A DNA stretch of 44,400 bases, taken from assembly GCA_964534415.1 (NCBI GenBank), contig CAZHOL010000001.1, forward strand, positions 1 through 44,400. The letters run 5' to 3'. Under the pieces are notes generated by a model. That model did not search any database. It saw nothing but the letters and a program-made list of their open reading frames with translations, and had not been told where the DNA came from. Below, one piece after another: positions 1 to 44,400 of the stretch. The stretch's first letter is position 1, and each line of letters starts with the position of its first letter. This DNA is from an uncultured Candidatus Saccharibacteria bacterium (GTDB taxonomy: Bacteria; Patescibacteriota; Minisyncoccia; Phycocordibacterales; JAACPR01). The translations under genes were made by a program, and so were the position numbers.

Positions 1-771
1 ATTATCAACGAAATCTGCGTCGACAATCTTGACGCGGATTTCTTTTTCTCCGTGTTTAATGAAGAAATATGCACCGGGCCATGGATTCAGTGCCTTGATT
101 TTCAGAAAATTCGTTCGCGCATCGCCGGCCAAATCAATTAGTCCGTTCTCTTTCTTCATTTTCTTTGTAAAGGTCGCAAGTTCGTGATTCTGTTCCTTTG
201 CCTCAATGTTTCCAGAAATCCATTCCGGTATTACTCCAGCTAGAATTTGTCCGCCCAGATGCGACAACTCATCCTCGATTTTCGACCGACCGGTCCATTC
301 GGTAAAGAAAACTTGTTCCTGTCGGACGATTGGGCCATGATCCATTTTGTCATCCATCAACATAATTGTGACACCCGTATTTTTGTCGTCGGCCAGAATT
401 ACAGATTCGATTGGTGAAGCTCCGCGATATTTTGGTAAAAGGGAGGGATGAACATTCAATGTGCCCTTCGCAGGAATGTCGAGAACTGTTTGAGGAATTA
501 TTTTTCCATATGAAGCCAAAACAAACAAATCCCATTTCTCCGAATTTAATTTTGCAACAAATTCATCATCTAATTTTTCAGGTTGTACGAACGGCACAGA
601 ATTTTTGATAGCCCACTCTTTAACTTCAGAAGAATGTATTTTATTTCCACGACCACTCGGTCTGTCAGGTACGGTAACAATGAGAGCAGGAGTCAAATCG
701 GCTCTCTGTAATTCATCCAAAACCCCAACACTAAATTTGTCAGTACCCCAAAATGCGTATTTTATTTTCAT
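1..771 (-). CDS. fmt: Methionyl-tRNA formyltransferase, C-terminus cut by window edge
   Basis: Absent from the ORF track because it runs off the window. My reverse translation from ATG 771-769 gives MKIKYAFWGTDKFSVGVLDELQRADLTPALIVTVPDRPSGRGNK and, at 421-480, NVHPSLLPKYRG (formyltransferase motif). ATGA overlap with the def stop; def-fmt is a canonical pair. Confidence 0.85.
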   Translation of the reverse strand, partial: MKIKYAFWGTDKFSVGVLDELQRADLTPALIVTVPDRPSGRGNKIHSSEVKEWAIKNSVPFVQPEKLDDEFVAKLNSEKWDLFVLASYGKIIPQTVLDIPAKGTLNVHPSLLPKYRGASPIESVILADDKNTGVTIMLMDDKMDHGPIVRQEQVFFTEWTGRSKIEDELSHLGGQILAGVIPEWISGNIEAKEQNHELATFTKKMKKENGLIDLAGDARTNFLKIKALNPWPGAYFFIKHGEKEIRVKIVDADFVDN

Positions 772-1310
772 TTGTTTTTTTCTAAAGGCAATTCGCGCAC
801 ATTTTTTGCTTTATCAATAAAAAGTATACCATCTAGATGATCAGTTTCATGCTGAAAAATTTGTGCGAGCAATCCCGTGCCTTCCATCGTGAATTTATCG
901 CCTCGCTCGTTATACGCCTCGACTGTTGCACGACTTGCGCGTTTAACTTTGCCGTAGAGAGGACGAACAGATAGACAGCCTTCTTCCATTCCTTTGCGAT
1001 CTTTGGACATGAAGATAATTTTAGGATTGATGAAGACCGTTTCCTGCGGACCATTAACCTTCACAATACTAAAAACATTCGGACTAATTAAAAACATCCT
1101 TTTTGAAATTGCAATTTGAGGTGCAGCAATAGCGACACCGTCATGCTGTGACTCGAGAGCTTCTCGCATTTCCGCCAATTCTTTTTGAAGTTTTGCCCTC
1201 GTAATATCCTTGAGTGGCACCTCTTTTGCGATTTGACGCAGTATTTTGTTGTCTTGTTGAATGATTTCTCTCATTTTGTTGTTAGCAATAGTATGCCATA
1301 AAAGGGTCAA
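768..1310 (-). CDS. def: Peptide deformylase
   Basis: Motifs GVAIAAPQI, EGCLSV and QHETDHLDG (HExxH) in the 180-aa translation. Confidence 0.93.
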   Translation of the reverse strand: MTLLWHTIANNKMREIIQQDNKILRQIAKEVPLKDITRAKLQKELAEMREALESQHDGVAIAAPQIAISKRMFLISPNVFSIVKVNGPQETVFINPKIIFMSKDRKGMEEGCLSVRPLYGKVKRASRATVEAYNERGDKFTMEGTGLLAQIFQHETDHLDGILFIDKAKNVRELPLEKNK

Positions 1311-1319
1311 AATACAAGG

Positions 1320-3215
1320 TTAAATGACACTTTGTGCATCAATTTCAACTTTGTATTGTGGAGGCAAATTTCGCAATTTGTGAATCAGCACATCCTCAAT
1401 CTGTTTCAATTTCGAAAGTTTAATAATTCCATTCATGACATATCGCCCGCGAACCCGTTCAACGAAAGCAGGGAAGTAATTGAAATCCTCTGGCCCAAAA
1501 TATTGTTTCAGAACTTCAAACTCGCGTTCCAGTTTTTCTTTCGAAGTGGCGGTGGTGCTAATTTTCACAATCGTGCTAAACGGCGGATAATTAAATTTCT
1601 TGCGATCCAAAAATTCTTGTCGATAAAAATTCGCCAAATTTCCCGTCACAGCGTTTTCAAAAATATCGTCCTCAATTTTGCGAGTTTGAATTAGGAAGTT
1701 TTGCGTGGCAATTAATCGGCAACTCAACAAAATTTTCAAAATTCTCTCGCGAATTTGAAAATCTGGAATCGAAAGCATTGCATCAATCGAAATTATGCCA
1801 ACATTTTCAATTGGCTCGCGCATGTAGAGTAGGGCCATTTCCGTTCCAACCAAAATTCCTCCAGGAGTTTCTAGAAACCTGTTAACTATTTCGGTTGCTT
1901 TCTTTGGAGTCGGCGCCTTATTTTTATCCAACACAAAAATTTTCGCTTCAGGAAGAAAATCTAAAATCTGTGCAGAAACTTTATCAATTCCAATTCCAAT
2001 TTCGGTCAATTTCCAACTCTGACATTTCACACATTTCTCACCTGAATATCTCTGCTCACCACAGGCGTGACATCGGAAATAGTTGTCTGGCTCGGTGGCA
2101 TCTTTGCCATAGAGAACGACCGGCGCGCCACATTTGTGACAAGTCACAACATGCCCACAGTCACCGCAGACGATCAGGGGCGACAAACCCTTTCGCGAGA
2201 CATACAAAAACGCGCGGTGATTGTTGGTGTGATTGTTGCGCAACATATCCTTCATTTGATTGGAGAAAATGGGGAAAGCTTTCTCGACCTTGGATTTGTT
2301 CTTCATATCAATCACCGCAGTTTTCGCCGTCGAGAGAGAGCGGAATTTTATCTGATTGTATTCGGTTAATTCGTGCTGATCGAATCGCCAGAGGGTTTCG
2401 GCTCGCAGGAGAAAGTCGCCGAGATACAAATCAGCACCAATACTCGAGGCGTAGAATTCTGCGAACTTTCGAAAATCGAAATACGGGCGCATCATGGTTT
2501 TGTATCCACCAGAATTTTCTCGCTCGAGAATGATCGCGCCGAGTTTTCTAATTGGCAAGCTGAAATATTTTCCAGTGGCAATAACTAGGCAGGCGTTCTC
2601 TGATTCGGTGACGGCTTTCCAAACCTCAAGCATCTTTTTTTTGTTCACATCACCAAGCAAAACGAAAGTATTCACCTCGATCCCTTTAGAAAGTTTTTTC
2701 GAAGCATAATGCGCATCCTCAATTGTCGGCACACAAAAGAAAACCGACTCGCCCTTGGCAAATTTCCCGCGAATAATATTTTTGTAATTGGCAAATCGCT
2801 CCTCGTCCTCGCTTTGAATGACAAATTTGTTGCCTTTGTTTGCGCGCACGGTCTCGTCCTGTCTGAAACTAATTTTCGCCACATTATCCAAGATGTGTTT
2901 TGGAATTAGGAAGTTTATAATTGCCCCCGCCGAAGTTAGAAAATATTTTGCTGTCTCGCTCGCCGCGGAAATGAAATTTTTGTCGAAGGAGAAACTTTTG
3001 TTAATTGATTTGATTTTCTTTATTCCAAAATCTGAATTTTTGATTTCTTGCTTCAAATCTTCAACTGCTCGAGTTTCGATTACTAATCCTTTGTATTCCT
3101 TCTTTCGGACAGGAATTGTCACAATACTGCCTGGCTCGACATGTTTCTGCGAAAAGTATGACAAATACTCTGCCTTTATCCCTTTTGCGAATGGTGTGAC
3201 TAGTACTACATACAT
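1320..3215 (-). CDS. priA: Primosomal protein N' (PriA)-like, with ATPase motifs apparently degenerate
   Basis: Cys-rich zinc region CGDCGHVVTCHKCGAPV...CHACGEQ...CVKCQ and overall collinearity with PriA. The positions expected for Walker A and DExH read QSEDEERF and ILERENS. Confidence 0.75.
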   Translation of the reverse strand: MYVVLVTPFAKGIKAEYLSYFSQKHVEPGSIVTIPVRKKEYKGLVIETRAVEDLKQEIKNSDFGIKKIKSINKSFSFDKNFISAASETAKYFLTSAGAIINFLIPKHILDNVAKISFRQDETVRANKGNKFVIQSEDEERFANYKNIIRGKFAKGESVFFCVPTIEDAHYASKKLSKGIEVNTFVLLGDVNKKKMLEVWKAVTESENACLVIATGKYFSLPIRKLGAIILERENSGGYKTMMRPYFDFRKFAEFYASSIGADLYLGDFLLRAETLWRFDQHELTEYNQIKFRSLSTAKTAVIDMKNKSKVEKAFPIFSNQMKDMLRNNHTNNHRAFLYVSRKGLSPLIVCGDCGHVVTCHKCGAPVVLYGKDATEPDNYFRCHACGEQRYSGEKCVKCQSWKLTEIGIGIDKVSAQILDFLPEAKIFVLDKNKAPTPKKATEIVNRFLETPGGILVGTEMALLYMREPIENVGIISIDAMLSIPDFQIRERILKILLSCRLIATQNFLIQTRKIEDDIFENAVTGNLANFYRQEFLDRKKFNYPPFSTIVKISTTATSKEKLEREFEVLKQYFGPEDFNYFPAFVERVRGRYVMNGIIKLSKLKQIEDVLIHKLRNLPPQYKVEIDAQSVI

Positions 3216-3255
3216 GTTTGAAGTATATCAAAACGGGCGGGGCGGGGGTATATAT

Positions 3256-3282
3256 AAAAAGTCCCCCCGGAGATCCGGGGGG
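3256..3282 (-). terminator. Intrinsic terminator of the 83-aa gene
   Basis: 8-bp all-GC stem CCCCCCGG (3263-3270) / CCGGGGGG (3275-3282) with a 4-nt loop. On the minus strand it is followed by ACTTTTT. Confidence 0.7.
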
Positions 3283-3306
3283 TAGGAGAGCATTTCGCCC
3301 AGTATG

Positions 3307-3558
3307 TTAGCCGAGAATACGCTTCTTCAGTTCTTCAGCGATTTTTTGTGCACACTCCTGAAAATCCAAAATAGAGAGTGTCTCTCCTTTTTGCGTGATG
3401 TACGCCATAGCAAGTCCGTCCTGAACTACCATGATACGACTCGTAACCTCTTCAATAGATTCATTTTGTAGAATTGTCTTCATCAGAGCGGAGTTTCCAT
3501 CTTTTTGTGCATCCTTGATTATACGATCCACAGCGAATTCAACAAATTTCGCATGCAT
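3307..3558 (-). CDS. Hypothetical 83-aa protein (orphan monocistronic unit)
   Basis: GAGGAG about 7 nt upstream of the ATG, its own promoter and a GC hairpin terminator. No recognisable motif. Confidence 0.6.
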   Translation of the reverse strand: MHAKFVEFAVDRIIKDAQKDGNSALMKTILQNESIEEVTSRIMVVQDGLAMAYITQKGETLSILDFQECAQKIAEELKKRILG

Positions 3559-3612
3559 CTTGTTTCTCCTCGTGTTTGTGGTTTTTTGTTCCTCTATATC
3601 AATACTAAATGC

Positions 3613-3642
3613 AAATTATCATCATAATTGACATTTGTCAAT
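3613..3642 (-). promoter_or_regulatory. Putative promoter TTGACA-17-TAATTT inside a 16-bp palindrome
   Basis: On the minus strand, TTGACA (3641-3636) and TAATTT (3618-3613). The -35 box lies in the palindrome ATTGACA-TT-TGTCAAT (3627-3642). Confidence 0.45.
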
Positions 3643-3704
3643 AAAATCTCCCCAAACCAACCGAATTGTAAATTTCCCCCAAAAGTAATATACTTCACCC
3701 ATCT

Positions 3705-4718
3705 ATGGGATTTTTCACACCAAAATTGGGTATTGATTTGGGTACGGCAAATACGCTTGTTTTTGTACCGGGAAAGGGAATCGTTTTGAACGAACCTTCC
3801 GTCGTTGCGATTTCCGAGCAGGACAACAAAATTCTCGCCGTAGGTCTCGAAGCCAAGGAAATGATCGGTCGAACTCCAGAGAGCATCGTTGCATATCGTC
3901 CAATGCGTGACGGCGTCATCGCCGACTATCGTGTAACCGAGGCTATGCTTTCATATTTTTTTAATAAAGCTCTCGGCAAATGGAATTTTTTCAAACCCGA
4001 GGTGATGGTTTCTGTACCTGCTGGTGTAACTTCAACAGAGAGACGCGCGGTGATCGAGGCTGCCATCAAAGCCGGTGCCAAAAACGCCTATGTTGTGAAA
4101 GAACCAATTCTTGCGGCGATTGGTGCGGGAATTCCTATTCATGAAGCTCAGGGCCGAATGATCGTCGACATCGGAGGAGGAACAACTGACGTGGCCGTTA
4201 TCTCGCTCGGAGGAATCGTGGCTTCAAAATCTGTGAAATGTGCCGGCAACAAAATCGACGCGGCAATTTGTGACTACATCAAGAAAACTTTCAATCTCGC
4301 CATCGGTGACAAAACTGCAGAGCAAATCAAAATCAAGGTCGGGTCCGCCATTTTTCTCGAAGATGAATTGGAAATGACAATCAAGGGTCGCGACTTCCTG
4401 ACTGGTTTGCCTCGTTCCGCCGACATCAAGACAAATGAAATTGTGAAAGCTATCAGTAAAGAACTTTACGAAATTATCAAAGCCATCAAAGACGTTTTGC
4501 AGGACACTCCGCCTGAATTGGCTTCTGATATTATCGATAACGGTGTCACTATGACCGGAGGATCGTCGCTGTTGCGTAACTTTCCAGAGCTAGTTTTCCG
4601 TCGAACCGGTGTGAAAGCCACTCTCGCCAAGGACGCCTACTATTGTGTTGCGAAGGGAACAGGAATCGCGCTGCGACATTTGGATACTTATAAAAAGACG
4701 ATTATTGCGAAGCAGTAG
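3705..4718 (+). CDS. mreB: Rod-shape actin homologue MreB (paralogue 1)
   Basis: GIDLGTANTLVFVPGKGIVLNEPSVVAI, DIGGGTTDVAVISLGG, MTGGSSLL. Upstream TTGTAA-17-TATACT (3666-3694). Confidence 0.92.
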   Translation: MGFFTPKLGIDLGTANTLVFVPGKGIVLNEPSVVAISEQDNKILAVGLEAKEMIGRTPESIVAYRPMRDGVIADYRVTEAMLSYFFNKALGKWNFFKPEVMVSVPAGVTSTERRAVIEAAIKAGAKNAYVVKEPILAAIGAGIPIHEAQGRMIVDIGGGTTDVAVISLGGIVASKSVKCAGNKIDAAICDYIKKTFNLAIGDKTAEQIKIKVGSAIFLEDELEMTIKGRDFLTGLPRSADIKTNEIVKAISKELYEIIKAIKDVLQDTPPELASDIIDNGVTMTGGSSLLRNFPELVFRRTGVKATLAKDAYYCVAKGTGIALRHLDTYKKTIIAKQ

Positions 4719-4769
4719 GATACTTTACAGATTTTACCCCTCATCTCAAAAAGTATATAATACCTCCAT

Positions 4770-5456
4770 ATGACATCTCAAAACCTCCATCACTTCACAA
4801 TTTATGTTGGTGATTTTGATTCCGCCATTTCAGAGATTGCGAAAATTTGTCATGAAGTTTTAAATTTCGAACTCGAGGGTAACTCAAACTATTTTTTACA
4901 CAAATTCAGTGACTTTTTAATCGATGACGCCAGACTATTTTCAGAAACCAAAAACCGCAAAATCAAAGTGGGTGATTCTGCTGTGTCTGTCATTTTATTT
5001 GGAGGCACCAACACTGAATCACAGAATGCACTCCTGAAGCTTTTCGAGGAGCCAATTCCAGGACACTATTTTTTCCTAATCGTTCCGAAAGTTCACATCT
5101 TGTTGCCAACAATTTTGTCACGTGCGGTGGTCATAGAGAATTTTGCCAAAAGAGAAACGGATGATCGAGTCGCGGAAATCTTCAAAATGAGTTTGAAAAA
5201 AAGAATGGAGTATGTCGCTGATATTGTGGATCAGGTGAAAAAAGAAAAGCTTTCGCGATCTGATTTGCGAAACCTTGCAGACAAAATTATGATTGAATTG
5301 AATCAGAAATTTCTCGAGGGCAACAGCGAATTGGCCGAGCCACTAAAACATTTGAATAAAATCACGCAGTATTTGGAAAACCCAGGTGCTTCATTAAAAA
5401 ATATTTTAGAATACATGATGTTGCTAATTCCAAAATCTGATATAATTGGGCGGTAA
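4770..5456 (+). CDS. holB: DNA polymerase III delta-prime-like clamp-loader subunit
   Basis: LLKLFEEPIPGHYFFLIVPKVHILLPTILSRAVV matches the LLKxLEEP...SR(C/A) sensor region. The protein is short and has no obvious P-loop. Confidence 0.7.
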   Translation: MTSQNLHHFTIYVGDFDSAISEIAKICHEVLNFELEGNSNYFLHKFSDFLIDDARLFSETKNRKIKVGDSAVSVILFGGTNTESQNALLKLFEEPIPGHYFFLIVPKVHILLPTILSRAVVIENFAKRETDDRVAEIFKMSLKKRMEYVADIVDQVKKEKLSRSDLRNLADKIMIELNQKFLEGNSELAEPLKHLNKITQYLENPGASLKNILEYMMLLIPKSDIIGR

Positions 5457-5466
5457 TAATAAAAAT

Positions 5467-6015
5467 ATGTACGATTTCAAAAACTTCAAAACAAAATTAG
5501 AGCAAAAAGCAGAATGGTTAAAGAAGGAATTTTTCTCAATTAGAACTGGACGAGCGGCGATTGGATTGCTCGACAGTGTCTTCGTTGAAATGTACGGATC
5601 ACGAATGCCGTTGAATCAGTGTGCGACTATCGCAACAGAGGATGCGCGAACTTTGAAAATTAATCCATTCGACAAAAGTCAGGCTCAGGCAATCGAAAAG
5701 GCTATCGTTGTGGCGGACCTCGGTGTGGGTGTGGTGAATAACGGTGCTGGAATTAGAGTTATTTTTCCAGAACTAACAGGTGAGCGACGCGAATTATTGA
5801 TTAAGCAGGCCAAGAAAAAATTAGAGGAAGCCAAAATCTCACTTCGACAGGATCGCGACGAAACTGTGAAAGATATCGAGAAGAAAGAAAAAGACGGGGG
5901 AATGTCAGAGGATGATAAATTCCGATTGAAAGAAGACATGCAGAAATTATTCGATGATTACCAGAAGAAATTAGAAGCGATGACTGCGGACAAAGAAAAA
6001 GAAATCAGATCATAA
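5467..6015 (+). CDS. frr: Ribosome recycling factor
   Basis: FFSIRTGRAAIGLLDSVFVEMYGSRMPLNQCATI and ISLRQDRDE. I prefer ATG 5467 (MYDFKN) over the TTG at 5446 used in the track. The stop overlaps the rseP start (TAATG). Confidence 0.9.
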   Translation: MYDFKNFKTKLEQKAEWLKKEFFSIRTGRAAIGLLDSVFVEMYGSRMPLNQCATIATEDARTLKINPFDKSQAQAIEKAIVVADLGVGVVNNGAGIRVIFPELTGERRELLIKQAKKKLEEAKISLRQDRDETVKDIEKKEKDGGMSEDDKFRLKEDMQKLFDDYQKKLEAMTADKEKEIRS

Positions 6016-7082
6016 TGTCAATAATAATCTTCATAATAATTTTAGGTGCGTTGATTTTCGTGCACGAATTAGGGCATTTTTTGCTTGCCAAGAAGAATGG
6101 AATTAGGGTGGATGAGTTTGCTATTGGATTTCCTCCACGATTGTATAGCGTCACGAGAGGTGAGACGAAATATTCGCTGAATCTCATTCCATTTGGAGGA
6201 TACGTCAAAATTTTCGGGGAAAATCCAGACGATGAATCACTGGATCCGAATCGAACAGATAGTTTTATAAACAAATCGCGCTGGATTCAAGCTGCGGTTT
6301 TGGTTGCGGGCGTGGTATTCAATGTGGTGTTTGCTTGGTTTCTATTTTTTGTGATTTCTATGACGGGGGCGCCGGCCGTGGTTACTTCAGAAAATTCGGC
6401 GTATATAAAAAATCCGCAGTTGGTCATTACAGAAATTTTCAATGACTCACCAGCTGTCGATGCGGGACTGGTTGCGGGCGATGTAATCAAGAAAATTTCA
6501 AATCAGAAGGAAAGTTTCGAGGGGGCAGATCTCAGCCCTGATATTGTCAAAAAAATTATTTCTGAAAGCACCGGAAATGTCACGATGGAATTGGCCGACA
6601 GAAAATTGGAAGTCACTCCACGAACTGGAGTTCTTGGCGACACTCGAGCCATTGGAATCTCGATGGAAAAAATCGGTGAACAAAATCTCACACTGGCGCA
6701 GGCGATACCAGAGTCGTTTAGAATGACATGGGACAGCTTCAAAATGGTTTTCACCGGACTGATTTCAATGTTTGCTGGCGACGTTTCTCTCAAAGAGGTC
6801 TCTGGCCCAGTCGGAATCGTGAAAATGGTTGGAAGTGCGGCACAATTTGGATTGGCGAATTTGTTGGCTTTCACTGCGGTGCTCTCTATCAATCTTGCGG
6901 TTCTAAATATTATGCCTTTTCCCGCACTCGATGGCGGACGGTTGCTTTTCCTCGGTATCGAAGGAATTACTCGTCGCAGAATTAAACCAGTGGTGGCAAA
7001 TTGGGTAAACGCTGTCGGGTTTATGATTCTAATTGGGCTCATGATTTTGATTACGGTGAGTGATGTGTTGAAGCTTTTTTAA
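6015..7082 (+). CDS. rseP: Site-2 (M50) intramembrane zinc metalloprotease RseP-like
   Basis: HELGHF (HExxH), PDZ-like GLVAGDVIKKI, and NLAVLNIMPFPALDGG (LDG motif). Confidence 0.9.
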   Translation: MSIIIFIIILGALIFVHELGHFLLAKKNGIRVDEFAIGFPPRLYSVTRGETKYSLNLIPFGGYVKIFGENPDDESLDPNRTDSFINKSRWIQAAVLVAGVVFNVVFAWFLFFVISMTGAPAVVTSENSAYIKNPQLVITEIFNDSPAVDAGLVAGDVIKKISNQKESFEGADLSPDIVKKIISESTGNVTMELADRKLEVTPRTGVLGDTRAIGISMEKIGEQNLTLAQAIPESFRMTWDSFKMVFTGLISMFAGDVSLKEVSGPVGIVKMVGSAAQFGLANLLAFTAVLSINLAVLNIMPFPALDGGRLLFLGIEGITRRRIKPVVANWVNAVGFMILIGLMILITVSDVLKLF

Positions 7083-7109
7083 TTTCTACTTTATTTTTTA
7101 ATTTTATTG

Positions 7110-7137
7110 TTGACTTTATCTCTTACCAATGTAAAGT
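7110..7137 (+). promoter_or_regulatory. Putative promoter TTGACT-16-TAAAGT
   Basis: TTGACT 7110-7115 and TAAAGT 7132-7137, followed by a leader of about 110 nt containing small hairpins (7148-7164; GGGG-TTGA-CCCC 7207-7218). Confidence 0.45.
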
Positions 7138-7252
7138 TTAATATAGAATGCTGGCCCAAAGCATACTATGAAATATTGAAAGGGCCTTGAAAGCTCTTTC
7201 TTATAGGGGGTTGACCCCTCATTTCATAACAACAGGGCAAAGGAGAACGAAC

Positions 7253-7921
7253 ATGAATGCATATCTGAAGAAATTTTTGGTGCAAAGTGTTGGTGAACAT
7301 GCGTGCCCGGCGATACAACAAGGCTGGGAAAAGGTGAGTTTGCCTAGTCTGCGTCACAGCAGTAAACCCCTATGCTTGTACGTCTATGATTATTTCCAAT
7401 CGACAACGTGCGAAATCAAGGAAATTATTTTGGCACTGTTTGCATTTGTTGCGTATCACCTTACCTTATATGTGGTAACAATTGATTTTGTCTTTATCGA
7501 TAAATTTGCCTATCGGGTTGCGGTTTATGTTGTCACTTTGTCTGTGCTTCTCTATGGAGCACGTTATGTATATTTGAGAAGATCAAGACGCGAAAAGGAA
7601 ACTGATGAAATATTCAAAACATTCTTGAGCCAAAAAACTGAATTATGCGCGGCTTTTCCGGGGATTGTGCAGAAATGCAATGCCGGATTCACTCTTCAGG
7701 AGGTGATATTTAATAGATTCGTCGAACTAGCAGGTGAAGTTCTCAGGGCTGAGAAGCGGCAAAAAGAAAACACCGATGAAAGTCAGCGAGGAATTTTATC
7801 GAATAATTTTGTATTGGCTCGAACCTCTGTTGATAATGCTTTACTAATTGCCAAGTACTTTGTTGACTTTGGTGACAGAAAGATCATTGGCGAGGCTTTT
7901 CGAAGGGCGGGGTCCAAATAG
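7253..7921 (+). CDS. Hypothetical membrane protein (orphan unit between rseP and proS)
   Basis: AAGGAG 7240-7245 precedes ATG 7253; the TTG at 7187 in the track has no such signal. Two hydrophobic helices (ILALFAFVAYHLTLYVV, VAVYVVTLSVLLYG). No known motif. Confidence 0.65.
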   Translation: MNAYLKKFLVQSVGEHACPAIQQGWEKVSLPSLRHSSKPLCLYVYDYFQSTTCEIKEIILALFAFVAYHLTLYVVTIDFVFIDKFAYRVAVYVVTLSVLLYGARYVYLRRSRREKETDEIFKTFLSQKTELCAAFPGIVQKCNAGFTLQEVIFNRFVELAGEVLRAEKRQKENTDESQRGILSNNFVLARTSVDNALLIAKYFVDFGDRKIIGEAFRRAGSK

Positions 7922-7939
7922 CATTTTGTGAATTATTGC

Positions 7940-7971
7940 GCCACACCTAACTCTGGGTGTGGCCTTTTCTT
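7940..7971 (+). terminator. Intrinsic terminator
   Basis: GCCACACC (7940-7947) / GGTGTGGC (7956-7963) followed by CTTTTCTT. Confidence 0.7.
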
Positions 7972-8010
7972 ATATTTCCCCTTCAAAACATAATTTGATA
8001 TTATATACCT

Positions 8011-9237
8011 ATGAAACAAAGCGGGATTTTCACAAAGACTCGTCGCGAAGCACCTTCGGACGAAGTATCAAAGAATGCGCAATTATTAATTCGAGCGGGC
8101 TTTATCAACAAAGAAATGGCAGGGGTCTATGACATTTTGCCGTTTGGTTTGCGAGTGATGAATAAAATAAAAAATATTATTCGCGAGGAGATGAACGCGG
8201 TCGGTGGTCATGAATTGGAGATGACGGCTCTGCAGGATCCGGCTTTGTGGAAGCAAACTAATCGATGGGACGACGTCGCGGTCGACAACTGGTTCAAAAC
8301 AGAATTAAAAAATGGAACAGAACTCGGACTCGGATTTACTCACGAGGAACCAATCACTCGAATGATGAAAAATCACATTAACTCATACAAAGATCTCCCA
8401 ATTTGTGCATATCAATTTCAAACAAAATTTCGAAACGAATTGCGCGCTAAATCTGGCATCTTGCGCGGACGAGAATTTTTGATGAAGGACCTCTATTCAT
8501 TCTGCGCTGACGAAAAACAGCAGGCCGAGGTTTATGAAAAACTGAAAAATGCCTACGTCAATGTTTTCAAACGGGTCGGTCTCGGAGAAAAAACTCACCT
8601 GACATTTGCAAGCGGTGGAACTTTCAGTAAATATTCACACGAATTCCAGGCGGAAACTGAATCTGGCGAAGATCTAATTTACCTCGACCGCAAAAAGGGA
8701 ATTGCGATTAATAAAGAGGTTTTGAATGATGAAGTCGTTGCTGATTTGGGAGTTGATAAGTCGTCGCTCGAAGAGTTGAAAACAGTCGAGGTCGGCAACA
8801 TTTTCAATCTCGGAACCAAATTCTCTGAACCTTTGGAATTGATTATCGACACCGAGGACAAGTCGCGAAAGCCTGTCATTATGGGTTCATACGGTATCGG
8901 AATCGGTCGTCTCATGGGCACAATCGCTGACATTTTTGCGGATGACAAGGGTCTCGTTTGGCCAGAATCTGTTGCACCCTTCAAATATCATTTGATAAAT
9001 TTGCAAAGTGATAATGTTGAGTCTGACAAAATCTACGAGCAAATGCTTTCAAAAAATATGGAAGTTCTCTACGACGATCGCGACACTCGCGCTGGCACAA
9101 AACTAGCCGACAGTGATTTGCTCGGAATCCCATTCAGGGTTATTGTTGGAAAAAATTTCAGCTCTGGAAAATTGGAAATTGTAAATCGAAAAACAGGGGA
9201 GACTGAGTTGGTTGATGTTGAGAACTTCATAAAATAA
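8011..9237 (+). CDS. proS: Prolyl-tRNA synthetase, short form without an INS editing domain
   Basis: KFRNELRAKSGILRGREFLMKDLYSF (class II motif 2 region), GSYGIGIGRL, and a C-terminal anticodon-binding-like region. 408 aa. Confidence 0.88.
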   Translation: MKQSGIFTKTRREAPSDEVSKNAQLLIRAGFINKEMAGVYDILPFGLRVMNKIKNIIREEMNAVGGHELEMTALQDPALWKQTNRWDDVAVDNWFKTELKNGTELGLGFTHEEPITRMMKNHINSYKDLPICAYQFQTKFRNELRAKSGILRGREFLMKDLYSFCADEKQQAEVYEKLKNAYVNVFKRVGLGEKTHLTFASGGTFSKYSHEFQAETESGEDLIYLDRKKGIAINKEVLNDEVVADLGVDKSSLEELKTVEVGNIFNLGTKFSEPLELIIDTEDKSRKPVIMGSYGIGIGRLMGTIADIFADDKGLVWPESVAPFKYHLINLQSDNVESDKIYEQMLSKNMEVLYDDRDTRAGTKLADSDLLGIPFRVIVGKNFSSGKLEIVNRKTGETELVDVENFIK

Positions 9238-9283
9238 TATGTCAGAAAATCGAAGCATAAAAAAATATTGGAGAACAAAAGTC

Positions 9284-10321
9284 ATGCCGTTTCTCTCGAA
9301 CGACATCGGAATCGATTTGGGAACTGCAAACACACTCGTCTATGTTCCAGGCAAGGGAGTTGTAATCAATGAGCCATCGGTTGTTGCAATTAATCAGAAA
9401 ACCGGCCGAGTAGTTGCGGTCGGGCACGATGCTCGCAAAATGTTGGGGAGAACTCCACAACATCTCACTGCTGTTCGTCCACTCGTCGACGGTGTCATTT
9501 CAGATTTCGAAGTCACCGAGGAAATGATTGCGTATTTCGTACGAAAATCTCAGGAGAATAACAAAAAATTGCTCGGCCCACGAGTAGTGATTGGTGTTCC
9601 TTCGGGAATTACGAACGTGGAAACTCGCGCCGTCCGCGATGCAACATTGAATTCCGGTGCCCGTGAGGTACACATTGTCGAGGAACCAATGGCAGCAGCG
9701 ATTGGAATTCGTCTACCCGTTAATGAACCTGTCGGAAGCATGGTTATCGATATCGGCGGAGGAACAACTGATATAGCCGTCATTTCTCTCGGCGGAATTG
9801 TTCGTTCGAAAAATCTAAAAATTGCCGGAGACAAAATGAACAACGACATCATCTCGTACATTCGTAGTGAATTTAAAATTCTCATCGGCGAGAGAACAGC
9901 AGAAGAAGTTAAAAAGGAGGTCTGCAAAATTTTTCCAGACAAAGAACCTCTCGAGGCGGTTATTCGCGGACGTGACTTGATCACTGGTCTACCACGAGAG
10001 GTCGTCATCACTGACTCGGACCTGCGCGAAGCGCTTCAATCATCTTTTGATATTTTGATTGACTCAACAAAGGAGGTTCTCGAGACAACACCTCCAGAAA
10101 TTGTGGCCGACATTATGCAACGCGGAATCTACATGACTGGTGGCGGTGCGCTGATAAAGGGAATCGATACTATGCTTTCTGAAGCTCTCTCAATGCCAGT
10201 CTATGTTGCTCCAGAACCACTGACTGCGGTGGCGAGAGGTACGGGTATAATTCTCGAAAATCTCGAGGTTTACAAGGATATTTTAATTGCCAAAGAAGAT
10301 GACTTACCTCCAAAGAAGTAG
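9284..10321 (+). CDS. mreB: Rod-shape actin homologue MreB (paralogue 2)
   Basis: DIGIDLGTANTLVYVPGKGVVINEPSVVAI, DIGGGTTDIAVISLGG, MTGGGALI. Start chosen at ATG 9284 (GGAGAA 9270-9275) instead of 9239. Confidence 0.92.
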   Translation: MPFLSNDIGIDLGTANTLVYVPGKGVVINEPSVVAINQKTGRVVAVGHDARKMLGRTPQHLTAVRPLVDGVISDFEVTEEMIAYFVRKSQENNKKLLGPRVVIGVPSGITNVETRAVRDATLNSGAREVHIVEEPMAAAIGIRLPVNEPVGSMVIDIGGGTTDIAVISLGGIVRSKNLKIAGDKMNNDIISYIRSEFKILIGERTAEEVKKEVCKIFPDKEPLEAVIRGRDLITGLPREVVITDSDLREALQSSFDILIDSTKEVLETTPPEIVADIMQRGIYMTGGGALIKGIDTMLSEALSMPVYVAPEPLTAVARGTGIILENLEVYKDILIAKEDDLPPKK

Positions 10322-11084
10322 CGAAAAAAACAGCAGACGTAGACGCAATGTGAAATTCGCATCAATATTTTTTGCAATCATTTTATTTGGATTTCTGTTT
10401 AGAAACTTTAGCGGCGGAGTTGTTCACACGGTTTTATACCCGATTAATAAAACAGCGAGTTTTGTATTTTCACCGATTCGAAATTTTGGAACATATTTGC
10501 ATTCAAAAACAAAATTAGTTGAAGAAAATAAAAAATTAATTAATGATAAAAAGTTTCTGCAAATTGAACTGCTTTCAATCGAAAATCTGCGATCAGAAAA
10601 TGAACAGTTGAGAAATGCCCTCGGTTTGAAAAATAATACTGAAGAAATTTCCGCTGAAATAATTTTGACACCTCCTTTTTCTCCATTCGATACTTTCGTT
10701 ATTAGAGTTGTTGATCCTGTAAAAATCAAAATAGGTGACAGAGTGTTTGCAAATGGAATTTTGGTTGGTGAAGTATTGGAATTGCATTCACAAAATGCAA
10801 TAGTGAAGTTACTTTCTTCATCAGGAACAAAGGTTCCAGTGAAAATCAACGACGAAATAATTGCGGAGGCGATTGGGCAGGGTGGACTATCATTTTTGAT
10901 TCAGTTACCGAAAGATATTTTAGTTGATAATGGCTACCTCATTTATGCTCTTGGCTCGGAAAAGACTGTAATTGGCACAATAGAGTACATTGATAAACCT
11001 GAAAACAGCTCATTTCAGACAATTTACTTCAAATTCCCATTTAATTTTTCTGACTTGAATTTTGTGCAAATTAAGGGTGTCTAA
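10299..11084 (+). CDS. mreC: Rod-shape protein MreC
   Basis: N-terminal TM segment, coiled coil LVEENKKLINDKKFLQIELLSIENLRSENEQLRNALGLK, then a beta-rich domain. Its position after mreB fits. ATG 10299 preferred to TTG 10287. Confidence 0.8.
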   Translation: MTYLQRSSEKNSRRRRNVKFASIFFAIILFGFLFRNFSGGVVHTVLYPINKTASFVFSPIRNFGTYLHSKTKLVEENKKLINDKKFLQIELLSIENLRSENEQLRNALGLKNNTEEISAEIILTPPFSPFDTFVIRVVDPVKIKIGDRVFANGILVGEVLELHSQNAIVKLLSSSGTKVPVKINDEIIAEAIGQGGLSFLIQLPKDILVDNGYLIYALGSEKTVIGTIEYIDKPENSSFQTIYFKFPFNFSDLNFVQIKGV

Positions 11085-11112
11085 TTTCTACTAATAGTGT
11101 TAAAATATTGGC

Positions 11113-11364
11113 ATGAAACGGGTTTTGTTCGGAATTTTTTTGATAATATCTGCCTTTATTTTCCCTTGGTGGGTTAGTGTTGCTCTCGTATTTTTCGGCG
11201 CCCTCTATTTCAATAATTTATATGAAGCCATCATTGTCGGAATGGTTATCGATCTGACTTATGGAGTGAATATAGAAATATATGGTTTCAATTTGATTTT
11301 CACATTTGCACTGACATTGATGCTGTATGTGTTGTCCATAGTTCGTAAAAGAATTTTAATTTAA
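11113..11364 (+). CDS. mreD: Small polytopic membrane protein in the MreD position
   Basis: 83 aa, three hydrophobic segments, lying between mreC and mrdA. Assigned by synteny only, and shorter than typical MreD. Confidence 0.5.
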   Translation: MKRVLFGIFLIISAFIFPWWVSVALVFFGALYFNNLYEAIIVGMVIDLTYGVNIEIYGFNLIFTFALTLMLYVLSIVRKRILI

Positions 11365-13055
11365 TGCTCTTCCGAAAAAACTTTAACAAAAGAATTTACC
11401 ACCACATTGATCCAGATGAAATTTTTATTGATTCAACAAACTTGCCGGGATTCGACACAGATCAGTTCGAAGGTAGAATCGAAAAACCAATTTCAACTAA
11501 AACTTTTTTCTTTGTTGGATTATTTTTCGTGCTAATCGTTTTTATCTTTCTTGGTAAAAGTTGGTACATACAAATTAGTGAAGGAGATAAATATGCAGAA
11601 CGTAGTGCAAACAACATGCTGAGACACACTCTGATTTTTTCAGAACGAGGTTTAATTTACGATGTAAACAGCGTCCCGTTGGCATGGAACGAGTCTGGCG
11701 AACCTAATTCATATAATTTGCGAAAATATATCGAAAAGCCGGGGTTTTCAAACTTGCTCGGCTATGTTTCGTATCCAAAAAAAGATTCTGCAGGATTCTA
11801 TTACGACAAAACAATTTCTGGAGTTGATGGTGTAGAAAAATTTTTCGAATCGACACTTCAAAAAGAAAATGGCTTGAGAATAATTGAAACGAATGCATTG
11901 AATGAAGTCGTTTCAGAAAACACAATCAGACCTCCTCTCAAGGGAGACAATGTTCACCTGACTATTGATTCAGAAGTTCAGGGTGCACTGTATAATTCTG
12001 TGAAGACAATTGTAGATCAGGCAGGATTCGTAGGTGGCGGTGCGGTCATTATGGATGTTCACAATGGAGATTTGCTCGCACTCGTTAATTACCCAGAATT
12101 TGATTCGAATACAATGACTTCTGGTTTAGACACAAAAAAAATTAATTATATGTTGCGCGATTCACGAAAACCTTTCTTGAATCGAATTACGCAAGGACTA
12201 TATACTCCAGGTTCTATTATGAAGCCGTTCGTGGCGTTCGGAGCTTTACAAGAGAGGATAATAAATCCTACCGACAACATTATTTCTACTGGCTCGATTT
12301 CAATTCCTAATCCATACAATCCAGATAATCCGTCAATTTTTAACGATTGGAAAGCTCACGGCCCTGTTGATGTTCGCAAGGCAATTGCATATTCATCAAA
12401 CGTATATTTCTATGAAGTTGGTGGTGGTTACAAAGACCTAGTTGGACTAGGTATTGAACGTATAGAAAAATATTTTCGTAAATTTGGTTTTGGAAAACCG
12501 GTAAAGAGCGAACTGTTTTCTGAATTGGCAGGTACAATTCCAAGTCCTGATTGGAAGAAGAAAGTTTTCAATGATGATTGGAGATTGGGTGACACTTACT
12601 TTACATCAATTGGGCAATACGGAACACAGGTCACTCCATTGCAGGTTGTGCGAGCATATTCGGCTATTGCAAATAGAGGAACATTGATTGATCCAAAAAT
12701 TATTGCGGAGCCATCGCAACCAGTAGTTACTGAAAAAATCGACGGAATAGATTCGTGGGTGTGGGACACTATTCATTTGGCTATGAGAGATACTGTGTTG
12801 TTTGGAACTTCAAAAGGATTGAATTACCCAGATTTTGAAATCGCTGGAAAAACCGGTACAGCCGAATTGGGTGTTTCAAAGGAGAATGTGAACTCGTGGG
12901 CGATTGGTTTCTTCCCATACAAAAATCCGCGCTTTGCTTATGTGTTCATGCTCGAGAGTGGAAAGTGTACTAACACTGTTGGAGGTGTCGCTGCAGCCAA
13001 AAATTTCTTCGATTGGATGAAGATTTATCATTCAGAATATCTATCAGCTAACTAA
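11364..13055 (+). CDS. mrdA: Penicillin-binding protein 2 (elongasome transpeptidase)
   Basis: SxxK (PGSIMKPF), SxN (YSSNVYF), KTG (GKTGTAE). TAATG coupling to mreD. Confidence 0.88.
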   Translation: MLFRKNFNKRIYHHIDPDEIFIDSTNLPGFDTDQFEGRIEKPISTKTFFFVGLFFVLIVFIFLGKSWYIQISEGDKYAERSANNMLRHTLIFSERGLIYDVNSVPLAWNESGEPNSYNLRKYIEKPGFSNLLGYVSYPKKDSAGFYYDKTISGVDGVEKFFESTLQKENGLRIIETNALNEVVSENTIRPPLKGDNVHLTIDSEVQGALYNSVKTIVDQAGFVGGGAVIMDVHNGDLLALVNYPEFDSNTMTSGLDTKKINYMLRDSRKPFLNRITQGLYTPGSIMKPFVAFGALQERIINPTDNIISTGSISIPNPYNPDNPSIFNDWKAHGPVDVRKAIAYSSNVYFYEVGGGYKDLVGLGIERIEKYFRKFGFGKPVKSELFSELAGTIPSPDWKKKVFNDDWRLGDTYFTSIGQYGTQVTPLQVVRAYSAIANRGTLIDPKIIAEPSQPVVTEKIDGIDSWVWDTIHLAMRDTVLFGTSKGLNYPDFEIAGKTGTAELGVSKENVNSWAIGFFPYKNPRFAYVFMLESGKCTNTVGGVAAAKNFFDWMKIYHSEYLSAN

Positions 13056-13069
13056 CGTGTTATCAACAA

Positions 13070-13097
13070 TTGACTTACCCATATGTGCGTGTATAAT
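13070..13097 (+). promoter_or_regulatory. Putative greA promoter TTGACT-16-TATAAT
   Basis: TTGACT 13070-13075 and TATAAT 13092-13097. Confidence 0.55.
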
Positions 13098-13119
13098 GGC
13101 TCTTACTTAATAAAAATAC

Positions 13120-13584
13120 ATGGCACAAAAACACTATCTTTCAAAGGATAAAATCAAGGAATTAGAGGCCGAATTGGACAATTTGAAAACTGTTCAGAGA
13201 TTAGAAATTGCAGAGAAATTGGCGTATGCTCGATCGCTTGGTGACCTATCTGAAAATGCTGAATATCACGAGGCGCGAACTCAGCAGGGAGAAATTGAGG
13301 CACGAATTACAACTATCGAAGAAACTTTAAAAAATGCTGTTGTACTATCACATCACAAGGGTGACAATATTGCTGTTGGATCGACAGTCACTATCAAGAA
13401 AAAATCTGATGGTTCAAAAATAACTTACCAAATTGTTGGTGTAGAGGAGGCAGACATTCTCGCAGGAAAACTTTCATATGAATCTCCGTTGGGTCACGCC
13501 ATGATGGGCAAGAAAAAGAAAGATGACTTTTCTTTTGAAACTCCAAACGGCGTGGTTGAATATACAATTGTTGATATAGAATAA
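13120..13584 (+). CDS. greA: Transcription elongation factor GreA
   Basis: LAYARSLGDLSENAEYHEAR coiled-coil finger and a C-terminal GreA/B domain (ISYESPLGHAMMGKK). Confidence 0.92.
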   Translation: MAQKHYLSKDKIKELEAELDNLKTVQRLEIAEKLAYARSLGDLSENAEYHEARTQQGEIEARITTIEETLKNAVVLSHHKGDNIAVGSTVTIKKKSDGSKITYQIVGVEEADILAGKLSYESPLGHAMMGKKKKDDFSFETPNGVVEYTIVDIE

Positions 13585-13604
13585 TAGTAGTATAATTTCT
13601 CAAT

Positions 13605-15065
13605 ATGACTTCATTACAGGACCTACAACAGGTTCGCTTGGAAAAGCTTAAAAAATTACAAGACGCGGGAAGAAATCCATTCACGGCAAGAACAAAAAGA
13701 GATACTTCTGTCGCTGATGTGCTGAAAAATTTCGATTCAATTTCAGCAGAACAAAAATCAATCACTCTCGCAGGACGAGTGATGGTTATTCGTGGACAAG
13801 GAGCAATTTTGTTTATCGAAATTTTCGACGGTACAGGAAAAATTCAGCTAGTTTTGAAAAAGGACGAAATGCCTGAGGAGATTTTTAATTTGTTCGTCGA
13901 GACGATTGATATGGGAGACTTCATCGAGGCGACTGGTACTTTGTTTGTGACGCAGCGTGGTGCACAGAGTCTATTGATCAAAGAGTGGAATATTTTGACC
14001 AAGGCTATTTCACCGTTACCTGACAAATGGAGCGGTTTGACTGATGACGATGAGAGATATCGAAAACGATATTTGGATATTTTGATGAATCCTGAATTGC
14101 AGAAAATTTTTGAAATGAAATCTAAATTTTTCAATTCTGCACGGCAATTTATGTTGAACGAGGGTTTTCTTGAAATTGAAACTCCGACTCTAGAATCTAC
14201 AACCGGTGGGGCAGAGGCAAGACCTTTTGTCACACATCACAATGATTTTGATATTGATGTTTTCTTGCGAATTTCTGTGGGTGAGTTGTGGCAGAAGAGG
14301 GCTTTGGCAGCGGGCTTTCCTCGTGTTTTTGAAATTGGTCGGGTCTATCGAAACGAGGGTACTAGTCCGGAACATTTGCAGGAATTCACAAATATGGAAT
14401 TCTACGCTGCATACATGGACTATATCGAAGGTCGCGCTTTCATCGAGAGAATGATGAAGCATGTTGTTAGTGAAACTTTTGGTACTCTAAAATTTAATGT
14501 GAAGGGATTTGATATCGATTTGTCAGGTGAATGGCCGGTGATTGAATATGTTCCGTATGTTCTCGAAAAGACCGGAATTAATGTTTTGACTGCTACAGAA
14601 AAAGAAATGGAAGCCAAATTGCAAGAGTTGGGTGTTAAATATGAAGGGAACAATCGTGAGAGATTAACTGACACACTCTGGAAATATTGTCGCAAAACTA
14701 TTGCTGGTCCGGTTTGGTTAACAAAGCATCCAAAATTGGTTTCTCCACTCGCCAAGGCTTGTGAAGATAATCCAGAACTAACAGAGAGACTTCAATTAAT
14801 TTTGGCAGGAAGCGAGCTTTGTAATTCTTTCTCTGAATTGAATGATCCAATTGATCAGCGGGCTCGATTCGAAGGTCAGCAGAAATTAATCGACAGGGGA
14901 GACGATGAGGCAATGATGCCTGATTGGGAATTCGTGGAAATGTTGGAGCATGGAATGCCACCTGCTTTCGGTGCATCTACAGTTGGTGACAGATTTTTTG
15001 CGATGTTGTGCGGAAAACCGATTCGTGAGATTACCTTGTTTCCGTTGATGAGGCCAAAGAAGTAG
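13605..15065 (+). CDS. lysS: Lysyl-tRNA synthetase, class II
   Basis: N-terminal OB fold (ITLAGRVMVIRGQGAILFIEI), RYRKRYLDIL, VYRNEGTSPEHLQEFT, and a GMPP...G motif 3 region. Confidence 0.93.
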   Translation: MTSLQDLQQVRLEKLKKLQDAGRNPFTARTKRDTSVADVLKNFDSISAEQKSITLAGRVMVIRGQGAILFIEIFDGTGKIQLVLKKDEMPEEIFNLFVETIDMGDFIEATGTLFVTQRGAQSLLIKEWNILTKAISPLPDKWSGLTDDDERYRKRYLDILMNPELQKIFEMKSKFFNSARQFMLNEGFLEIETPTLESTTGGAEARPFVTHHNDFDIDVFLRISVGELWQKRALAAGFPRVFEIGRVYRNEGTSPEHLQEFTNMEFYAAYMDYIEGRAFIERMMKHVVSETFGTLKFNVKGFDIDLSGEWPVIEYVPYVLEKTGINVLTATEKEMEAKLQELGVKYEGNNRERLTDTLWKYCRKTIAGPVWLTKHPKLVSPLAKACEDNPELTERLQLILAGSELCNSFSELNDPIDQRARFEGQQKLIDRGDDEAMMPDWEFVEMLEHGMPPAFGASTVGDRFFAMLCGKPIREITLFPLMRPKK

Positions 15066-15078
15066 TACTTAGTCATAT

Positions 15079-15107
15079 TTGCATAATTTAATAAATTGTG
15101 GTATTGT
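15079..15107 (+). promoter_or_regulatory. Putative promoter TTGCAT-17-(TGg)TATTGT
   Basis: TTGCAT 15079-15084, TG 15099-15100, TATTGT 15102-15107. Confidence 0.45.
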
Positions 15108-15148
15108 GTTGTAAGCCAGTTCTAACCCCTAACCTATAGGAGGGCAAC

Positions 15149-15277
15149 ATGCCCTATCATAAATACGAGAAAACAAACCGCAGCACCCCGTTGCGGAAGA
15201 AATTCGAAGCACGACTTGGACTTGCCTGCGTTATCCTTGCAGGTGTCATTTGGGTCGTGAGGTTATGCTTTCGATGA
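15149..15277 (+). CDS. 42-aa tail-anchored small membrane peptide (below the ORF-track cutoff)
   Basis: AGGAGG 15138-15143 lies 5 nt before the ATG. My translation is MPYHKYEKTNRSTPLRKKFEARLGLACVILAGVIWVVRLCFR, with stop TGA at 15275-15277, followed at once by a 10-bp GC hairpin. Confidence 0.6.
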   Translation: MPYHKYEKTNRSTPLRKKFEARLGLACVILAGVIWVVRLCFR

Positions 15278-15280
15278 TTG

Positions 15281-15309
15281 GGCCGGCGCGAAATCGCGCC
15301 GGCCATTTT
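15281..15309 (+). terminator. Intrinsic terminator
   Basis: GGCCGGCGCG (15281-15290) AAAT CGCGCCGGCC (15295-15304) followed by ATTTT. Confidence 0.8.
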
Positions 15310-15311
15310 GC

Positions 15312-15339
15312 TTGCATAATTCTGCAGGTGAGGTATAAT
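15312..15339 (+). promoter_or_regulatory. Putative promoter TTGCAT-16-TATAAT driving the ncRNA candidate
   Basis: TTGCAT 15312-15317 and TATAAT 15334-15339. Confidence 0.6.
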
Positions 15340-15344
15340 AATAG

Positions 15345-15634
15345 TGTTCTTAGATTCATTTGAATCTTCGAACAGTAAGCTGACCGACAATGTCAGGGCG
15401 CTTAATGGGAATAGACGTATAGTCGGCTCTCAGTCGTGGTATTGATCAAGCGCCTTTGGCCACCCGACTTTAACAGTTCATTTTGTTCTTTCGAGCTTCG
15501 GCTCACATCTTCCATGTGGAAGACGCCATTCGTGGCAAAACTTCTTCCTTCGGGGAGATTTCATTCAGCGGGCACCTTCGGGCGCCTGTTTTCATTTTTA
15601 TCACAAAAACCCGCCTAAAAATGGCGGTTTTTTT
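15345..15634 (+). ncRNA. Candidate structured RNA of unknown family (about 250-290 nt)
   Basis: No credible ORF. It has many hand-foldable helices, four UUCG-capped hairpins in 15493-15588 and two terminator-like hairpins with U-runs (15571-15599, 15611-15634). It is flanked by its own promoter and the mraZ promoter. Confidence 0.55.
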
Positions 15635-15661
15635 GATGTGCAAAAATGTGCATAACTTTGT

Positions 15662-15724
15662 TTGAAAGTGTGCAATTGTGGTGTAAAATGGTAGACAAGT
15701 GGGAAGGGGTGGGAATCTGGGAAA
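15662..15724 (+). promoter_or_regulatory. Putative dcw promoter TTGAAA-16-TAAAAT followed by three TGGGAA direct repeats (MraZ-box-like operator)
   Basis: TTGAAA 15662-15667 and TAAAAT 15684-15689. TGGGAA starts at 15700, 15710 and 15718 (GTGGGAAGGG GTGGGAATC TGGGAAA). This resembles the TGGGN repeats with roughly 10-bp periodicity bound by E. coli MraZ. Confidence 0.55.
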
Positions 15725-15739
15725 TTCCAAATAAATACA

Positions 15740-16174
15740 ATGTTAATCGGAGAATTTAAACACACAGTTGATGACAAAAAAAGAATTTCTTTGCCGATTA
15801 AATTTCGAAAAGAAATTGGTAAAAATATTATTGTCACAAAGGGTCTTGATAACTGTTTGTTTCTTTATCCGCTCAAGGAGTGGAAAAATATTTCCGAGAA
15901 ACTTGGTTCGTTAGGAATGGGACAATCCGACACTCGTGGCTTCAACAGATTCATGTTGGCCGGAGCTTCAGAAATCAGTGTTGACTCAGTCGGAAGAATC
16001 CTGATACCAGATCACCTTAAATCTTTTGCAGGAATAGAAAATAAAGTTGTCTTTGCCGGAGTTCACAACAGAGTAGAAATTTGGGACGACGCTCGATGGG
16101 AAACATACAAGACAAGTGTTCTCAAAGATGCAGACAAGATGGCAGAAAAATTGGGAGAGATTGGTGCAATTTAA
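15740..16174 (+). CDS. mraZ: Transcriptional regulator MraZ
   Basis: Duplicated DxxxR motifs (DDKKRISLP, DSVGRILIP); first gene of the dcw cluster. Confidence 0.93.
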   Translation: MLIGEFKHTVDDKKRISLPIKFRKEIGKNIIVTKGLDNCLFLYPLKEWKNISEKLGSLGMGQSDTRGFNRFMLAGASEISVDSVGRILIPDHLKSFAGIENKVVFAGVHNRVEIWDDARWETYKTSVLKDADKMAEKLGEIGAI

Positions 16175-16183
16175 TTCAAAATC

Positions 16184-17077
16184 ATGGAACACAAATCAGT
16201 TCTTTTAAACGAAACAGTGAATGGATTGAATATCAAAAGCAATGATATTTTTGTGGACATGACATTAGGTGGTGCGGGGCATAGCGAGGCGGTTGCAAAA
16301 TCTGGCGCGGAGAATCTTACGATTGTGGGCATCGATGCAGATTTTGAAGCACTCGATCGAGCCAAGGAGAAACTTCAAAAATATTCACACAAATTAATTT
16401 TGGTCACTGAATATTTTGATCACCTAAAAGAAATTCTCGAGAAAAATAATTTGAATTATGTCGACAAGGTTTTGTTTGATCTCGGATACAGTAGTTTCGA
16501 AATCGACAATGCAGAGCGTGGATTTTCTTTCCTCCACGACGGACCATTGAAGATGACTTACACAAATAATCCGGACTCAAAACAATTAACCGCGTACGAC
16601 GTTGTAAATGATTTTCAAGAGGAGAATCTGGCAGACATCATTTACGGATTCGGGGAAGAAACTTTTTCTCGCAGAATTGCTCGAGGAATTGTCGAAGCCC
16701 GAGAAAAGAAACCAATCGAAACCACAGCAGAGCTCGCCAAAATTATCACCGAATCAGTTCCATTTTTCTATCGCAAAGGCAAAACACATCCTGCAACAAA
16801 AACTTTCCAAGCTATTAGAATCGCAGTTAACAACGAGTTAGACAAACTGAAAATCGCCCTCAATGATGCATTTGAAAAACTAGCTCCACACGGACGAATT
16901 GCCGTCATTTCATTTCACAGCCTCGAAGACAGAATTGTAAAAAACTTCTTCAGAGACAAAATCAAAGAGGGAATCGCGAACTTTGTTAACAAGAAACCAA
17001 TAGTCCCAACTAGAGAAGAAATTATTAACAACCCCCGATCAAGAAGCGCAAAACTAAGAATAATAGAAAAAATATGA
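16184..17077 (+). CDS. rsmH: 16S rRNA m4C1402 methyltransferase RsmH (MraW)
   Basis: DMTLGGAGHS, DLGYSSFE, SFHSLEDRIVK, NPRSRSAKLR. Confidence 0.93.
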   Translation: MEHKSVLLNETVNGLNIKSNDIFVDMTLGGAGHSEAVAKSGAENLTIVGIDADFEALDRAKEKLQKYSHKLILVTEYFDHLKEILEKNNLNYVDKVLFDLGYSSFEIDNAERGFSFLHDGPLKMTYTNNPDSKQLTAYDVVNDFQEENLADIIYGFGEETFSRRIARGIVEAREKKPIETTAELAKIITESVPFFYRKGKTHPATKTFQAIRIAVNNELDKLKIALNDAFEKLAPHGRIAVISFHSLEDRIVKNFFRDKIKEGIANFVNKKPIVPTREEIINNPRSRSAKLRIIEKI

Positions 17078-17391
17078 CAAAAATGATTAGCAAAGCAGAA
17101 CAAACACAGGTCAGATGCACAAAAATCCTTTTGGGTGCAACTGTCGTTTTGATGCTTGCGTATTTGTATACAGTAAATAGCACAGCATTCAGTGCAGCGG
17201 CTCAGGAATCTCTTTCTGATGAAATTGCAGAAACACAATCATCAATCGGAGAACTTGAATTAGATTTCATTGAAAAGAGCAACACAATTCATCCTGACTT
17301 GGCAAATGATTTTGGGTTAATTAAAATGGACAAAACAGAAGCAACATTCATAGCGAGAGGAACTTCAGACAAATTGTCATTTAATGAATAG
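17074..17391 (+). CDS. ftsL: FtsL-like small bitopic division protein
   Basis: 105 aa, one TM segment (ILLGATVVLMLAYLY) followed by a short coiled region. ATGA coupling to rsmH. Assigned by synteny. Confidence 0.55.
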   Translation: MTKMISKAEQTQVRCTKILLGATVVLMLAYLYTVNSTAFSAAAQESLSDEIAETQSSIGELELDFIEKSNTIHPDLANDFGLIKMDKTEATFIARGTSDKLSFNE

Positions 17392-19111
17392 TAAAAATAT
17401 CACAATAAAATGGAGATTGTATTTCATATTTGCAATTTTCGTTTTCATTGCTGTTATTATCGAAGCGCGCCTGTATTACCTGCAGATTGTAAAACACGAT
17501 GAATATGTAGATATTGCAGACAGACAATATTCGAAGGGGGTTAGAAAGCTGTTTGACCGCGGATCAATTTATTTTACTTCAAAAAACGATTCTGAAATTG
17601 CGGCCGCCACTTTGAAGATGGGGTACAATGTTGCAATAAATCCGAGCATCATTATGTCGCCCGAGGATGTGTACAACAATCTATCATTTGATTTAGAATT
17701 AAATGTCGAAGATTTTCTATCGCGCGCAGAAAAAGCAAATGACCCATATGAAGAGTTGGCAAAAAGAATAGAACCGGAATTAGGAGAAAAAATTAAAGAA
17801 AAGAAGTTGATGGGTGTCAGTGTTGAGAAAGAAAAATGGCGTTTCTATCCTGGAAAATCTCTCGCCTCACACGTTGTGGGCTTTTTGGCGTTTGATCAAG
17901 AGAATAAATACCGTGGCCAATATGGCTTGGAACGATATTATGATGAAACCCTCGATAGAACAGATGTGCAAGTCTTCAAAAACTTTTTTGTTGAGATATT
18001 TTCAAACTTGAAAAATATTATTGCTAGCGATAACACTAACAAGGGATCAATATATTTGACCATTGAGCCAGTGGCGCAAGGTTTCGTTGAGAGTGAGTTG
18101 GAAAATTTAAATAAAAAATATTCTCCGAAAAAAGTCGGCGCAATCGTCATGAATCCTATGAATGGTGAAATTACTGCAATGGCATTGAATCCGACGTTTG
18201 ATTTGAATGAATTTACAAAAGTTGAAAGCTCGACCGTATTTCAAAACAATTTGGTTGAAAGTGTTTATGAGCTCGGGTCAATTATGAAGCCTATCACGAT
18301 GGCCATTGGTCTCGATCAGGGCGTGGTGACTGCGGCATCGACCTATAATGACAAGGGCTCTATCACTATGGACGGCTATACATTTTCTAACTATGACAAA
18401 AAGGCGAGAGGGATAGTAAATATGCAGGAAGTTTTAAACCAGTCGTTGAATACTGGAGTTGCACACGTCGTTTCGTTGCTCGGCAAAACTTTCCCAGAAA
18501 AAATGAAAAATATTTTTGGAAACAAAACTGGAATCGATTTGCCAAATGAAGTTTCAAATATCATCAGAAATTTGGATAGTCATGTTGCAATTGAATATGC
18601 TACAGCATCATTCGGACAGGGTGTGGCCGTTAGTCCAATATCAATGGTTACTGCCCTATCAGCACTCGGAAATGGTGGGAAAATTGTTCAGCCCCATGTT
18701 GTGAAAAAAATTGAATATCAATCTGGATTTTTGAAAGAAGTTCCTGTGAGAGAGCCAGTGCAAATTTTCAAGAAGGAAACTTCAGAAGAAATTTCGAGAA
18801 TGTTGACGCGTGTCGTTGATGAAGCCTTGCGTAAAGGTGAAGTGGCTTTACCACAATACAGTATCGCAGCAAAAACCGGAACGGCGCAGATTCCGCAGCC
18901 AGGCGGCGGCTACTATTCTGACCGTTATCTGCACTCGTTTTTCGGATATTTCCCCTCATATGACCCCAAATTTATCGTATTTTTGTATATAATAGAGCCA
19001 AGGGGGGCAGAGTATGCTTCAGAAACTTTGACTGATAGTTTTATGAATATCACAAAGTTTTTGATCAACTATTACGAAATCCCACCTGACAGAGAGAGCG
19101 TAGTAAAATGA
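17384..19111 (+). CDS. ftsI: Division transpeptidase, PBP3/FtsI-like
   Basis: SxxK (GSIMKPI), SxN (NQSLNTG), KTG (AKTGTAQ), N-terminal TM segment, dcw position. Confidence 0.82.
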   Translation: MNSKNITIKWRLYFIFAIFVFIAVIIEARLYYLQIVKHDEYVDIADRQYSKGVRKLFDRGSIYFTSKNDSEIAAATLKMGYNVAINPSIIMSPEDVYNNLSFDLELNVEDFLSRAEKANDPYEELAKRIEPELGEKIKEKKLMGVSVEKEKWRFYPGKSLASHVVGFLAFDQENKYRGQYGLERYYDETLDRTDVQVFKNFFVEIFSNLKNIIASDNTNKGSIYLTIEPVAQGFVESELENLNKKYSPKKVGAIVMNPMNGEITAMALNPTFDLNEFTKVESSTVFQNNLVESVYELGSIMKPITMAIGLDQGVVTAASTYNDKGSITMDGYTFSNYDKKARGIVNMQEVLNQSLNTGVAHVVSLLGKTFPEKMKNIFGNKTGIDLPNEVSNIIRNLDSHVAIEYATASFGQGVAVSPISMVTALSALGNGGKIVQPHVVKKIEYQSGFLKEVPVREPVQIFKKETSEEISRMLTRVVDEALRKGEVALPQYSIAAKTGTAQIPQPGGGYYSDRYLHSFFGYFPSYDPKFIVFLYIIEPRGAEYASETLTDSFMNITKFLINYYEIPPDRESVVK

Positions 19112-20397
19112 CAATGAAAGATTTTCTTAAAAAAATCATAACAATAAAGATCGAGATTATTGCTCGGCTGTTGCTGTTGCGACATAGACCAAAGATTGTG
19201 ATGATTGTTGGCGCGACCGGAAAGACTATCACGAGAGATATGGTGTACGAGGCACTTCGCGACAAATTTTCTGTTAGAAAAAACTTTACCAGAAAAAATG
19301 ATTTGAATTCTATTTTGATGACAATTTTGGGTCGCGAAATTAATTTAGAAGAGATTTGGGATTCGATTCGTGTTTTGTTTTCATGTTTCCTACAGATATT
19401 TTCAAGCAATTATCCGAAATGGCTGGTGATGGAATTCGATGTCAGCCATCCAGGTGATATGAACGTTGCGAAATGGTTAAAGCCAAAAATCGCGATAATA
19501 ACAGCACTTGGTGATGTACCAAATCATGTCGAGTTTTTTGAATCTCCAGAGGAATTAATTGCAGAGCAGACAAAACTGGTTAAATATATTGATTCAGGTG
19601 GTGCGTTAATTTTGAATACTGATGATGAAGCGTCTCGAAAAGTTAAATCTAAATCAAGAGTGAAAGTCTACACTTGTGGGCTAGGTGAAATGGCAGACTT
19701 TATGGCTTCAAATAAATCGGTGGTGTATAACGAAATAAATGTGAATAGGCCTCCGATTGGAATTAACTTCAAACTAAATTATTACGGCAATACGGTGCCG
19801 GTTTCAATAGAAGGAGTGCTCGGCGATCAATACATATATTCCACGATGTTTGCGGTCGCAGTCGGCATGTCGGTTGGAGTTTCAATTGTTGATATCACAA
19901 AAAATATTTCGAGCTATCAGACTTCGCCCGGCCGGCTGAATTTAATCAGGGGAATGCATGCATCAACAATTATTGATGATTCGTATGACGCTTCACCTCT
20001 GGCTATGGCCAAAGCTTTGCGAACTTTATCGGCTTTGCATGTGCATGGTTTGAAAATTGCGGTTCTCGGTGACATGTTGGAGTTGGGGAGATTCTCGAAT
20101 AATGAGCACAAAAAGATTGGTGAGCTGGTGGCGAAATATAAGTTTGATAATTTGGTGACAGTTGGAATTCGCGCTGAGACAATTGCTGAATCTGCATACG
20201 GTGCCGGCGTGCACAAGAAAAAGATTTTTTGCTTCAAAAATAGCGAGCAGGCAATTGATGAAGTTAAAAAGCTGCTAAACAAGGAAAAGGGTAGTGCGAT
20301 TCTCGTAAGTGGCGCCAAGGAGATGGTGATGGAGAAATTAGTGGCAAGTATTGTTGATGTGAAGGTTGATTCTGAGAAAGTTTTGGTGAGAAGATAA
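19108..20397 (+). CDS. murF: UDP-MurNAc-tripeptide--D-Ala-D-Ala ligase
   Basis: Mur ligase P-loop VGATGKT, and DDSYDASP plus VLGDMLELG typical of MurF rather than MurE. ATGA coupling to ftsI. Confidence 0.8.
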   Translation: MTMKDFLKKIITIKIEIIARLLLLRHRPKIVMIVGATGKTITRDMVYEALRDKFSVRKNFTRKNDLNSILMTILGREINLEEIWDSIRVLFSCFLQIFSSNYPKWLVMEFDVSHPGDMNVAKWLKPKIAIITALGDVPNHVEFFESPEELIAEQTKLVKYIDSGGALILNTDDEASRKVKSKSRVKVYTCGLGEMADFMASNKSVVYNEINVNRPPIGINFKLNYYGNTVPVSIEGVLGDQYIYSTMFAVAVGMSVGVSIVDITKNISSYQTSPGRLNLIRGMHASTIIDDSYDASPLAMAKALRTLSALHVHGLKIAVLGDMLELGRFSNNEHKKIGELVAKYKFDNLVTVGIRAETIAESAYGAGVHKKKIFCFKNSEQAIDEVKKLLNKEKGSAILVSGAKEMVMEKLVASIVDVKVDSEKVLVRR

Positions 20398-20405
20398 TTC
20401 TGTTG

Positions 20406-20434
20406 TTGACAACATGTTTCGCAGAGTGTATCCT
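20406..20434 (+). promoter_or_regulatory. Putative promoter TTGACA-17-TATCCT
   Basis: TTGACA 20406-20411 and TATCCT 20429-20434, just after the murF stop. Confidence 0.5.
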
Positions 20435-20440
20435 CTTAGT

Positions 20441-20737
20441 TAATAAGGTTTACCACGGCAGTAACTGGCCGATGTCCTCTGGACATTTGTGGTACATAGA
20501 ACCATAACCTCATGTGCACGGCGAGTGCACAGTTACGAAAGGGTTCGAAGGTGGAAACAGAAATTCACGTTATGTTGTAAGCATTCTTGCTCAACTTCCA
20601 AGTGGGCGAGAATTAACTAACGACAGCAACATGATGTGACTGTGATGTGAGGGCGTCATCCCTTGCGATTTCCCCGAAATGGCAGCGCGCTTGAAGTTCT
20701 CCGGGTGACCGGTTTCTCAAGAAAGCGGGCCTTTTTT
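20441..20737 (+). ncRNA. Candidate structured RNA of unknown family (about 300 nt) upstream of tRNA-Glu
   Basis: No ORF. Nested helices 20447-20503, hairpin 20513-20531, 13-bp long-range helix 20565-20577 / 20627-20639, and a terminator-like stem 20709-20728 followed by T6 at 20732-20737. Confidence 0.5.
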
Positions 20738-20776
20738 ATTTCCCATTTCCAACAAATGTGATAATATCTTTGACAT

Positions 20777-20851
20777 GGCCCTATCGTCTAACGGCTAGGA
20801 CAGTGCCTTCTCAAGGCATAAATCGGGGTTCGATTCCCCGTAGGGTCACCA
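20777..20851 (+). tRNA. tRNA-Glu, anticodon CUC, CCA encoded
   Basis: Cloverleaf folded by hand: acceptor GGCCCTA/TAGGGTC, D stem GTCT/GGAC, anticodon stem GTGCC/GGCAT with loop TTCTCAA, T arm CGGGG-TTCGATT-CCCCG, discriminator A, then CCA. An extended -10 TGtGATAAT lies at 20757-20765. Confidence 0.9.
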
Positions 20852-20919
20852 TTGATCTGTACCCCAAAAAGTGGACACAGATTTTCATAAAAGTTCGCAA
20901 TTTGGTAAAATAGTTTCAT

Positions 20920-21642
20920 ATGAAAAGACAAAAAGGCTTTGCGAGTATTCTCGCTCTGTTATTAGTTCTACTTGTTATTGCTGGTGGCGTCTATTTTTAT
21001 CCTCAGGCTAATAAAGACGAATCAAACGATTCAAATGTCTTCGACGCCGTAGAAAAAGCAAAAGAGGTTGTTGATCGGGCTAATACCCGCTCTGCAGATT
21101 CGATGCAAAATAGTGATGATGAGCAAGAGGTGCGGGTAAAGACTTCTGGAATTAATATAGTTATTCCTGAAGGTGTAGCCGCTAACGATGTGAATGTCGG
21201 AGGCTATACAGGAATTAGATTTTCTTTAGGTCAAAATTATTGGAAGTATTTAGGTAATGACGGAATTGTTACCACCGGTCTTGTGGTTTCTGCGGGATTG
21301 GAAAGCAAAAATGATTCTTCGGGATATTTATGCTCAACTAAAAACTTTAGTAATAGAGACGAGGCGGATTCGAAAATTACGGCAATGATTGACGGTCAGA
21401 ATTTTATAAAATCCACAGGTAGTAATTATGGTATGAATCAGTTTCAGAATAGTGAGAGATATGTTCAGATGCTGAATGAAAATCAGTGTAGAGTTGTTAC
21501 TTTAAGCATAAATGGAGCTAATCCTGAGGCAATTAATTATAGTGAAAGGGAGAAAGAGGAAATAAAGAAAAATAATGAAGTCTTTACTAAATTACTTGAA
21601 ACTGAGAAAGCGAAGATACTTAAAGACATTACGATAGATTAA
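20920..21642 (+). CDS. Hypothetical exported protein with a pilin-like N-terminus lacking Glu5
   Basis: MKRQKGFASILALLLVLLVIAGG followed by a hydrophilic domain. No known motif. Confidence 0.7.
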   Translation: MKRQKGFASILALLLVLLVIAGGVYFYPQANKDESNDSNVFDAVEKAKEVVDRANTRSADSMQNSDDEQEVRVKTSGINIVIPEGVAANDVNVGGYTGIRFSLGQNYWKYLGNDGIVTTGLVVSAGLESKNDSSGYLCSTKNFSNRDEADSKITAMIDGQNFIKSTGSNYGMNQFQNSERYVQMLNENQCRVVTLSINGANPEAINYSEREKEEIKKNNEVFTKLLETEKAKILKDITID

Positions 21643-21677
21643 ACCATACTCAACAATATAAAGTCACCACAAACTTC

Positions 21678-21806
21678 ATGCATAAAATTCCAAACGACTT
21701 CAATCTATTATTGAAATCGAATAGAGACGTCTTGAAGCTTTGGGAAAAGTTACCGCCACTTGTGCGTAACGCAAACTTTTTTCATTTAAAGTATAAAATG
21801 ATATAA
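21678..21806 (+). pseudogene. Possible remnant of a YdeI/OmdA-like gene (42 codons)
   Basis: My translation is MHKIPNDFNLLLKSNRDVLKLWEKLPPLVRNANFFHLKYKMI. IPxDF...LWExLxPLxRN resembles the start of the C-terminal YdeI-type helical domain and then breaks off. It overlaps the next gene's promoter. Confidence 0.25.
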
Positions 21807-21813
21807 TCACTCA

Positions 21814-22071
21814 ATGGAAAAAATATCTCAACTCGAAGCAGAAATCGCCAAAATCAACGAAAGAAACCGCCGAGTCGAAATAGACAAAGCGTGGGAAGTT
21901 AGTTTAATTCGTCGCATCTCCATCATAATTTTGACATACATTGTTGCGGGATCTTGGTTGTGGGTGATTGATGAGAGTTATGTTCTTCTAAAGGCGGTCG
22001 TGCCAGTTCTCGGTTATTTGCTTTCAACTCTTTCTATTCCTCAGATAAAGAGAGTGTGGGTTAAAAAATGA
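21814..22071 (+). CDS. Hypothetical small membrane protein (coiled N-terminus plus 2 TM segments)
   Basis: 85 aa. TGaTATAAT at 21799-21807 lies 6 nt before the ATG with no SD, which is a leaderless-type arrangement. Confidence 0.65.
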   Translation: MEKISQLEAEIAKINERNRRVEIDKAWEVSLIRRISIIILTYIVAGSWLWVIDESYVLLKAVVPVLGYLLSTLSIPQIKRVWVKK

Positions 22072-22107
22072 AATACACTGACGAATTTAATTTCACGACC
22101 TATATTT

Positions 22108-22569
22108 CTAAGCGGTAATTTTTTGTCTAATGTATTTTTTAAATTCTAGCTTGTTTGTGAATAGAGGAATACTGTATTTTTGGCATACAATTTCTACATT
22201 TCCTTTTCTCCAGAAACCCTCTGGGCAACAGACAATTAGTTTTCCAGAACTTGCGTATAATCCCAACTCCAGCAATGATATCGGAGATTTTGTCGCCGGA
22301 TCAAAATACATTACAATATAATCTGAAATGTCTTGCGCGTTCAATTCCCATGTAACTTGTTCATAAAAATTTGGATTGTCGATACTCTGTTTCCATGAAC
22401 TGTCCCAATTATCTCGCCTTGGACTAAGAATGAGCACATCAGAATCATTTAACTCTCGTTCAAATTCTTGCTGCCAATTTTCTGCGATGCCCATCTCTAT
22501 GCTTCCAGCAAGAAATATAGTAACTTTTGATTCCTTAATTATTTTGTTTGGTGCTTTTATTATCTTCAT
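22108..22569 (-). CDS. Nucleoside 2-deoxyribosyltransferase-like protein
   Basis: VTIFLAGSIEMGIAENWQ, SPRRDNWDSSW, SPISLLELGL and CCPEGFWRKGNVEIV match my recollection of the Nuc_deoxyri_tr2-type family. Start taken at MKIIK (22569). Confidence 0.7.
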   Translation of the reverse strand: MKIIKAPNKIIKESKVTIFLAGSIEMGIAENWQQEFERELNDSDVLILSPRRDNWDSSWKQSIDNPNFYEQVTWELNAQDISDYIVMYFDPATKSPISLLELGLYASSGKLIVCCPEGFWRKGNVEIVCQKYSIPLFTNKLEFKKYIRQKITA

Positions 22570-22714
22570 GGTAATTATATTATAATATAACATCATATTA
22601 ATAAATGTTAAACTATATTAATGAATTGTGCATACTGTGAAATTGAAGACATAAAGAAACGTGAGATACTGGCGATGATTTGAATTACGAAAAGTTTTTT
22701 GTAATAATTAATGC

Positions 22715-23098
22715 ATGATTAGACTAATAGAAAACAATTTAACAGGGGAATTTAGAGGAGAAAAGCAAGAACAAATTCAAAAACGTCGTTCTGAATTAGA
22801 TGCAGACGGTAATTTAGAGAATGATGATTTGGAATCTTTGCTATATTATGAGTTTACAGAAGATGAGCTGAGTTTAGAAGAGCAGTTAACAATGCATTAC
22901 TTAAAACTTAAATCTAAAAAACCAAAGGAAGCAGATGTAATGTTAGAGGAACTAAGAGACGTTGGAGAATATGTTGCAACCAAGAATGGGAATGAAAAAA
23001 TTGTATTTTCTGATGATATAAATAAATTTTGTGAAGTTCTTTACAAATTTATGCCACATTTCAAAATCGTGCACGAAGGTAAAGAGTATAAGATGTAA
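22715..23098 (+). CDS. Hypothetical acidic protein
   Basis: 127 aa, rich in D/E, ending 2 nt before the Nudix gene start. No known motif. Confidence 0.6.
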   Translation: MIRLIENNLTGEFRGEKQEQIQKRRSELDADGNLENDDLESLLYYEFTEDELSLEEQLTMHYLKLKSKKPKEADVMLEELRDVGEYVATKNGNEKIVFSDDINKFCEVLYKFMPHFKIVHEGKEYKM

Positions 23099-23100
23099 AA

Positions 23101-23601
23101 ATGAACCTCACCTCCACCTACATCAATCGCGCCGGCGAAACTTTCCCTGTGAAATATTACGAAGGTATCGAACCAACAGAAAATCTGGAAGGGAAAGTTC
23201 TTCATTCGGTGCACGCATTTTGCTTTTACAATGGTAAAATGGTTTTGATTAATCATCGGGGTCGGGCGTGGCAACCGCCGGGAGGGCATATCGAGCCGGG
23301 TGAAAACTACACCGACGCCTGCATTCGCGAAGTTCACGAAGAAACCAATATGAAAGTTCTGCATCAGGAATTGATCGGCTTTCAAGATGTCTATGAGCCG
23401 AATCAAATCACTCGGCAAATTCGCATGTTTTGCATTGTCGAACCATATGGCCCATTCGTCTCCGACCCCGACGGCGACGTAACCGAAATTCGCCTAATTG
23501 ATCCCGCAGATGTCACGAAATACTTTAACTGGCGCGAGATAGGTGCGAGGGTGATGGAGAGGGCTTTGCAATTATTAAAATCTGCTATAATTCAAGAATG
23601 A
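23101..23601 (+). CDS. NUDIX hydrolase
   Basis: Nudix box GGHIEPGENYTDACIREVHEETN (GX5EX7REUXEEXG-like). Confidence 0.88.
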   Translation: MNLTSTYINRAGETFPVKYYEGIEPTENLEGKVLHSVHAFCFYNGKMVLINHRGRAWQPPGGHIEPGENYTDACIREVHEETNMKVLHQELIGFQDVYEPNQITRQIRMFCIVEPYGPFVSDPDGDVTEIRLIDPADVTKYFNWREIGARVMERALQLLKSAIIQE

Positions 23602-25541
23602 ACAAAAATCTGAAGTGGCTCGCGACGATCTCAATTTTTTTATTTATCTTACTTCCGATGCTCCGTGTTTCTGCGGAAAATTACAGATCATATTTCATAG
23701 ATACATTTTTTGCAACACTAAATGTCAATTTAGATAGCACTGTTGATGTTGAGGAAGTAATAAAATATGACTTCACTGGACAATATAACAAGGGTTGGCG
23801 TTCGATTTCTCATAAAGGTATTGGGGCCATTACGGATATTTACGTTTTAGATTCTGAAGGTCAGCCACTACAATATTCTCCTAACAGATTAGAAAAAACA
23901 GACCCTTCAAGCTGGGGCAAATTTACATATAGAAAAGAAAATGGTTACACGAACATCGAGTGGTACTATAATGAAAAAGATTCTTCACCGTCGTGGACGA
24001 TGGTCTATAAGGTGCATGGCCTAATTGGGTTCTACGAAAATCACGATGAAGTCTATTGGAATCTCTTCACTGCATATGAAGTCCCTGTAGTAAATATTGT
24101 TAGTAAAGTTGTTCTGCCAAACACTGCAAAGCATCTTCAAAACGCCTTCTATCGCACATACGCTTCCAGTGCGGCGCACAATTTCGATTTTGGTGAAAAT
24201 AACACCTTCATTTTCCGAGCCAATAACGCCATACCAAATGAAGCCTTAACTATCGCTCTTGGTTTCGAAAAAGGTGTCATTACTCCGTCGGCATATTGGA
24301 AAGATTTATTTTTGTTGAATCCAGGATTTATTGTGGGGGTACTTATCATTTTATTAATGATAGTTTTCCTATTTATTAATTATTACTTCAGAGAGTATCG
24401 TACGAAGCGCGATAAAGCAATTGTGGTCGAATTTGAAGCGCCAGAAAAGCTTCGTCCTACAGAGTTAGATTTGATTTACAAAGAGAGTTTTTCAAAGAAA
24501 ACATGGGCAGCAACAATTGTAGATTTGGCAGTTCGTGGCTATTTGAGAATTGAAGAGGTTCAAGGAAAAAAGATGCCTGTTTTTGTCAAAGTTATCAGTA
24601 CCGCTTTTGCGGCCTTTTGGATATTATTCCTTCTTGCTGTTGCGTATTCCTCTTTTGTTAATGGGCAATCATTTAACCTTGTTGCATTGGCACCATTAAT
24701 TATTATCATTGCCGTAGTGTACAAGCTCGTGTTTAAAAGTAAGAATGATTACGAGATTAGTCTCATCAAAGAGTATGCGGACGATGCCGAATTAAAGTTA
24801 TATGAAAAATCTTTTTTGACTGCCCTGTTGCCTGGTCACGGTACGTTTTCAACTAGACGAATGAAAAATTCTCCCAGTTTATCAAGAGAGCTATATATAA
24901 GAATGAAAAAGATTGAGGAAAATATGTTAAAACAATTTACATCTCAGAATCCTGGTGTCTATCAGAAATCTCTTACATTAAAGATCAAGAGAAAGATAGT
25001 GATGTATACTTCTATTGGATTCATTTTTGTTGCATTTTATTTTTTGTCTTCTTTGCTCGGTAGATCATATATATTTGATCAAGCAATGGTTTTCACAATA
25101 TGTTTTGTCTCGACAGTTTTATTATATTTATACTTCTACGTATACAACCCTCGTCTGTCAAAATCAGGAGAGGACCTTTGGCGAAAAATTGAGGGATATA
25201 GATTATATCTGAAAACCGCTGAAAGGTATCGTGCACAAAATCTTACCCCGGAGATATTTGAAAAGTTTCTCCCTTACGCCATTATTTTTGGAATTGAGAA
25301 AAAATGGGCTAAGAATTTTGAGTCAGTTGTTAAGGATAGTCCCAATTGGTATCATTCATCACCTTCAATCATTGGTGGATCATCTTTTGCATCTGGAAAT
25401 AGTTTTTCTATTTCTGGTTTTTCGACCTCATTTTCTTCAAGTTTCTCCTCGGCCTTTTCTTCTTCTGGTGGCGGAGGAGGTTCAGGCGGTGGTGGAGGAG
25501 GAGGGGGCGGTGGTGGAGGAGGTGGCGGGGGCGCCAGTTAA
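23598..25541 (+). CDS. DUF2207-like multi-pass membrane protein with a poly-Gly C-terminal tail
   Basis: Signal-like N-terminus, an extracytoplasmic domain of about 220 aa, several TM segments, and the C-terminal tail SSGGGGGSGGGGGGGGGGGGGGGGAS. This architecture is typical of DUF2207 as I recall it. ATGA coupling to the Nudix gene. Confidence 0.6.
   Translation: MNKNLKWLATISIFLFILLPMLRVSAENYRSYFIDTFFATLNVNLDSTVDVEEVIKYDFTGQYNKGWRSISHKGIGAITDIYVLDSEGQPLQYSPNRLEKTDPSSWGKFTYRKENGYTNIEWYYNEKDSSPSWTMVYKVHGLIGFYENHDEVYWNLFTAYEVPVVNIVSKVVLPNTAKHLQNAFYRTYASSAAHNFDFGENNTFIFRANNAIPNEALTIALGFEKGVITPSAYWKDLFLLNPGFIVGVLIILLMIVFLFINYYFREYRTKRDKAIVVEFEAPEKLRPTELDLIYKESFSKKTWAATIVDLAVRGYLRIEEVQGKKMPVFVKVISTAFAAFWILFLLAVAYSSFVNGQSFNLVALAPLIIIIAVVYKLVFKSKNDYEISLIKEYADDAELKLYEKSFLTALLPGHGTFSTRRMKNSPSLSRELYIRMKKIEENMLKQFTSQNPGVYQKSLTLKIKRKIVMYTSIGFIFVAFYFLSSLLGRSYIFDQAMVFTICFVSTVLLYLYFYVYNPRLSKSGEDLWRKIEGYRLYLKTAERYRAQNLTPEIFEKFLPYAIIFGIEKKWAKNFESVVKDSPNWYHSSPSIIGGSSFASGNSFSISGFSTSFSSSFSSAFSSSGGGGGSGGGGGGGGGGGGGGGGAS
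25467..25532 (+). repeat. GGN codon tract encoding 21 Gly and 1 Ser
   Basis: Read directly: ggt ggc gga gga ggt tca, then 16 consecutive GGN codons. Confidence 0.95.
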
Positions 25542-25584
25542 AATTTACAAAATCTGATATAATATTGGAGTTAATACTAAACAT

Positions 25585-25932
25585 ATGTCAACAACACCAA
25601 CAGCACAAGCATTAGAGCAATTAAAGCGTGAAATTGAGGCTACAAAGAGAGAACTGCAATCCAAACAAAACGAGCAAAAGAAAATTTCTGAAAAATTGCG
25701 AACAGTAGAGCGAGAGCATCAAAATTTTGAAAACAAATTGCGCGAAAAAGAAAGGGAGCTCGAAAAATTTAAATCAGAAGGGGCAAAAACTCAGACTGAA
25801 TTACTTGAGATTAATACAGAACAACAAAACATCGAACGCCAGATTTCAGCACTAGAAAAAGAATTATCTGACAGCACTCGCGAGATGGATAATATGGTTC
25901 GAGAGTTGCAGAAATTGGCTTCAAAAAAATAA
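25585..25932 (+). CDS. Hypothetical coiled-coil protein
   Basis: 115 aa, heptad-like and rich in E/K/Q/L throughout. Confidence 0.6.
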   Translation: MSTTPTAQALEQLKREIEATKRELQSKQNEQKKISEKLRTVEREHQNFENKLREKERELEKFKSEGAKTQTELLEINTEQQNIERQISALEKELSDSTREMDNMVRELQKLASKK

Positions 25933-25973
25933 TTTGCAAAGACGGCACTGTTGTGTTTTCGTGCTATTTTTTG

Positions 25974-26033
25974 TTGATAAAACACTCATCTGGTAATACA
26001 ATTTATTTAGAGGAACATTTTCAACCAAGGAGG
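25974..26033 (+). promoter_or_regulatory. Putative promoter TTGATA-17-TACAAT plus consensus SD AAGGAGG
   Basis: TTGATA 25974-25979, TACAAT 25997-26002, AAGGAGG 26027-26033 (5 nt before ATG 26039). Confidence 0.55.
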
Positions 26034-26038
26034 TTTAT

Positions 26039-26641
26039 ATGTCACGTCGGAAGAAAAAGGGACACAAGAATAATTTTAGACTTGTGACCAGGTATCTGCA
26101 CTGTAAACATAAAAAAGTCAGCTTTAACAGACATCACCGACTGCCAGAGTGCCGTGGCGGCAAGATTACGAGCAGTAACTGTGTATTAGTAGACGTGGAG
26201 TCGCACAATGCTTTCAATGCACTTGTGCTTGTTGCAAGCCGACTCTGCTGTATCCTTGAAAAATTTGTCTGCGCAGAACATATTGCCTTTGCTCTGAACA
26301 CCATTACTCGCATTTTTGATTATTCCATGCGCGACGAATACAAGAATGTAGCGGAATTGAAGTCGGCTCATGACATCAAAAAAGATGAGTCTTATCAGTT
26401 GCTGTTGAGGTTTGCATCAATGCTCAAGCATGTCAAAATGCGAAATGTTCTACCTGAACATTTAGATTATGCTGTAATGAAGATTCGAACAATTTCGAGA
26501 ATCATTGCAGGATCAAGACATCGTTTATTGCGCCCAGATCGACTGGTAAAGCAATTCAATAGTATCTGGTTGCCCGATTGTGATCCTATTCACTATGGAT
26601 ATTGGGCTGAAAAGAAAAAACGTAAAAAACACCACAAATAG
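26039..26641 (+). CDS. Basic protein with an N-terminal Cys-less HNH/HNN-spaced motif (paralogue 1)
   Basis: HHRLPECRGGKITSSNCVLVDVESHNAFN fits HH-x2-P-x3-GG-x5-N-x8-H-x3-N, the spacing of the HNH beta-beta-alpha-Me finger. Both termini are lysine-rich. Confidence 0.6.
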   Translation: MSRRKKKGHKNNFRLVTRYLHCKHKKVSFNRHHRLPECRGGKITSSNCVLVDVESHNAFNALVLVASRLCCILEKFVCAEHIAFALNTITRIFDYSMRDEYKNVAELKSAHDIKKDESYQLLLRFASMLKHVKMRNVLPEHLDYAVMKIRTISRIIAGSRHRLLRPDRLVKQFNSIWLPDCDPIHYGYWAEKKKRKKHHK

Positions 26642-26666
26642 AAAGGAGGAAGATTCCCCCAAACGG

Positions 26667-26698
26667 CCCCGACGCAAATCGGGGTCTGTTTCTTTCTT
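26667..26698 (+). terminator. Intrinsic terminator
   Basis: CCCCGA (26667-26672) / TCGGGG (26679-26684) followed by TCTGTTTCTTTCTT. Confidence 0.65.
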
Positions 26699-26763
26699 GC
26701 TTGATTTTTAACATAAATAGGCTAGCATAATATCTGGACGCACAACCAAGAAAGGAATAAGCG

Positions 26764-27144
26764 TTGCATCAGAAAAGACTGAGGAGAGTTGATACATATA
26801 TCCAAGAGGGAGAAGATTCCTCCGAGATTGTGTATGATGTTCATCACCGCAGACCAAAATGCCGCGGTGGCAAGGATACAGCGGATAACTGTGTGGAGGT
26901 CGACAGAACTTCACACGAGGTGTTTAATTCTTTGGTACAGCTCGCAGCTAAATACTGTGGTATCAAGGAATGGAAAGTAGAGGCCTGTCACATTGCGAAG
27001 GTCCTGAATGTAATTACAACGATTCAACAAAGACTTTTGGTTGACCCACAAACGGGAAAACTAAAAGAACCCAGAGTCGTTGTGTCTGAGTTTAATCAGG
27101 TGTGGTTGCCGGAACGGGATCCGATTCGGCACTCTGGAATGTAA
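26764..27144 (+). CDS. Basic protein with an N-terminal Cys-less HNH/HNN-spaced motif (paralogue 2)
   Basis: HHRRPKCRGGKDTADNCVEVDRTSHEVFN, and a C-terminal FNQVWLPERDPI that matches FNSIWLPDCDPI of paralogue 1. The TTG start at 26764 is uncertain. Confidence 0.55.
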   Translation: MHQKRLRRVDTYIQEGEDSSEIVYDVHHRRPKCRGGKDTADNCVEVDRTSHEVFNSLVQLAAKYCGIKEWKVEACHIAKVLNVITTIQQRLLVDPQTGKLKEPRVVVSEFNQVWLPERDPIRHSGM

Positions 27145-27193
27145 GCGTAAATAAACTTTCAAATAAGGAGGTGGTATCGCCCACATGGGGGCA

Positions 27194-27233
27194 GGGTTCC
27201 GAGCAAGTCAGTGATTTGCTTGGGACCCTTTAA
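27194..27233 (+). terminator. Intrinsic terminator (long imperfect hairpin)
   Basis: GGGTTCCGAGCAA (27194-27206) pairs with TTGCTTGGGACCC (27216-27228), followed by TTTAATT. Confidence 0.55.
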
Positions 27234-27253
27234 TTATATATAATCACAGCAAT

Positions 27254-28018
27254 ATGAAAGACTTCAAAAAGAAAAAAACCGACTGGGGCAAAGTCGCTAA
27301 CTGGTACGACGAACACCTAAAAGAATCGAATAATTATCATTCGCAGGTAATTTTACCGAACCTCGCGCGTCTCATTGATTTGAAGCCGACCGAATCACTA
27401 ATCGAGTTGGGTTGCGGTCAGGGATTTTTTCTCCAGCACCTTTTTGAAGTTTCAAAAAATCTCGCGGGTGTTGATTTGGGTCCTGAATTAATTTCAATAG
27501 CAAAGCAAAATAATCCAAAAATAAATTATCTAGTTGCTTCTGCAGATGACACACATATTTTTCCAGAAGACAAATTCGATGTCGTGACAATTATCTTGGC
27601 TCTTCAAAACATGAAGAATTTACATGCAGTTGTTTCTAATGTTGCGCGCCTAATGAAAAAAGACGGGCGAGCATATATTGTTTTAAATCATCCCGCATTT
27701 CGCATTCCAAAACAAAGCGACTGGCATTTTGACACTAGAAATTTCGAACAACATCGTCTAATTAAAAAATACATGTCAGAATTGGAAATTCCAATTGATA
27801 TGAATCCTGGAACTCGTGGTAAAAAAGAAATGACCGTTTCATTTCACCGACCATTGCAGGTTTATTCGAAAGCTTTCAATAAAAATGGGTTGGCAATTAC
27901 AAAAATCGAAGAGTGGATTTCTCACAAGAAAAGTGAAATGGGGAAGAGAGCTCTCGCCGAGGACCGCGCCCGCAAAGAATTTCCAATGTTTATGTGTCTA
28001 GAGCTTAAAAAGATTTAG
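27254..28018 (+). CDS. Class I SAM-dependent methyltransferase, substrate unknown
   Basis: Motif I LIELGCGQGFF and motif II-like DVVTIILALQN. No DPPY/NPPY or PCQ DNA-methyltransferase motifs. Confidence 0.8.
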   Translation: MKDFKKKKTDWGKVANWYDEHLKESNNYHSQVILPNLARLIDLKPTESLIELGCGQGFFLQHLFEVSKNLAGVDLGPELISIAKQNNPKINYLVASADDTHIFPEDKFDVVTIILALQNMKNLHAVVSNVARLMKKDGRAYIVLNHPAFRIPKQSDWHFDTRNFEQHRLIKKYMSELEIPIDMNPGTRGKKEMTVSFHRPLQVYSKAFNKNGLAITKIEEWISHKKSEMGKRALAEDRARKEFPMFMCLELKKI

Positions 28019-28020
28019 CT

Positions 28021-29301
28021 TTACTCAATCTCATCCCAAGAAACCAAATTCCAGGATCCTGAAGGTCCTGAGGTAAATTCAATATTCGAAATTCCGGTTT
28101 CGTAATTAATTGTTGTTCCGCCGTCCATTATTATTTTATTTGCCGTAGCCTGTTTAGCAGTTGCTCCGCCAGTAAAATACATCGTTCCATTTTGTGCATT
28201 TAATATTACAGATTCTGTGCCACCTGAAACTTTGATTGCGTAATTTGATCCTGCGCTGCCGCATCCTGTAGTGTTGGGACAGGCGCTAGTTGTTACTGCC
28301 ATAATTTGGCTTCCTGAAGTTCCAGAATTTTGCATTGAGCCACCTTCAATGATTTCGATTTTTCCGTCAGACACAATCACGCCGCTATTCGCACCGTAAT
28401 TCGTTCCGAGTTTAATGACTCCTGCTCCCGAAACTAGAATTTTTCCAGTGACCCATACTGTATCGGTTAAAGTTAGCACAGCACTTTCTGTAACAGTTAA
28501 GTTGCCTTCAATTTTTGCGGGGCCAATTGAGGCGGTTTCAACTCCGTCATAAACTTGATTCCCAGATAGAATATCGCCCGCTTCCGCAACAGATTTCCAC
28601 TCATCGATATTTCCTGCAGATATTGGCATAGGTTCTTCTGATGGATTTGTTCTAGATGTATCGCAAGATTTATTATTGCCTGACCCAACTTTACAAAACA
28701 AATCTCCAAAAATCGTAGAATTTTTTACTTCATTCGCCCAAGCAATTCCGCCAGATGCTCCAACATTCACACCAGAAATTTTTCCGAGAGATGCGCTGGT
28801 TGATGCGGAAATTGCGCTGCCTGTAATTGAGGTGTATCCCGACCCTACAATGTCTCCATTTGAGTATACATTTCCATTAATAGTTGCACCGCCAGACAAT
28901 TCAAAACCTCCTTGTCCAGATTGAATTCCATAATTAAAGCTCACACCAACACCTTGTCTAATTTGCAGAAAAAGATTTCTTTGAAAATCTCCTAACTCAG
29001 AAACGATGCTAATAGTTTTGCCTTCAAATGAATCAGTTGTGTTGATGGTTGCAGTTCCATTCGACAGTGTTAATGTCTCGGCAGAATCTATCGACATGTT
29101 TTTCTTTAGTTTATATAAAGTCTCCTCGCTAGCGCTGTTTGCAATTATGAAAGCTTCCTTTGATTCCAAAAACGCTCGCCCGATTTTGTAACTATTTAAA
29201 ACAGGATTAGAAACTCCATAAATAATAACCATTGAGATTACCAAAAAGAAAATAATATTTGTAATTACCACATATCCTTTTTTGTAGTTTCTTTTATTCA
29301 T
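28021..29301 (-). CDS. Large pilus-associated protein, PilX-like N-terminus plus a Gly/Ser/Thr-rich repetitive domain
   Basis: KKGYVVITNIIFFLVISMVIIYGV N-terminus (no Phe1/Glu5). Degenerate repeats such as GGATINGNVYSNGDIVGSGYTSITGSAISA suggest a beta-helix-like fold. It is the last gene of the pilin operon, with an 8-nt overlap. Confidence 0.65.
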   Translation of the reverse strand: MNKRNYKKGYVVITNIIFFLVISMVIIYGVSNPVLNSYKIGRAFLESKEAFIIANSASEETLYKLKKNMSIDSAETLTLSNGTATINTTDSFEGKTISIVSELGDFQRNLFLQIRQGVGVSFNYGIQSGQGGFELSGGATINGNVYSNGDIVGSGYTSITGSAISASTSASLGKISGVNVGASGGIAWANEVKNSTIFGDLFCKVGSGNNKSCDTSRTNPSEEPMPISAGNIDEWKSVAEAGDILSGNQVYDGVETASIGPAKIEGNLTVTESAVLTLTDTVWVTGKILVSGAGVIKLGTNYGANSGVIVSDGKIEIIEGGSMQNSGTSGSQIMAVTTSACPNTTGCGSAGSNYAIKVSGGTESVILNAQNGTMYFTGGATAKQATANKIIMDGGTTINYETGISNIEFTSGPSGSWNLVSWDEIE

Positions 29302-29806
29302 ATGAATGCCTCAAAATTGCAAATCCGTTAAAACTTTTGGTTTTAGTTTCTTTATCTGCGGTGTAGGTGATGTCGAGCTCAACTTTCATTGCCTGAGAAA
29401 CTGTTGATGTTGCTTGAACAAAGTAGAGACGAGTGACTGTCATGTCGCTCGGAGTTAAAAAATTTTCTTCTCCAGAATCCTCTGTGTATGTCACTCGTCC
29501 CGAAGCAAATGAAAATAATTTCGTAACGGGCGTTTCGTTTTCAAAACTGTTAATGGTCAAAGTACCTTCATCAATGTTCAATTCGCTATTAGAAAGATCA
29601 ATGGAATCGCCAGTTCTAATATCTCTAGTGATTCTGTCTACGATTGTAATACCGACTCGATCAACTCTCGGTTCTACTGCTAATTTTTTATAAATCCCAT
29701 ACATTTGCATTAAAAGATAAACAATTGCACCAAGAACAATAACAATTCCGGCCGTATAGAACAGCATTTCTATCAAACTGAAGCCTTTTTTGTGGTTAAT
29801 TTTCAT
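29294..29806 (-). CDS. Type IV minor pilin/pseudopilin (PilW position)
   Basis: Prepilin signal KKG/FSLIEMLF with Phe+1 and Glu+5, followed by a hydrophobic helix. Confidence 0.8.
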   Translation of the reverse strand: MKINHKKGFSLIEMLFYTAGIVIVLGAIVYLLMQMYGIYKKLAVEPRVDRVGITIVDRITRDIRTGDSIDLSNSELNIDEGTLTINSFENETPVTKLFSFASGRVTYTEDSGEENFLTPSDMTVTRLYFVQATSTVSQAMKVELDITYTADKETKTKSFNGFAILRHSYE

Positions 29807-30269
29807 AGGTATTATGAATTAACATTTCAGTCGTGCGTGTCACCGTGTTTTCTCCTTCAGTCCATGAAACTGTGATAGATGCGAGTAGAGTATTTGGGTC
29901 AATGCTTCCTGAATCTGAAATTACGTCATTCGCATCTCTTTTAACTTCATAAAGTTTAAAAGTTCGGGCATATAAATTTTGATGCAGAATGGCGGTTGAC
30001 GTCGAAACAAAATTTTCTCCGTTCCAATGCAAATAATATGGAGTTTCTTTCTCGAGTGGTGAAATGTTTGCTGACCAACTCTGATCGCGCATAAATTGCA
30101 GAGCCTCGGAAGTTTCTTCAAATAACAATGCTGTCTGCACATTGTGACTATTTTTCATTGAAATATTTATGTAAGCTAAAAGGGAAGAAGTAATCGCTAC
30201 GCCGACGAGCGTAACAATTGCAGATGCGATAATTATTTCAACAACACTGAATCCCTTTTTGTAATTCAC
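29796..30269 (-). CDS. Type IV minor pilin/pseudopilin (PilV position)
   Basis: Prepilin signal KKG/FSVVEIII with Glu+5. Confidence 0.8.
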   Translation of the reverse strand: MNYKKGFSVVEIIIASAIVTLVGVAITSSLLAYINISMKNSHNVQTALLFEETSEALQFMRDQSWSANISPLEKETPYYLHWNGENFVSTSTAILHQNLYARTFKLYEVKRDANDVISDSGSIDPNTLLASITVSWTEGENTVTRTTEMLIHNTYEN

Positions 30270-30273
30270 TTTG

Positions 30274-30744
30274 CTATTCTACCATCGAAACATCTCCCAA
30301 TTTTCCGATTTTCAACCGAATTGAGTTTTCTGAGTCGGTTTTTTCAGTAATTGTAATAGTAATAGGACCGTTATGATTTATGTCGCCCTTCAGTTTTGAA
30401 AAAACGACAACATCGTCCTCACCAGGAATGTCATTTGCGATTTCAAATTTACTGTTGATCTCATTTCTTTCATTACTCTCATTACTTGAGATGTATGATG
30501 AGCCTACAAAATATGTGAAAGAGTCCTCGCTGAATTTTATTCCGTAGTTCTGACCGTTTTTGCCAGTAATTGCATTGCTTCTGGCGAGTTCCAATTTTGA
30601 GACTATGTTGTCGGAGATTGCCTGAATTTCTTTTTCGCTAACTTCGCCACTGAATGACTTGATTGTTACATATGAAATTATTGCAAGAATTGCGATTGAA
30701 AAAAGCAACTCAAGAATTGTGAATCCGCGTTTGTTGAATCTCAT
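30274..30744 (-). CDS. Type IV minor pilin/pseudopilin (FimT/GspH position)
   Basis: Prepilin signal KRG/FTILELLF with Glu+5. Confidence 0.8.
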   Translation of the reverse strand: MRFNKRGFTILELLFSIAILAIISYVTIKSFSGEVSEKEIQAISDNIVSKLELARSNAITGKNGQNYGIKFSEDSFTYFVGSSYISSNESNERNEINSKFEIANDIPGEDDVVVFSKLKGDINHNGPITITITEKTDSENSIRLKIGKLGDVSMVE

Positions 30745-30760
30745 TTAAATATTTTAACAT

Positions 30761-30790
30761 AAAAACCGCACTAATCGTTTGCGGTTTTTA
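30761..30790. terminator. Hairpin flanked by A-run and T-run (terminator of yqeY, possibly bidirectional)
   Basis: CCGCA (30766-30770) / TGCGG (30780-30784), flanked by AAAAA and TTTTT. Confidence 0.6.
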
Positions 30791-30807
30791 CAAATCAAAA
30801 TTTATAT

Positions 30808-31263
30808 TTAGTTGAAAGAGGCTTCTACGACTGTCTTCACCAAACCACCGTCTGCCTTGCCCTTGAGGTCCTTCATAATTGCTCCGGTCAAAACCCCAGC
30901 TTTTGTTTTGTCCGTTACACCTAACTCCGTTTTTTTAGCTTCAACAACTTTCTTGATTTCTTCTTCACTCATCATGGCTGGCAAGTACTTCTCAATTATT
31001 GCCAACTCTGCTTTTTCAGAGTCTGCCAATTCTGGTCGTCCTCCTGCAACGAATTGTTCAATCGAATCTTTTCGCTGTTTTGAAGCTCGCATCAACACCC
31101 GCATCGCTAATTCGTCATCGACGACTTCCTGTGGAGTTTTTCCTGTGGCAACCAATTCATTTGTGAAAGCTGACAAAATTCCTCGAAGAACGTTCAATCT
31201 GTCGGTGTCTTTTGCTTTCATTGCTTCCTTCAAATCTGTTTTAATTGTTTCAAAAATTGACAT
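30808..31263 (-). CDS. yqeY: GatB/YqeY-domain protein
   Basis: LKEAMKAKD..RLNVLRGILSAF, KQRKDSIEQF, and a GKADGG tail, typical of YqeY. Confidence 0.88.
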   Translation of the reverse strand: MSIFETIKTDLKEAMKAKDTDRLNVLRGILSAFTNELVATGKTPQEVVDDELAMRVLMRASKQRKDSIEQFVAGGRPELADSEKAELAIIEKYLPAMMSEEEIKKVVEAKKTELGVTDKTKAGVLTGAIMKDLKGKADGGLVKTVVEASFN

Positions 31264-31333
31264 ATGTAAATAATTATTTGTTTAATGGAATGATTTTAAC
31301 ATATTTTTGAAAGTCTTGGTATAATTCACTCAT

Positions 31334-32404
31334 ATGGACATCATTTTAATAATTTTGGCAATTCTGATTTTATTAGTAAACGTGGCGGTGATTTTTATCT
31401 TTCTCCAGTCAAAAAAGACCAAAGAGGCCGGCGAGAATACCGGTTTGAGTCTGGTTATGCAACAGTTGAACAATCTCGGCAAAACTGTGGAAGAGAAATT
31501 GGGTATGAGCGCGCGCGAGATGCAGGAGTCTCTGAAATATCAGGCCGGTGAGTCATATAAAGTCATTCGCGACATCACTTCACAATTAACAAAATTAGAT
31601 GAAGCCAACAAACAAGTGGTAGGATTCACTGACCAGTTGAAATCACTGCAGGACATTTTGAAAAATCCAAAACAACGCGGAGTTCTTGGTGAATATTTTT
31701 TGGAAACTGTTTTGAAAAATGTTTTGCCACCTGATAGTTATGCGATGCAATATAATTTGGGAAAGAATGATGATCATAACGATTTGATAGTAGATGCCGT
31801 TGTTTTTGTGAAAGGAAAAATAATTCCAATCGATTCCAAATTCAGTTTGGAAAATTACAATCGATATATTCAGGAAACTGACAAATCTCGTCGAGATGAA
31901 TTGGAGAAAGTTTTTGTGAACGACCTCAAAGAGCGCATCAAGGAAACTTCAAAATATATTCGACCGGAGAAAAACACTTTGGATTTTGCCTTCATGTTCA
32001 TTCCGCATGAAGCCATCTATTACGACCTGCTCGTCAATCGAATCGGGGATAGGGGAACTGACGGCGGAGACAATTTGATCGAAGTGGCAGCGCGAAAATA
32101 TAAAGTCATCATTGTTTCGCCGACTTCATTTTTGGCATATTTGCAGACGGTATTGCAGGGTCTTAAGGCGCTTCAAATTGAGGAGCAAACCAAAGACATT
32201 ATCAAGCGCGTTGCTGAATTGGGCGCGCATGTCGGTTCATATGAGAAATATCTCTCGGCGCTCGGTAAATCGCTCGGCACAACTGTTACTCATTACACCA
32301 AAGCTCATCACGAATTGAAGAAAATTGACAAGGATGTCACTAGAATTACAGGGAGTTCGATTGGAATAGAACCAATTGTGGTGGAGAGACCGGAGACAGA
32401 ATAG
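31334..32404 (+). CDS. rmuC: DNA recombination protein RmuC
   Basis: N-terminal TM segment, a coiled coil, QRGVLGEYFLETVL, and IPIDSKFSLENY (nuclease core). Confidence 0.88.
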   Translation: MDIILIILAILILLVNVAVIFIFLQSKKTKEAGENTGLSLVMQQLNNLGKTVEEKLGMSAREMQESLKYQAGESYKVIRDITSQLTKLDEANKQVVGFTDQLKSLQDILKNPKQRGVLGEYFLETVLKNVLPPDSYAMQYNLGKNDDHNDLIVDAVVFVKGKIIPIDSKFSLENYNRYIQETDKSRRDELEKVFVNDLKERIKETSKYIRPEKNTLDFAFMFIPHEAIYYDLLVNRIGDRGTDGGDNLIEVAARKYKVIIVSPTSFLAYLQTVLQGLKALQIEEQTKDIIKRVAELGAHVGSYEKYLSALGKSLGTTVTHYTKAHHELKKIDKDVTRITGSSIGIEPIVVERPETE

Positions 32405-32415
32405 TTGGCAACATA

Positions 32416-32443
32416 TTGACTTTATGGTGTAAAAGACTAGACT
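32416..32443 (+). promoter_or_regulatory. Putative promoter TTGACT-16-TAGACT
   Basis: TTGACT 32416-32421 and TAGACT 32438-32443. Confidence 0.5.
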
Positions 32444-32492
32444 TTGTACTAGCTCTTTTTAGTATATTTTAACCCAAACGCAGGAGATTGTT

Positions 32493-33020
32493 GTGAAAAT
32501 TTCAAATGATTTTATTCAATTTGCTGAGCCATTCCAAATTGATGTTGGTGGGCAATTTGATACATTCCACTCGACAGACTTTGAACGCTTCGACACGCCT
32601 CTTTATGAATCTGATTGGGCTCTGTCTTCGCATGAGGTCCCCGATGGTTCGCTTGGGATGTTGAAGGTCACACCTTTTCGTATTAATCGGAGTATATTTG
32701 ATCGTCGGGAGGCCAATGTTCCATACGAACGAGTCATTGATTTCGTGCAGTTGAACGACGGATTCTTCATGGGGACATATGGGCTCGTGTCGGCATATCT
32801 AAGTCATCGCAGGATGATGCGGAAAACCGGAATGAGATTCATCTCTCCAGAAGTTCCTAAGCGACTCCCAATTGTTTGCCGGCCGAGCGTCCGTTACGAG
32901 CCGATCGATGAAATCCCCTATATACTTGGTGCTGAGTGGGACCGTTATCAATACGGCTCTATTCAAAAGGATTTGGGGCTAGATGGCCACTGTGTCGTGC
33001 TTGTGTTCCAAAGGGCATGA
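32493..33020 (+). CDS. Hypothetical 175-aa protein (orphan unit)
   Basis: GTG start with AGGAG (32482-32486) 6 nt upstream, plus its own promoter and terminator. No known motif and no signal peptide. Confidence 0.6.
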   Translation: MKISNDFIQFAEPFQIDVGGQFDTFHSTDFERFDTPLYESDWALSSHEVPDGSLGMLKVTPFRINRSIFDRREANVPYERVIDFVQLNDGFFMGTYGLVSAYLSHRRMMRKTGMRFISPEVPKRLPIVCRPSVRYEPIDEIPYILGAEWDRYQYGSIQKDLGLDGHCVVLVFQRA

Positions 33021-33032
33021 TTGCAGGGTTGA

Positions 33033-33083
33033 GGAGGTCGAATTTTGGTGCCTTGTTGCGCTAAGATCGACCTCCTTATTTTT
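33033..33083 (+). terminator. Intrinsic terminator with a large loop
   Basis: GGAGGTCGA (33033-33041) / TCGACCTCC (33067-33075) followed by TTATTTTT. Confidence 0.5.
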
Positions 33084-33149
33084 ATATATAAATCACTTGC
33101 TAAAATAACGTTTTCGTGTAAAATAGGGGAACTTATAAAAAACACATAT

Positions 33150-33500
33150 ATGGCAACAAAAAATACAGAAAAAGCAGTAAAAAGCGAGTTTGCAGTCATC
33201 AAAACAGGTGGCAAGCAATACCTTGTTCGAGTTGGTGATATTATCGACATCGAAAAACTTCCAGAAGAGGCGGTCAAGGACAACAAAATTTCATTTGATG
33301 AAGTTTTGTTAATGAACGACGAGAAATCAACACGAGTCGGAGCTCCTACTGTATCAGGTGCCAAGGTTAGCGCTGAATTGGTCAAATCTTTCCGAGAGAA
33401 GAAGGTTATCGTTATCAAATACAAACAGAAGAGTCGATACTTCAAGAAAAACGGCCACCGACAGCCAAAGATGAAGATTAAAATTACTGCAATCAAATAA
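33150..33500 (+). CDS. rplU: 50S ribosomal protein L21
   Basis: FAVIKTGGKQYLVRVGD...KVIVIKYKQKSRYFKKNGHRQ. Start at ATG 33150; the track start at 33045 spans the upstream terminator and promoter TTGCTA-16-TAAAAT (33097-33124). Confidence 0.92.
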   Translation: MATKNTEKAVKSEFAVIKTGGKQYLVRVGDIIDIEKLPEEAVKDNKISFDEVLLMNDEKSTRVGAPTVSGAKVSAELVKSFREKKVIVIKYKQKSRYFKKNGHRQPKMKIKITAIK

Positions 33501-33505
33501 GAAAA

Positions 33506-33528
33506 GGCCCGCGAGAAGCGGGTTTTTT
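33506..33528. terminator. Terminator between the convergent rplU and recR genes
   Basis: CCCGC (33508-33512) GAGAA GCGGG (33518-33522) followed by T6, with an A-run upstream. Confidence 0.7.
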
Positions 33529-33534
33529 GTTTAT

Positions 33535-34143
33535 CTAAAACCTATTCTTTAATGCATTCTTCAAAGTCTCCGAATCAGAGTATTCAATCTCTGCACCAGT
33601 AGATAAGCCGCGACCCAAAACAGAGATTTTAATTTTTCTCTCGTCGGTCATCTTTTTCAAACTATCACGAACTATGTCTGCTGTATGTTCTCCCTCAGGA
33701 TTTGCATTCAAAGCCAAAACAATTTCAGTCAATCCAGAATTTTCTTTTACAGTTTTAATTAATTCATTCAAACGAATTCGTTCAGAATAATGTTTCGCTA
33801 AAATCGGCACCGTGCCACCGAGCACAAAATATTTTCCATTGTAGCTTCCGCTCTTTTCAATTGCATCCAAATCAGTTTCGTTAGAGACAATCAACAAATA
33901 ATTTTCATCACGATTTTTACCAGAACAGACAGGGCACTCATACTCGCCGTGTCGTGCTTGGAAAAAACGAAAACACTTTTTGCAGGTGCTAACGCTATTT
34001 TTCAATTCGCTAATTAAATGTGCAACTTGTTTCAAATATGTGGGATTTTGTTTCAGGAGAAAGTACACGAAACGAGTAGCTTGGCGCGGACCAACACCTG
34101 GAAACTTCTTCAAATATTCTGCTAACTCGTGAATCGCGTTCAT
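33535..34143 (-). CDS. recR: Recombination protein RecR
   Basis: LKKFPGVGPRQATRFVYFLL (HhH), CKKC...CPVC zinc finger, Toprim segment. Confidence 0.92.
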   Translation of the reverse strand: MNAIHELAEYLKKFPGVGPRQATRFVYFLLKQNPTYLKQVAHLISELKNSVSTCKKCFRFFQARHGEYECPVCSGKNRDENYLLIVSNETDLDAIEKSGSYNGKYFVLGGTVPILAKHYSERIRLNELIKTVKENSGLTEIVLALNANPEGEHTADIVRDSLKKMTDERKIKISVLGRGLSTGAEIEYSDSETLKNALKNRF

Positions 34144-34145
34144 GT

Positions 34146-35522
34146 TTAGAAATTATCAACGTCTGTGTTGCCGTAATCGCTCTTATCAACATCACGGAAA
34201 GTAGATTTTGTATCGTCGAAATACAATTGAACGACACCAGTCGGACCATTTCTGTGCTTTTCAATCAAAATTTCAGCAATATTTGTTTTGTCTGTTTGCT
34301 CTTTGTAGCGGTCTTCACGGTGAATAAATGCTACAACATCGGCATCTTGCTCGATAGAACCGGAATCTCGGAGGTCGGATAGACGAGGTTTTCCTCCACG
34401 TTGTTCGACAGCACGAGAAAGTTGTGACAAAGCCAACACAGGCACCTCCAATTCACGCGCTAGTGATTTCAGTGAGCGAGAAATTTCTGTGACCTGTTGA
34501 ACGACGTTGTCATTGTTTTTGCTGGTCGTTGGTGCCATGAGTTGTAGGTAGTCGACAACGATTAGACCGAGACCGTGTTCACTTTTTAGTTTTCTTGCAG
34601 TTGATCGCATCGAAATAATATTGTTTGCGGGTTTATCATCGATGTAAATTGGAGCTTCAGACAAAACACCTAAAGTATCTCGTATTCTTTCAAAGTCTGA
34701 TTCGAGCGTCAAATTACCTGTTCGCAAATTCCAAGCGTTAACCTGTGCCTCTGCTGCGAGCATTCTGTCTATTAATTGCTGCGCGGACATTTCGAGAGAG
34801 AAAATACAGACGCCGACTTTTTCGCGCACACCAACATTTCTAGCGATATCGAGGGCGAGGGAAGTCTTACCGACCGATGGGCGCGCCGCTAGAATGATGA
34901 GGTCAGATTTTTGCAATCCGGCGAGCAAATTATCGAGACCTCTGAATCCAGTCTTCACTCCGCGAATCTCGTCTTTGTTTTTGTGGAGATGATCTATTCT
35001 TTCCCATGCGCCACCCAGAGTTTCTTTGATTGAAACGAGTGTCCTAGTATCGTTTTTGTTTGTAACATGAAAAATTTTCTTTTCTGCCTCGTCCAAAATG
35101 TTTTCAATCGCTTGCTCTTCATTGTATCCGAGAGCAGAAATTCTTTCTGAAGCCTCGATCAGACTTCGCAAAGTGTGTTTGCTAACTACAATGTCGGCAT
35201 AATATTTGATGTTGGCTGATGATGGGACAGAGTCGGTGAGCTCGGTCAAATATACGCGACCGCCAGCCTGATCCAATTTATTCGCATTCTTTAATTTTTC
35301 TGAAACAGAAATCAAATCGATTGGCTGTCCCTCAGAATATAGTTTCAAAATGGTTTCGTAAATTGTTTTATGGCGAAGAGAATAAAATACATCAGGACTA
35401 ATTATATCCATAACCTCGTTGATTGCCTCCGGTCTCAACATAATTGAACCGAGCACAGCTTTCTCCGCTTCAATGTTGTGTGGAGGTACTTTTAATGTAT
35501 TTTTTTTCTGTTGTTCGCTCAT
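34146..35522 (-). CDS. dnaB: Replicative DNA helicase DnaB (no intein)
   Basis: PPHNIEAEKAVLGSIML, Walker A AARPSVGKTSLAL, VVDYLQLM, SQLSRAVEQR. Confidence 0.95.
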   Translation of the reverse strand: MSEQQKKNTLKVPPHNIEAEKAVLGSIMLRPEAINEVMDIISPDVFYSLRHKTIYETILKLYSEGQPIDLISVSEKLKNANKLDQAGGRVYLTELTDSVPSSANIKYYADIVVSKHTLRSLIEASERISALGYNEEQAIENILDEAEKKIFHVTNKNDTRTLVSIKETLGGAWERIDHLHKNKDEIRGVKTGFRGLDNLLAGLQKSDLIILAARPSVGKTSLALDIARNVGVREKVGVCIFSLEMSAQQLIDRMLAAEAQVNAWNLRTGNLTLESDFERIRDTLGVLSEAPIYIDDKPANNIISMRSTARKLKSEHGLGLIVVDYLQLMAPTTSKNNDNVVQQVTEISRSLKSLARELEVPVLALSQLSRAVEQRGGKPRLSDLRDSGSIEQDADVVAFIHREDRYKEQTDKTNIAEILIEKHRNGPTGVVQLYFDDTKSTFRDVDKSDYGNTDVDNF

Positions 35523-35612
35523 ATTTTTATATCAATAGAATAGCACAAAAACATTTATGAAGTTTTTCTAAAAATCTCACAAAATGTGGATGAAAAGGGG
35601 ATTAGTCTCGTC

Positions 35613-37010
35613 CTACTTCCTGGCTTTAATTTCAAAGCCATTTTGGCCGTCTATGATATCAAATCCCAGAACCTTTGCATCTTCACGTAATTTATCAGAA
35701 GTTGTAAAGTCCCGATTTTTACGAGCCAGTTCGCGTTTGTGTGCAATTTCAACAACTTCATCAGGAACAACAGAATCTTTCAATTCACGAGACATTTTTT
35801 CGAAACCAATTCCCAAAACCTGGTCCAGAATTAAAATAGTTTTTTTCTTTTTCGACGCAGAAATTTTCTCATCGCGCATCATTTCCCATAGCACAGCGAT
35901 TGCTGAAGCGGTGTTCAAGTTGTCAGAAAGGGCGGCGTTGAATTTTTCAATTGTTTTTTTGTCGGCGCTTTCAAAAAACTTTGTTTTTGTATTTTTAAGC
36001 AAACGCAAAATTTTCTCTACTGCACTTTTCGATGCTTCGAGAGCTTCAATTGTTAAATTTTTCTGCGCACCGTAGTTTGTCGTCAATAACCAATATCGAA
36101 AAATTGCAGGAGAAATGTTTTTTGAAATTAATTCATCGACGTACATAACATTGCCGTCAGACTTTGATAATTTTGTTCCATTCAACATCAAATGATTGAA
36201 GTGTATCCAGTAATTTGCGAGAGGTTTTTTAAAAGCTCCAACAGATTGTGCAATTTCGTTATTGTGATGAACTGGAATGTGTTCAATTCCGCCGATGTGA
36301 ATATCAAATGGCTGACCAAGTAATTTTCGAGACATCGCAGAACATTCAATATGCCATCCTGGAAATCCTACGCCCCAAGGAGACTGCCACTCCTGCTGCC
36401 TCTTTTCGTTTGGATTTGAGAACTTCCAAAGCGCAAAGTCGGTCACATTTTTTTTCTCACTGTTGAACTCCACGCGTGCACCTTCTTTTAAACCTCCTAC
36501 ATCAATATTACCGAGCTTTCCATACTCTGGAAATTTGCTTGTATCAAAATATATTCCATCGCTTGTCCTATATGTGAATTCATCTCGTTCTAGAATTTTA
36601 ATAATTTCAATTTGTTCAGGAATATTTTCCGTTGCTTTTGGAAATGAAATCGAGTCGACATCCACATTAACCGATCGCAAGTCGCTCATGAATTGCGCAG
36701 TTACTTCCTCGGCGATTTCTCGGGCGCTACGATTATTTTTTTTGGAAGCTTTCTCCATTTTATCTTCGCCATCGTCTCCATCACTCACCAAATGACCGAC
36801 GTCTGTGATATTTATAACCAACTTTGTCTTATTCCCGAGGTAATCAAAAAATCTTTTCAAAGTGTCGGAATAAATGAAAGCGCTAATGTTTCCAAGATGC
36901 TGTTTTGAATATACAGTTGGCCCACAGTGATATATTCCAACGCGGTTTTTTCTGATCGGAATGAATTCCTCTTTCGTGCCAGAAAGCGTGTTCTTTAAGA
37001 AAATTTTCAT
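35613..37010 (-). CDS. cysS: Cysteinyl-tRNA synthetase
   Basis: YHCGPTVYSKQHLGN (HIGH region), WHIECSAM, KLSKS. Confidence 0.93.
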   Translation of the reverse strand: MKIFLKNTLSGTKEEFIPIRKNRVGIYHCGPTVYSKQHLGNISAFIYSDTLKRFFDYLGNKTKLVINITDVGHLVSDGDDGEDKMEKASKKNNRSAREIAEEVTAQFMSDLRSVNVDVDSISFPKATENIPEQIEIIKILERDEFTYRTSDGIYFDTSKFPEYGKLGNIDVGGLKEGARVEFNSEKKNVTDFALWKFSNPNEKRQQEWQSPWGVGFPGWHIECSAMSRKLLGQPFDIHIGGIEHIPVHHNNEIAQSVGAFKKPLANYWIHFNHLMLNGTKLSKSDGNVMYVDELISKNISPAIFRYWLLTTNYGAQKNLTIEALEASKSAVEKILRLLKNTKTKFFESADKKTIEKFNAALSDNLNTASAIAVLWEMMRDEKISASKKKKTILILDQVLGIGFEKMSRELKDSVVPDEVVEIAHKRELARKNRDFTTSDKLREDAKVLGFDIIDGQNGFEIKARK

Positions 37011-37011
37011 A

Positions 37012-37935
37012 CTATAACCATTTATTATACTTGATCACACCAAATGTAAATAGGGAGAAAATCGCCATAATTAAAATTATGATTCCAAAATCATTGGCCG
37101 AACCAACAATCGGCATATTAACGGTGTTCATGTTAAAAATGTTTGCAATCAAAGACAGTGGCAACACCAAAAAAGTGATAACTGTGAGAGTTTTCATCAC
37201 CTCATTTTGTTTTGTGGATAACAGAGAATTGTTTGTTTCTCGCAACTCGTCCAGATATTCTTTGACAGAAGTTATCTCGTTTTTAACTTTCAAATATTCA
37301 CCGATAATTGTTTTTGCATAATATTTGAATTCTGGTCCAAAAAAACTATCGCTAGCGTTCAATAAATTCTTCAAAACATCGTGATGCATAGAAAATGCAG
37401 ATTTAAAGTTGATCAATTGTCTATTCAAATGAGAAAATTCCCAAACCATTTTTCTTTCATTTCCTGAAAAAATGTTGTCCTCGGCGGTTTTAATTTTTTC
37501 TTTCAGAGCCTCTAATTTGTTGTACAGATTGAGATAAAGATGTTTCAGCATATAGAAGAATATGAAGCCACCGTTCATGGACATGTTTGATTTGTCTAGA
37601 ATAGAATCCACCTCAAAAACTTTGCTGAATTCCAAAATGGCACTGTATGGTTCGTATCGATTTGTGATCAAATAATCCTTGCCAATTACGAAATCAATTT
37701 CATGAAATCTATTTTCATTCGCCGAATCAATTTTGTCGCTGATAATTGGGAAGTGAAGTATCAAATAAATATTATCATCGTGCACATCAACGTATGGTCT
37801 GTATGATGGTGTAAGCAAGTCGCTAGCAATGTTAGGGTCGAGAGAATATTTTTCTGCAATTTGCCTAATTTCTTTTGCAGAAGGGTTCTCGAGATCGACC
37901 CACACTGTATTTTTGTGTTTGTAATTTGAAATCAT
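37012..37935 (-). CDS. corA: CorA-family divalent cation transporter with NMN in place of GMN
   Basis: CorA architecture: a cytoplasmic domain and two C-terminal TM segments, with LPLSLIANIFNMNTVNMP aligning to the canonical (Y/F)GMNFxxMP loop. Confidence 0.8.
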   Translation of the reverse strand: MISNYKHKNTVWVDLENPSAKEIRQIAEKYSLDPNIASDLLTPSYRPYVDVHDDNIYLILHFPIISDKIDSANENRFHEIDFVIGKDYLITNRYEPYSAILEFSKVFEVDSILDKSNMSMNGGFIFFYMLKHLYLNLYNKLEALKEKIKTAEDNIFSGNERKMVWEFSHLNRQLINFKSAFSMHHDVLKNLLNASDSFFGPEFKYYAKTIIGEYLKVKNEITSVKEYLDELRETNNSLLSTKQNEVMKTLTVITFLVLPLSLIANIFNMNTVNMPIVGSANDFGIIILIMAIFSLFTFGVIKYNKWL

Positions 37936-38011
37936 TCAGAAATATTGTACCACAGTATATTTATGTAAACTAAAATTGACCCACAAGTTATAATTTGAGA
38001 TAATTTCGGTA

Positions 38012-39220
38012 ATGAAATTTAACTTTAAAAATATCTATTTGTCAGTTGCTAGCATTTTGCTAATCGTAATAGTTTTTTTCGGAGGTTATTTTACAGCTAA
38101 TATAAAATCTTTTGATTCAAATATTTCTTTTACAGAAATAGTTAATGCATCTGGTCAGGCCGACCTAACTAATTTTTGGAAAGTTTGGAATTTGTTGGAT
38201 GAGAAATTTATTTCATCGGCCACTTCTTCAAAAATATCAAACGAGGAAAAAATAAATGGTGCAATCTCGGGTTTAGTGGATTCACTAGGAGATCCATACA
38301 CAGTATTCTTTCCACCAAAGGAAAAGAAATCTTTTGATGACAGCTTGAAAGGGAATTTGGAAGGAGTTGGTATGGAGGTTGGGCTAAAGGAGGGTGTAAT
38401 TTCTGTAATTGCTCCGCTCAAAGGTTCTCCTGCAGAGAGGGCTGGTATCAAGCCTGGCGATATTGTTGCTGAAATTGATGGTGAAACTACTTTAAATATG
38501 ACTGTTGAAGTTGCCGTTTCAAAAATCAGAGGCAAGGCTGGTAGCACTGTGGCTCTGACAATTATTCGTGAAAATGAAAAAGAGCCACTGAAAATTAATA
38601 TTGTGCGTGAAATAATAAAAATTCCTAATCTAAAGACTGAATTGCGCGAGGATGGAATTTTTGTCATCTCGTTGTATAACTTTGGTAATAGTGCTTCTGC
38701 AGAATTTAGGAAAGCTTTGCGCGAGTTTGTTTTGTCAAAGAAATCTAGATTAATTCTCGATTTGCGAGGAAATCCTGGAGGATATTTAGAATCTGCAGTT
38801 GACATTGCTAGTTGGTTTTTACCTTCTGGAAAGGTAATTGTTCAAGAAGATTTCGGAAAAGAGGTGAAAAACTTTCGCGCAAACGGACAAAATGTTTTTA
38901 ATGATAAATTAAAAATGGTTGTGTTGATAGACAAAGGATCTGCGAGTGCTTCAGAAATTCTTGCCGGAGCGCTTCAGGAACACAAAATAGCTAAACTAGT
39001 TGGTACAAAATCATACGGTAAGGGTTCTGTGCAGGAATTGATAGATATTGGCGACGATACTTCACTCAAAGTGACAATCGCGCGATGGTTAACTCCAACA
39101 GGAAAATCTATTTCTGAAGGAGGATTAACACCTGATTATCTTGTGGACAGGGCTCCAGAAAAAATTGAACTTGAAGACTTCCAAATGAGCGAAGCTGTCC
39201 GTATTTTGAAATCTATGTAG
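38012..39220 (+). CDS. ctpA: S41 carboxy-terminal processing protease
   Basis: PDZ GIKPGDIVAEIDGE, DLRGNPGGYL, GSASASEILAGAL, N-terminal TM segment. Confidence 0.9.
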   Translation: MKFNFKNIYLSVASILLIVIVFFGGYFTANIKSFDSNISFTEIVNASGQADLTNFWKVWNLLDEKFISSATSSKISNEEKINGAISGLVDSLGDPYTVFFPPKEKKSFDDSLKGNLEGVGMEVGLKEGVISVIAPLKGSPAERAGIKPGDIVAEIDGETTLNMTVEVAVSKIRGKAGSTVALTIIRENEKEPLKINIVREIIKIPNLKTELREDGIFVISLYNFGNSASAEFRKALREFVLSKKSRLILDLRGNPGGYLESAVDIASWFLPSGKVIVQEDFGKEVKNFRANGQNVFNDKLKMVVLIDKGSASASEILAGALQEHKIAKLVGTKSYGKGSVQELIDIGDDTSLKVTIARWLTPTGKSISEGGLTPDYLVDRAPEKIELEDFQMSEAVRILKSM

Positions 39221-39239
39221 ATTTGTGTAGAATGGTGGC

Positions 39240-39683
39240 ATGAAAGTCTTTTTATTGAAAAACGTATCAAAAATTGGTCAGAAAGGGGATATAAAGGATG
39301 TGAAGGAGGGCTATGTTCGCAACATGCTTTTGCCTCGTGGTTTGGCTAAAATTGCAACGCCTGCGGATATCGCCGGCGCGGAGAAAGCTTCAAAAATGTC
39401 CAAGGAACACGAGGAGGCACGAACTCGAGAAATTTACAAAATGTTTGACGAAGTTAAGGGCAAGGTCGTCACCATCTCAGAGAAAGCCAGTGAAAAAGGG
39501 CATCTATTCGCCCAGATCAGCAGAGAAAAAATTCTCTCCGCAGCCAGCGCACAGTTAGGGACAAAAATCGAAGATTCATGGCTGATTGCGCCCGAGCACT
39601 TGAAAGAGGTTGGGCAACATAAAATCGAATTGCATTTTAAGAATAGGAAGAGTGAGTTTGTGTTAGAGGTTAAAGCTTTGTAA
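39240..39683 (+). CDS. rplI: 50S ribosomal protein L9
   Basis: MKVFLLKNVSKIGQKGDIKDVKEGYVRNMLLPRGLA. Confidence 0.93.
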   Translation: MKVFLLKNVSKIGQKGDIKDVKEGYVRNMLLPRGLAKIATPADIAGAEKASKMSKEHEEARTREIYKMFDEVKGKVVTISEKASEKGHLFAQISREKILSAASAQLGTKIEDSWLIAPEHLKEVGQHKIELHFKNRKSEFVLEVKAL

Positions 39684-39686
39684 AAA

Positions 39687-39718
39687 TAAAAAACCACTTC
39701 GAGATGAAGTGGTTTTTT
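39687..39718. terminator. Bidirectional terminator between the convergent rplI and rpmA genes
   Basis: A-run, CCACTTC (39694-39700) GAGAT GAAGTGG (39706-39712), then T6. Confidence 0.8.
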
Positions 39719-39727
39719 AATGTTAAT

Positions 39728-40000
39728 TTATTTAACCGACACCTCTACAAATCGCTGAATTTTACCATCAAAGTTAGTCTTTCTTCGGCTTCCGAATTTC
39801 ACGATACCGTCTTTGATTGCGTAGATTGTGTGATCCTTGCCGATAGCTGTATTTGTGCCAGGGAGAATTTTGCTTCCTCGCTGTCGGATGATGATTGAAC
39901 CAACCTGGGCTCGCTCTCCGTCATGGAGTTTAGTACCCAAATACTTTGGATTTGAATCTGTAAGGTTTTTGGCTGTTCCGGCGGCTTTAACTGTTGACAT
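39728..40000 (-). CDS. rpmA: 50S ribosomal protein L27
   Basis: GTAKNLTDSNPKYLGTKLHDGE...GSIIIRQRGSKILPGTN.GKDHTIYA. Confidence 0.92.
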   Translation of the reverse strand: MSTVKAAGTAKNLTDSNPKYLGTKLHDGERAQVGSIIIRQRGSKILPGTNTAIGKDHTIYAIKDGIVKFGSRRKTNFDGKIQRFVEVSVK

Positions 40001-40063
40001 ATTTTTGTAATTAAATCTTTATCTAAATTTTATCTGCTTGTAATATAATATAATGCGTTAGGT

Positions 40064-40432
40064 ATGAGTCTAGAACAAATCAAAGAAAAAATCAAGCCCT
40101 TTTCGCCCATCTTGAGTTGGGCTTTAAATATAGCAATTTTCCTTGCGTTTATTTCGCTTTTAATTGCGCTTTTCCAGGTTAGAGCCATCAATGCTCGAAA
40201 AGAGGGAATAGAGGTAATACGAGGCGATTTTGAAGCAAATTTTGCCATTTCTACGGCCAAAACAGGTGACACCGCGGACAAAATTGTGGCATCCAAAACC
40301 GGCACCAGGTATTATTTCTCAAATTGTTCCGGTGTACAGGCCATCAAGCCGGAAAATAGGGTATTTTTCGAGTCAATAGAGGCCGCCGAGAGGGCAGGTT
40401 TGACACTTGCAAAAAATTGCAAAAAACCCTAA
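40064..40432 (+). CDS. Membrane-anchored protein with a small C-terminal Cys-containing domain (YYFxNC...FFESxEAAxxAG...NC)
   Basis: One TM segment (ILSWALNIAIFLAFISLLIALF). The C-terminal pattern resembles the small Ada-like / sunset-type domains common in such genomes. This functional guess is weak. Confidence 0.6.
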   Translation: MSLEQIKEKIKPFSPILSWALNIAIFLAFISLLIALFQVRAINARKEGIEVIRGDFEANFAISTAKTGDTADKIVASKTGTRYYFSNCSGVQAIKPENRVFFESIEAAERAGLTLAKNCKKP

Positions 40433-40472
40433 AAATGAGCATTTATGGCTTGAAATATGGGTATTTTGGCTA

Positions 40473-40572
40473 TTGACTCCAAAATAGTGGGTGTGCTATA
40501 ATAGACCTAACTCGGACGTTAGAACGTTCGAGCTTTTTTGTTTCAGGCCTTCTAAAAAAGATCACCTGAAAC
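40473..40572 (+). promoter_or_regulatory. Extended -10 promoter followed immediately by a terminator hairpin and a second hairpin (possible leader or attenuator of the SLT gene)
   Basis: TTGACT 40473-40478, TGcTATAAT 40494-40502. Then CTCGGACGT (40511-40519) / ACGTTCGAG (40524-40532) followed by CTTTTTT, and GTTTCAGG (40540-40547) / CCTGAAAC (40565-40572). Confidence 0.45.
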
Positions 40573-40640
40573 CTGCGTACGAGTAATATGGATGCAAGCG
40601 CAGATTAACATTAATCAATAGGCTTATTATTCAATTAGCG

Positions 40641-41096
40641 ATGGGAATTGCCATGCTTGCAGCGACAATTACGAACCAAGTATCAGGCACAGAACAGACA
40701 CAAGCGAATACAAACACTGAATCTACAGTAATTGTTGAAACGGAAATCAATTCAGAACATTCAGTCAAAAAGTCAAAAACAACTAAAGAAACAGTTGAGG
40801 AATACTTCCAAGACATTCCAATTCTAGTCGATGTTGCTTTTTGTGAGTCTAGATTCAGACAAACTAATCCTGATGGTTCCGTCCTTCGTGGCGAAGCCAA
40901 CAGAGATGACGTTGGTGTGATGCAGATTAATGAAAAGTATCACCTAGAGACTTCAAAAAAGCTCGGATTAGATATTCACACTCTAGAAGGAAACATGGCT
41001 TACGGACGATATCTCTATGAGAAATTCGGAACCGATCCATGGGAATATTCTTCAAAATGTTGGAAGAAACATCGTGAAGTCGCTTTGGCGAAATAA
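40641..41096 (+). CDS. Lytic transglycosylase (SLT/lysozyme-like) domain protein
   Basis: VAFCESRFRQ (catalytic Glu-Ser), DVGVMQINEKYH, and YGRYLYEKFG downstream. The N-terminal start is uncertain (40641 or 40653). Confidence 0.7.
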   Translation: MGIAMLAATITNQVSGTEQTQANTNTESTVIVETEINSEHSVKKSKTTKETVEEYFQDIPILVDVAFCESRFRQTNPDGSVLRGEANRDDVGVMQINEKYHLETSKKLGLDIHTLEGNMAYGRYLYEKFGTDPWEYSSKCWKKHREVALAK

Positions 41097-41111
41097 CGGA
41101 TGTTTGCAGAG

Positions 41112-41138
41112 ACTGCCTGAGAGGGCGGTTTTTGTTTT
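41112..41138 (+). terminator. Terminator of the SLT gene
   Basis: ACTGCC (41112-41117) / GGCGGT (41124-41129) running into TTTTTGTTTT. Confidence 0.55.
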
Positions 41139-41165
41139 AAGAAAAACCTCCGGGTGGGGGAGGTT
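41138..41165 (-). terminator. Terminator of the 64-aa minus-strand gene
   Basis: AACCTCC (41145-41151) / GGAGGTT (41159-41165), followed on the minus strand by TTTTCTT. Confidence 0.55.
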
Positions 41166-41184
41166 GTGGTGCGGTGAGTTTTGA

Positions 41185-41379
41185 TCATTGTGTCTTGTTA
41201 TCGGGCAAACTGAATCCGATTCTCGGAGGGCGGATTTTTGTAACGCTGCTCGTTTTGGGAATAAGGAGATTTGCAAGTGACTTGTGTTTTTCAGGATTGT
41301 CATCAAGATATTCGCGCCAGGCTTTGTCAAAATCTACACCACTGCCTTTTTTAGGCTTAGCTGTATTAATTGTCGTCAT
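41185..41379 (-). CDS. Hypothetical 64-aa basic protein
   Basis: Internal Met of the track ORF 41185..41454. GGAGAG precedes ATG 41379. It has its own promoter TTGACT-17-TAAATT (41454-41426, minus strand) and terminator. Sequence: MTTINTAKPKKGSGVDFDKAWREYLDDNPEKHKSL... Confidence 0.5.
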   Translation of the reverse strand: MTTINTAKPKKGSGVDFDKAWREYLDDNPEKHKSLANLLIPKTSSVTKIRPPRIGFSLPDNKTQ

Positions 41380-41425
41380 TGGAGTACTCTCCGGCTTGGG
41401 GTTTGTGCTGAAATTTCCTGTTAAA

Positions 41426-41493
41426 AATTTACCTTGTGAGGAAGTTAAAGTCAAATATTTTATGTTTGACTTTCTTTATATAAAGTATAGTGT
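41426..41493. promoter_or_regulatory. Divergent promoter pair whose back-to-back -35 boxes form a perfect 9-nt inverted repeat
   Basis: AAAGTCAAA (41447-41455), a 9-nt spacer, then TTTGACTTT (41465-41473). Plus strand: TTGACT 41466-41471 and TAGTGT 41488-41493. Minus strand: TTGACT 41454-41449 and TAAATT 41431-41426. Confidence 0.5.
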
Positions 41494-41586
41494 TTTACAC
41501 AGATCATCCTCTAAAACCGGAGCCATTTGTTCTGGTTGCCTACGCATAGTGTGTAGGCGCGTTGGGGATGAAAGGAGAGTCCGAAC

Positions 41587-42261
41587 ATGAGCAAAAATAA
41601 AATAAAAAGTCGGGTATCACTGCACGAGATTTTGTTTGGTGATCTAGGTGAGAGAGGGTTGTGTCTCGAAACTACAATTCGAGATCCCAATATCTCACGT
41701 GAGGAAGCCATATCTATGAATAAATGCGGGCGTTTCACTCGGAGCTATTACCACAGGTATTGCCACCATTACTTTTTGGGGGAAGTTAAATTTTTGCAAA
41801 TCAATCAGTCCGATAAGTGTATGATAACGATCAGACTGGCCGCCGGTTACGGCGGTATGATTCCTTTCGTTGAGGAGATGGCAAAAAATGAGCTGACAAA
41901 GCTTGAACAGGATGTCGGCTTGAAGCGCGCAGAAAACTTTGGCCGTCACATCGTTAATAGTTTGCCAGACTTTAACTTCGAAATTTCAATGAGAAGAGAC
42001 GAGCCATTTTTGGCCATGGCATCACGAGTCGTAGTCGAAATTTGTATTGCTCTCGGTGTCGACATCTCAAAGAAGTCGGATCGGGGTGATGGTTCTTACG
42101 AAATTGAACAAGCTCTCAAGAATGTAAAAACTAGTAGAGAACAACAGGTTTTGTATCGCGGCAAATGGATGTCTGAGGAAGATTTTCGGGCGAAGTTCAT
42201 TCAAGACAACATCAAGGAGGCTCTCTTGGCTCATGGTGCCGAGGTCACGAAGAAGACTTGA
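41587..42261 (+). CDS. Hypothetical 224-aa protein (orphan)
   Basis: AAGGAGAG upstream of the ATG, and a 5' UTR of about 90 nt containing hairpin CCTACGCA-TAG-TGTGTAGG. No known motif, signal peptide or TM segment. Confidence 0.65.
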   Translation: MSKNKIKSRVSLHEILFGDLGERGLCLETTIRDPNISREEAISMNKCGRFTRSYYHRYCHHYFLGEVKFLQINQSDKCMITIRLAAGYGGMIPFVEEMAKNELTKLEQDVGLKRAENFGRHIVNSLPDFNFEISMRRDEPFLAMASRVVVEICIALGVDISKKSDRGDGSYEIEQALKNVKTSREQQVLYRGKWMSEEDFRAKFIQDNIKEALLAHGAEVTKKT

Positions 42262-42282
42262 TACGTGTTCGTTTGGTTGTGG

Positions 42283-42319
42283 AGAGGGGTGCTAACTTTG
42301 GCACTCCTCTTTTCTTTTT
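42283..42319 (+). terminator. Intrinsic terminator
   Basis: AGAGGGGTGC (42283-42292) / GCACTCCTCT (42301-42310) followed by TTTCTTTTT. Confidence 0.7.
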
Positions 42320-42346
42320 CTGATTACTAACAATTGATTTGATTAA

Positions 42347-42374
42347 AGCCCCGCCGGAATCTTCCGGCGGGGCT
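42347..42374. terminator. Strong GC hairpin between convergent genes
   Basis: AGCCCCGCCGG (42347-42357) / CCGGCGGGGCT (42364-42374), an 11-bp stem. On the minus strand it is followed by TTTAATC. Confidence 0.6.
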
Positions 42375-42402
42375 TAGCTATTTTCAAATTATGACTCATG
42401 TC

Positions 42403-43089
42403 TCAATCAAGCTGGATAGCATTAGGCTTCGGTAATAAAGTCCGTGCACTATGTTCAACATGGACCTCTCTATTCTCCATTACCCCCTTACTTATCAATA
42501 GAGCTTCGTGCGCCATCGCGCAAACCTCTTTTAGGGTTGGCGAATGAGAAAGTCTGAGGTGCATCGAAAAGCTTTCAAACTTGTTGTCTATCACAAATTG
42601 CATAAAATCACGAATCTCAGGATCAAGCCAGTCGACCTCGAGTGCCTTCTCCATAAAGCTGATCAATGACCACGTTCTTTTGAATGACACGCGGCAGTAT
42701 ATTTTATTGACTGCAAATGGATTTTCATATTTCGGATTGTTTGAATCAAGTGGTCTAATAGTAAACACATTGCTCACACTCACGATGCTTGTGTCCATTT
42801 TGTCCATGGACTTCATCTCTTCGAGCAAAATCTCACAGATTTCTTTGGTGGTCGGTTCCTTTGAGAGGGAAAGCGTGCCACCATATGAAAAATGTTTGCT
42901 CGTCAAAATGTAGTCGAGAAAACCTTTGATGAATGCGTCAATTCCTTCAATTAAACGGATTTCGTTGGCGATTTTCACCCAATCATCTGTTTGAGTGAAC
43001 TCGACTCTCCACCAGCTCTTGCCAGCGGGTGCCGTATCTTTTATTCCTTCTGCTGGCACCAGTTTGAATAGCTGTGATTTGGCTTTCAT
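42403..43089 (-). CDS. Hypothetical 228-aa protein made of two homologous ~100-aa halves
   Basis: AGGAG lies 7 nt upstream. Promoter TTGACT-17-TAGAGT (43161-43133, minus strand). Internal repeat: WRVEF...TLSLSKEPTTKEICEIL versus CRVSF...HLRLSHSPTLKEVCAMA. Confidence 0.65.
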   Translation of the reverse strand: MKAKSQLFKLVPAEGIKDTAPAGKSWWRVEFTQTDDWVKIANEIRLIEGIDAFIKGFLDYILTSKHFSYGGTLSLSKEPTTKEICEILLEEMKSMDKMDTSIVSVSNVFTIRPLDSNNPKYENPFAVNKIYCRVSFKRTWSLISFMEKALEVDWLDPEIRDFMQFVIDNKFESFSMHLRLSHSPTLKEVCAMAHEALLISKGVMENREVHVEHSARTLLPKPNAIQLD

Positions 43090-43162
43090 TATGGGACTCC
43101 TGTATCTGGTTTAAAATAGCATTTCCTTTTCAACTCTATCTTTTTGACTGTTTGAAGTCAAT

Positions 43163-43206
43163 AAAAAAACCGGACGGCCAGAGCTGTTTGCTGTTGGCTG
43201 TCCGGT
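43163..43206 (-). terminator. Intrinsic terminator of the 191-aa gene
   Basis: Long hairpin ACCGGACGGCCAG... / ...CTGTTGGCTGTCCGGT (43169-43206). On the minus strand it is followed by T7. Confidence 0.7.
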
Positions 43207-43242
43207 ACTATTGTCGATTGGCGATTTACTAGTCAAATAACA

Positions 43243-43818
43243 TCAGCTGACCTGATCGGTGACGTCCTCCCAGTCCAGGGTCGTCGCTCGAGTGCCTTCT
43301 CCGCAAAATTCGCGAGAGAAAAGCAACTTGTATGCTTCAATGACACTCATCCCGTCATAGGGACTATCTGGTGAGTTGTAAAACTTGTCTTTCAGCTCAA
43401 TGTACAAGCCCATATAGAGCGTAATCCATGTATTGGGTATCAACTCAGGCACACAATCACAGAAAGTTTGAATCATTGTACGCATCAATTCGCCAAGAGT
43501 GCTGGTAACGGTCAGACCGTGTCTGATATCGGTCTGAGTCGCTTTATCACCGGTAAACATGTTGGGGTCAGCGACCAAGCACATCATGGAGTGAACTTTT
43601 GGTATCCAAATGCCACTCTCGAACTTCATCTCGGAATAGGTATGGAACAGATCGCAGATCAATGTGTGCTGATGTTTGTTCAACATGAACGGTAACGTTC
43701 TGCCTGAATAGGTCAGATGCACCGGCCAGTATTCTTCCGATTCAAATGGAGTTGAAATGATGCCAGCTTCGTAAAGTTTCGTACGCAACATAACATTGAC
43801 ATCGCTCGTGTTGCTCAT
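43243..43818 (-). CDS. Hypothetical 191-aa protein (orphan)
   Basis: GAGG upstream of the ATG. Promoter TTGACC-17-TAGAGT (43888-43860, minus strand). It has its own terminator. No known motif. Confidence 0.65.
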   Translation of the reverse strand: MSNTSDVNVMLRTKLYEAGIISTPFESEEYWPVHLTYSGRTLPFMLNKHQHTLICDLFHTYSEMKFESGIWIPKVHSMMCLVADPNMFTGDKATQTDIRHGLTVTSTLGELMRTMIQTFCDCVPELIPNTWITLYMGLYIELKDKFYNSPDSPYDGMSVIEAYKLLFSREFCGEGTRATTLDWEDVTDQVS

Positions 43819-43920
43819 GACAGAACCTCGGTTAGTTGTTGTATTGTACTTCTGCGATTACTCTATACCCGTAGGTTGCTGTGGTCAATAGGGGAGAATT
43901 CACTGTTTTAGCAGTTTTCT

Positions 43921-44043
43921 AAGTTTGAAAAAGCGACCAAATGATTCTTGCGAAAATATTTCAAGAATAATTTATTCTAGTAAGAGAATTTTTTTTCGAA
44001 TAATTTTAATAAAGGAGAGATTGATAAAGTTTGAAAAAGCGAC
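43921..44043 (+). repeat. 17-nt perfect direct repeat AAGTTTGAAAAAGCGAC, two copies 106 bp apart in an AT-rich intergenic region
   Basis: Copies at 43921-43937 and 44027-44043. Small inverted repeats (ATTCTTG/CAAGAAT, ATTCT/AGAAT) lie between them. Confidence 0.85.
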
Positions 44044-44257
44044 TGTGGATAACTTAATAGGGCTAGGGCCTTTATTTATATAGTATGTCGCACAATATAT
44101 CTTTGCGGTAACATCTATAAATAAGATAAGGCCAGAATCGACTACATTAATCCTGGCCAACTATCTTTGCATTATTGTGTTTAGATAAATTTAATTTAAT
44201 TAATTATATTTATTGACTATAACCATCCATAACTTCCCCCGAGACCATTAGAGATAT

Positions 44258-44400
44258 CTACGCCGCGAATTGCTGCAAAAATGCCCAAACCCATTTAACC
44301 ACTCCAGTGAGAAAGTTTGCTGCGATCAAGATAAGCTTTCCAAGAAATGCAAATAGTGGATAGAATAATCCTTCCCAAATCTTTCCGGCATTTAATCCGA
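44258..44400 (-). CDS. C-terminal 46 codons of a hydrophobic protein, 5' part outside the window
   Basis: My reverse translation is GLNAGKIWEGLFYPLFAFLGKLILIAANFLTGVVKWVWAFLQQFAA with stop TAG (44260-44258). The frame is open to the window edge. No function can be assigned. Confidence 0.4.
   Translation of the reverse strand, partial: GLNAGKIWEGLFYPLFAFLGKLILIAANFLTGVVKWVWAFLQQFAA

Follow-up and report, generated by a model that had tools for sequence, protein, structure and literature searches.

Which kind of gene, if any, lies in the non-coding region that separates a small ORF (15149-15277) from mraZ (15740-16174) in the 44.4-kb stretch of DNA analysed here, which we refer to as a whole as the window? 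An initial annotation had read the region as a structured RNA outside any known family, transcribed from its own promoter and selected for its fold, and every element that it listed is present where it was placed. We find that the RNA observation is confirmed as real, and that the core reading of a selected fold, an own promoter and no known family is supported. We propose, with a probability of roughly 0.6, that 15312-15599 is a self-contained gene for a structured non-coding RNA of ~250 nt, which would be a lineage-specific stand-alone sRNA acting in trans. The MraZ homologues are labelled Candidatus Paceibacteria or Paceibacterota, and the organism is therefore placed in the CPR/Patescibacteria, bacteria that have tiny genomes and depend on a host; the locus occurs in sequencing runs from freshwater and wastewater metagenomes.

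Using MraZ as an anchor, we recovered homologues of the RNA gene in six distinct versions (Table 1). The genomes that carry it have MraZ proteins that are 99-100% identical, and the DNA of their lysS and dcw genes is ~75-83% identical. All six occupy the same position, with lysS and a variable small membrane ORF ahead of them and mraZ behind. Between the window and its relatives, the sequences can be aligned from the promoter as far as the U-tract that follows the final hairpin and no farther, and the flanking non-coding DNA and the small-ORF region, unlike the RNA gene, do not align between relatives. The limits of conservation are thus the promoter and the terminator, and the RNA gene is a conserved island bounded by both. 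A stand-alone sRNA is expected to have its own promoter and its own intrinsic terminator and to be conserved as a unit, and this is what the six homologues establish.

The promoter TTGCAT-16-TATAAT, which the initial annotation had assigned to the RNA, is the only such site in the 44.4-kb window (0.04 expected by chance), and both hexamers are unchanged in 6/6 homologues. It was not picked up in a generic promoter scan because TTGCAT agrees with TTGACA at three of six positions. The 10-mer TTGCATAATT occurs at 15079-15088 and 15312-15321 (repeat D4), where it forms the -35 region of the small-ORF promoter and of the RNA promoter; TTGCAT may be the preferred -35 hexamer of the lineage, or the site of a shared regulator.

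Table 1. Features of the RNA gene (window positions) and its six homologues
Feature	Position	Strand	Make-up	Remarks
Promoter	15312..15339	+	-35-like TTGCAT 15312-15317, 16-nt spacer, -10 TATAAT 15334-15339	direct reading of the sequence
Inferred RNA, ~250 nt	15344..15599	+	start 5-8 nt after the -10 hexamer; end at the U-tract after P8	putative ends
P1, 5'-terminal hairpin	15346..15373	+	GUUC/GAAC and AGAUUC/GAAUCU	identical in sequence in five species that are ~80% identical overall
P2 hairpin	15374..15402	+	15380-15384 / 15392-15396 and 3-bp extension 15374-15376 / 15400-15402	loop CGACAA invariant
Conserved linker	15403..15413	+	UAAUGGGAAUA	apparently single-stranded; UGGGA invariant
Ha, 3-bp mini-hairpin	15414..15424	+	GAC-GUAUA-GUC	100% of cells pair
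Hb, first stem of the favoured pseudoknot	15425..15454	+	GGCUCU 15425-15430 with AGCGCC 15449-15454	89% of cells pair
Hc, second stem of the favoured pseudoknot	15432..15469	+	AGUCG-U-GG 15432-15439 with CC-CGACU 15463-15469	97% of cells pair; crosses Hb
U/C-rich conserved linker	15482..15492	+	UUUGUUCUUUC	one substitution in six homologues
Variable hairpin set	15493..15536	+	P4 15493-15504, P5 15508-15523, P6 15525-15536	
P7 hairpin	15543..15558	+	UCUUCC-UUCG-GGGAGA	sequence and loop nearly invariant in 6/6 homologues
P8, predicted intrinsic terminator of the RNA	15567..15599	+	G+C-rich hairpin and U-tract	stem, then UUUUCAUUUUU
Second terminator, bidirectional	15600..15637	.	ATCACAAAAACC / GGTTTTTTTGAT arms around CCGCC...GGCGG	inverted repeat I3
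Homologue 1	window copy			identical in L104-L106
Homologue 2	L095:994-1252			
Homologue 3	L001:1689-1950			identical in L100-L103
Homologue 4	L109:1217-1478			
Homologue 5	L090:9585-9848			identical in L091-L093
Homologue 6	L094:1076-1308			

Our structure model consists of ten helices and was tested on the alignment of the six sequences, in which standard pairs occupy 97.2% of 362 cells. Covariation in relatives upstream of mraZ had been suggested in the initial annotation as a check, and we found eight pairs changed on both sides vs 3.3 +/- 1.3 expected from shuffles, with none of 500 shuffles reaching eight and 0-3 such changes in control registers slid by 1-3 columns. Coming from six related sequences, this covariation is good support for the model, not proof of it. 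The minimum free energy of 15340-15640 on the + strand is -96.9 kcal/mol vs -77.1 +/- 4.8 in dinucleotide shuffles (z = -4.2), and two homologues fold with z = -5.4 and -6.1. The - strand of the same stretch folds about equally well, so folding energy alone cannot tell the strand. The + strand is favoured by the orientation of the promoter and terminator and by 24 G·U cells, and 97.2% of cells pair if it is the RNA, as against 91.2% for the - strand. The claim of a selected RNA fold is thereby upheld, by the z of -4.2, by the compensatory changes and by the retention of promoter, helices and terminator in six homologues.

P2, Ha, Hc, P4, P6 and P8 are the best-supported helices; P1 and P7 carry little covariation information because they hardly vary. 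The hairpins 15346-15373 and 15380-15396 that had been paired by hand correspond to P1 and P2 and are supported by the comparison, and locus L094 retains P1 with different internal pairs. P2 has two pairs with both-sided changes and a third that occurs in three types (CG, UG, UA), so that CUGAC/GUCAG becomes CCGAU/GUCGG, CUAAC/GUUAG or CCGAU/AUCGG in relatives. The initial annotation had also proposed a 7-bp long-range helix, GGCGCTT 15397-15403 / AAGCGCC 15448-15454, which does exist in the sequence (inverted repeat I6) but pairs in only 71% of cells across the six homologues and has no covariation; the comparison does not support this helix. It is broken without compensation by 15397 G>C and 15400 G>A in a strain from RNA-seq run X21 that is 98.6% identical over 15311-15458, and the same two substitutions create or improve pairs in P2 and its extension.

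The central domain leans towards an H-type pseudoknot, formed under our preferred model by Hb and Hc, with the 5' strand of Hc sitting in the Hb loop. Hc changes from AGUCG/CGACU in the window to AGUCC/GGACU in four relatives (G-C to C-G) and to GGUC/GACU in L094 (A-U to G·U). Hb is the weakest part of the model and leaves the central domain not settled: one of its pairs has changed on both sides (G-C vs A-U), the window copy has a U·C mismatch, and in L094 its 3' strand pairs instead with GCGUUUG farther upstream. Ha, whose GAC/GUC in the window is GGU/GCC or GGC/GCC in relatives, is a weak helix that competes with an extension of Hb. A nested rod would be an energetically good alternative for the central domain in four sequences, and we rejected it because neither the window nor L094 conserves its pairs. 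Two copies of AGTCG had been noticed earlier, each able to pair with CCACCCGACT at 15460-15469, and this had been taken to mean either a pseudoknot or two mutually exclusive folds. The second copy (15432-15436) is part of helix Hc and the first (15421-15426) is specific to the window, which is why exclusive folds are not supported and the change of AGUCG/CGACU in four relatives tips the choice towards the pseudoknot. Pairing between the UUUGUUCUUUC linker and the P2 loop (GACAA/UUGUU) is possible; both segments are invariant and hence give no covariation signal.

If the 5' half of the RNA is a conserved core, the 3' half is a modular set of hairpins. The five hairpins described at ~15493-15588, four of them with UUCG loops, are present (15493-15586). 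Counting both strands, CTTCGG occurs 10 times in the 44.4-kb window, and three of these sites fall within 15496-15581 (86 nt). As a trait, however, the richness in UUCG did not survive comparison, with only the loops of P7 (15549-15552) and P8 (15577-15580) being conserved. The stems of P4 and P6 are kept via both-sided changes while their loops differ in most relatives, UUCG giving way to AUUC, AUUA, AUUU, UUUAU or GUA, and in L094 a single unrelated hairpin, GAGG-UUUAU-CCUC, takes the place of P5 and P6. The P8 stem is preserved with different sequences in L090 and L109. Two successive terminators had been described, and both are found (~15567-15599 and 15600-15637), but we assign only P8 to the RNA and consider the second to be part of the flanking framework. 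This second terminator stands between the RNA gene and the mraZ promoter; L090 and L109 have a terminator hairpin of different sequence at the equivalent position, and L108, which is without the RNA gene, has a framework terminator hairpin directly after the terminator of the small ORF.

The RNA belongs to no curated family of Rfam 15 and is in this sense unclassified. An Rfam scan had been named as a further check on the absence of a known family, and at the gathering threshold it returned for the whole window only a tRNA-Glu(CUC) at 20777-20851. Permissive scans (E up to 10) of the window copy (covering 15050-15760), L094 and L001 gave no credible match, only matches to the terminator parts of unrelated sRNA models, at 10-25 bits vs thresholds of 37-191. 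RNase P, tmRNA, SRP, 6S, the mraW motif and riboswitches are therefore ruled out as curated families, and HEARO/omega RNA was likewise among the families tested without a match. TRF found no tandem repeats in the RNA, which rules out a tandem-repeat RNA, and a repeat search found no repeat families. An inverted-repeat search found no terminal inverted repeats of the element, and a covariance model of the 5' domain, run on the 44-kb window, 20 kb of L090 and 88 other loci, detected no further copy; within these sequences, a repeated element of the MITE, REP or BOX type is improbable.

How far the RNA extends beyond these six versions was asked at the same locus and in wider collections. L108 is 91.6% identical to L001 over lysS and the small ORF and 98.9% over mraZ, and it has neither the RNA gene nor a 176-aa ORF that follows it in L001; in L108 2300-2400, deletion or insertion boundaries lie in T-rich tracts adjoining terminators. 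In relatives whose MraZ is 80-84% identical, the spacer is too short or holds unrelated DNA, and the locus has no RNA. One of them (L111 460-640, - strand, 84% identical MraZ) has in its place an apparent small ORF, possibly with paired cysteine motifs (zinc-ribbon-like) as judged by eye. In 80 GTDB Paceibacteria genomes, neither blastn nor the 5'-domain covariance model (R1) found anything in the 3 kb that flank mraZ on each side. A metagenome scan with the pattern GACTTTAAN{3,25}TTTGTTCTTTCGAG, which is probably too strict, gave four chance matches, two pattern scans of viral contigs gave chance matches only, and phage and plasmid collections gave no match. As far as these tools reach, and within the loci searched, the RNA would be confined to one Paceibacteria clade, whose genomes match the window in ~80% of their DNA positions. 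The gene appears to be dispensable and not housekeeping, because L108 lacks it and sister genera lack the RNA at this locus.

The surroundings of the gene carry several features of their own. The small ORF upstream encodes 42 aa (MPYHKYEK...), a small membrane peptide with one hydrophobic helix and a good Shine-Dalgarno sequence, and is followed at 15281-15304 by a strong terminator with a 10-bp GC hairpin. Its versions differ widely, from about 44 aa in L090 and L109 to 101 aa in L001 and L108; all begin with MPY or MPH, and none has a Pfam match. On the other side, between the RNA terminator and mraZ, three relatives have an orphan ORF of 175-176 aa (L001 2056-2586, L094 1412-1939, L095 1357-1887), for which a search of 5.8 billion proteins returned no cluster but its own, and which gave no match in Pfam, PADLOC or NCBIfam. 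To all appearances, the spacer between lysS and mraZ is a hotspot for small genes that are lineage-specific.

In the window, the mraZ -10 hexamer TAAAAT (15684-15689) is closely followed by the direct repeats GTGGG, GTGGG and CTGGG with 10-nt spacing (15696-15730). By blastn, this stretch is conserved in many other Paceibacteria loci (query positions 401-438), and the repeats look like a putative MraZ operator. Farther upstream, TGTGCATAA (15647-15655) matches the relaxed DnaA-box consensus TGTGNATAA. A perfect DnaA box, TGTGGATAA, is found at the equivalent place upstream of the mraZ promoter in L001 (2908-2916), L090 (9909-9917) and L108 (2407-2415), and L081 and L111 carry GTGGATAAC; from these candidate boxes, there could be a DnaA input on the dcw operon. 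In L001, a 100-N gap in the GTDB contig has a duplicated mraZ promoter segment on both sides (2734-2800 and 2901-2970), which looks like a scaffolding artefact and not biology.

Public RNA-seq data touch the gene without defining its ends. Contigs (Logan) from five runs overlap parts of it, at depths of 2-14. In run X21, nothing in 19.9 kb of the window has a real match except 15179-15458, which two 151-nt contigs cover, and an L001-like variant of the RNA is covered by contigs of depth 9-14 in runs X23 and X25. The contigs include the promoter or pass both terminators into the mraZ promoter, and they may derive from DNA or from read-through transcripts. As for partners, complementarity of the RNA to the rest of the 44-kb window is at chance level, with 27 matches of at least 10 nt vs ~21 expected and a longest match of 12 nt.

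Could the element be something other than a trans-acting RNA? In the window, the RNA is followed by two terminators and then by the promoter and operator of mraZ itself, and to judge from this arrangement the RNA is not a leader of mraZ. It might still be a cis-acting, riboswitch-like leader or attenuator of the orphan 176-aa ORF, left as a relic in the window, L090 and L109 after loss of the ORF. Such a reading would account for the order of promoter, structured RNA, terminator and 175-176-aa ORF in 3/6 lineages and for the joint lack of RNA and ORF in L108, and the conserved pseudoknot core upstream of a terminator does resemble an aptamer with its expression platform. We nevertheless regard it as unlikely, given a conserved promoter-like site, TTGACT-17-TAGTCT, between the RNA terminator and the ORF, four hairpins that separate the core from the terminator, the lack of an evident antiterminator alternative to P8 and the lack of a match to any riboswitch family in Rfam. 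Moreover, the three lineages without the ORF (window, L090, L109) have kept the promoter and, through compensatory changes, the structure, and P2 covaries among them; the RNA is therefore not simply the leader of the ORF. Function might instead reside in the DNA, with the 28-bp palindrome of P1 (+1 to +28) serving as an operator and the hairpins as terminators that insulate the dcw operon from the lysS side, and with no functional RNA at all. P1 is a near-perfect inverted repeat that is identical in the five species, three terminator-like hairpins occur in 100 nt, and RNA-seq contigs cross the terminator of the small ORF, all of which would suit this reading. A strong conserved promoter right upstream makes little sense for a pure insulator, however, and L108 manages without the element. 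G·U pairs, which are meaningless in duplex DNA, are kept on the + strand, and the helices that covary include P2, Ha, Hc, P4 and P6, none of which is a terminator, so that we consider a role for the DNA alone improbable.

The case for a housekeeping RNA (6S, SRP, RNase P or tmRNA), so diverged in CPR that Rfam models miss it, draws on the size and strong promoter, which fit an abundant RNA, and on the divergence of CPR genomes. It would have to be reconciled with the empty scans at E up to 10 for three homologues, with the lack of a 5'/3' closing stem, tRNA-like ends and an SRP domain IV motif, with the absence of the RNA from L108 and from this locus in sister genera, and with the loss of two hairpins in L094; we think it very improbable. 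A small protein is hardly credible. The window does contain 60-aa ORFs, including 15436-15618, stop codons are scarce on the + strand, and four relatives have an AUG at GGUAUGAUCAAG, which would begin MIKSFWPPDFN..., where the window has UUG or GUG. In L001, however, a stop follows two codons after the AUG, in L094 the AUG is missing, no Shine-Dalgarno sequence precedes the candidate AUG, and the open frames of the homologues differ, being offset from one another by indels of 1 and 2 nt. The substitutions are of the kind that preserves base pairs, and among the six homologues there is no conserved reading frame, start codon or ribosome-binding site, on which grounds we rejected a protein-coding ORF.

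For the stand-alone sRNA that we prefer, a working model can be sketched. Transcription would start from TTGCAT-16-TATAAT and stop at the RNA's own intrinsic terminator, P8. The product would have a 5' core consisting of P1, P2 with its CGACAA loop, the Hb/Hc pseudoknot and the single-stranded UGGGA and UUUGUUCUUUC, followed by a 3' tail of modular hairpins that vary in number, sequence and loops. The RNA would act in trans, and the loops and linkers of the core (P2 loop CGACAA, UGGGA, UUUGUUCUUUC) together with the pseudoknot may form the functional surface that contacts a partner, either an mRNA or a protein. P1, the cUUCGg-capped hairpins and P8 would mainly shield the RNA from nucleases. 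A bolder idea, which we hold to be a long shot, is that the 5' core (P1, P2 loop, Hb/Hc) represents a class of functional fold that is new and special to CPR episymbionts. The core might bind a ligand or a protein or act as a small ribozyme, and the cassette carrying it, itself dispensable, would come and go between close strains, possibly tied to host or phage interaction. If this were true, the RNA would be more than an ordinary base-pairing regulator.

A gene that is retained for its folded RNA and driven by a strong promoter of its own would mean that the reduced genomes of CPR bacteria, too, evolve and maintain lineage-specific non-coding RNAs. Non-coding RNAs of CPR are almost unexplored, and the gene is a concrete candidate that experiments could take up; for the present, its practical weight is lessened by its restriction to one clade, its apparent dispensability and a partner that is still hypothetical. 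Our literature search on regulatory and structured RNAs of CPR/Patescibacteria, which was limited, turned up nothing relevant except TIGR arrays, the Tas-associated guide RNA arrays of CPR bacteria and phages (PMC12045711). The RNA described here is not such an array, in that it has no periodic repeat and its neighbours in the window are lysS, the 42-aa ORF and mraZ, not Tas.

Comparison with other known systems helps to place the RNA. By position, it recalls the mraW RNA motif (RF01746), which is conserved in Actinobacteria ahead of genes of the dcw cluster: the RNA here, too, directly precedes a division and cell-wall cluster, mraZ-rsmH (mraW). It differs in being a separate unit, cut off by two terminators and the mraZ promoter/operator, in having no Rfam match and in being absent upstream of mraZ in 80 other Paceibacteria genomes. 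With pseudoknot riboswitches, it shares an H-type pseudoknot that has invariant loop nucleotides and lies 5' of an intrinsic terminator. It differs from them in having no family match, four hairpins between core and terminator and no alternative antiterminator pairing that we could see, and in 3/6 lineages the RNA is followed by the next terminator and promoter with no gene in between. A type III toxin-antitoxin system (ToxI-ToxN) would likewise present a promoter, a structured RNA, a terminator and, as in three relatives, an ORF of ~175 aa, but here the RNA lacks tandem repeats, the ORF lacks a ToxN match and has a promoter-like site, and the window lacks the ORF altogether. An antitoxin RNA of type III was rejected on these grounds, namely the lack of tandem direct repeats and of any ToxN or PADLOC match for the neighbouring ORF of the relatives. 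Like 6S RNA, the RNA is an apparently single-copy, promoter-driven non-coding RNA of ~200 nt; unlike 6S RNA, it has no long closing helix with a central bubble and no Rfam match, and it is missing from a close relative.

The closest likeness is to lineage-specific stand-alone sRNAs with an intrinsic terminator, a general class that includes, for example, the Hfq-independent sRNAs of Firmicutes; we know of no RNA chaperone in these CPR bacteria. The features in common are a sigma-70-type promoter, a length of ~250 nt, a 5' hairpin, a Rho-independent terminator, unrelated neighbours, a narrow range and apparent dispensability. The conserved pseudoknotted core, which is unusual for base-pairing sRNAs, and the lack of a match to any Rfam sRNA family set the RNA apart from known members of this class, and we conclude that it is genuine, new as a family and ordinary in kind.

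Follow-up and report, generated by a model that had tools for sequence, protein, structure and literature searches.

A probable structured small RNA gene (~297 nt) in the murF/tRNA-Glu spacer of an uncultured Saccharibacteria bacterium

The + strand segment 20441-20737 of the window, by which is meant the whole 44,400-nt stretch of DNA that was analysed, is most probably a real structured RNA gene. Overall, it is likely to represent an independently transcribed, structurally constrained, lineage-restricted, and dispensable small RNA gene of ~297 nt, the product of which may act in trans. The RNA family is new, although its kind, the orphan structured small RNA gene, is already known.

Locus, ends, and predicted fold

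The window is contig C1 of a genome of 549,818 bases in 43 contigs (93.7% complete). The cell-wall and division (dcw) genes mraZ, rsmH, ftsI, and murF lie directly upstream of the unit, with the murF stop at 20397, and a tRNA-Glu(CTC) gene follows on the same strand at 20777-20851, ~40 nt past the unit's end. Between murF and tRNA-Glu, the unit spans 20406-20737 from promoter to terminator. A sigma-70-type promoter, TTGACA-17-TATCCT, occupies 20406-20434 of the + strand (hexamers 20406-11 and 20429-34), directly after the murF stop as the first-pass annotation had it; with a score of 10/12 it ranks first among five promoter-like sites within 20000-21200 (shuffle mean 2.3). The start of the predicted RNA (20441-20737, + strand, ~297 nt) was set 7 nt past the -10 box by inference, and its end is the end of the T6 run. 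Earlier descriptions of the unit as lacking an open reading frame and as more GC-rich than its surroundings were both borne out: the longest ORF inside it is 43 aa, with ORFs of 32-43 aa on both strands, and 20441-20737 has a GC fraction of 0.481, compared with 0.397 genome-wide.

Minimum-energy folding of 20441-20737, for which the window sequence alone was used and pair probabilities were computed besides, gave -102.7 kcal/mol for the + strand (z -3.95), a value equalled by 0 of 100 shuffles; the - strand gave a z of -1.76 and was equalled by 4 of 100. The minimum-energy fold is divided into several domains, with no closing stem between the two ends of the predicted RNA. All sequence elements named in the first-pass annotation are present where it had placed them, and its hand-drawn pairings were retained in some cases and replaced in others. 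The predicted 5' domain (20451-20494, + strand) is a stem, 20451-56/20489-94, that carries hairpins at 20457-70 and 20471-87, with probabilities of 0.6-1.0; within it the proposed pairings TACCAC/GTGGTA (0.6-0.8) and ATGTCC/GGACAT (~1.0) are recovered. A further pairing drawn there, GGTT/AACC, reaches a probability of 0.09, and AACC is taken up instead by a GAACC/GGTTC stem (20499-503/20542-46; 0.72). This stem is the outer part of the second domain (20499-20546, + strand) and encloses the 7-bp hairpin TGTGCAC/GTGCACA (20513-19/20525-31), which is predicted at ~1.0 and had been recognized by hand. An unpaired junction follows at 20535-20568 (+ strand).

The long rod (20565-20639, + strand), taken from the minimum-energy fold and the pair probabilities, comprises a 14-bp helix, 20565-78/20626-39, and an 11-bp helix, 20583-93/20603-13, and in the minimum-energy fold it contains a 4 x 12 internal loop. 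The 13-bp long-range helix described earlier, 20565-77/20627-39, has a probability of ~1.0. The AGCA/TGCT pairing that it was said to enclose has a probability of 0.00 and gives way to the 11-bp helix, which is backed by the natural variation described below. A hairpin with the arms GUGAGGG/CCCUUGC is predicted at 20647-20666 (+ strand; pair probability ~0.45). The predicted terminator (20676-20737, + strand) is a long imperfect stem-loop with a GUGA loop in the minimum-energy fold, in which CUUGA/UCAAG pairs at 0.9, followed by the T6 run at 20732-37. A shorter terminator stem had been assigned to 20709-28; it holds a G-G mismatch and has a probability of 0.05, and it is the longer stem, 20686-20727, that precedes T6. 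The 3' end of the unit was left unflagged by a simple terminator scan.

Natural variants and expression

The full stretch was found in four runs of one study only, possibly the one from which this DNA came, and parts of it were found in nine other studies. For the variants, four runs, all of them made up of assembled contigs, were compared at a likeness of at least 80%; studies P3, P4, P6, P9, and P10, with word shares of 0.06-0.39, were excluded from the variant evidence. In run X5 (freshwater), 20468-20618 is identical to the window. Runs X13 (soil) and X16 (a wastewater metatranscriptome) contain one common variant that is ~93% identical, and X11 (wastewater, probably DNA) contains a more distant relative of the unit.

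The changes listed for X11 comprise 13 substitutions and 6 indels in 20400-20444, 5 substitutions in 20743-20772, and, in the covered RNA body (20446-20510 and 20614-20737), a single change at 20667, with 7 of the 20 substitutions of the first X11 contig unlisted, a few of which could sit in the RNA body. The conserved block thus runs from ~20446 to before 20743, i.e. from the inferred start to the T-run. As read from the variant table, the TTGACA hexamer survives the listed deletions at 20400, 20405, and 20407. Contigs from X11 and X13 bridge murF to the RNA and the RNA to the tRNA, with the gene order kept.

The substitutions of X16, 17 of 18 of which are listed, were scored on the fold predicted from the window alone. 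Twelve of them touch 10 predicted pairs, of which 9 stay standard and 1 (20585-20611) breaks. Both sides are changed with pairing kept at 20583/20613 and 20584/20612, and one-sided changes that remain paired are found in the long rod at 20569, 20572, 20591, 20607, and 20634. In hairpin 20513-31, the flanks of which vary more than any other part of the RNA, A>G at 20529 retains pairing as U-G, and T>C at 20648 converts a U-G pair to C-G in hairpin 20647-66. When the X16 changes were placed at random, a mean of 5.0 pairs were broken; with the paired/unpaired class of each site fixed, the probability of breaking at most one was 0.0009, and for at least two compensated pairs random placement gave P 0.013. 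Seven X16 pairs switch between G-U and Watson-Crick, each by a one-sided change, and these switches are compatible with the + strand alone. Drawn from one variant lineage (X13/X16) and few events, these comparisons indicate that the secondary structure of the unit is maintained by natural selection (P about 0.001).

The pairs tested by variation lie outside two invariant regions, namely the 5' domain, in which zero changes are listed in X11, X13, and X16, and the junction 20535-68, in which no substitution is listed in X16, X13, or X5 (17 of 18 being listed for X16). Conservation and covariation in relatives had been named in the first-pass annotation as a check on the RNA, and the outcome was divided: close metagenome relatives keep both the RNA and its pairs, whereas no homologue was found in the 32 other genomes of the family. 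A loop-to-junction pseudoknot between 20461-67 and 20530-36, 7 nt by eye, was also considered and rejected. Two of its pairs compete with hairpin 20513-31, the 5 nt left are no longer than chance complements elsewhere in the RNA, and the pairing is disrupted by X16 changes at 20531-34.

The RNA library of X16 yielded one 274-nt contig from the ~93%-identical relative, covering 20454-20708 and carrying 21 additional letters, which read as the terminator stem with two differences and reach about 20728. Coverage of murF and of both spacers in this library is zero. RNA-seq had been put forward earlier for defining the ends of the transcript; this one assembled contig matches the predicted transcript, and its ends and strand cannot be read from contigs. 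Coming from one study in which DNA carry-over is possible, it is a weak hint of a discrete transcript.

Known RNA families and related genomes

The unit falls in no described RNA family. At gathering thresholds, Rfam identified only tRNA in the whole window, and a search of 20300-20900 with all 4227 Rfam models at E<=10 returned, apart from tRNA, only matches at chance level that lie outside the RNA body, in keeping with the earlier description of an unassigned RNA distinct from RNase P RNA, tmRNA, and SRP RNA. RNase P RNA (RF00010), present once per genome, has no match in 20300-20900 at E<=10, and the genome's copy sits at C12:11216-11534 (116.3 bits). The genome's tmRNA (RF00023), a molecule with tRNA-like ends and a tag reading frame, is located at C6:12653-13030 (113.5 bits); none was found in the window by ARAGORN, and Rfam was negative for it at the unit. 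SRP RNA (RF00169 and RF01854), the conserved domain IV hairpin of which is bound by the Ffh M domain, has no match at the unit or genome-wide, even at E<=10, and because neither SRP RNA nor Ffh was found, the unit is not considered a hidden SRP RNA. None of the papers listed by full-text literature searches describes such an RNA, nor did these searches turn up regulatory or structural RNAs of CPR bacteria other than the universal ones.

Compared with known systems, the unit is like other orphan structured small RNA genes in its own promoter, intrinsic terminator, lack of an ORF, GC content above that of an AT-rich genome, strong fold, and pair-keeping substitutions. It is unlike them in its distribution, which is one species group, and in its length, ~297 nt being long for a base-pairing small RNA, with no seed or target found. 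6S RNA typically has a closing stem formed from both ends and a large central bubble. Like 6S RNA (RF00013), the unit is regarded as stable, non-coding, and non-essential, measures a few hundred bases, and contains a long helical rod, but its ends are unpaired and its rod has the 4 x 12 internal loop and no large central bubble; the 6S model was undetected at the unit and across the genome. GOLLD and ROOL often adjoin tRNA genes and are roughly 400-800 nt in size. Like GOLLD (RF01998) and ROOL (RF03087), the unit is non-coding, has multiple domains, and adjoins a tRNA gene, but it is ~300 nt long, gives no match to either model in 20300-20900 at E<=10, and has no phage context that could be found; its tRNA-adjacent position is all that backs the comparison drawn in the first-pass annotation.

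As a separate observation, the SRP system as a whole could not be found. Of 41 genomes from the family and order, none gave a match to RF00169 or to the Ffh M domain (PF02978); the genome that contains the window yielded neither RF00169 nor RF01854 at E<=10, and no SRP54 GTPase domain (PF00448). The NCBIfam ffh model (TIGR00959) matched 0 of 5 near-complete genomes. In the same SRP searches, control genomes were positive in 12-14 of 14. The SRP genes mentioned in PMC10768705, where they appear in comparisons with XH001n, carry APY09_ locus tags, which we take to be those of the host in that paper. No paper on SRP absence was found among the top literature matches listed. If true, the lack of SRP throughout an order would be a notable finding.

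MurF turned up in 40 of 41 genomes, with an identity of only 51% inside the genus itself; at such distances, non-coding DNA would not be expected to align between these genomes. BLAST searches of 60 relatives, 400 class genomes, and the 33 family genomes gave no real homologue of the RNA; matches elsewhere, 19-55 nt in length with E values of 3e-5 to 1e-2 per genome, are scattered over the query and are read as chance. A covariance model of the 151-nt core, R1, was built from the window sequence alone. It had 0 matches at E<=10 in 27 murF loci, and over the 33 family genomes the window itself was its sole match. Exact 22- and 24-nt patterns from the invariant parts occurred 0 times in genome_contigs and 0 times in viral_contigs.

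A murF/tRNA-Glu unit of ~340 nt was found in another genome of the same genus (G001, locus L011, 1095-1436, - strand), with a fold z of -4.18 and an end formed by a hairpin and a T-run. Rfam gave nothing for this unit at E<=0.1, and the family yielded no homologue of it. Homology between it and the window RNA was rejected: the global alignment scored 73.5 against 75.2 +/- 7.2 for shuffles, R1 gave no match at E<=10, and motifs shared by eye failed. It seems improbable that the murF/tRNA-Glu site of the genus holds a fast-evolving class of structured RNAs of 300-340 nt in which position is kept and sequence is not. If it did, the window RNA would be its first representative to show signs of selection on structure, and the role of the class could tie to epibiotic, reduced-genome life, e.g. 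as a ribozyme or protein scaffold.

Two further observations concern other spacers. Long, near-perfect inverted repeats, unlike the RNA of the window, were seen by eye in the murF-tRNA-Glu spacers of L014, L016, and L025, with outer stems of ~20 bp enclosing 60-110 nt; two of these genomes belong to the family and one to another family of the order. In the window, another unit without an ORF (~290 nt) precedes mraZ at 15311-15635, in a gap (15066-15739) with a GC fraction of 0.44. By eye it has a promoter-like site and hairpins followed by T-runs, and a small ORF with a ribosome-binding site begins near 15149. The best Rfam matches of this unit (E>=0.086) do not rise above chance, R1 has no match to it, and it is probably the "first" unassigned RNA of the earlier reader.

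A strain without the unit, competing explanations, and proposed role

The single metagenome locus recovered with MurF, L040, has no copy of the unit at this site. It is 97.2% identical to the window over the 1850 nt up to 20388 and 98.9% identical again from 20757 through the tRNA, with ~40 nt between these flanks against ~370 in the window. By alignment and blastn, the absent segment corresponds to 20398-20745, the right limit of ~20745 having been set by eye. As murF DNA that is 97% identical occurs without the unit, the unit is dispensable and not essential. Its absence from L040 would most simply be explained by a deletion in that line, since more diverged relatives retain the RNA at the same site.

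The unit could be a cis element of the dcw operon, i.e. a structured 3' UTR or terminator of murF that stabilises or ends the mraZ-to-murF transcript. mraZ, rsmH, ftsI, and murF are directly upstream, and no terminator was detected between the murF stop (20397) and the unit, so murF transcripts should enter it and stop at T6. Small RNAs derived from 3' UTRs are similarly placed directly behind a coding gene, with no terminator between and one terminator common to both; the unit differs from them in its own strong promoter-like site and in a neighbour gene that does without it in L040. A cis role is nevertheless unlikely, given the 10/12 promoter right behind the stop codon, the 300 constrained bases, which far exceed the needs of a terminator, and the ~40 nt with which L040 manages; the X16 RNA contig on the unit and none on murF is a weaker point in the same direction.

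The unit could also be what remains of a mobile or integrated element next to a tRNA gene, with no present function and a fold that is a relic or accident. Presence of the unit differs between 97%-identical strains, as does the DNA beyond tRNA-Glu (20850-23100), and in the 10 of 28 loci, window included, where murF is followed by tRNA-Glu, spacers of 56-635 nt with unrelated contents are seen. Against this, no integrase, transposase, or defence gene was found near the unit and no direct or inverted repeats flank it; BLAST and R1 found no second copy in its own genome, and phages, plasmids, and viral contigs contain no match. The body of the RNA is also conserved while its flanks diverge, and its pairs are kept, which would not be seen in a decaying relic. 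Taken together, we regard a mobile leftover as quite improbable.

The swapped DNA 3' of tRNA-Glu was described in its own right. Window positions 20850-23100 encode proteins of 240 and 85 aa, a nucleoside deoxyribosyltransferase-like protein (PF15891, E 1.8e-34), and a protein of 127 aa, and the corresponding ~650 nt of L040 (1985-2642) contain an acyl-carrier-like ORF and a MazG-like ORF; the two sequences rejoin at a NUDIX gene at 23101. The N terminus of the 240-aa protein (20920-21639) resembles a type IV pilin signal by eye, with basic residues, Gly-Phe, and a hydrophobic helix, and the protein has no Pfam, PHROG, or PADLOC match. Among five tRNA-side proteins of the window and two of L040, the sole PADLOC match was a weak one of the NUDIX protein to PDC-S07. 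PHROG matches of the tRNA-side proteins were to nucleotide-metabolism, NUDIX, acyl carrier, DNA-binding, and unknown-function families, and the NUDIX protein also matches one weak portal-protein family.

A regulatory leader of tRNA-Glu, in which a conditional terminator and read-through would couple the RNA to tRNA expression, is very unlikely. The tRNA gene does begin ~40 nt past the end of the unit in the same orientation, and the RNA-then-tRNA order is maintained in the X11 and X13 contigs. The tRNA, however, has a promoter region of its own, which L040 keeps almost unaltered despite lacking the unit, Rfam gives no match to a T-box or other leader, and an unsystematic look found no alternative antiterminator pairing. 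T-box leaders (RF00230), which have a specifier loop and a T-box sequence, are comparable in their ~300 nt, several stems, terminator end, and link by position to a tRNA, but the unit precedes a tRNA-Glu gene rather than an aminoacyl-tRNA synthetase or amino-acid gene, and a T-box sequence is absent by eye. A small protein gene, e.g. a type I toxin, with RNA structure secondary, is hardly credible despite ORFs of 32-43 aa on both strands, as the X16 substitutions show no codon periodicity (7/5/5 by codon position, hand count) and are accompanied by a 2-nt deletion, which argues that the unit is non-coding, and as seven pairs alternate between G-U and Watson-Crick.

The preferred explanation remains a small RNA gene in its own right. 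A ~297-nt RNA would be transcribed with a promoter and a terminator of its own, and its occurrence would be restricted to a single species group of a bacterium with a tiny genome. It may act in trans as a folded molecule that binds a protein or small ligand, and not through long antisense pairing; given a real gene, this mode of action is put forward tentatively. It is favoured because constraint spans the rod helices, the invariant junction, and the 5' domain and not one short seed, and because complementarity to translation start regions is not above that of shuffles. In the latter comparison, a weak test, five unpaired segments were matched against 599 crude translation start regions, and the best duplexes were no better than those of shuffled segments. 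No indication of a partner, target, or ligand was found.

The finding is a narrow one, made in one species group. Within it, an RNA of 300 bases would be under structural selection in a 0.55-Mb genome, where little spare DNA is expected, and its loss from a sister strain would mean that the gain and loss of new RNA genes goes on even where genome reduction is extreme.

Follow-up and report, generated by a model that had tools for sequence, protein, structure and literature searches.

Two adjacent genes of the analyzed region, a stretch of 44,400 nt from an uncultured Candidatus Saccharibacteria bacterium (here referred to as the window), probably belong to a branch of the HNH (His-Me finger) proteins that is cellular and had not been annotated before. 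Sequence comparison and structure prediction suggest that they encode metal-dependent nucleases or nickases of phage-related origin, and that the pair arose by tandem duplication. We assign this reading a probability of roughly 0.6. The genes and the surrounding elements are as follows:

25585..25932, + strand: upstream neighbour, coiled-coil protein of 115 aa (coiled-coil-type sub-threshold matches only)
25974..26002, + strand: promoter-like site of the long gene, TTGATA-17-TACAAT (sequence scan)
26027..26033, + strand: Shine-Dalgarno sequence AAGGAGG of the long gene, 5 nt before the ATG
26039..26641, + strand: long paralogue, 200 aa, ATG start, pI 10.1
26132..26218, + strand: HNH-type motif of the long paralogue, residues 32-60, HHRLPECRGGKITSSNCVLVDVESHNAFN
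26665..26686, + strand: terminator-like G+C-rich hairpin with T-rich tail, 3' of the long gene
26701..26728, + strand: weaker promoter-like boxes of the short gene, TTGATT-16-TAGCAT (read from the sequence; below the scan threshold)
26764..27144, + strand: short paralogue, 126 aa, TTG start, pI 8.4
26842..26928, + strand: HNH-type motif of the short paralogue, residues 27-55, HHRRPKCRGGKDTADNCVEVDRTSHEVFN
27160..27192, + strand: conserved non-coding stretch 3' of the short gene, AAGGAGGTGRTAA ... GCCCRCATGGGG, without a conserved reading frame
27193..27229, + strand: long terminator-like hairpin 3' of the short gene
27254..28018, + strand: downstream neighbour, class I SAM-dependent methyltransferase (Methyltransf_11/25)

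A first-pass annotation made from the letters alone had described two ORFs with three common segments at this place, and all peptides quoted there were found as written. BLASTP aligned the N-terminal 86 residues of the long and the short protein with 45% identity (E 4e-21). A second segment (E 1e-7) spanned the helical and the C-terminal part. The similarity is well above chance and marks the two ORFs as true paralogues. The long protein is composed of a Lys/Arg-rich disordered N-terminal tail, an HNH-type beta-beta-alpha core, a helical hairpin present twice, the tail FNSIWLPDCDPI and a Lys-rich C-terminal tail; residues 1-10 and 192-200 had AlphaFold pLDDT values below 50. The short protein combines the beta-beta-alpha core with a single helical hairpin, a C-terminal helix and the tail FNQVWLPERDPI.

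The proposed duplication of the helical segment within the longer paralogue was borne out by the second BLAST segment and by the AlphaFold helix pattern, and distant long forms, which carry very long basic N-terminal tails, show the duplication as well. Self-comparison of the long protein gave a weak internal repeat (E 0.001 in a tiny search space). The pair had also been called highly basic, which is true of the long protein but not of the short one, and Cys-less, which applies to the zinc-ligand positions but not to the remainder of the proteins, where both contain cysteines. Across orthologues, the long gene had a dN/dS of 0.06 and the short gene one of 0.11-0.22; both are real genes on which purifying selection acts. 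The TTG start and the N-terminus MH(E/Q)KRLRRV of the short protein were kept in the related loci L002-L004.

The shared motif, with the spacing HH-x2-P-x3-GG-x5-N-x8-H-x3-N exactly as reported before, is a genuine HNH/His-Me finger without zinc-knuckle cysteines and with Asn for the last His. The first-pass annotation had proposed such a finger with replaced Cys and terminal Asn, and the family profile, the AlphaFold models, the Foldseek searches it had suggested and hhalign agree on this point. When the family profile was compared with PDB sequences, the colicin E7 DNase motif was the top match (E 0.0037), followed by a group II intron maturase, Cas8-HNH and McrA. The profile of a miniature branch of the family, described below, matched colicin E7 with an E-value of 0.0008. 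HH, N, H and N align with residues which we take to be H544/H545, N560, H569 and H573 of colicin E7.

The AlphaFold model of the short protein (pLDDT 92.5) contained strands at residues 24-28 and 43-47 and a helix at 48-65, and that of the long protein had strands at 29-33 and 48-52 and a helix at 53-69. Both predicted structures thus display the beta-beta-alpha-metal topology of the His-Me finger superfamily, and the corresponding residues (catalytic His at the end of strand 1, structural Asn, metal-ligand His/Asn on the helix) are conserved. The top Foldseek matches of the short protein model in the PDB were the HNH cores of pyocin S2, colicin E9 and McrA, with an rmsd of 0.9 A over 35 columns for colicin E9 and 0.9 A over 30 columns for McrA. 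The E-values of these PDB matches were weak (>0.2) because the superposition covers only approximately 35 residues. The matches in BFVD were almost all HNH or homing endonucleases. Beyond the core of approximately 35 residues the whole-fold Foldseek search matched nothing, and therefore function is not transferable from the remaining part of the fold.

HH, N and H were present in all 58 family sequences carrying the motif. The last position was N or H in 56 of them by the pattern and in 57 when P0012 is read by eye, the exception being a T in P0020. Both paralogues keep HH, N, H and N. The zinc-knuckle arrangement CxxC ... CxxC was not found: Asp/Ser stand at the positions of the second Cys pair, and an upstream CxxC is missing. 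Searches of Pfam, NCBIfam, PHROGs and PADLOC returned sub-threshold HNH matches only. For PF01844 (HNH) the short protein reached 15.6 bits, below the gathering threshold of 21.4 bits, and the long protein had no match; sub-threshold matches to this model occurred in 15 of 25 relatives (best E 0.0033). PHROG 740 (HNH) was matched with an E-value of 6e-4.

The best sequence-profile and structural matches of the family are thus of the colicin E7/E9 type. The beta-beta-alpha topology and the order HH...N...H...(H/N) are common to the window's family and to PF01844 and the colicin E7/E9 DNases, and the motif spacing is 14/9/4 residues in the former and 15/9/4 in colicin E7. Colicin DNases lack zinc-knuckle cysteines as well. 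However, the window's proteins score below the Pfam threshold for PF01844, and their last metal ligand is Asn where the colicins have His. The finger is N-terminal and followed by helical support, whereas the motif of the colicin DNases is C-terminal (approximately residues 82-133 of 131-135 aa). Furthermore, unlike the colicins, the pair has no cognate immunity gene, and its setting is cytoplasmic and chromosomal rather than that of a secreted toxin.

A terminal Asn for His, as in the window's family, is found in the HNH domain of Cas9/IscB, in T4 endonuclease VII and in I-HmuI, where it is compatible with Mg-dependent catalysis. These Asn-ligand enzymes are either dimeric resolvases or domains within large proteins, and they have an Asp before the catalytic His, the position at which the window's family has His-His. 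NCBIfam IscB gave weak matches over the motif, and no relationship was detected beyond this core. NF058586 ('HNH nuclease-like protein HlpB') was also weakly matched, from the motif into the next helix (residues 20-86, profile 15-81 of 99). Since the window's proteins reached 13-19 bits against a cut-off of 130, they are not members of NF058586.

In total, the family comprised 32 clusters among 1.84 billion representative proteins, none of them with a functional name. The relatives were all unnamed or termed "hypothetical protein", and nearly all derived from metagenome assemblies; the matches L015-L018 and L021 were weak or irrelevant. Among the GTDB species representatives, the close-family patterns had no match and a broader pattern found two MAGs only. 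By its gene content the host taxon may be Patescibacteria/CPR-like. This is a rare, coherent and wholly unannotated HNH-type family, i.e. a new family of a familiar kind. It had not been recognised in the first-pass annotation either, in agreement with the fact that no Pfam or NCBIfam model matched at threshold.

Two branches can be distinguished. The miniature branch consists of proteins of 63-81 aa with a final His; 24 IMG/VR contigs carry it, as do phage-like contigs. The Asn branch is cellular, has a final Asn and a WLP tail, includes the window's pair and resides in a housekeeping setting next to gyrA, ftsEX, prfB and similar genes. The viral, phage and plasmid collections searched contained no member of it. 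Both branches share an HHR-P-GG-N-V-H core, a helix and a W-L tail, the consensus of the miniature family being HHRKPRSxGG..N..V..H.AWH.LF.N..P..IA..IN..WLDPDY. They were linked by hhalign with a probability of 97.4% (E 1.3e-11) and by hmmsearch with E-values down to 1e-15. The miniature family, like the window's branch, tends to duplicate the helical module internally. It differs from the window's branch in the retained final His, in the absence of the first helical hairpin and in the tail, which is WLDPDY instead of WLPxxDP.

The long copy was present in the window, L001, L002 and L022 and absent from two of the six related loci (L003 and L004). Only a single copy was found in L003, L004 and all distant relatives with examined flanks, and the co-occurrence of the paralogues as pairs, which it had been proposed to check, proved not to be obligatory. 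The short gene is syntenic and located among housekeeping genes. The N-terminal half of the long protein had its nearest matches in the local short proteins (45-50% identity), and a leader motif at the Shine-Dalgarno sequence of the long gene, CAACCAAGGAGG, also occurs in the leader of the short gene. Based on these two features the long gene is best described as a lineage-specific tandem duplicate. Its sequence divergence indicates a mosaic history. Between L001 and L002 the long genes shared 89% nucleotide identity (dS 0.54), the flanking short genes 77% (dS 0.99) and the methyltransferase genes 82% (dS 1.3), and the coiled-coil genes were barely alignable.

The near-consensus promoter and Shine-Dalgarno sequence claimed for the long gene were confirmed at the positions listed above, and L001 and L002 have conserved an equivalent promoter-like site (TTGATT-16/17-TACAAT) 5' of their long gene. 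Six loci have retained the two promoter-like boxes 5' of the short gene. All five loci have kept the hairpin at 26665..26686, and in L003 and L004, where no long gene exists, its equivalent lies directly 3' of the coiled-coil gene. The comparison identifies it as ancestrally the terminator of the coiled-coil gene, with the long gene lying between the stop codon and the terminator of the latter. The suggestion that each gene has its own promoter and terminator is thus sustained as far as conserved promoter-like and hairpin signals are concerned, but the hairpin that follows the long gene does not belong to this gene alone. The hairpin at 27193..27229 displayed compensatory changes among relatives, with four pairs altered on both sides. 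A small ORF after an AAGGAGG downstream of the short gene was rejected, since its frame and length vary among the loci. Rfam gave chance-level matches on terminator hairpins only (SpF19 in the window alone; BSnc120 and rimP in L004).

The upstream coiled-coil gene was present at the equivalent position in five related loci, in two barely alignable types. Its matches to PbeC, JetC and SMC proteins were read as generic coiled-coil similarity, because the same matches span many unrelated coiled-coil families. The downstream methyltransferase gene has no Shine-Dalgarno sequence, and a TATAAT ends 9 nt before its ATG. In L006 the neighbour of a distant family member is an orthologue of this gene (53% identity), with the order of the two genes reversed; the gyrA clade has an unrelated class I methyltransferase beside its family member. 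No methyltransferase was adjacent in L007, L008, L012 and L047; adjacency was thus observed in about two independent lineages of about six sampled. The enzyme matched generic class I families and none of the DNA-methyltransferase families. The pair may be functionally linked to this adjacent class I enzyme.

Conserved HNH residues are not proof of catalysis, since metal-binding scaffolds can have binding roles. The finger could be a metal-stabilised module that binds nucleic acid or protein without cutting, e.g. an adaptor or activator of a methyltransferase, or a nucleoid or RNA-binding protein. The Lys/Arg-rich disordered tails and the pI of the long copy, the basic N-terminal tails of its distant counterparts, the strong expression signals of the long gene and the chromosomal housekeeping context would suit this role, as would the class I methyltransferases next to the family in the window's clade, L006 and the gyrA clade. 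We consider it unlikely nevertheless, as the general-base His is kept throughout the family along with all of the metal ligands, which is typical of active HNH enzymes, and the four loci without an adjacent methyltransferase speak against an adaptor. A more elaborate and distinctly unlikely scenario would make the Asn-type proteins the nuclease half of a lineage-specific module of HNH protein and class I methyltransferase on the chromosome of uncultured small-genome bacteria (a new minimal modification-linked nuclease system or an RNA-processing pair). A gene of the miniature phage HNH family would have been its domesticated ancestor, and the long copy would be a fast-evolving, horizontally exchanged specificity variant under conflict-driven selection.

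The presence or absence of the long copy at one site resembles T4 Mob-type homing endonucleases, and MobB, MobC and MobE were among the viral Foldseek matches together with packaging-associated phage HNH proteins; like the genes of the window, these are small HNH genes that stand alone, each under a promoter of its own. The long copy might accordingly be a free-standing selfish HNH endonuclease of the homing type that spreads into the same intergenic site, and the short copy its domesticated or resident relative. The conserved promoter of the long gene, its location ahead of the terminator of the coiled-coil gene and its mosaic history agree with this idea. It is very unlikely, however: the common leader and the nearest similarity to the local short gene argue for a tandem duplication predating these genomes, and the dN/dS of the long gene indicates host-like purifying selection. 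Searches of Pfam, NCBIfam and PHROGs recognised no sequence-specific DNA-binding domain, the context is neither phage, intron nor intein but chromosomal housekeeping genes, and the long copy was absent from the viral, phage and plasmid collections searched. No flanking direct or inverted repeats suggesting transposition were found, the short gene is fixed and syntenic, and the sample comprises six loci only. A toxin/immunity or anti-phage defence module, in which an active nuclease would be accompanied by a protective or sensing paralogue and possibly by the methyltransferase as modification arm, is highly improbable. The fast evolution of the long copy between lineages would fit such a module, and PADLOC gave weak matches of the long copy to PbeA (E 7e-6) and of the short copy to a type IV restriction HNH (E 0.004) as well as a match of the methyltransferase to mad2 (6e-20). 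The identification as PbeA was rejected as chance because none of the 11 other long-form relatives matched (1 of 12 in total). The mad2 match is limited to the methyltransferase domain (query 23-151, profile 269-403 of 492) and therefore probably reflects the generic class I fold. PADLOC called no system, and the neighbours are housekeeping genes rather than a defence island. The earlier notion of a nuclease with an inactivated partner or immunity-like paralogue, and with it the defence reading, is unsupported because both copies keep the catalytic residues and pairing is not obligatory. For the short gene, the notion of a selfish or defence element is likewise at odds with its synteny among housekeeping genes, its absence from the viral, phage and plasmid collections and the lack of a PADLOC system. 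The long copy, with its patchy presence and mosaic history, might still be selfish or accessory in character.

In the preferred reading of a cellular HNH nuclease branch, the alignment with colicin E7 suggests the second His of the invariant HH as general base (His28 in the short and His33 in the long protein). One divalent metal would be held at the scissile phosphate by His 27/32, the helix His 51/56 and the terminal Asn 55/60, and the conserved Asn (42/47) would brace the beta hairpin. The helical hairpin and the Trp-Leu-Pro tail presumably pack on the small core in place of zinc-knuckle cysteines. The most likely activity predicted from the motif is metal-dependent cleavage or nicking of DNA, RNA being less likely, and the Lys/Arg-rich tails of the long protein, modelled as disordered, probably confer non-specific nucleic-acid binding. 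The nearest kin of the branch, the phage-borne miniature family of 63-81 aa, would point to its origin, and today the branch would be represented by one chromosomal gene copy within a narrow set of uncultured bacteria with small genomes. In the window's lineage the gene was probably duplicated in tandem along with its leader, the upstream copy later acquiring the second helical hairpin and the Lys/Arg-rich tails and becoming fast-evolving and dispensable.

The fold and the chemistry are familiar, and no new mechanism is indicated. What is unusual about the family is its build, with the metal finger at the front and its support coming from a helical hairpin and a Trp-Leu-Pro tail instead of zinc knuckles. 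The data fit a path from a phage protein of 63-81 aa to a fixed chromosomal gene in uncultured bacteria, the direction being inferred. To our knowledge, few if any HNH proteins are smaller than the miniature relatives, which could be of interest to protein engineers.

The two adjacent paralogues and their signals are arranged in the window as follows:

25585-25932: coiled-coil gene, the upstream neighbour (L002:1486-1776 and L004:487-771 in two related loci)
25974..26002: promoter-like site of the long gene (scan)
26039..26641, + strand: long gene, ATG ORF of 200 aa
26665..26686: terminator-like hairpin 1 (scan)
26764..27144, + strand: short gene, TTG ORF of 126 aa
27193..27229: terminator-like hairpin 2 (scan)

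All peptide segments quoted in the first-pass annotation were found in the two ORFs. The paralogy that it had proposed was confirmed by BLASTP (45% identity over 86 residues, E 4e-21), and a second segment covered the helical and C-terminal parts (E 1e-7). Its description of both proteins as highly basic holds for the long protein (pI 10.1, 42 K+R vs 18 D+E) but not for the short one (pI 8.4). That the short gene starts at TTG is supported by its orthologues in the related loci L002-L004, which also start with TTG and have the N-terminus MHEKRLRRV in common. Codon comparison of orthologues gave a dN/dS of 0.06 for the long gene (L001 vs L002) and 0.11-0.22 for the short gene; as a yardstick, the adjoining methyltransferase gene showed about 0.05. 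Judged from the sequences, both ORFs are real genes. Close homologues are scarce: among 5.8 billion proteins the short protein had six clusters and the long protein two, all without names and of metagenome-assembly origin.

Sequence profiles and predicted structure (AlphaFold2, Foldseek) support the reading of the shared motif as a His-Me finger. None of the curated models reached its threshold for the paralogues and HNH was the sole recurrent signal. PF01844 scored 15.6 bits on the short protein (cut-off 21.4) and gave sub-threshold matches in 15 of 25 relatives. Additionally, PHROG 740 (HNH endonuclease, E 6e-4) and a type IV restriction HNH model (E 0.004) matched, as did the IscB and HlpB models well under their cut-offs. 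Searching 1.84 billion representatives exhaustively with a profile yielded only 32 clusters. When a 25-member profile was compared with PDB sequences, the HNH motif of the colicin E7 DNase ranked first (E 0.0037), followed by a group II intron maturase, Cas8-HNH fusions and McrA. The E7 residues aligned to the HH, N, H and terminal N of the family, H544/H545, N560, H569 and H573 in the published E7 numbering, are spaced nearly the same (15/9/4 residues vs 14/9/4 in the window's family). HH, N and H were kept in all 58 family sequences with a locatable motif.

All structures of the family considered here are predictions. With the 25-member alignment as input, AlphaFold2 modelled the short protein at a pLDDT of 92.5, with strands 24-28 and 43-47, helix 48-65 and the subsequent helices 74-92 and 103-114. 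The top Foldseek matches in the PDB were the HNH cores of pyocin S2, colicin E9, McrA and Cas8-HNH, with an rmsd of 0.9 Å over 35 columns for colicin E9 and 0.9 Å over 30 columns for McrA; the E-values were weak because the match is limited to the core. Among predicted viral structures almost all matches were HNH/homing endonucleases, the best being a 70-aa uncharacterised marine-virus protein (E 2.6e-4). The long-protein model (pLDDT 77) showed the same core together with four helices and disordered tails. Foldseek returned no whole-fold match for it, and none for the helical remainder outside the HNH core.

Fold and motif place both proteins in the HNH/His-Me finger superfamily. PF01844 as curated (threshold missed) and the zinc-knuckle subclass do not include them, nor does any named family. 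Among characterised proteins, their nearest relatives are colicin-type DNases, with likeness in the motif only, as well as the homing or packaging HNH proteins of phages; the closest relatives overall are miniature unnamed phage proteins.

The last motif position (His vs Asn) separates the family into two branches. Members of the miniature branch are mostly 63-81 aa long with the canonical final His (HHRKPRSxGG..N..V..H.AWH.LF.N..P..IA..IN..WLDPDY) and were present on 24 IMG/VR viral contigs and on two phage-like contigs, L009 (capsid gene) and L010 (integrase). Their positions are:

L009:7001-7246: miniature HNH member
L010:7001-7198: miniature HNH member
L023-L046: miniature HNH members

The profile of this branch matched colicin E7 with an E-value of 0.0008 and was linked to the window's family by hhalign with 97.4% probability. 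The window's branch carries Asn in the last position, an extra helical hairpin and a WLPxxDP tail. In a neighbourhood sample of about seven lineages it was found in cellular contexts only, beside gyrA, ftsEX/prfB, a pyridoxal-phosphate enzyme, a peptidase and similar genes, and searches of viral contigs, phage genomes and plasmids did not detect it. It is a rare cellular Asn-type branch with its own distinct architecture. Most simply, the family would have passed from phage to cell by domestication, a direction that we infer. The miniature family is common among uncultivated phage genomes, where it lacks annotation, and its members are to our knowledge about the smallest HNH proteins. In four of them (P0045, P0048, P0053 and P0056) the helix/WLDPDY module is duplicated internally.

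Six loci were compared, namely the window, L001-L004 and L022. The common gene order was coiled-coil, short and class I methyltransferase gene. The long gene lay between the coiled-coil and short genes in the window, L001, L002 and L022, the contig of the latter holding only its 3' end, and was absent from L003 and L004. The leaders of the long and short genes have (C)AACCAAG(R)AGG in common, and in its N-terminal half the long protein comes closest to the local short proteins (45-50% identity vs 38-39% for the next relatives). Shared leader and N-terminal similarity are evidence for a tandem duplication that would be older than the compared genomes. The upstream copy has acquired a second helical hairpin (residues 98-187 of the long protein align to 37-125 of the short one) and Lys/Arg-rich tails. 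This hairpin duplication recurs in distant long-form relatives and some miniature proteins.

Between the window and L001, amino acid identity was 64% for the long protein, 83% for the short protein and 88% for the methyltransferase. Between L001 and L002, nucleotide identity was 89%, 77% and 82%, respectively, and the coiled-coil gene barely aligned. In L022 the long copy takes yet a third and very different form, with a long-type C-terminus (..NVWLREGDSIRFDPYLKIPRHVLHRKKAKLRKVKK). Judging from these alignments, the history of the long paralogue differs from that of its flanks, and the identity contrasts together with the L022 version mean that recombination or lateral exchange has taken place around this dispensable gene. 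The coiled-coil gene occurs as two types in the same position with about 20-25% identity; it is either extremely fast-evolving or replaced. New here are a well-delimited, unannotated family, its possible phage-to-cell history and its odd population genetics; a new mechanism is not shown by the family.

The promoter-like TTGATA-17-TACAAT described ahead of the long gene was recovered by our scan, it is conserved as TTGATT/A-16/17-TACAAT, and the AAGGAGG is present 5 nt upstream of the ATG. The proposal that each gene ends in its own hairpin terminator stands only in part: hairpins follow both genes, but the first one is the ancestral terminator of the coiled-coil gene. This hairpin (GGCCCCG..CGGGGTC with a T-rich tail) and the TTGATT-16-TAGCAT boxes upstream of the short gene are kept in all related loci. 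Since the coiled-coil gene directly abuts the hairpin where the long gene is absent, the long gene with its own promoter lies between the coiled-coil stop codon and its old terminator. The T-rich tail TTTCTTTC (26689-26703) and the short gene's Shine-Dalgarno region, GAAAGGAA (26743-26757), are complementary to each other, a pairing retained in five loci. On transcripts that read through, this pairing could mask the ribosome-binding site of the short gene.

A non-coding stretch 3' of the short gene (27160-27233), conserved above its surroundings, has equivalents in L001-L004 and L022. It consists, in this order, of an invariant AAGGAGGTGRTAA, which is a near-perfect extended Shine-Dalgarno, GCCCRCATGGGG and a 15-bp hairpin in which four pairs are compensatory. 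The following ATG starts no conserved reading frame. Possible roles of the stretch are those of a 3'-UTR element, a decoy ribosome site or an attenuator. A Shine-Dalgarno is lacking ahead of the methyltransferase gene (27237-27256), and in all related loci a conserved TATATAAT stops 9 nt upstream of its ATG, a position that suggests a leaderless or nearly leaderless mRNA.

We consider it probable (about 0.6) that the paralogues are metal-dependent nucleases or nickases. The second His of HH would act as general base, with the first His, the helix His and the terminal Asn as metal ligands. An Asn as the last metal-site residue also serves Cas9 HNH, T4 endonuclease VII and I-HmuI. In place of zinc knuckles, support would come from the helical hairpin and the Trp-Leu-Pro tail, and the long copy would owe additional, non-specific nucleic-acid affinity to its basic tails. 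An active nuclease with an inactivated partner, as suggested earlier, is unsupported since both copies keep every residue for HNH chemistry. Set beside these retained residues, a non-catalytic binding or adaptor protein seems rather unlikely.

Co-occurrence as a pair is not obligatory, as the long copy is missing from two of the loci, which disfavours both an obligate heterodimer and a toxin/immunity pair. No sign of a defence island came from the neighbouring genes or from PADLOC, contrary to the defence element considered before, and to a toxin or defence pair we give very little credence. That the long copy is a homing-type selfish gene is improbable to us. Besides the nuclease or nickase reading, functional coupling with the methyltransferase is a doubtful lead. 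The locus L006 holds a 53%-identical orthologue of the methyltransferase adjoining a 42%-identical, distant family member in reversed order, and in the gyrA clade a different class I methyltransferase follows the long-form gene. The other lineages examined had no methyltransferase neighbour, and both enzymes match only generic small-molecule/RNA-type class I families.

The window represents core chromosome with PriA, two MreB, RseP, two aminoacyl-tRNA synthetases, two PBP2-type genes, a Mur ligase, DnaB, RmuC and tRNA-Glu. Selected features are:

3705-4718 and 9239-10321: two MreB paralogues
11364-13055 and 17384-19111: two PBP2-type transpeptidases
23598-25541: DUF2207 membrane protein with a C-terminal run of about 26 glycines
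28021-31263, - strand: pilin-like genes downstream of the methyltransferase

The two MreB and two PBP2-type genes fit within 16 kb, and the MreB/PBP2/pilin-like content has a look typical for uncultured bacteria with small genomes. From the gene content, a Patescibacteria-like organism is suspected. The glycine run of the DUF2207 protein is encoded by GGN repeats (25466-25531).

What the first reader, a model, noticed from the sequence alone, without database searches (positions are those of the whole stretch)
41138..43890. Four-gene orphan islet of independently transcribed genes with no recognisable domains: candidate uncharacterised system
Four genes lie between the SLT-like gene and the AT-rich gap at 43900. 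They encode a 64-aa basic protein (minus strand), a 224-aa protein (plus strand), a 228-aa two-repeat protein (minus strand) and a 191-aa protein (minus strand). Each has a near-consensus TTGAC(T/C)-17-TA(G/A)NNT promoter, an SD site and a strong GC hairpin terminator (41145-41165, 42283-42319, 42347-42374, 43169-43206). None has a signal peptide, a TM segment or any motif I can name. By eye the region is more GC-rich and uses different codons from the ribosomal and aaRS genes nearby. It sits next to a 17-nt direct repeat pair (43921/44027). Clustering of orphans, the divergent regulatory architecture and atypical composition are the usual hallmarks of an acquired functional module such as a defence, toxin/immunity or host-interaction system. 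There is no integrase or other mobility gene.
Basis: partly seen in the sequence, partly recalled or inferred. Interest (0 to 1): 0.65.

Follow-up and report, generated by a model that had tools for sequence, protein, structure and literature searches.

The report
Orphan gene cassettes in variable slot
Four real but function-unknown genes, found only in one small group of freshwater Paceibacteria (CPR bacteria), sit as separate self-contained units in a chromosomal position whose content changes between relatives; they are not one inherited four-part system.

Summary
The four ORFs exist as described: A 64 aa, B 224 aa, C 228 aa with an internal duplication, D 191 aa. Promoter-like sites, SD sites and hairpin terminators are present. 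None hits Pfam, NCBIfam, PHROGs, PADLOC or PDB. They are real genes: relatives show dN/dS of 0.05-0.17. They are extreme orphans. An exhaustive HMMER search of 1.84 billion cluster representatives found one true relative of B, and word-indexed searches of 5.8 billion proteins found two each for C and D. The organism is a freshwater Paceibacteria bacterium.

No other genome carries all four. Relatives lack A, carry a clean D deletion scar, add B paralogues (B2, B3) or a fifth family (E), carry a one-repeat C, or have only A and D. The genes occupy the interval between an SLT-like gene and the M23-murG-ftsW cluster. That synteny holds in 47 Paceibacteria species, where the interval ranges from 175 nt to 9.7 kb with miscellaneous content. 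No mobility gene, phage or plasmid relative, or donor lineage was found. Only D is compositionally unusual.

Verdict: autonomous lineage-specific orphan cassettes in a class-wide variable slot. Function is unknown, and B with C is the only recurrent pairing.

The parts
41145..41165 (-). Terminator hairpin plus U-run of gene A
   Evidence: 7-bp stem, z -2.4
41185..41379 (-). Gene A: 64-aa basic protein (pI 9.8) with conserved C-terminal IGF-x-LP motif. Relatives in L006 (63 aa, 58% identity) and L010 (87 aa). Absent from L004.
41426..41454 (-). Promoter-like site of A (TTGACT-17-TAAATT). Its leader is conserved in L006 and L010.
41138..41458 (.). 321-bp A cassette. It is present or absent as a unit and is bounded by short TTTT(T/A)TGTTT microhomology. 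It is missing in L004.
41466..41493 (+). Promoter-like site of B (TTGACT-16-TAGTGT or TTGACT-14-TATAGT), invariant in window, L004 and L006
41494..41586 (+). Conserved, structured 5' leader of B1 with a closing stem and two hairpins. The SD GGAGAG lies just downstream.
   Evidence: -38.3 kcal/mol, z -3.65; three sequences: one compensatory pair, six one-sided compatible changes
41587..42261 (+). Gene B (subfamily B1): 224 aa, member of a lineage-specific B superfamily (B1, B2, B3). Only 38-39% identical to the B1 genes of L004 and L006, although the flanks are 87-93% identical at the nucleotide level.
42281..42312 (+). Terminator of B (14-bp hairpin plus U-rich tail)
   Evidence: z -4.6
42346..42375 (.). 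Perfect GC-rich palindromic hairpin, the terminator of C (bidirectional). The same element lies between D and B2 in L008.
   Evidence: z -6.0
42403..43089 (-). Gene C: 228 aa, two tandem ~80-aa beta-alpha-alpha-beta-alpha repeats. 86% identical in L004 and 59% in L006. L009 has a one-repeat version.
   Evidence: dN/dS 0.15
43133..43161 (-). Promoter-like site of C (TTGACT-17-TAGAGT). It is part of a conserved terminator-promoter joint that other genomes reuse.
43169..43206 (-). Terminator of D (hairpin plus U7). The same hairpin follows gene E in L006, L008 and L009. The D deletion in L004 ends inside it.
   Evidence: (z -3.0)
43243..43818 (-). Gene D: 191 aa, acidic (pI 4.8), with invariant His34, Cys55, His76, Cys80, His100 and Cys120. 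It has the highest GC3 in the window. Relatives in L008 (78%), L009 (63%) and L010 (50%). Deleted in L004.
   Evidence: (dN/dS 0.10)
43860..43888 (-). Promoter-like site of D (TTGACC-17-TAGAGT). The -35 context CCCCTATTGAC is conserved in five loci.
43921..44043 (.). Pair of exact 17-nt direct repeats, AAGTTTGAAAAAGCGAC, at 43921-43937 and 44027-44043
   Evidence: Partly conserved in L004 and L008.
44034..44110 (-). Non-coding block at the slot's far edge, with long invariant stretches in five loci and a ~10-nt variable centre, upstream of whichever gene (D or E) comes first
   Evidence: weak RNA folding; no Rfam hit

Best explanation
The region is the local filling of a variable chromosomal slot in a freshwater Paceibacteria (Patescibacteria/CPR) genome. 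The slot lies between an SLT-like lytic-transglycosylase gene and the 71-aa membrane protein/M23 peptidase/murG/ftsW cluster.

Shown:
- In this genus-level lineage the slot is filled with lineage-restricted orphan genes of at least five families: A, B (with paralogues B1, B2, B3), C, D and E.
- Each gene carries its own promoter-like site, SD site and hairpin terminator, so each looks like an autonomous cassette.
- The proteins have no signal peptide and no convincing TM segment (hydropathy scan only).
- They are under purifying selection, so they are functional genes.
- Individual cassettes come and go between close relatives, so they are individually dispensable and not mutually dependent.

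Inferred mechanisms of turnover:
- Tandem duplication and divergence: B1/B2/B3 in tandem, and the internal duplication that made two-repeat C from a one-repeat form.
- Deletion or insertion of whole cassettes at short microhomologies and at the reused terminator-promoter joints.
- Replacement of the B1 coding sequence by a very divergent allele under an unchanged promoter and leader.

Inferred on function: the products act singly, or at most as a B-C pair, which is the only recurrent adjacency (always tail-to-tail). They probably serve accessory, strain-level roles such as conflict with phage or a host cell, or niche-specific regulation. No biochemical activity can be assigned.
For: Real genes.
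- dN/dS is 0.15 for C (window versus L004), 0.10 for D (window versus L008), 0.14 for B1 (L004 versus L006) and 0.05 for B2 (L004 versus L006).

Orphans.
- B has one true relative among 1.84 billion cluster representatives. C and D have two relatives each among 5.8 billion proteins.
- No hit in Pfam, NCBIfam, PHROGs, PADLOC or PDB.
- Foldseek of the C model found nothing in PDB or BFVD.

Autonomy.
- Each gene has promoter and terminator signals.

Variable content.
- tblastn and blastp maps of L004-L010 show different gene sets.
- The blastn map shows sharp indel boundaries: the A cassette is absent from L004, D is cleanly deleted there, and the B1 coding sequence is diverged between flanks that are 87-93% identical.
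- The terminator-promoter joints are reused after D or after E.

Paralogy.
- B1 and B2 are related (HHalign 97%, E 3e-11), and so are the two C repeats (92%, E 5e-7).

Class-wide slot.
- The order S41-L9-L27-SLT ... M23-murG-ftsW is kept in 47 species. The interval between SLT and M23 ranges from 175 nt to 9.7 kb.
- Its content in other species is heterogeneous.
- Among the 80 other Paceibacteria loci retrieved around SLT homologues, only L010 carries any of the five families, namely A and D.

Not mobile.
- No relatives in IMG/VR, GenBank phages or PLSDB.
- No tRNA or integrase lies nearby.

Population level.
- In four freshwater runs the SNP bubbles fall in C, D and the gap beyond D. The preceding 17-kb contig has none.
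Against: - Function is not shown for any gene.
- There are no transcript data, so promoters, terminators and independent transcription are sequence predictions only.
- Only six distinct locus types are known, and several come from 2-5 kb contigs. Absences in L008 and L009 are partly unknowable.
- C and D were searched only with the word-indexed tool, which missed the 50%-identical D of L010. Their true spread may therefore be wider.
- D's high GC3 could still mean a foreign origin for that one gene.
- B-family genes and C are adjacent in four of five B-containing loci, so a two-gene B-C functional unit is not excluded.
Confidence: 0.7

Rival explanations
1. One reading: the four genes are one horizontally acquired functional module, such as a defence, toxin/immunity or host-interaction system whose parts work together.
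For: - Orphans are clustered, each with strong regulatory signals.
- GC is somewhat raised, and D's GC3 is the highest in the window.
- The content is accessory and strain-variable.
- B1 alleles are very divergent under a conserved promoter, a pattern often seen at conflict loci.
Against: - No other genome holds all four. A, D, B2 and E vary independently.
- The genes are separate transcription units, and B and C converge.
- No PADLOC, Pfam or PHROGs hit.
- No donor lineage, phage or plasmid relative.
- No mobility gene, tRNA or att-like flanks.
- All family members found lie at the same chromosomal position, in loci whose shared flanking genes or DNA are close to the window's. This fits vertical descent with local turnover.
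Confidence: 0.08
2. A two-gene B-C unit is the functional core, for example an effector with a partner or immunity protein. A, D and E are unrelated passengers in the same slot.
For: - A B-family gene lies tail-to-tail next to C, or to the one-repeat C, in the window, L004, L006 and L009.
- They share a bidirectional hairpin terminator.
- B diversifies into paralogues and divergent alleles while C stays at 59-86% identity.
Against: - In L008 B2 is adjacent to D with no C between them.
- B and C are convergently and separately transcribed, which is unlike known toxin-antitoxin or toxin-immunity operons.
- Neither has a recognisable toxin, nuclease, protease or immunity fold.
- L010 has neither gene.
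Confidence: 0.15
3. The genes are remnants of a decayed prophage or other mobile element. They resemble phage 'morons', which are self-contained genes with their own promoter and terminator and a slightly different GC content.
For: - Each gene has a promoter-plus-terminator architecture.
- GC is mildly higher.
- Genomic islands and prophages are known to be enriched in novel genes (PMC1285063 abstract, listed).
Against: - No relative in IMG/VR, GenBank phages, PHROGs or plasmids.
- No integrase, tRNA target or att-like flanking repeats.
- The flanking genes are core genes kept in the same order across the class.
Confidence: 0.05
4. The genes are lineage-specific accessory factors of cell-envelope or division machinery. 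They were recruited because of their position between the SLT-like gene and the mraY-ftsW-murG-M23 cluster.
For: - The neighbourhood is entirely peptidoglycan and division genes.
- In other species the same slot often carries Mur ligase, alanine racemase and FemAB genes.
Against: - None of the four proteins has a signal peptide or a convincing TM segment.
- They are individually dispensable between close relatives.
- They show no similarity to any envelope enzyme family.
Confidence: 0.07

Closest known systems
Flexible genomic islets or hypervariable regions at fixed chromosomal positions in streamlined aquatic bacteria, for example the SAR11/Pelagibacter hypervariable regions (concept from my own knowledge; related papers are listed)
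   Same: - A fixed position between conserved core genes.
- Content differs between close relatives and within one population.
- Rich in genes without homologues.
- No mobility genes.
   Different: - Very small: about 3 kb and four genes.
- The content is cytoplasmic orphan proteins, not the surface-glycan or transport genes typical of those islands.
- The families appear to have diversified in place by duplication. There is no evidence they were imported.
Phage 'morons': autonomous promoter-gene-terminator units (concept from my own knowledge)
   Same: Each gene is flanked by its own promoter-like site and an intrinsic terminator, and GC is mildly shifted.
   Different: The genes are not inside a prophage. 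They have no viral homologues. The flanks are core chromosomal genes.
Defence islands and defence hotspots
   Same: A variable hotspot with rapid gain and loss, and divergent alleles (B1) under conserved regulatory DNA.
   Different: - No hit to 5027 PADLOC models.
- No multi-gene operon.
- The same slot in other Paceibacteria mostly carries metabolic, cell-wall or unknown genes, with only singleton defence-model hits.
Taxonomically restricted (orphan) gene families expanded by tandem duplication
   Same: - B1, B2 and B3 are tandem paralogues.
- C arose by internal duplication, and a one-repeat relative survives in L009.
- All families are confined to one narrow lineage.
   Different: None of note. 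This is the category the evidence fits best, although the origin of the founding genes is unknown.

Membership tests
Co-inherited multi-gene functional system (defence or toxin-immunity module) | The components co-occur across genomes. | tested here: not met
   No other locus has A, B, C and D together. L004 lacks A and D, L006 lacks D, and L010 has only A and D.
Co-inherited multi-gene functional system (defence or toxin-immunity module) | Operon or otherwise coupled transcription | tested here: not met
   Each gene has its own promoter-like site and terminator. A and B diverge, and B and C converge. This rests on sequence prediction only, because no RNA data exist.
Co-inherited multi-gene functional system (defence or toxin-immunity module) | At least one recognisable effector or sensor domain | tested here: not met
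   PADLOC, Pfam, NCBIfam, PHROGs and PDB searches gave no significant hit. Foldseek of the C model gave none.
Horizontally acquired genomic island | Composition clearly different from the host genome | tested here: inconclusive
   The region is 43.5% GC against 39.7% for the window. B and C lie within the range of housekeeping genes. Only D is extreme (GC3 0.576). Codon-usage distances are not outlying.
Horizontally acquired genomic island | Mobility genes, a tRNA target or flanking att-like repeats | tested here: not met
   The only tRNA is at 20777. No integrase or transposase lies in the neighbourhood. The repeats found are short and lie inside the slot; none flanks it on both sides.
Horizontally acquired genomic island | Homologues in a plausible donor: another lineage, a phage or a plasmid | tested here: not met
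   Searches found none. C and D were not searched exhaustively.
Variable chromosomal slot (flexible genomic islet) | Conserved core genes flank it on both sides in many relatives. | tested here: met
   S41-L9-L27-(Ada-like)-SLT on one side and M23-murG-ftsW on the other in 47 GTDB species.
Variable chromosomal slot (flexible genomic islet) | Content and length differ between relatives. | tested here: met
   The interval ranges from 175 nt to 9.7 kb with unrelated content. Six different gene sets occur in the close relatives.
Variable chromosomal slot (flexible genomic islet) | Polymorphism within natural populations | tested here: inconclusive
   Logan contigs of four runs show SNP bubbles in C and D and graph paths that skip 76 nt of D and 109 nt of the gap. 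The joints rest on k-1 overlaps of contigs, not on reads.
Phage moron | An autonomous promoter-gene-terminator unit | tested here: met
   (prediction only).
Phage moron | Embedded in a prophage or phage genome | tested here: not met
   The flanks are core genes. No viral relatives were found.
Type II toxin-antitoxin pair | Two small genes co-transcribed in one operon, one of which has a known toxin fold | tested here: not met
   B and C are 224 and 228 aa, convergent, with separate promoters. Neither matches a toxin or antitoxin family.

The most novel reading that the evidence does not exclude
The B, C, D, E and A families could be the parts list of a new Paceibacteria-specific conflict system, either anti-phage or directed at the host cell of this presumably episymbiotic bacterium. 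Under this reading cassettes are swapped and alleles diversified (B1 alleles only 38% identical) beneath a conserved, structured leader RNA and conserved terminator-promoter joints. That would make it a small shufflable locus analogous to immunity-gene arrays.
Probability: 0.12. Interest if true: 0.6.

Novelty: new member of a known kind. Interest (0 to 1): 0.3.

Why it matters
As it stands this is an ordinary feature of a CPR genome: hypothetical genes in a variable spot. It has modest value in three ways.
- It is a clean, small example of how gene content turns over in a very reduced genome. Whole promoter-gene-terminator cassettes are gained and lost, tandem paralogues arise, an internal duplication has occurred, and an allele has been replaced under conserved regulatory DNA.
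- It shows that the SLT-to-M23 interval is a hotspot of gene-content variation across the class Paceibacteria.
- It supplies four or five protein families with essentially no relatives among billions of sequences. These could serve as test cases for orphan-gene origin or for structure-based annotation.

It does not currently open a new mechanism.

Tried and rejected
- **Domain and profile searches.** All four proteins and the aligned families were run against Pfam, NCBIfam, PHROGs, PADLOC and PDB sequences. Nothing was significant.
- **Exhaustive HMMER search with B.** The only extra hit was a 1757-aa ankyrin-repeat protein (E 2e-5, summed over six repeats). I rejected it as repeat-inflated noise.
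- **AF2 of C** (three-sequence alignment). pLDDT was 68.6. Foldseek against PDB and BFVD gave a best E of 0.2 and TM below 0.25, so there is no match.
- **AF2 of D.** pLDDT was 42, which is unusable.
- **IMG/VR scans** for B, C and D found none.
- **JGI metagenome scans** for B and D found none.
- **tblastn** against GenBank phages and PLSDB plasmids found none.
- **Rfam** on the window and, at a lenient threshold, on the region found only a tRNA-Glu at 20777 and sub-threshold noise.
- **Conserved non-coding block at 44034-44110.** I considered a small RNA. Folding is weak (z -1.6 to +1.0; consensus -4.5 kcal/mol), so I rejected a stable RNA.
- **Cross-family comparison.** I tested whether B, C, D and E are distant paralogues of one another. 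HHalign probabilities were below 4%, so I rejected this.
- **RNA-seq runs** for expression evidence: none available.
- **The 138-aa plus-strand ORF at 41174-41590** as the real gene instead of A. I rejected it for two reasons. The equivalent ORF in L010 runs on into the D region. The minus-strand ORF keeps its start, SD, promoter and terminator in three genomes, and substitutions are enriched at its third codon positions (16/15/25). This evidence is weak.

Full report
**1. What is in the sequence**

- A, 41185-41379, minus strand, 64 aa. It starts at an internal ATG of an 89-aa TTG ORF.
- B, 41587-42261, plus strand, 224 aa.
- C, 42403-43089, minus strand, 228 aa.
- D, 43243-43818, minus strand, 191 aa.

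The consensus scan finds TTGACT-17-TAAATT upstream of A, TTGACT-17-TAGAGT upstream of C and TTGACC-17-TAGAGT upstream of D. For B the best reading is TTGACT-16-TAGTGT or TTGACT-14-TATAGT. The scan did not report it, but the stretch is invariant in three genomes.

All four terminator hairpins are real. Fold z-scores are -2.4 for A, -4.6 for B, -6.0 for C and -3.0 for D. The region has 16 promoter-like sites against 9.8 +/- 3.0 in shuffles, and 10 terminator-like sites against 3.9 +/- 2.8.

None of the proteins has a convincing hydrophobic segment. B has a borderline one at residues 140-158 that contains Arg and Glu.

The 17-nt direct repeat at 43921 and 44027 is exact.

**2. Composition**

The region is 43.5% GC and the window is 39.7%. 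B and C have GC3 of 0.478, against a window mean of 0.385 (SD 0.069). Several housekeeping genes are as high. D has GC3 of 0.576, the highest of 56 ORFs. Codon-usage distances of 0.92-1.14 fall inside the window's range of 0.63-1.43. The claimed atypical composition therefore holds clearly only for D.

**3. The organism and the neighbourhood**

Identical DNA occurs in four freshwater metagenome runs. A scan of GTDB species genomes used the neighbouring SLT-like protein as anchor. It returned 80 loci, nearly all labelled Parcubacteria, Paceibacteria, Taylorbacteria or Nomurabacteria, or carrying the generic 'Saccharibacteria' label of one MAG project. The window is therefore from a freshwater Paceibacteria (CPR/Patescibacteria) bacterium.

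The rest of the window is mainly housekeeping. It includes DnaB, CysRS, CorA, S41 peptidase, L9, L27, MreB, MreC, PBP2, GreA, further aminoacyl-tRNA synthetases and MraZ. Many other genes there also lack a Pfam hit. Absence of domains is thus common in this genome and not special to the islet.

**4. They are real genes and extreme orphans**

- No significant hit in Pfam, NCBIfam, PHROGs, PADLOC or PDB sequences, whether searched with single proteins or family alignments.
- The word-indexed search of 5.8 billion proteins gave two relatives for C (86% and 59% identity), two for D beyond the near-identical copy (78% and 63%) and none for B.
- The exhaustive HMMER search of 1.84 billion cluster representatives with B gave one true relative (40% identity). 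It also gave a repeat-inflated hit to an ankyrin protein, which I discard.
- dN/dS against relatives is 0.15 for C, 0.10 for D, 0.14 for B1 (L004 versus L006) and 0.05 for B2 (L004 versus L006). These are protein-coding genes under purifying selection.
- For A, the minus-strand ORF is intact in the window, L006 and L010, with a conserved C-terminal IGF-x-LP motif. Substitutions are modestly enriched at third codon positions. Gene callers disagree on the strand.

**5. Family structure**

- B belongs to a superfamily with at least three subfamilies. B1 is the window's gene, with the 235-aa gene of L006 and the L004 gene called as 271 aa (about 240 aa from the likely start). B2 comprises the 225-237-aa genes of L004, L006, L008 and L009. 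B3 is a partial gene in L009. B1 and B2 align over their full length (HHalign 97% probability, E 3e-11).
- C is an internal duplication of a unit of about 80 aa (HHalign 92%, E 5e-7). The AF2 model has pLDDT 68.6 and shows two beta-alpha-alpha-beta-alpha units. L009 carries a one-repeat version that is 46% identical to the first repeat.
- A fifth family, E, is about 155 aa with a very basic N-terminus. It occurs in L006, L008 and L009 but not in the window.
- B, C, D and E are not detectably related to each other.
- Foldseek of the C model found nothing in PDB or BFVD. The D model was unusable, with pLDDT 42.

**6. The co-occurrence test**

Contigs that carry relatives give six distinct arrangements of the same chromosomal position.

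| Locus | Genes in the slot |
|---|---|
| Window | A, B1, C, D |
| L004 / L005 | B1 (38% identical), B2, C (86%); no A; D reduced to 27 codons |
| L006 / L007 | A (58%), B1 (39%), B2, C (59%), E; no D |
| L008 (2.1 kb) | E, D (78%), B2 |
| L009 (4 kb) | D (63%), E, one-repeat C, B2, B3 |
| L010 (closest GTDB species) | A-like and D (50%) only |

No genome other than the window's own strain has all four genes.

The nucleotide map of the window against L004 shows sharp boundaries:
- 39684-41137 is 91% identical.
- The 321-bp A cassette, 41138-41458, is absent. It is bounded by TTTT(T/A)TGTTT microhomology.
- 41459-41594, the B promoter and leader, is 93% identical.
- The B coding sequence has diverged to 38% amino-acid identity.
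- 42337-43187, covering C, is 87% identical.
- 43188-43747, most of D and its terminator, is cleanly deleted.
- 43748-44386 is 74% identical.

The intergenic joints are reused. The hairpin CTGGCCGTCCGG followed by seven T, then the TTGACT...TAGAGT promoter of C, follows D in the window. It follows E in L006 and L009. In L008 the same hairpin follows E but leads into D. The L004 deletion ends inside the hairpin. The perfect palindrome at 42346-42375 lies between D and B2 in L008.

**7. The slot is variable across the class**

The gene order S41-L9-L27-(Ada-like)-SLT on one side and M23-murG-ftsW on the other is kept in 47 GTDB species. The interval between SLT and M23 ranges from 175 nt to 9.7 kb.

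I scanned 117 ORFs from those intervals. They gave a mixed bag, and a defence model was hit only by single proteins:
- Mur ligases
- asparagine synthase
- alanine racemase
- FemAB
- an IMS-type polymerase
- glycosyl hydrolases
- many ORFs with no hit at all

Profiles of A, B, C, D and E were searched against all six-frame ORFs of the 80 loci. They find only the A and D of L010. The position is therefore a general hotspot of gene-content change in Paceibacteria, and the orphan families are confined to one narrow lineage.

**8. No sign of mobility or a donor**

- No relatives in IMG/VR, JGI metagenome contigs, GenBank phages or PLSDB plasmids.
- The only tRNA is 20 kb away.
- No integrase or transposase lies in the neighbourhood.

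**9. Population data**

I laid Logan contigs of the four freshwater runs on 40000-44400. One invariant contig runs from about 14.5 kb upstream of position 40000 (part of a 17-kb contig) to 42698. Alternative contigs (SNP bubbles) then appear in C and D. C has five differences, three of them non-synonymous, in the linker between the repeats. The main D bubble has seven differences, two of them non-synonymous, and one run shows two further synonymous differences in D.

Graph paths also skip 76 nt of D (43675-43750, a frameshift) in three runs, and 109 nt between the 17-nt repeats in one run. These joints rest on k-1 overlaps between contigs, so I treat them as tentative. No RNA run is available.

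**10. Interpretation**

The evidence supports autonomous, lineage-restricted orphan cassettes in a variable chromosomal slot. They turn over in three ways:
- Tandem duplication.
- Deletion or insertion of whole cassettes.
- Allele replacement.

The evidence does not support one acquired four-part system. The only recurrent association is a B-family gene lying tail-to-tail with C, seen in four of five B-containing loci. I keep this as a minority hypothesis (0.15). No function can be assigned. The genes' dispensability, rapid turnover and divergent B1 alleles are compatible with an accessory or conflict role, but nothing tested here points to a specific activity.

The best available description is a new example of a known kind of feature, a flexible genomic islet that carries taxonomically restricted genes. 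Interest is low to moderate.

Noticed in passing
window 44034-44110 (minus-strand orientation): A non-coding block of about 75 nt in the AT-rich gap has long invariant stretches in all five loci that cover it (window, L004, L006, L008, L009), around a ~10-nt variable centre. This holds whichever gene follows, D or E. A promoter-like TTGACC-16-TATATT lies at its start in L004. It folds weakly as RNA and has no Rfam match. It may be a protein-binding regulatory site or the fixed edge of the slot.
   Followed up: partly
window 41494-41586 (+): The 5' leader of B1 is 90-95% identical in three genomes, while the coding sequence that follows is only 38% identical. It folds into a closing stem with two hairpins (-38.3 kcal/mol, z -3.65). 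In three sequences there are one compensatory and six one-sided compatible changes. It is a possible cis-regulatory RNA that is not in Rfam.
   Followed up: partly
window 40473-40540 (+): The best promoter match in the region is TTGACT-18-TATAAT with an upstream TG. It is followed within 10 nt by a hairpin plus T-run (40511-40540), about 100 nt before the SLT-like gene starts. This could be a very short transcript or an attenuator-type leader.
   Followed up: no
window 42637-42652 and 43287-43302: A 16-nt exact direct repeat, CTCGAGTGCCTTCTCC, lies inside C and inside D in different reading frames. By my rough estimate about 0.004 such matches are expected by chance in 4 kb. It may be coincidence or a trace of recombination between cassettes.
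   Followed up: no
window 41174-41590 (+) versus 41185-41379 (-): Public gene calls disagree on the A locus. One contig has the 64-aa minus-strand gene (L002) and another has a 138-aa plus-strand ORF that overlaps the start of B (L003). Conservation favours the minus-strand gene.
   Followed up: yes
window 39683-39728 versus L004 13905-15296 and L010 8126-9031: Relatives carry one or two extra genes between L9 and L27. Both have a 290-301-aa protein with N- and C-terminal hydrophobic segments, and L004 also has a GNAT acetyltransferase. The window lacks these. Small indels of one or two genes are therefore not limited to the slot.
   Followed up: partly
window 44261-44400 (-), running off the end: This is the C-terminal part of a conserved 71-aa hydrophobic protein (81-83% identity to the copies in L004 and L009). 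In relatives that protein lies between the slot and the M23 peptidase gene.
   Followed up: partly
window 34307-41137 versus L004: Synonymous divergence from L004 is very uneven. dS is 0.2-0.4 for L27, the Ada-like gene and the SLT-like gene, but about 0.75 for L9 and above 1 or saturated for CysRS, CorA and S41. This suggests a mosaic of recombined segments between the two lineages.
   Followed up: no
window 28021-30744 (-): A run of four genes (426, 170, 157 and 156 aa) has no Pfam hit except a weak N_methyl (type IV pilin-like) match on the 156-aa product. It is a probable pilin or pseudopilin cluster and another group of poorly annotated genes in the window.
   Followed up: no
loci L001, L090, L091: Sequences identical to the window also sit in three NCBI assemblies (GCA_013573075.1, GCA_013558375.1, GCA_013565695.1). 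Their contig accession numbers run to about one million and above. These look like very large, fragmented assemblies, presumably metagenomic or contaminated, and not genomes of this organism.
   Followed up: no
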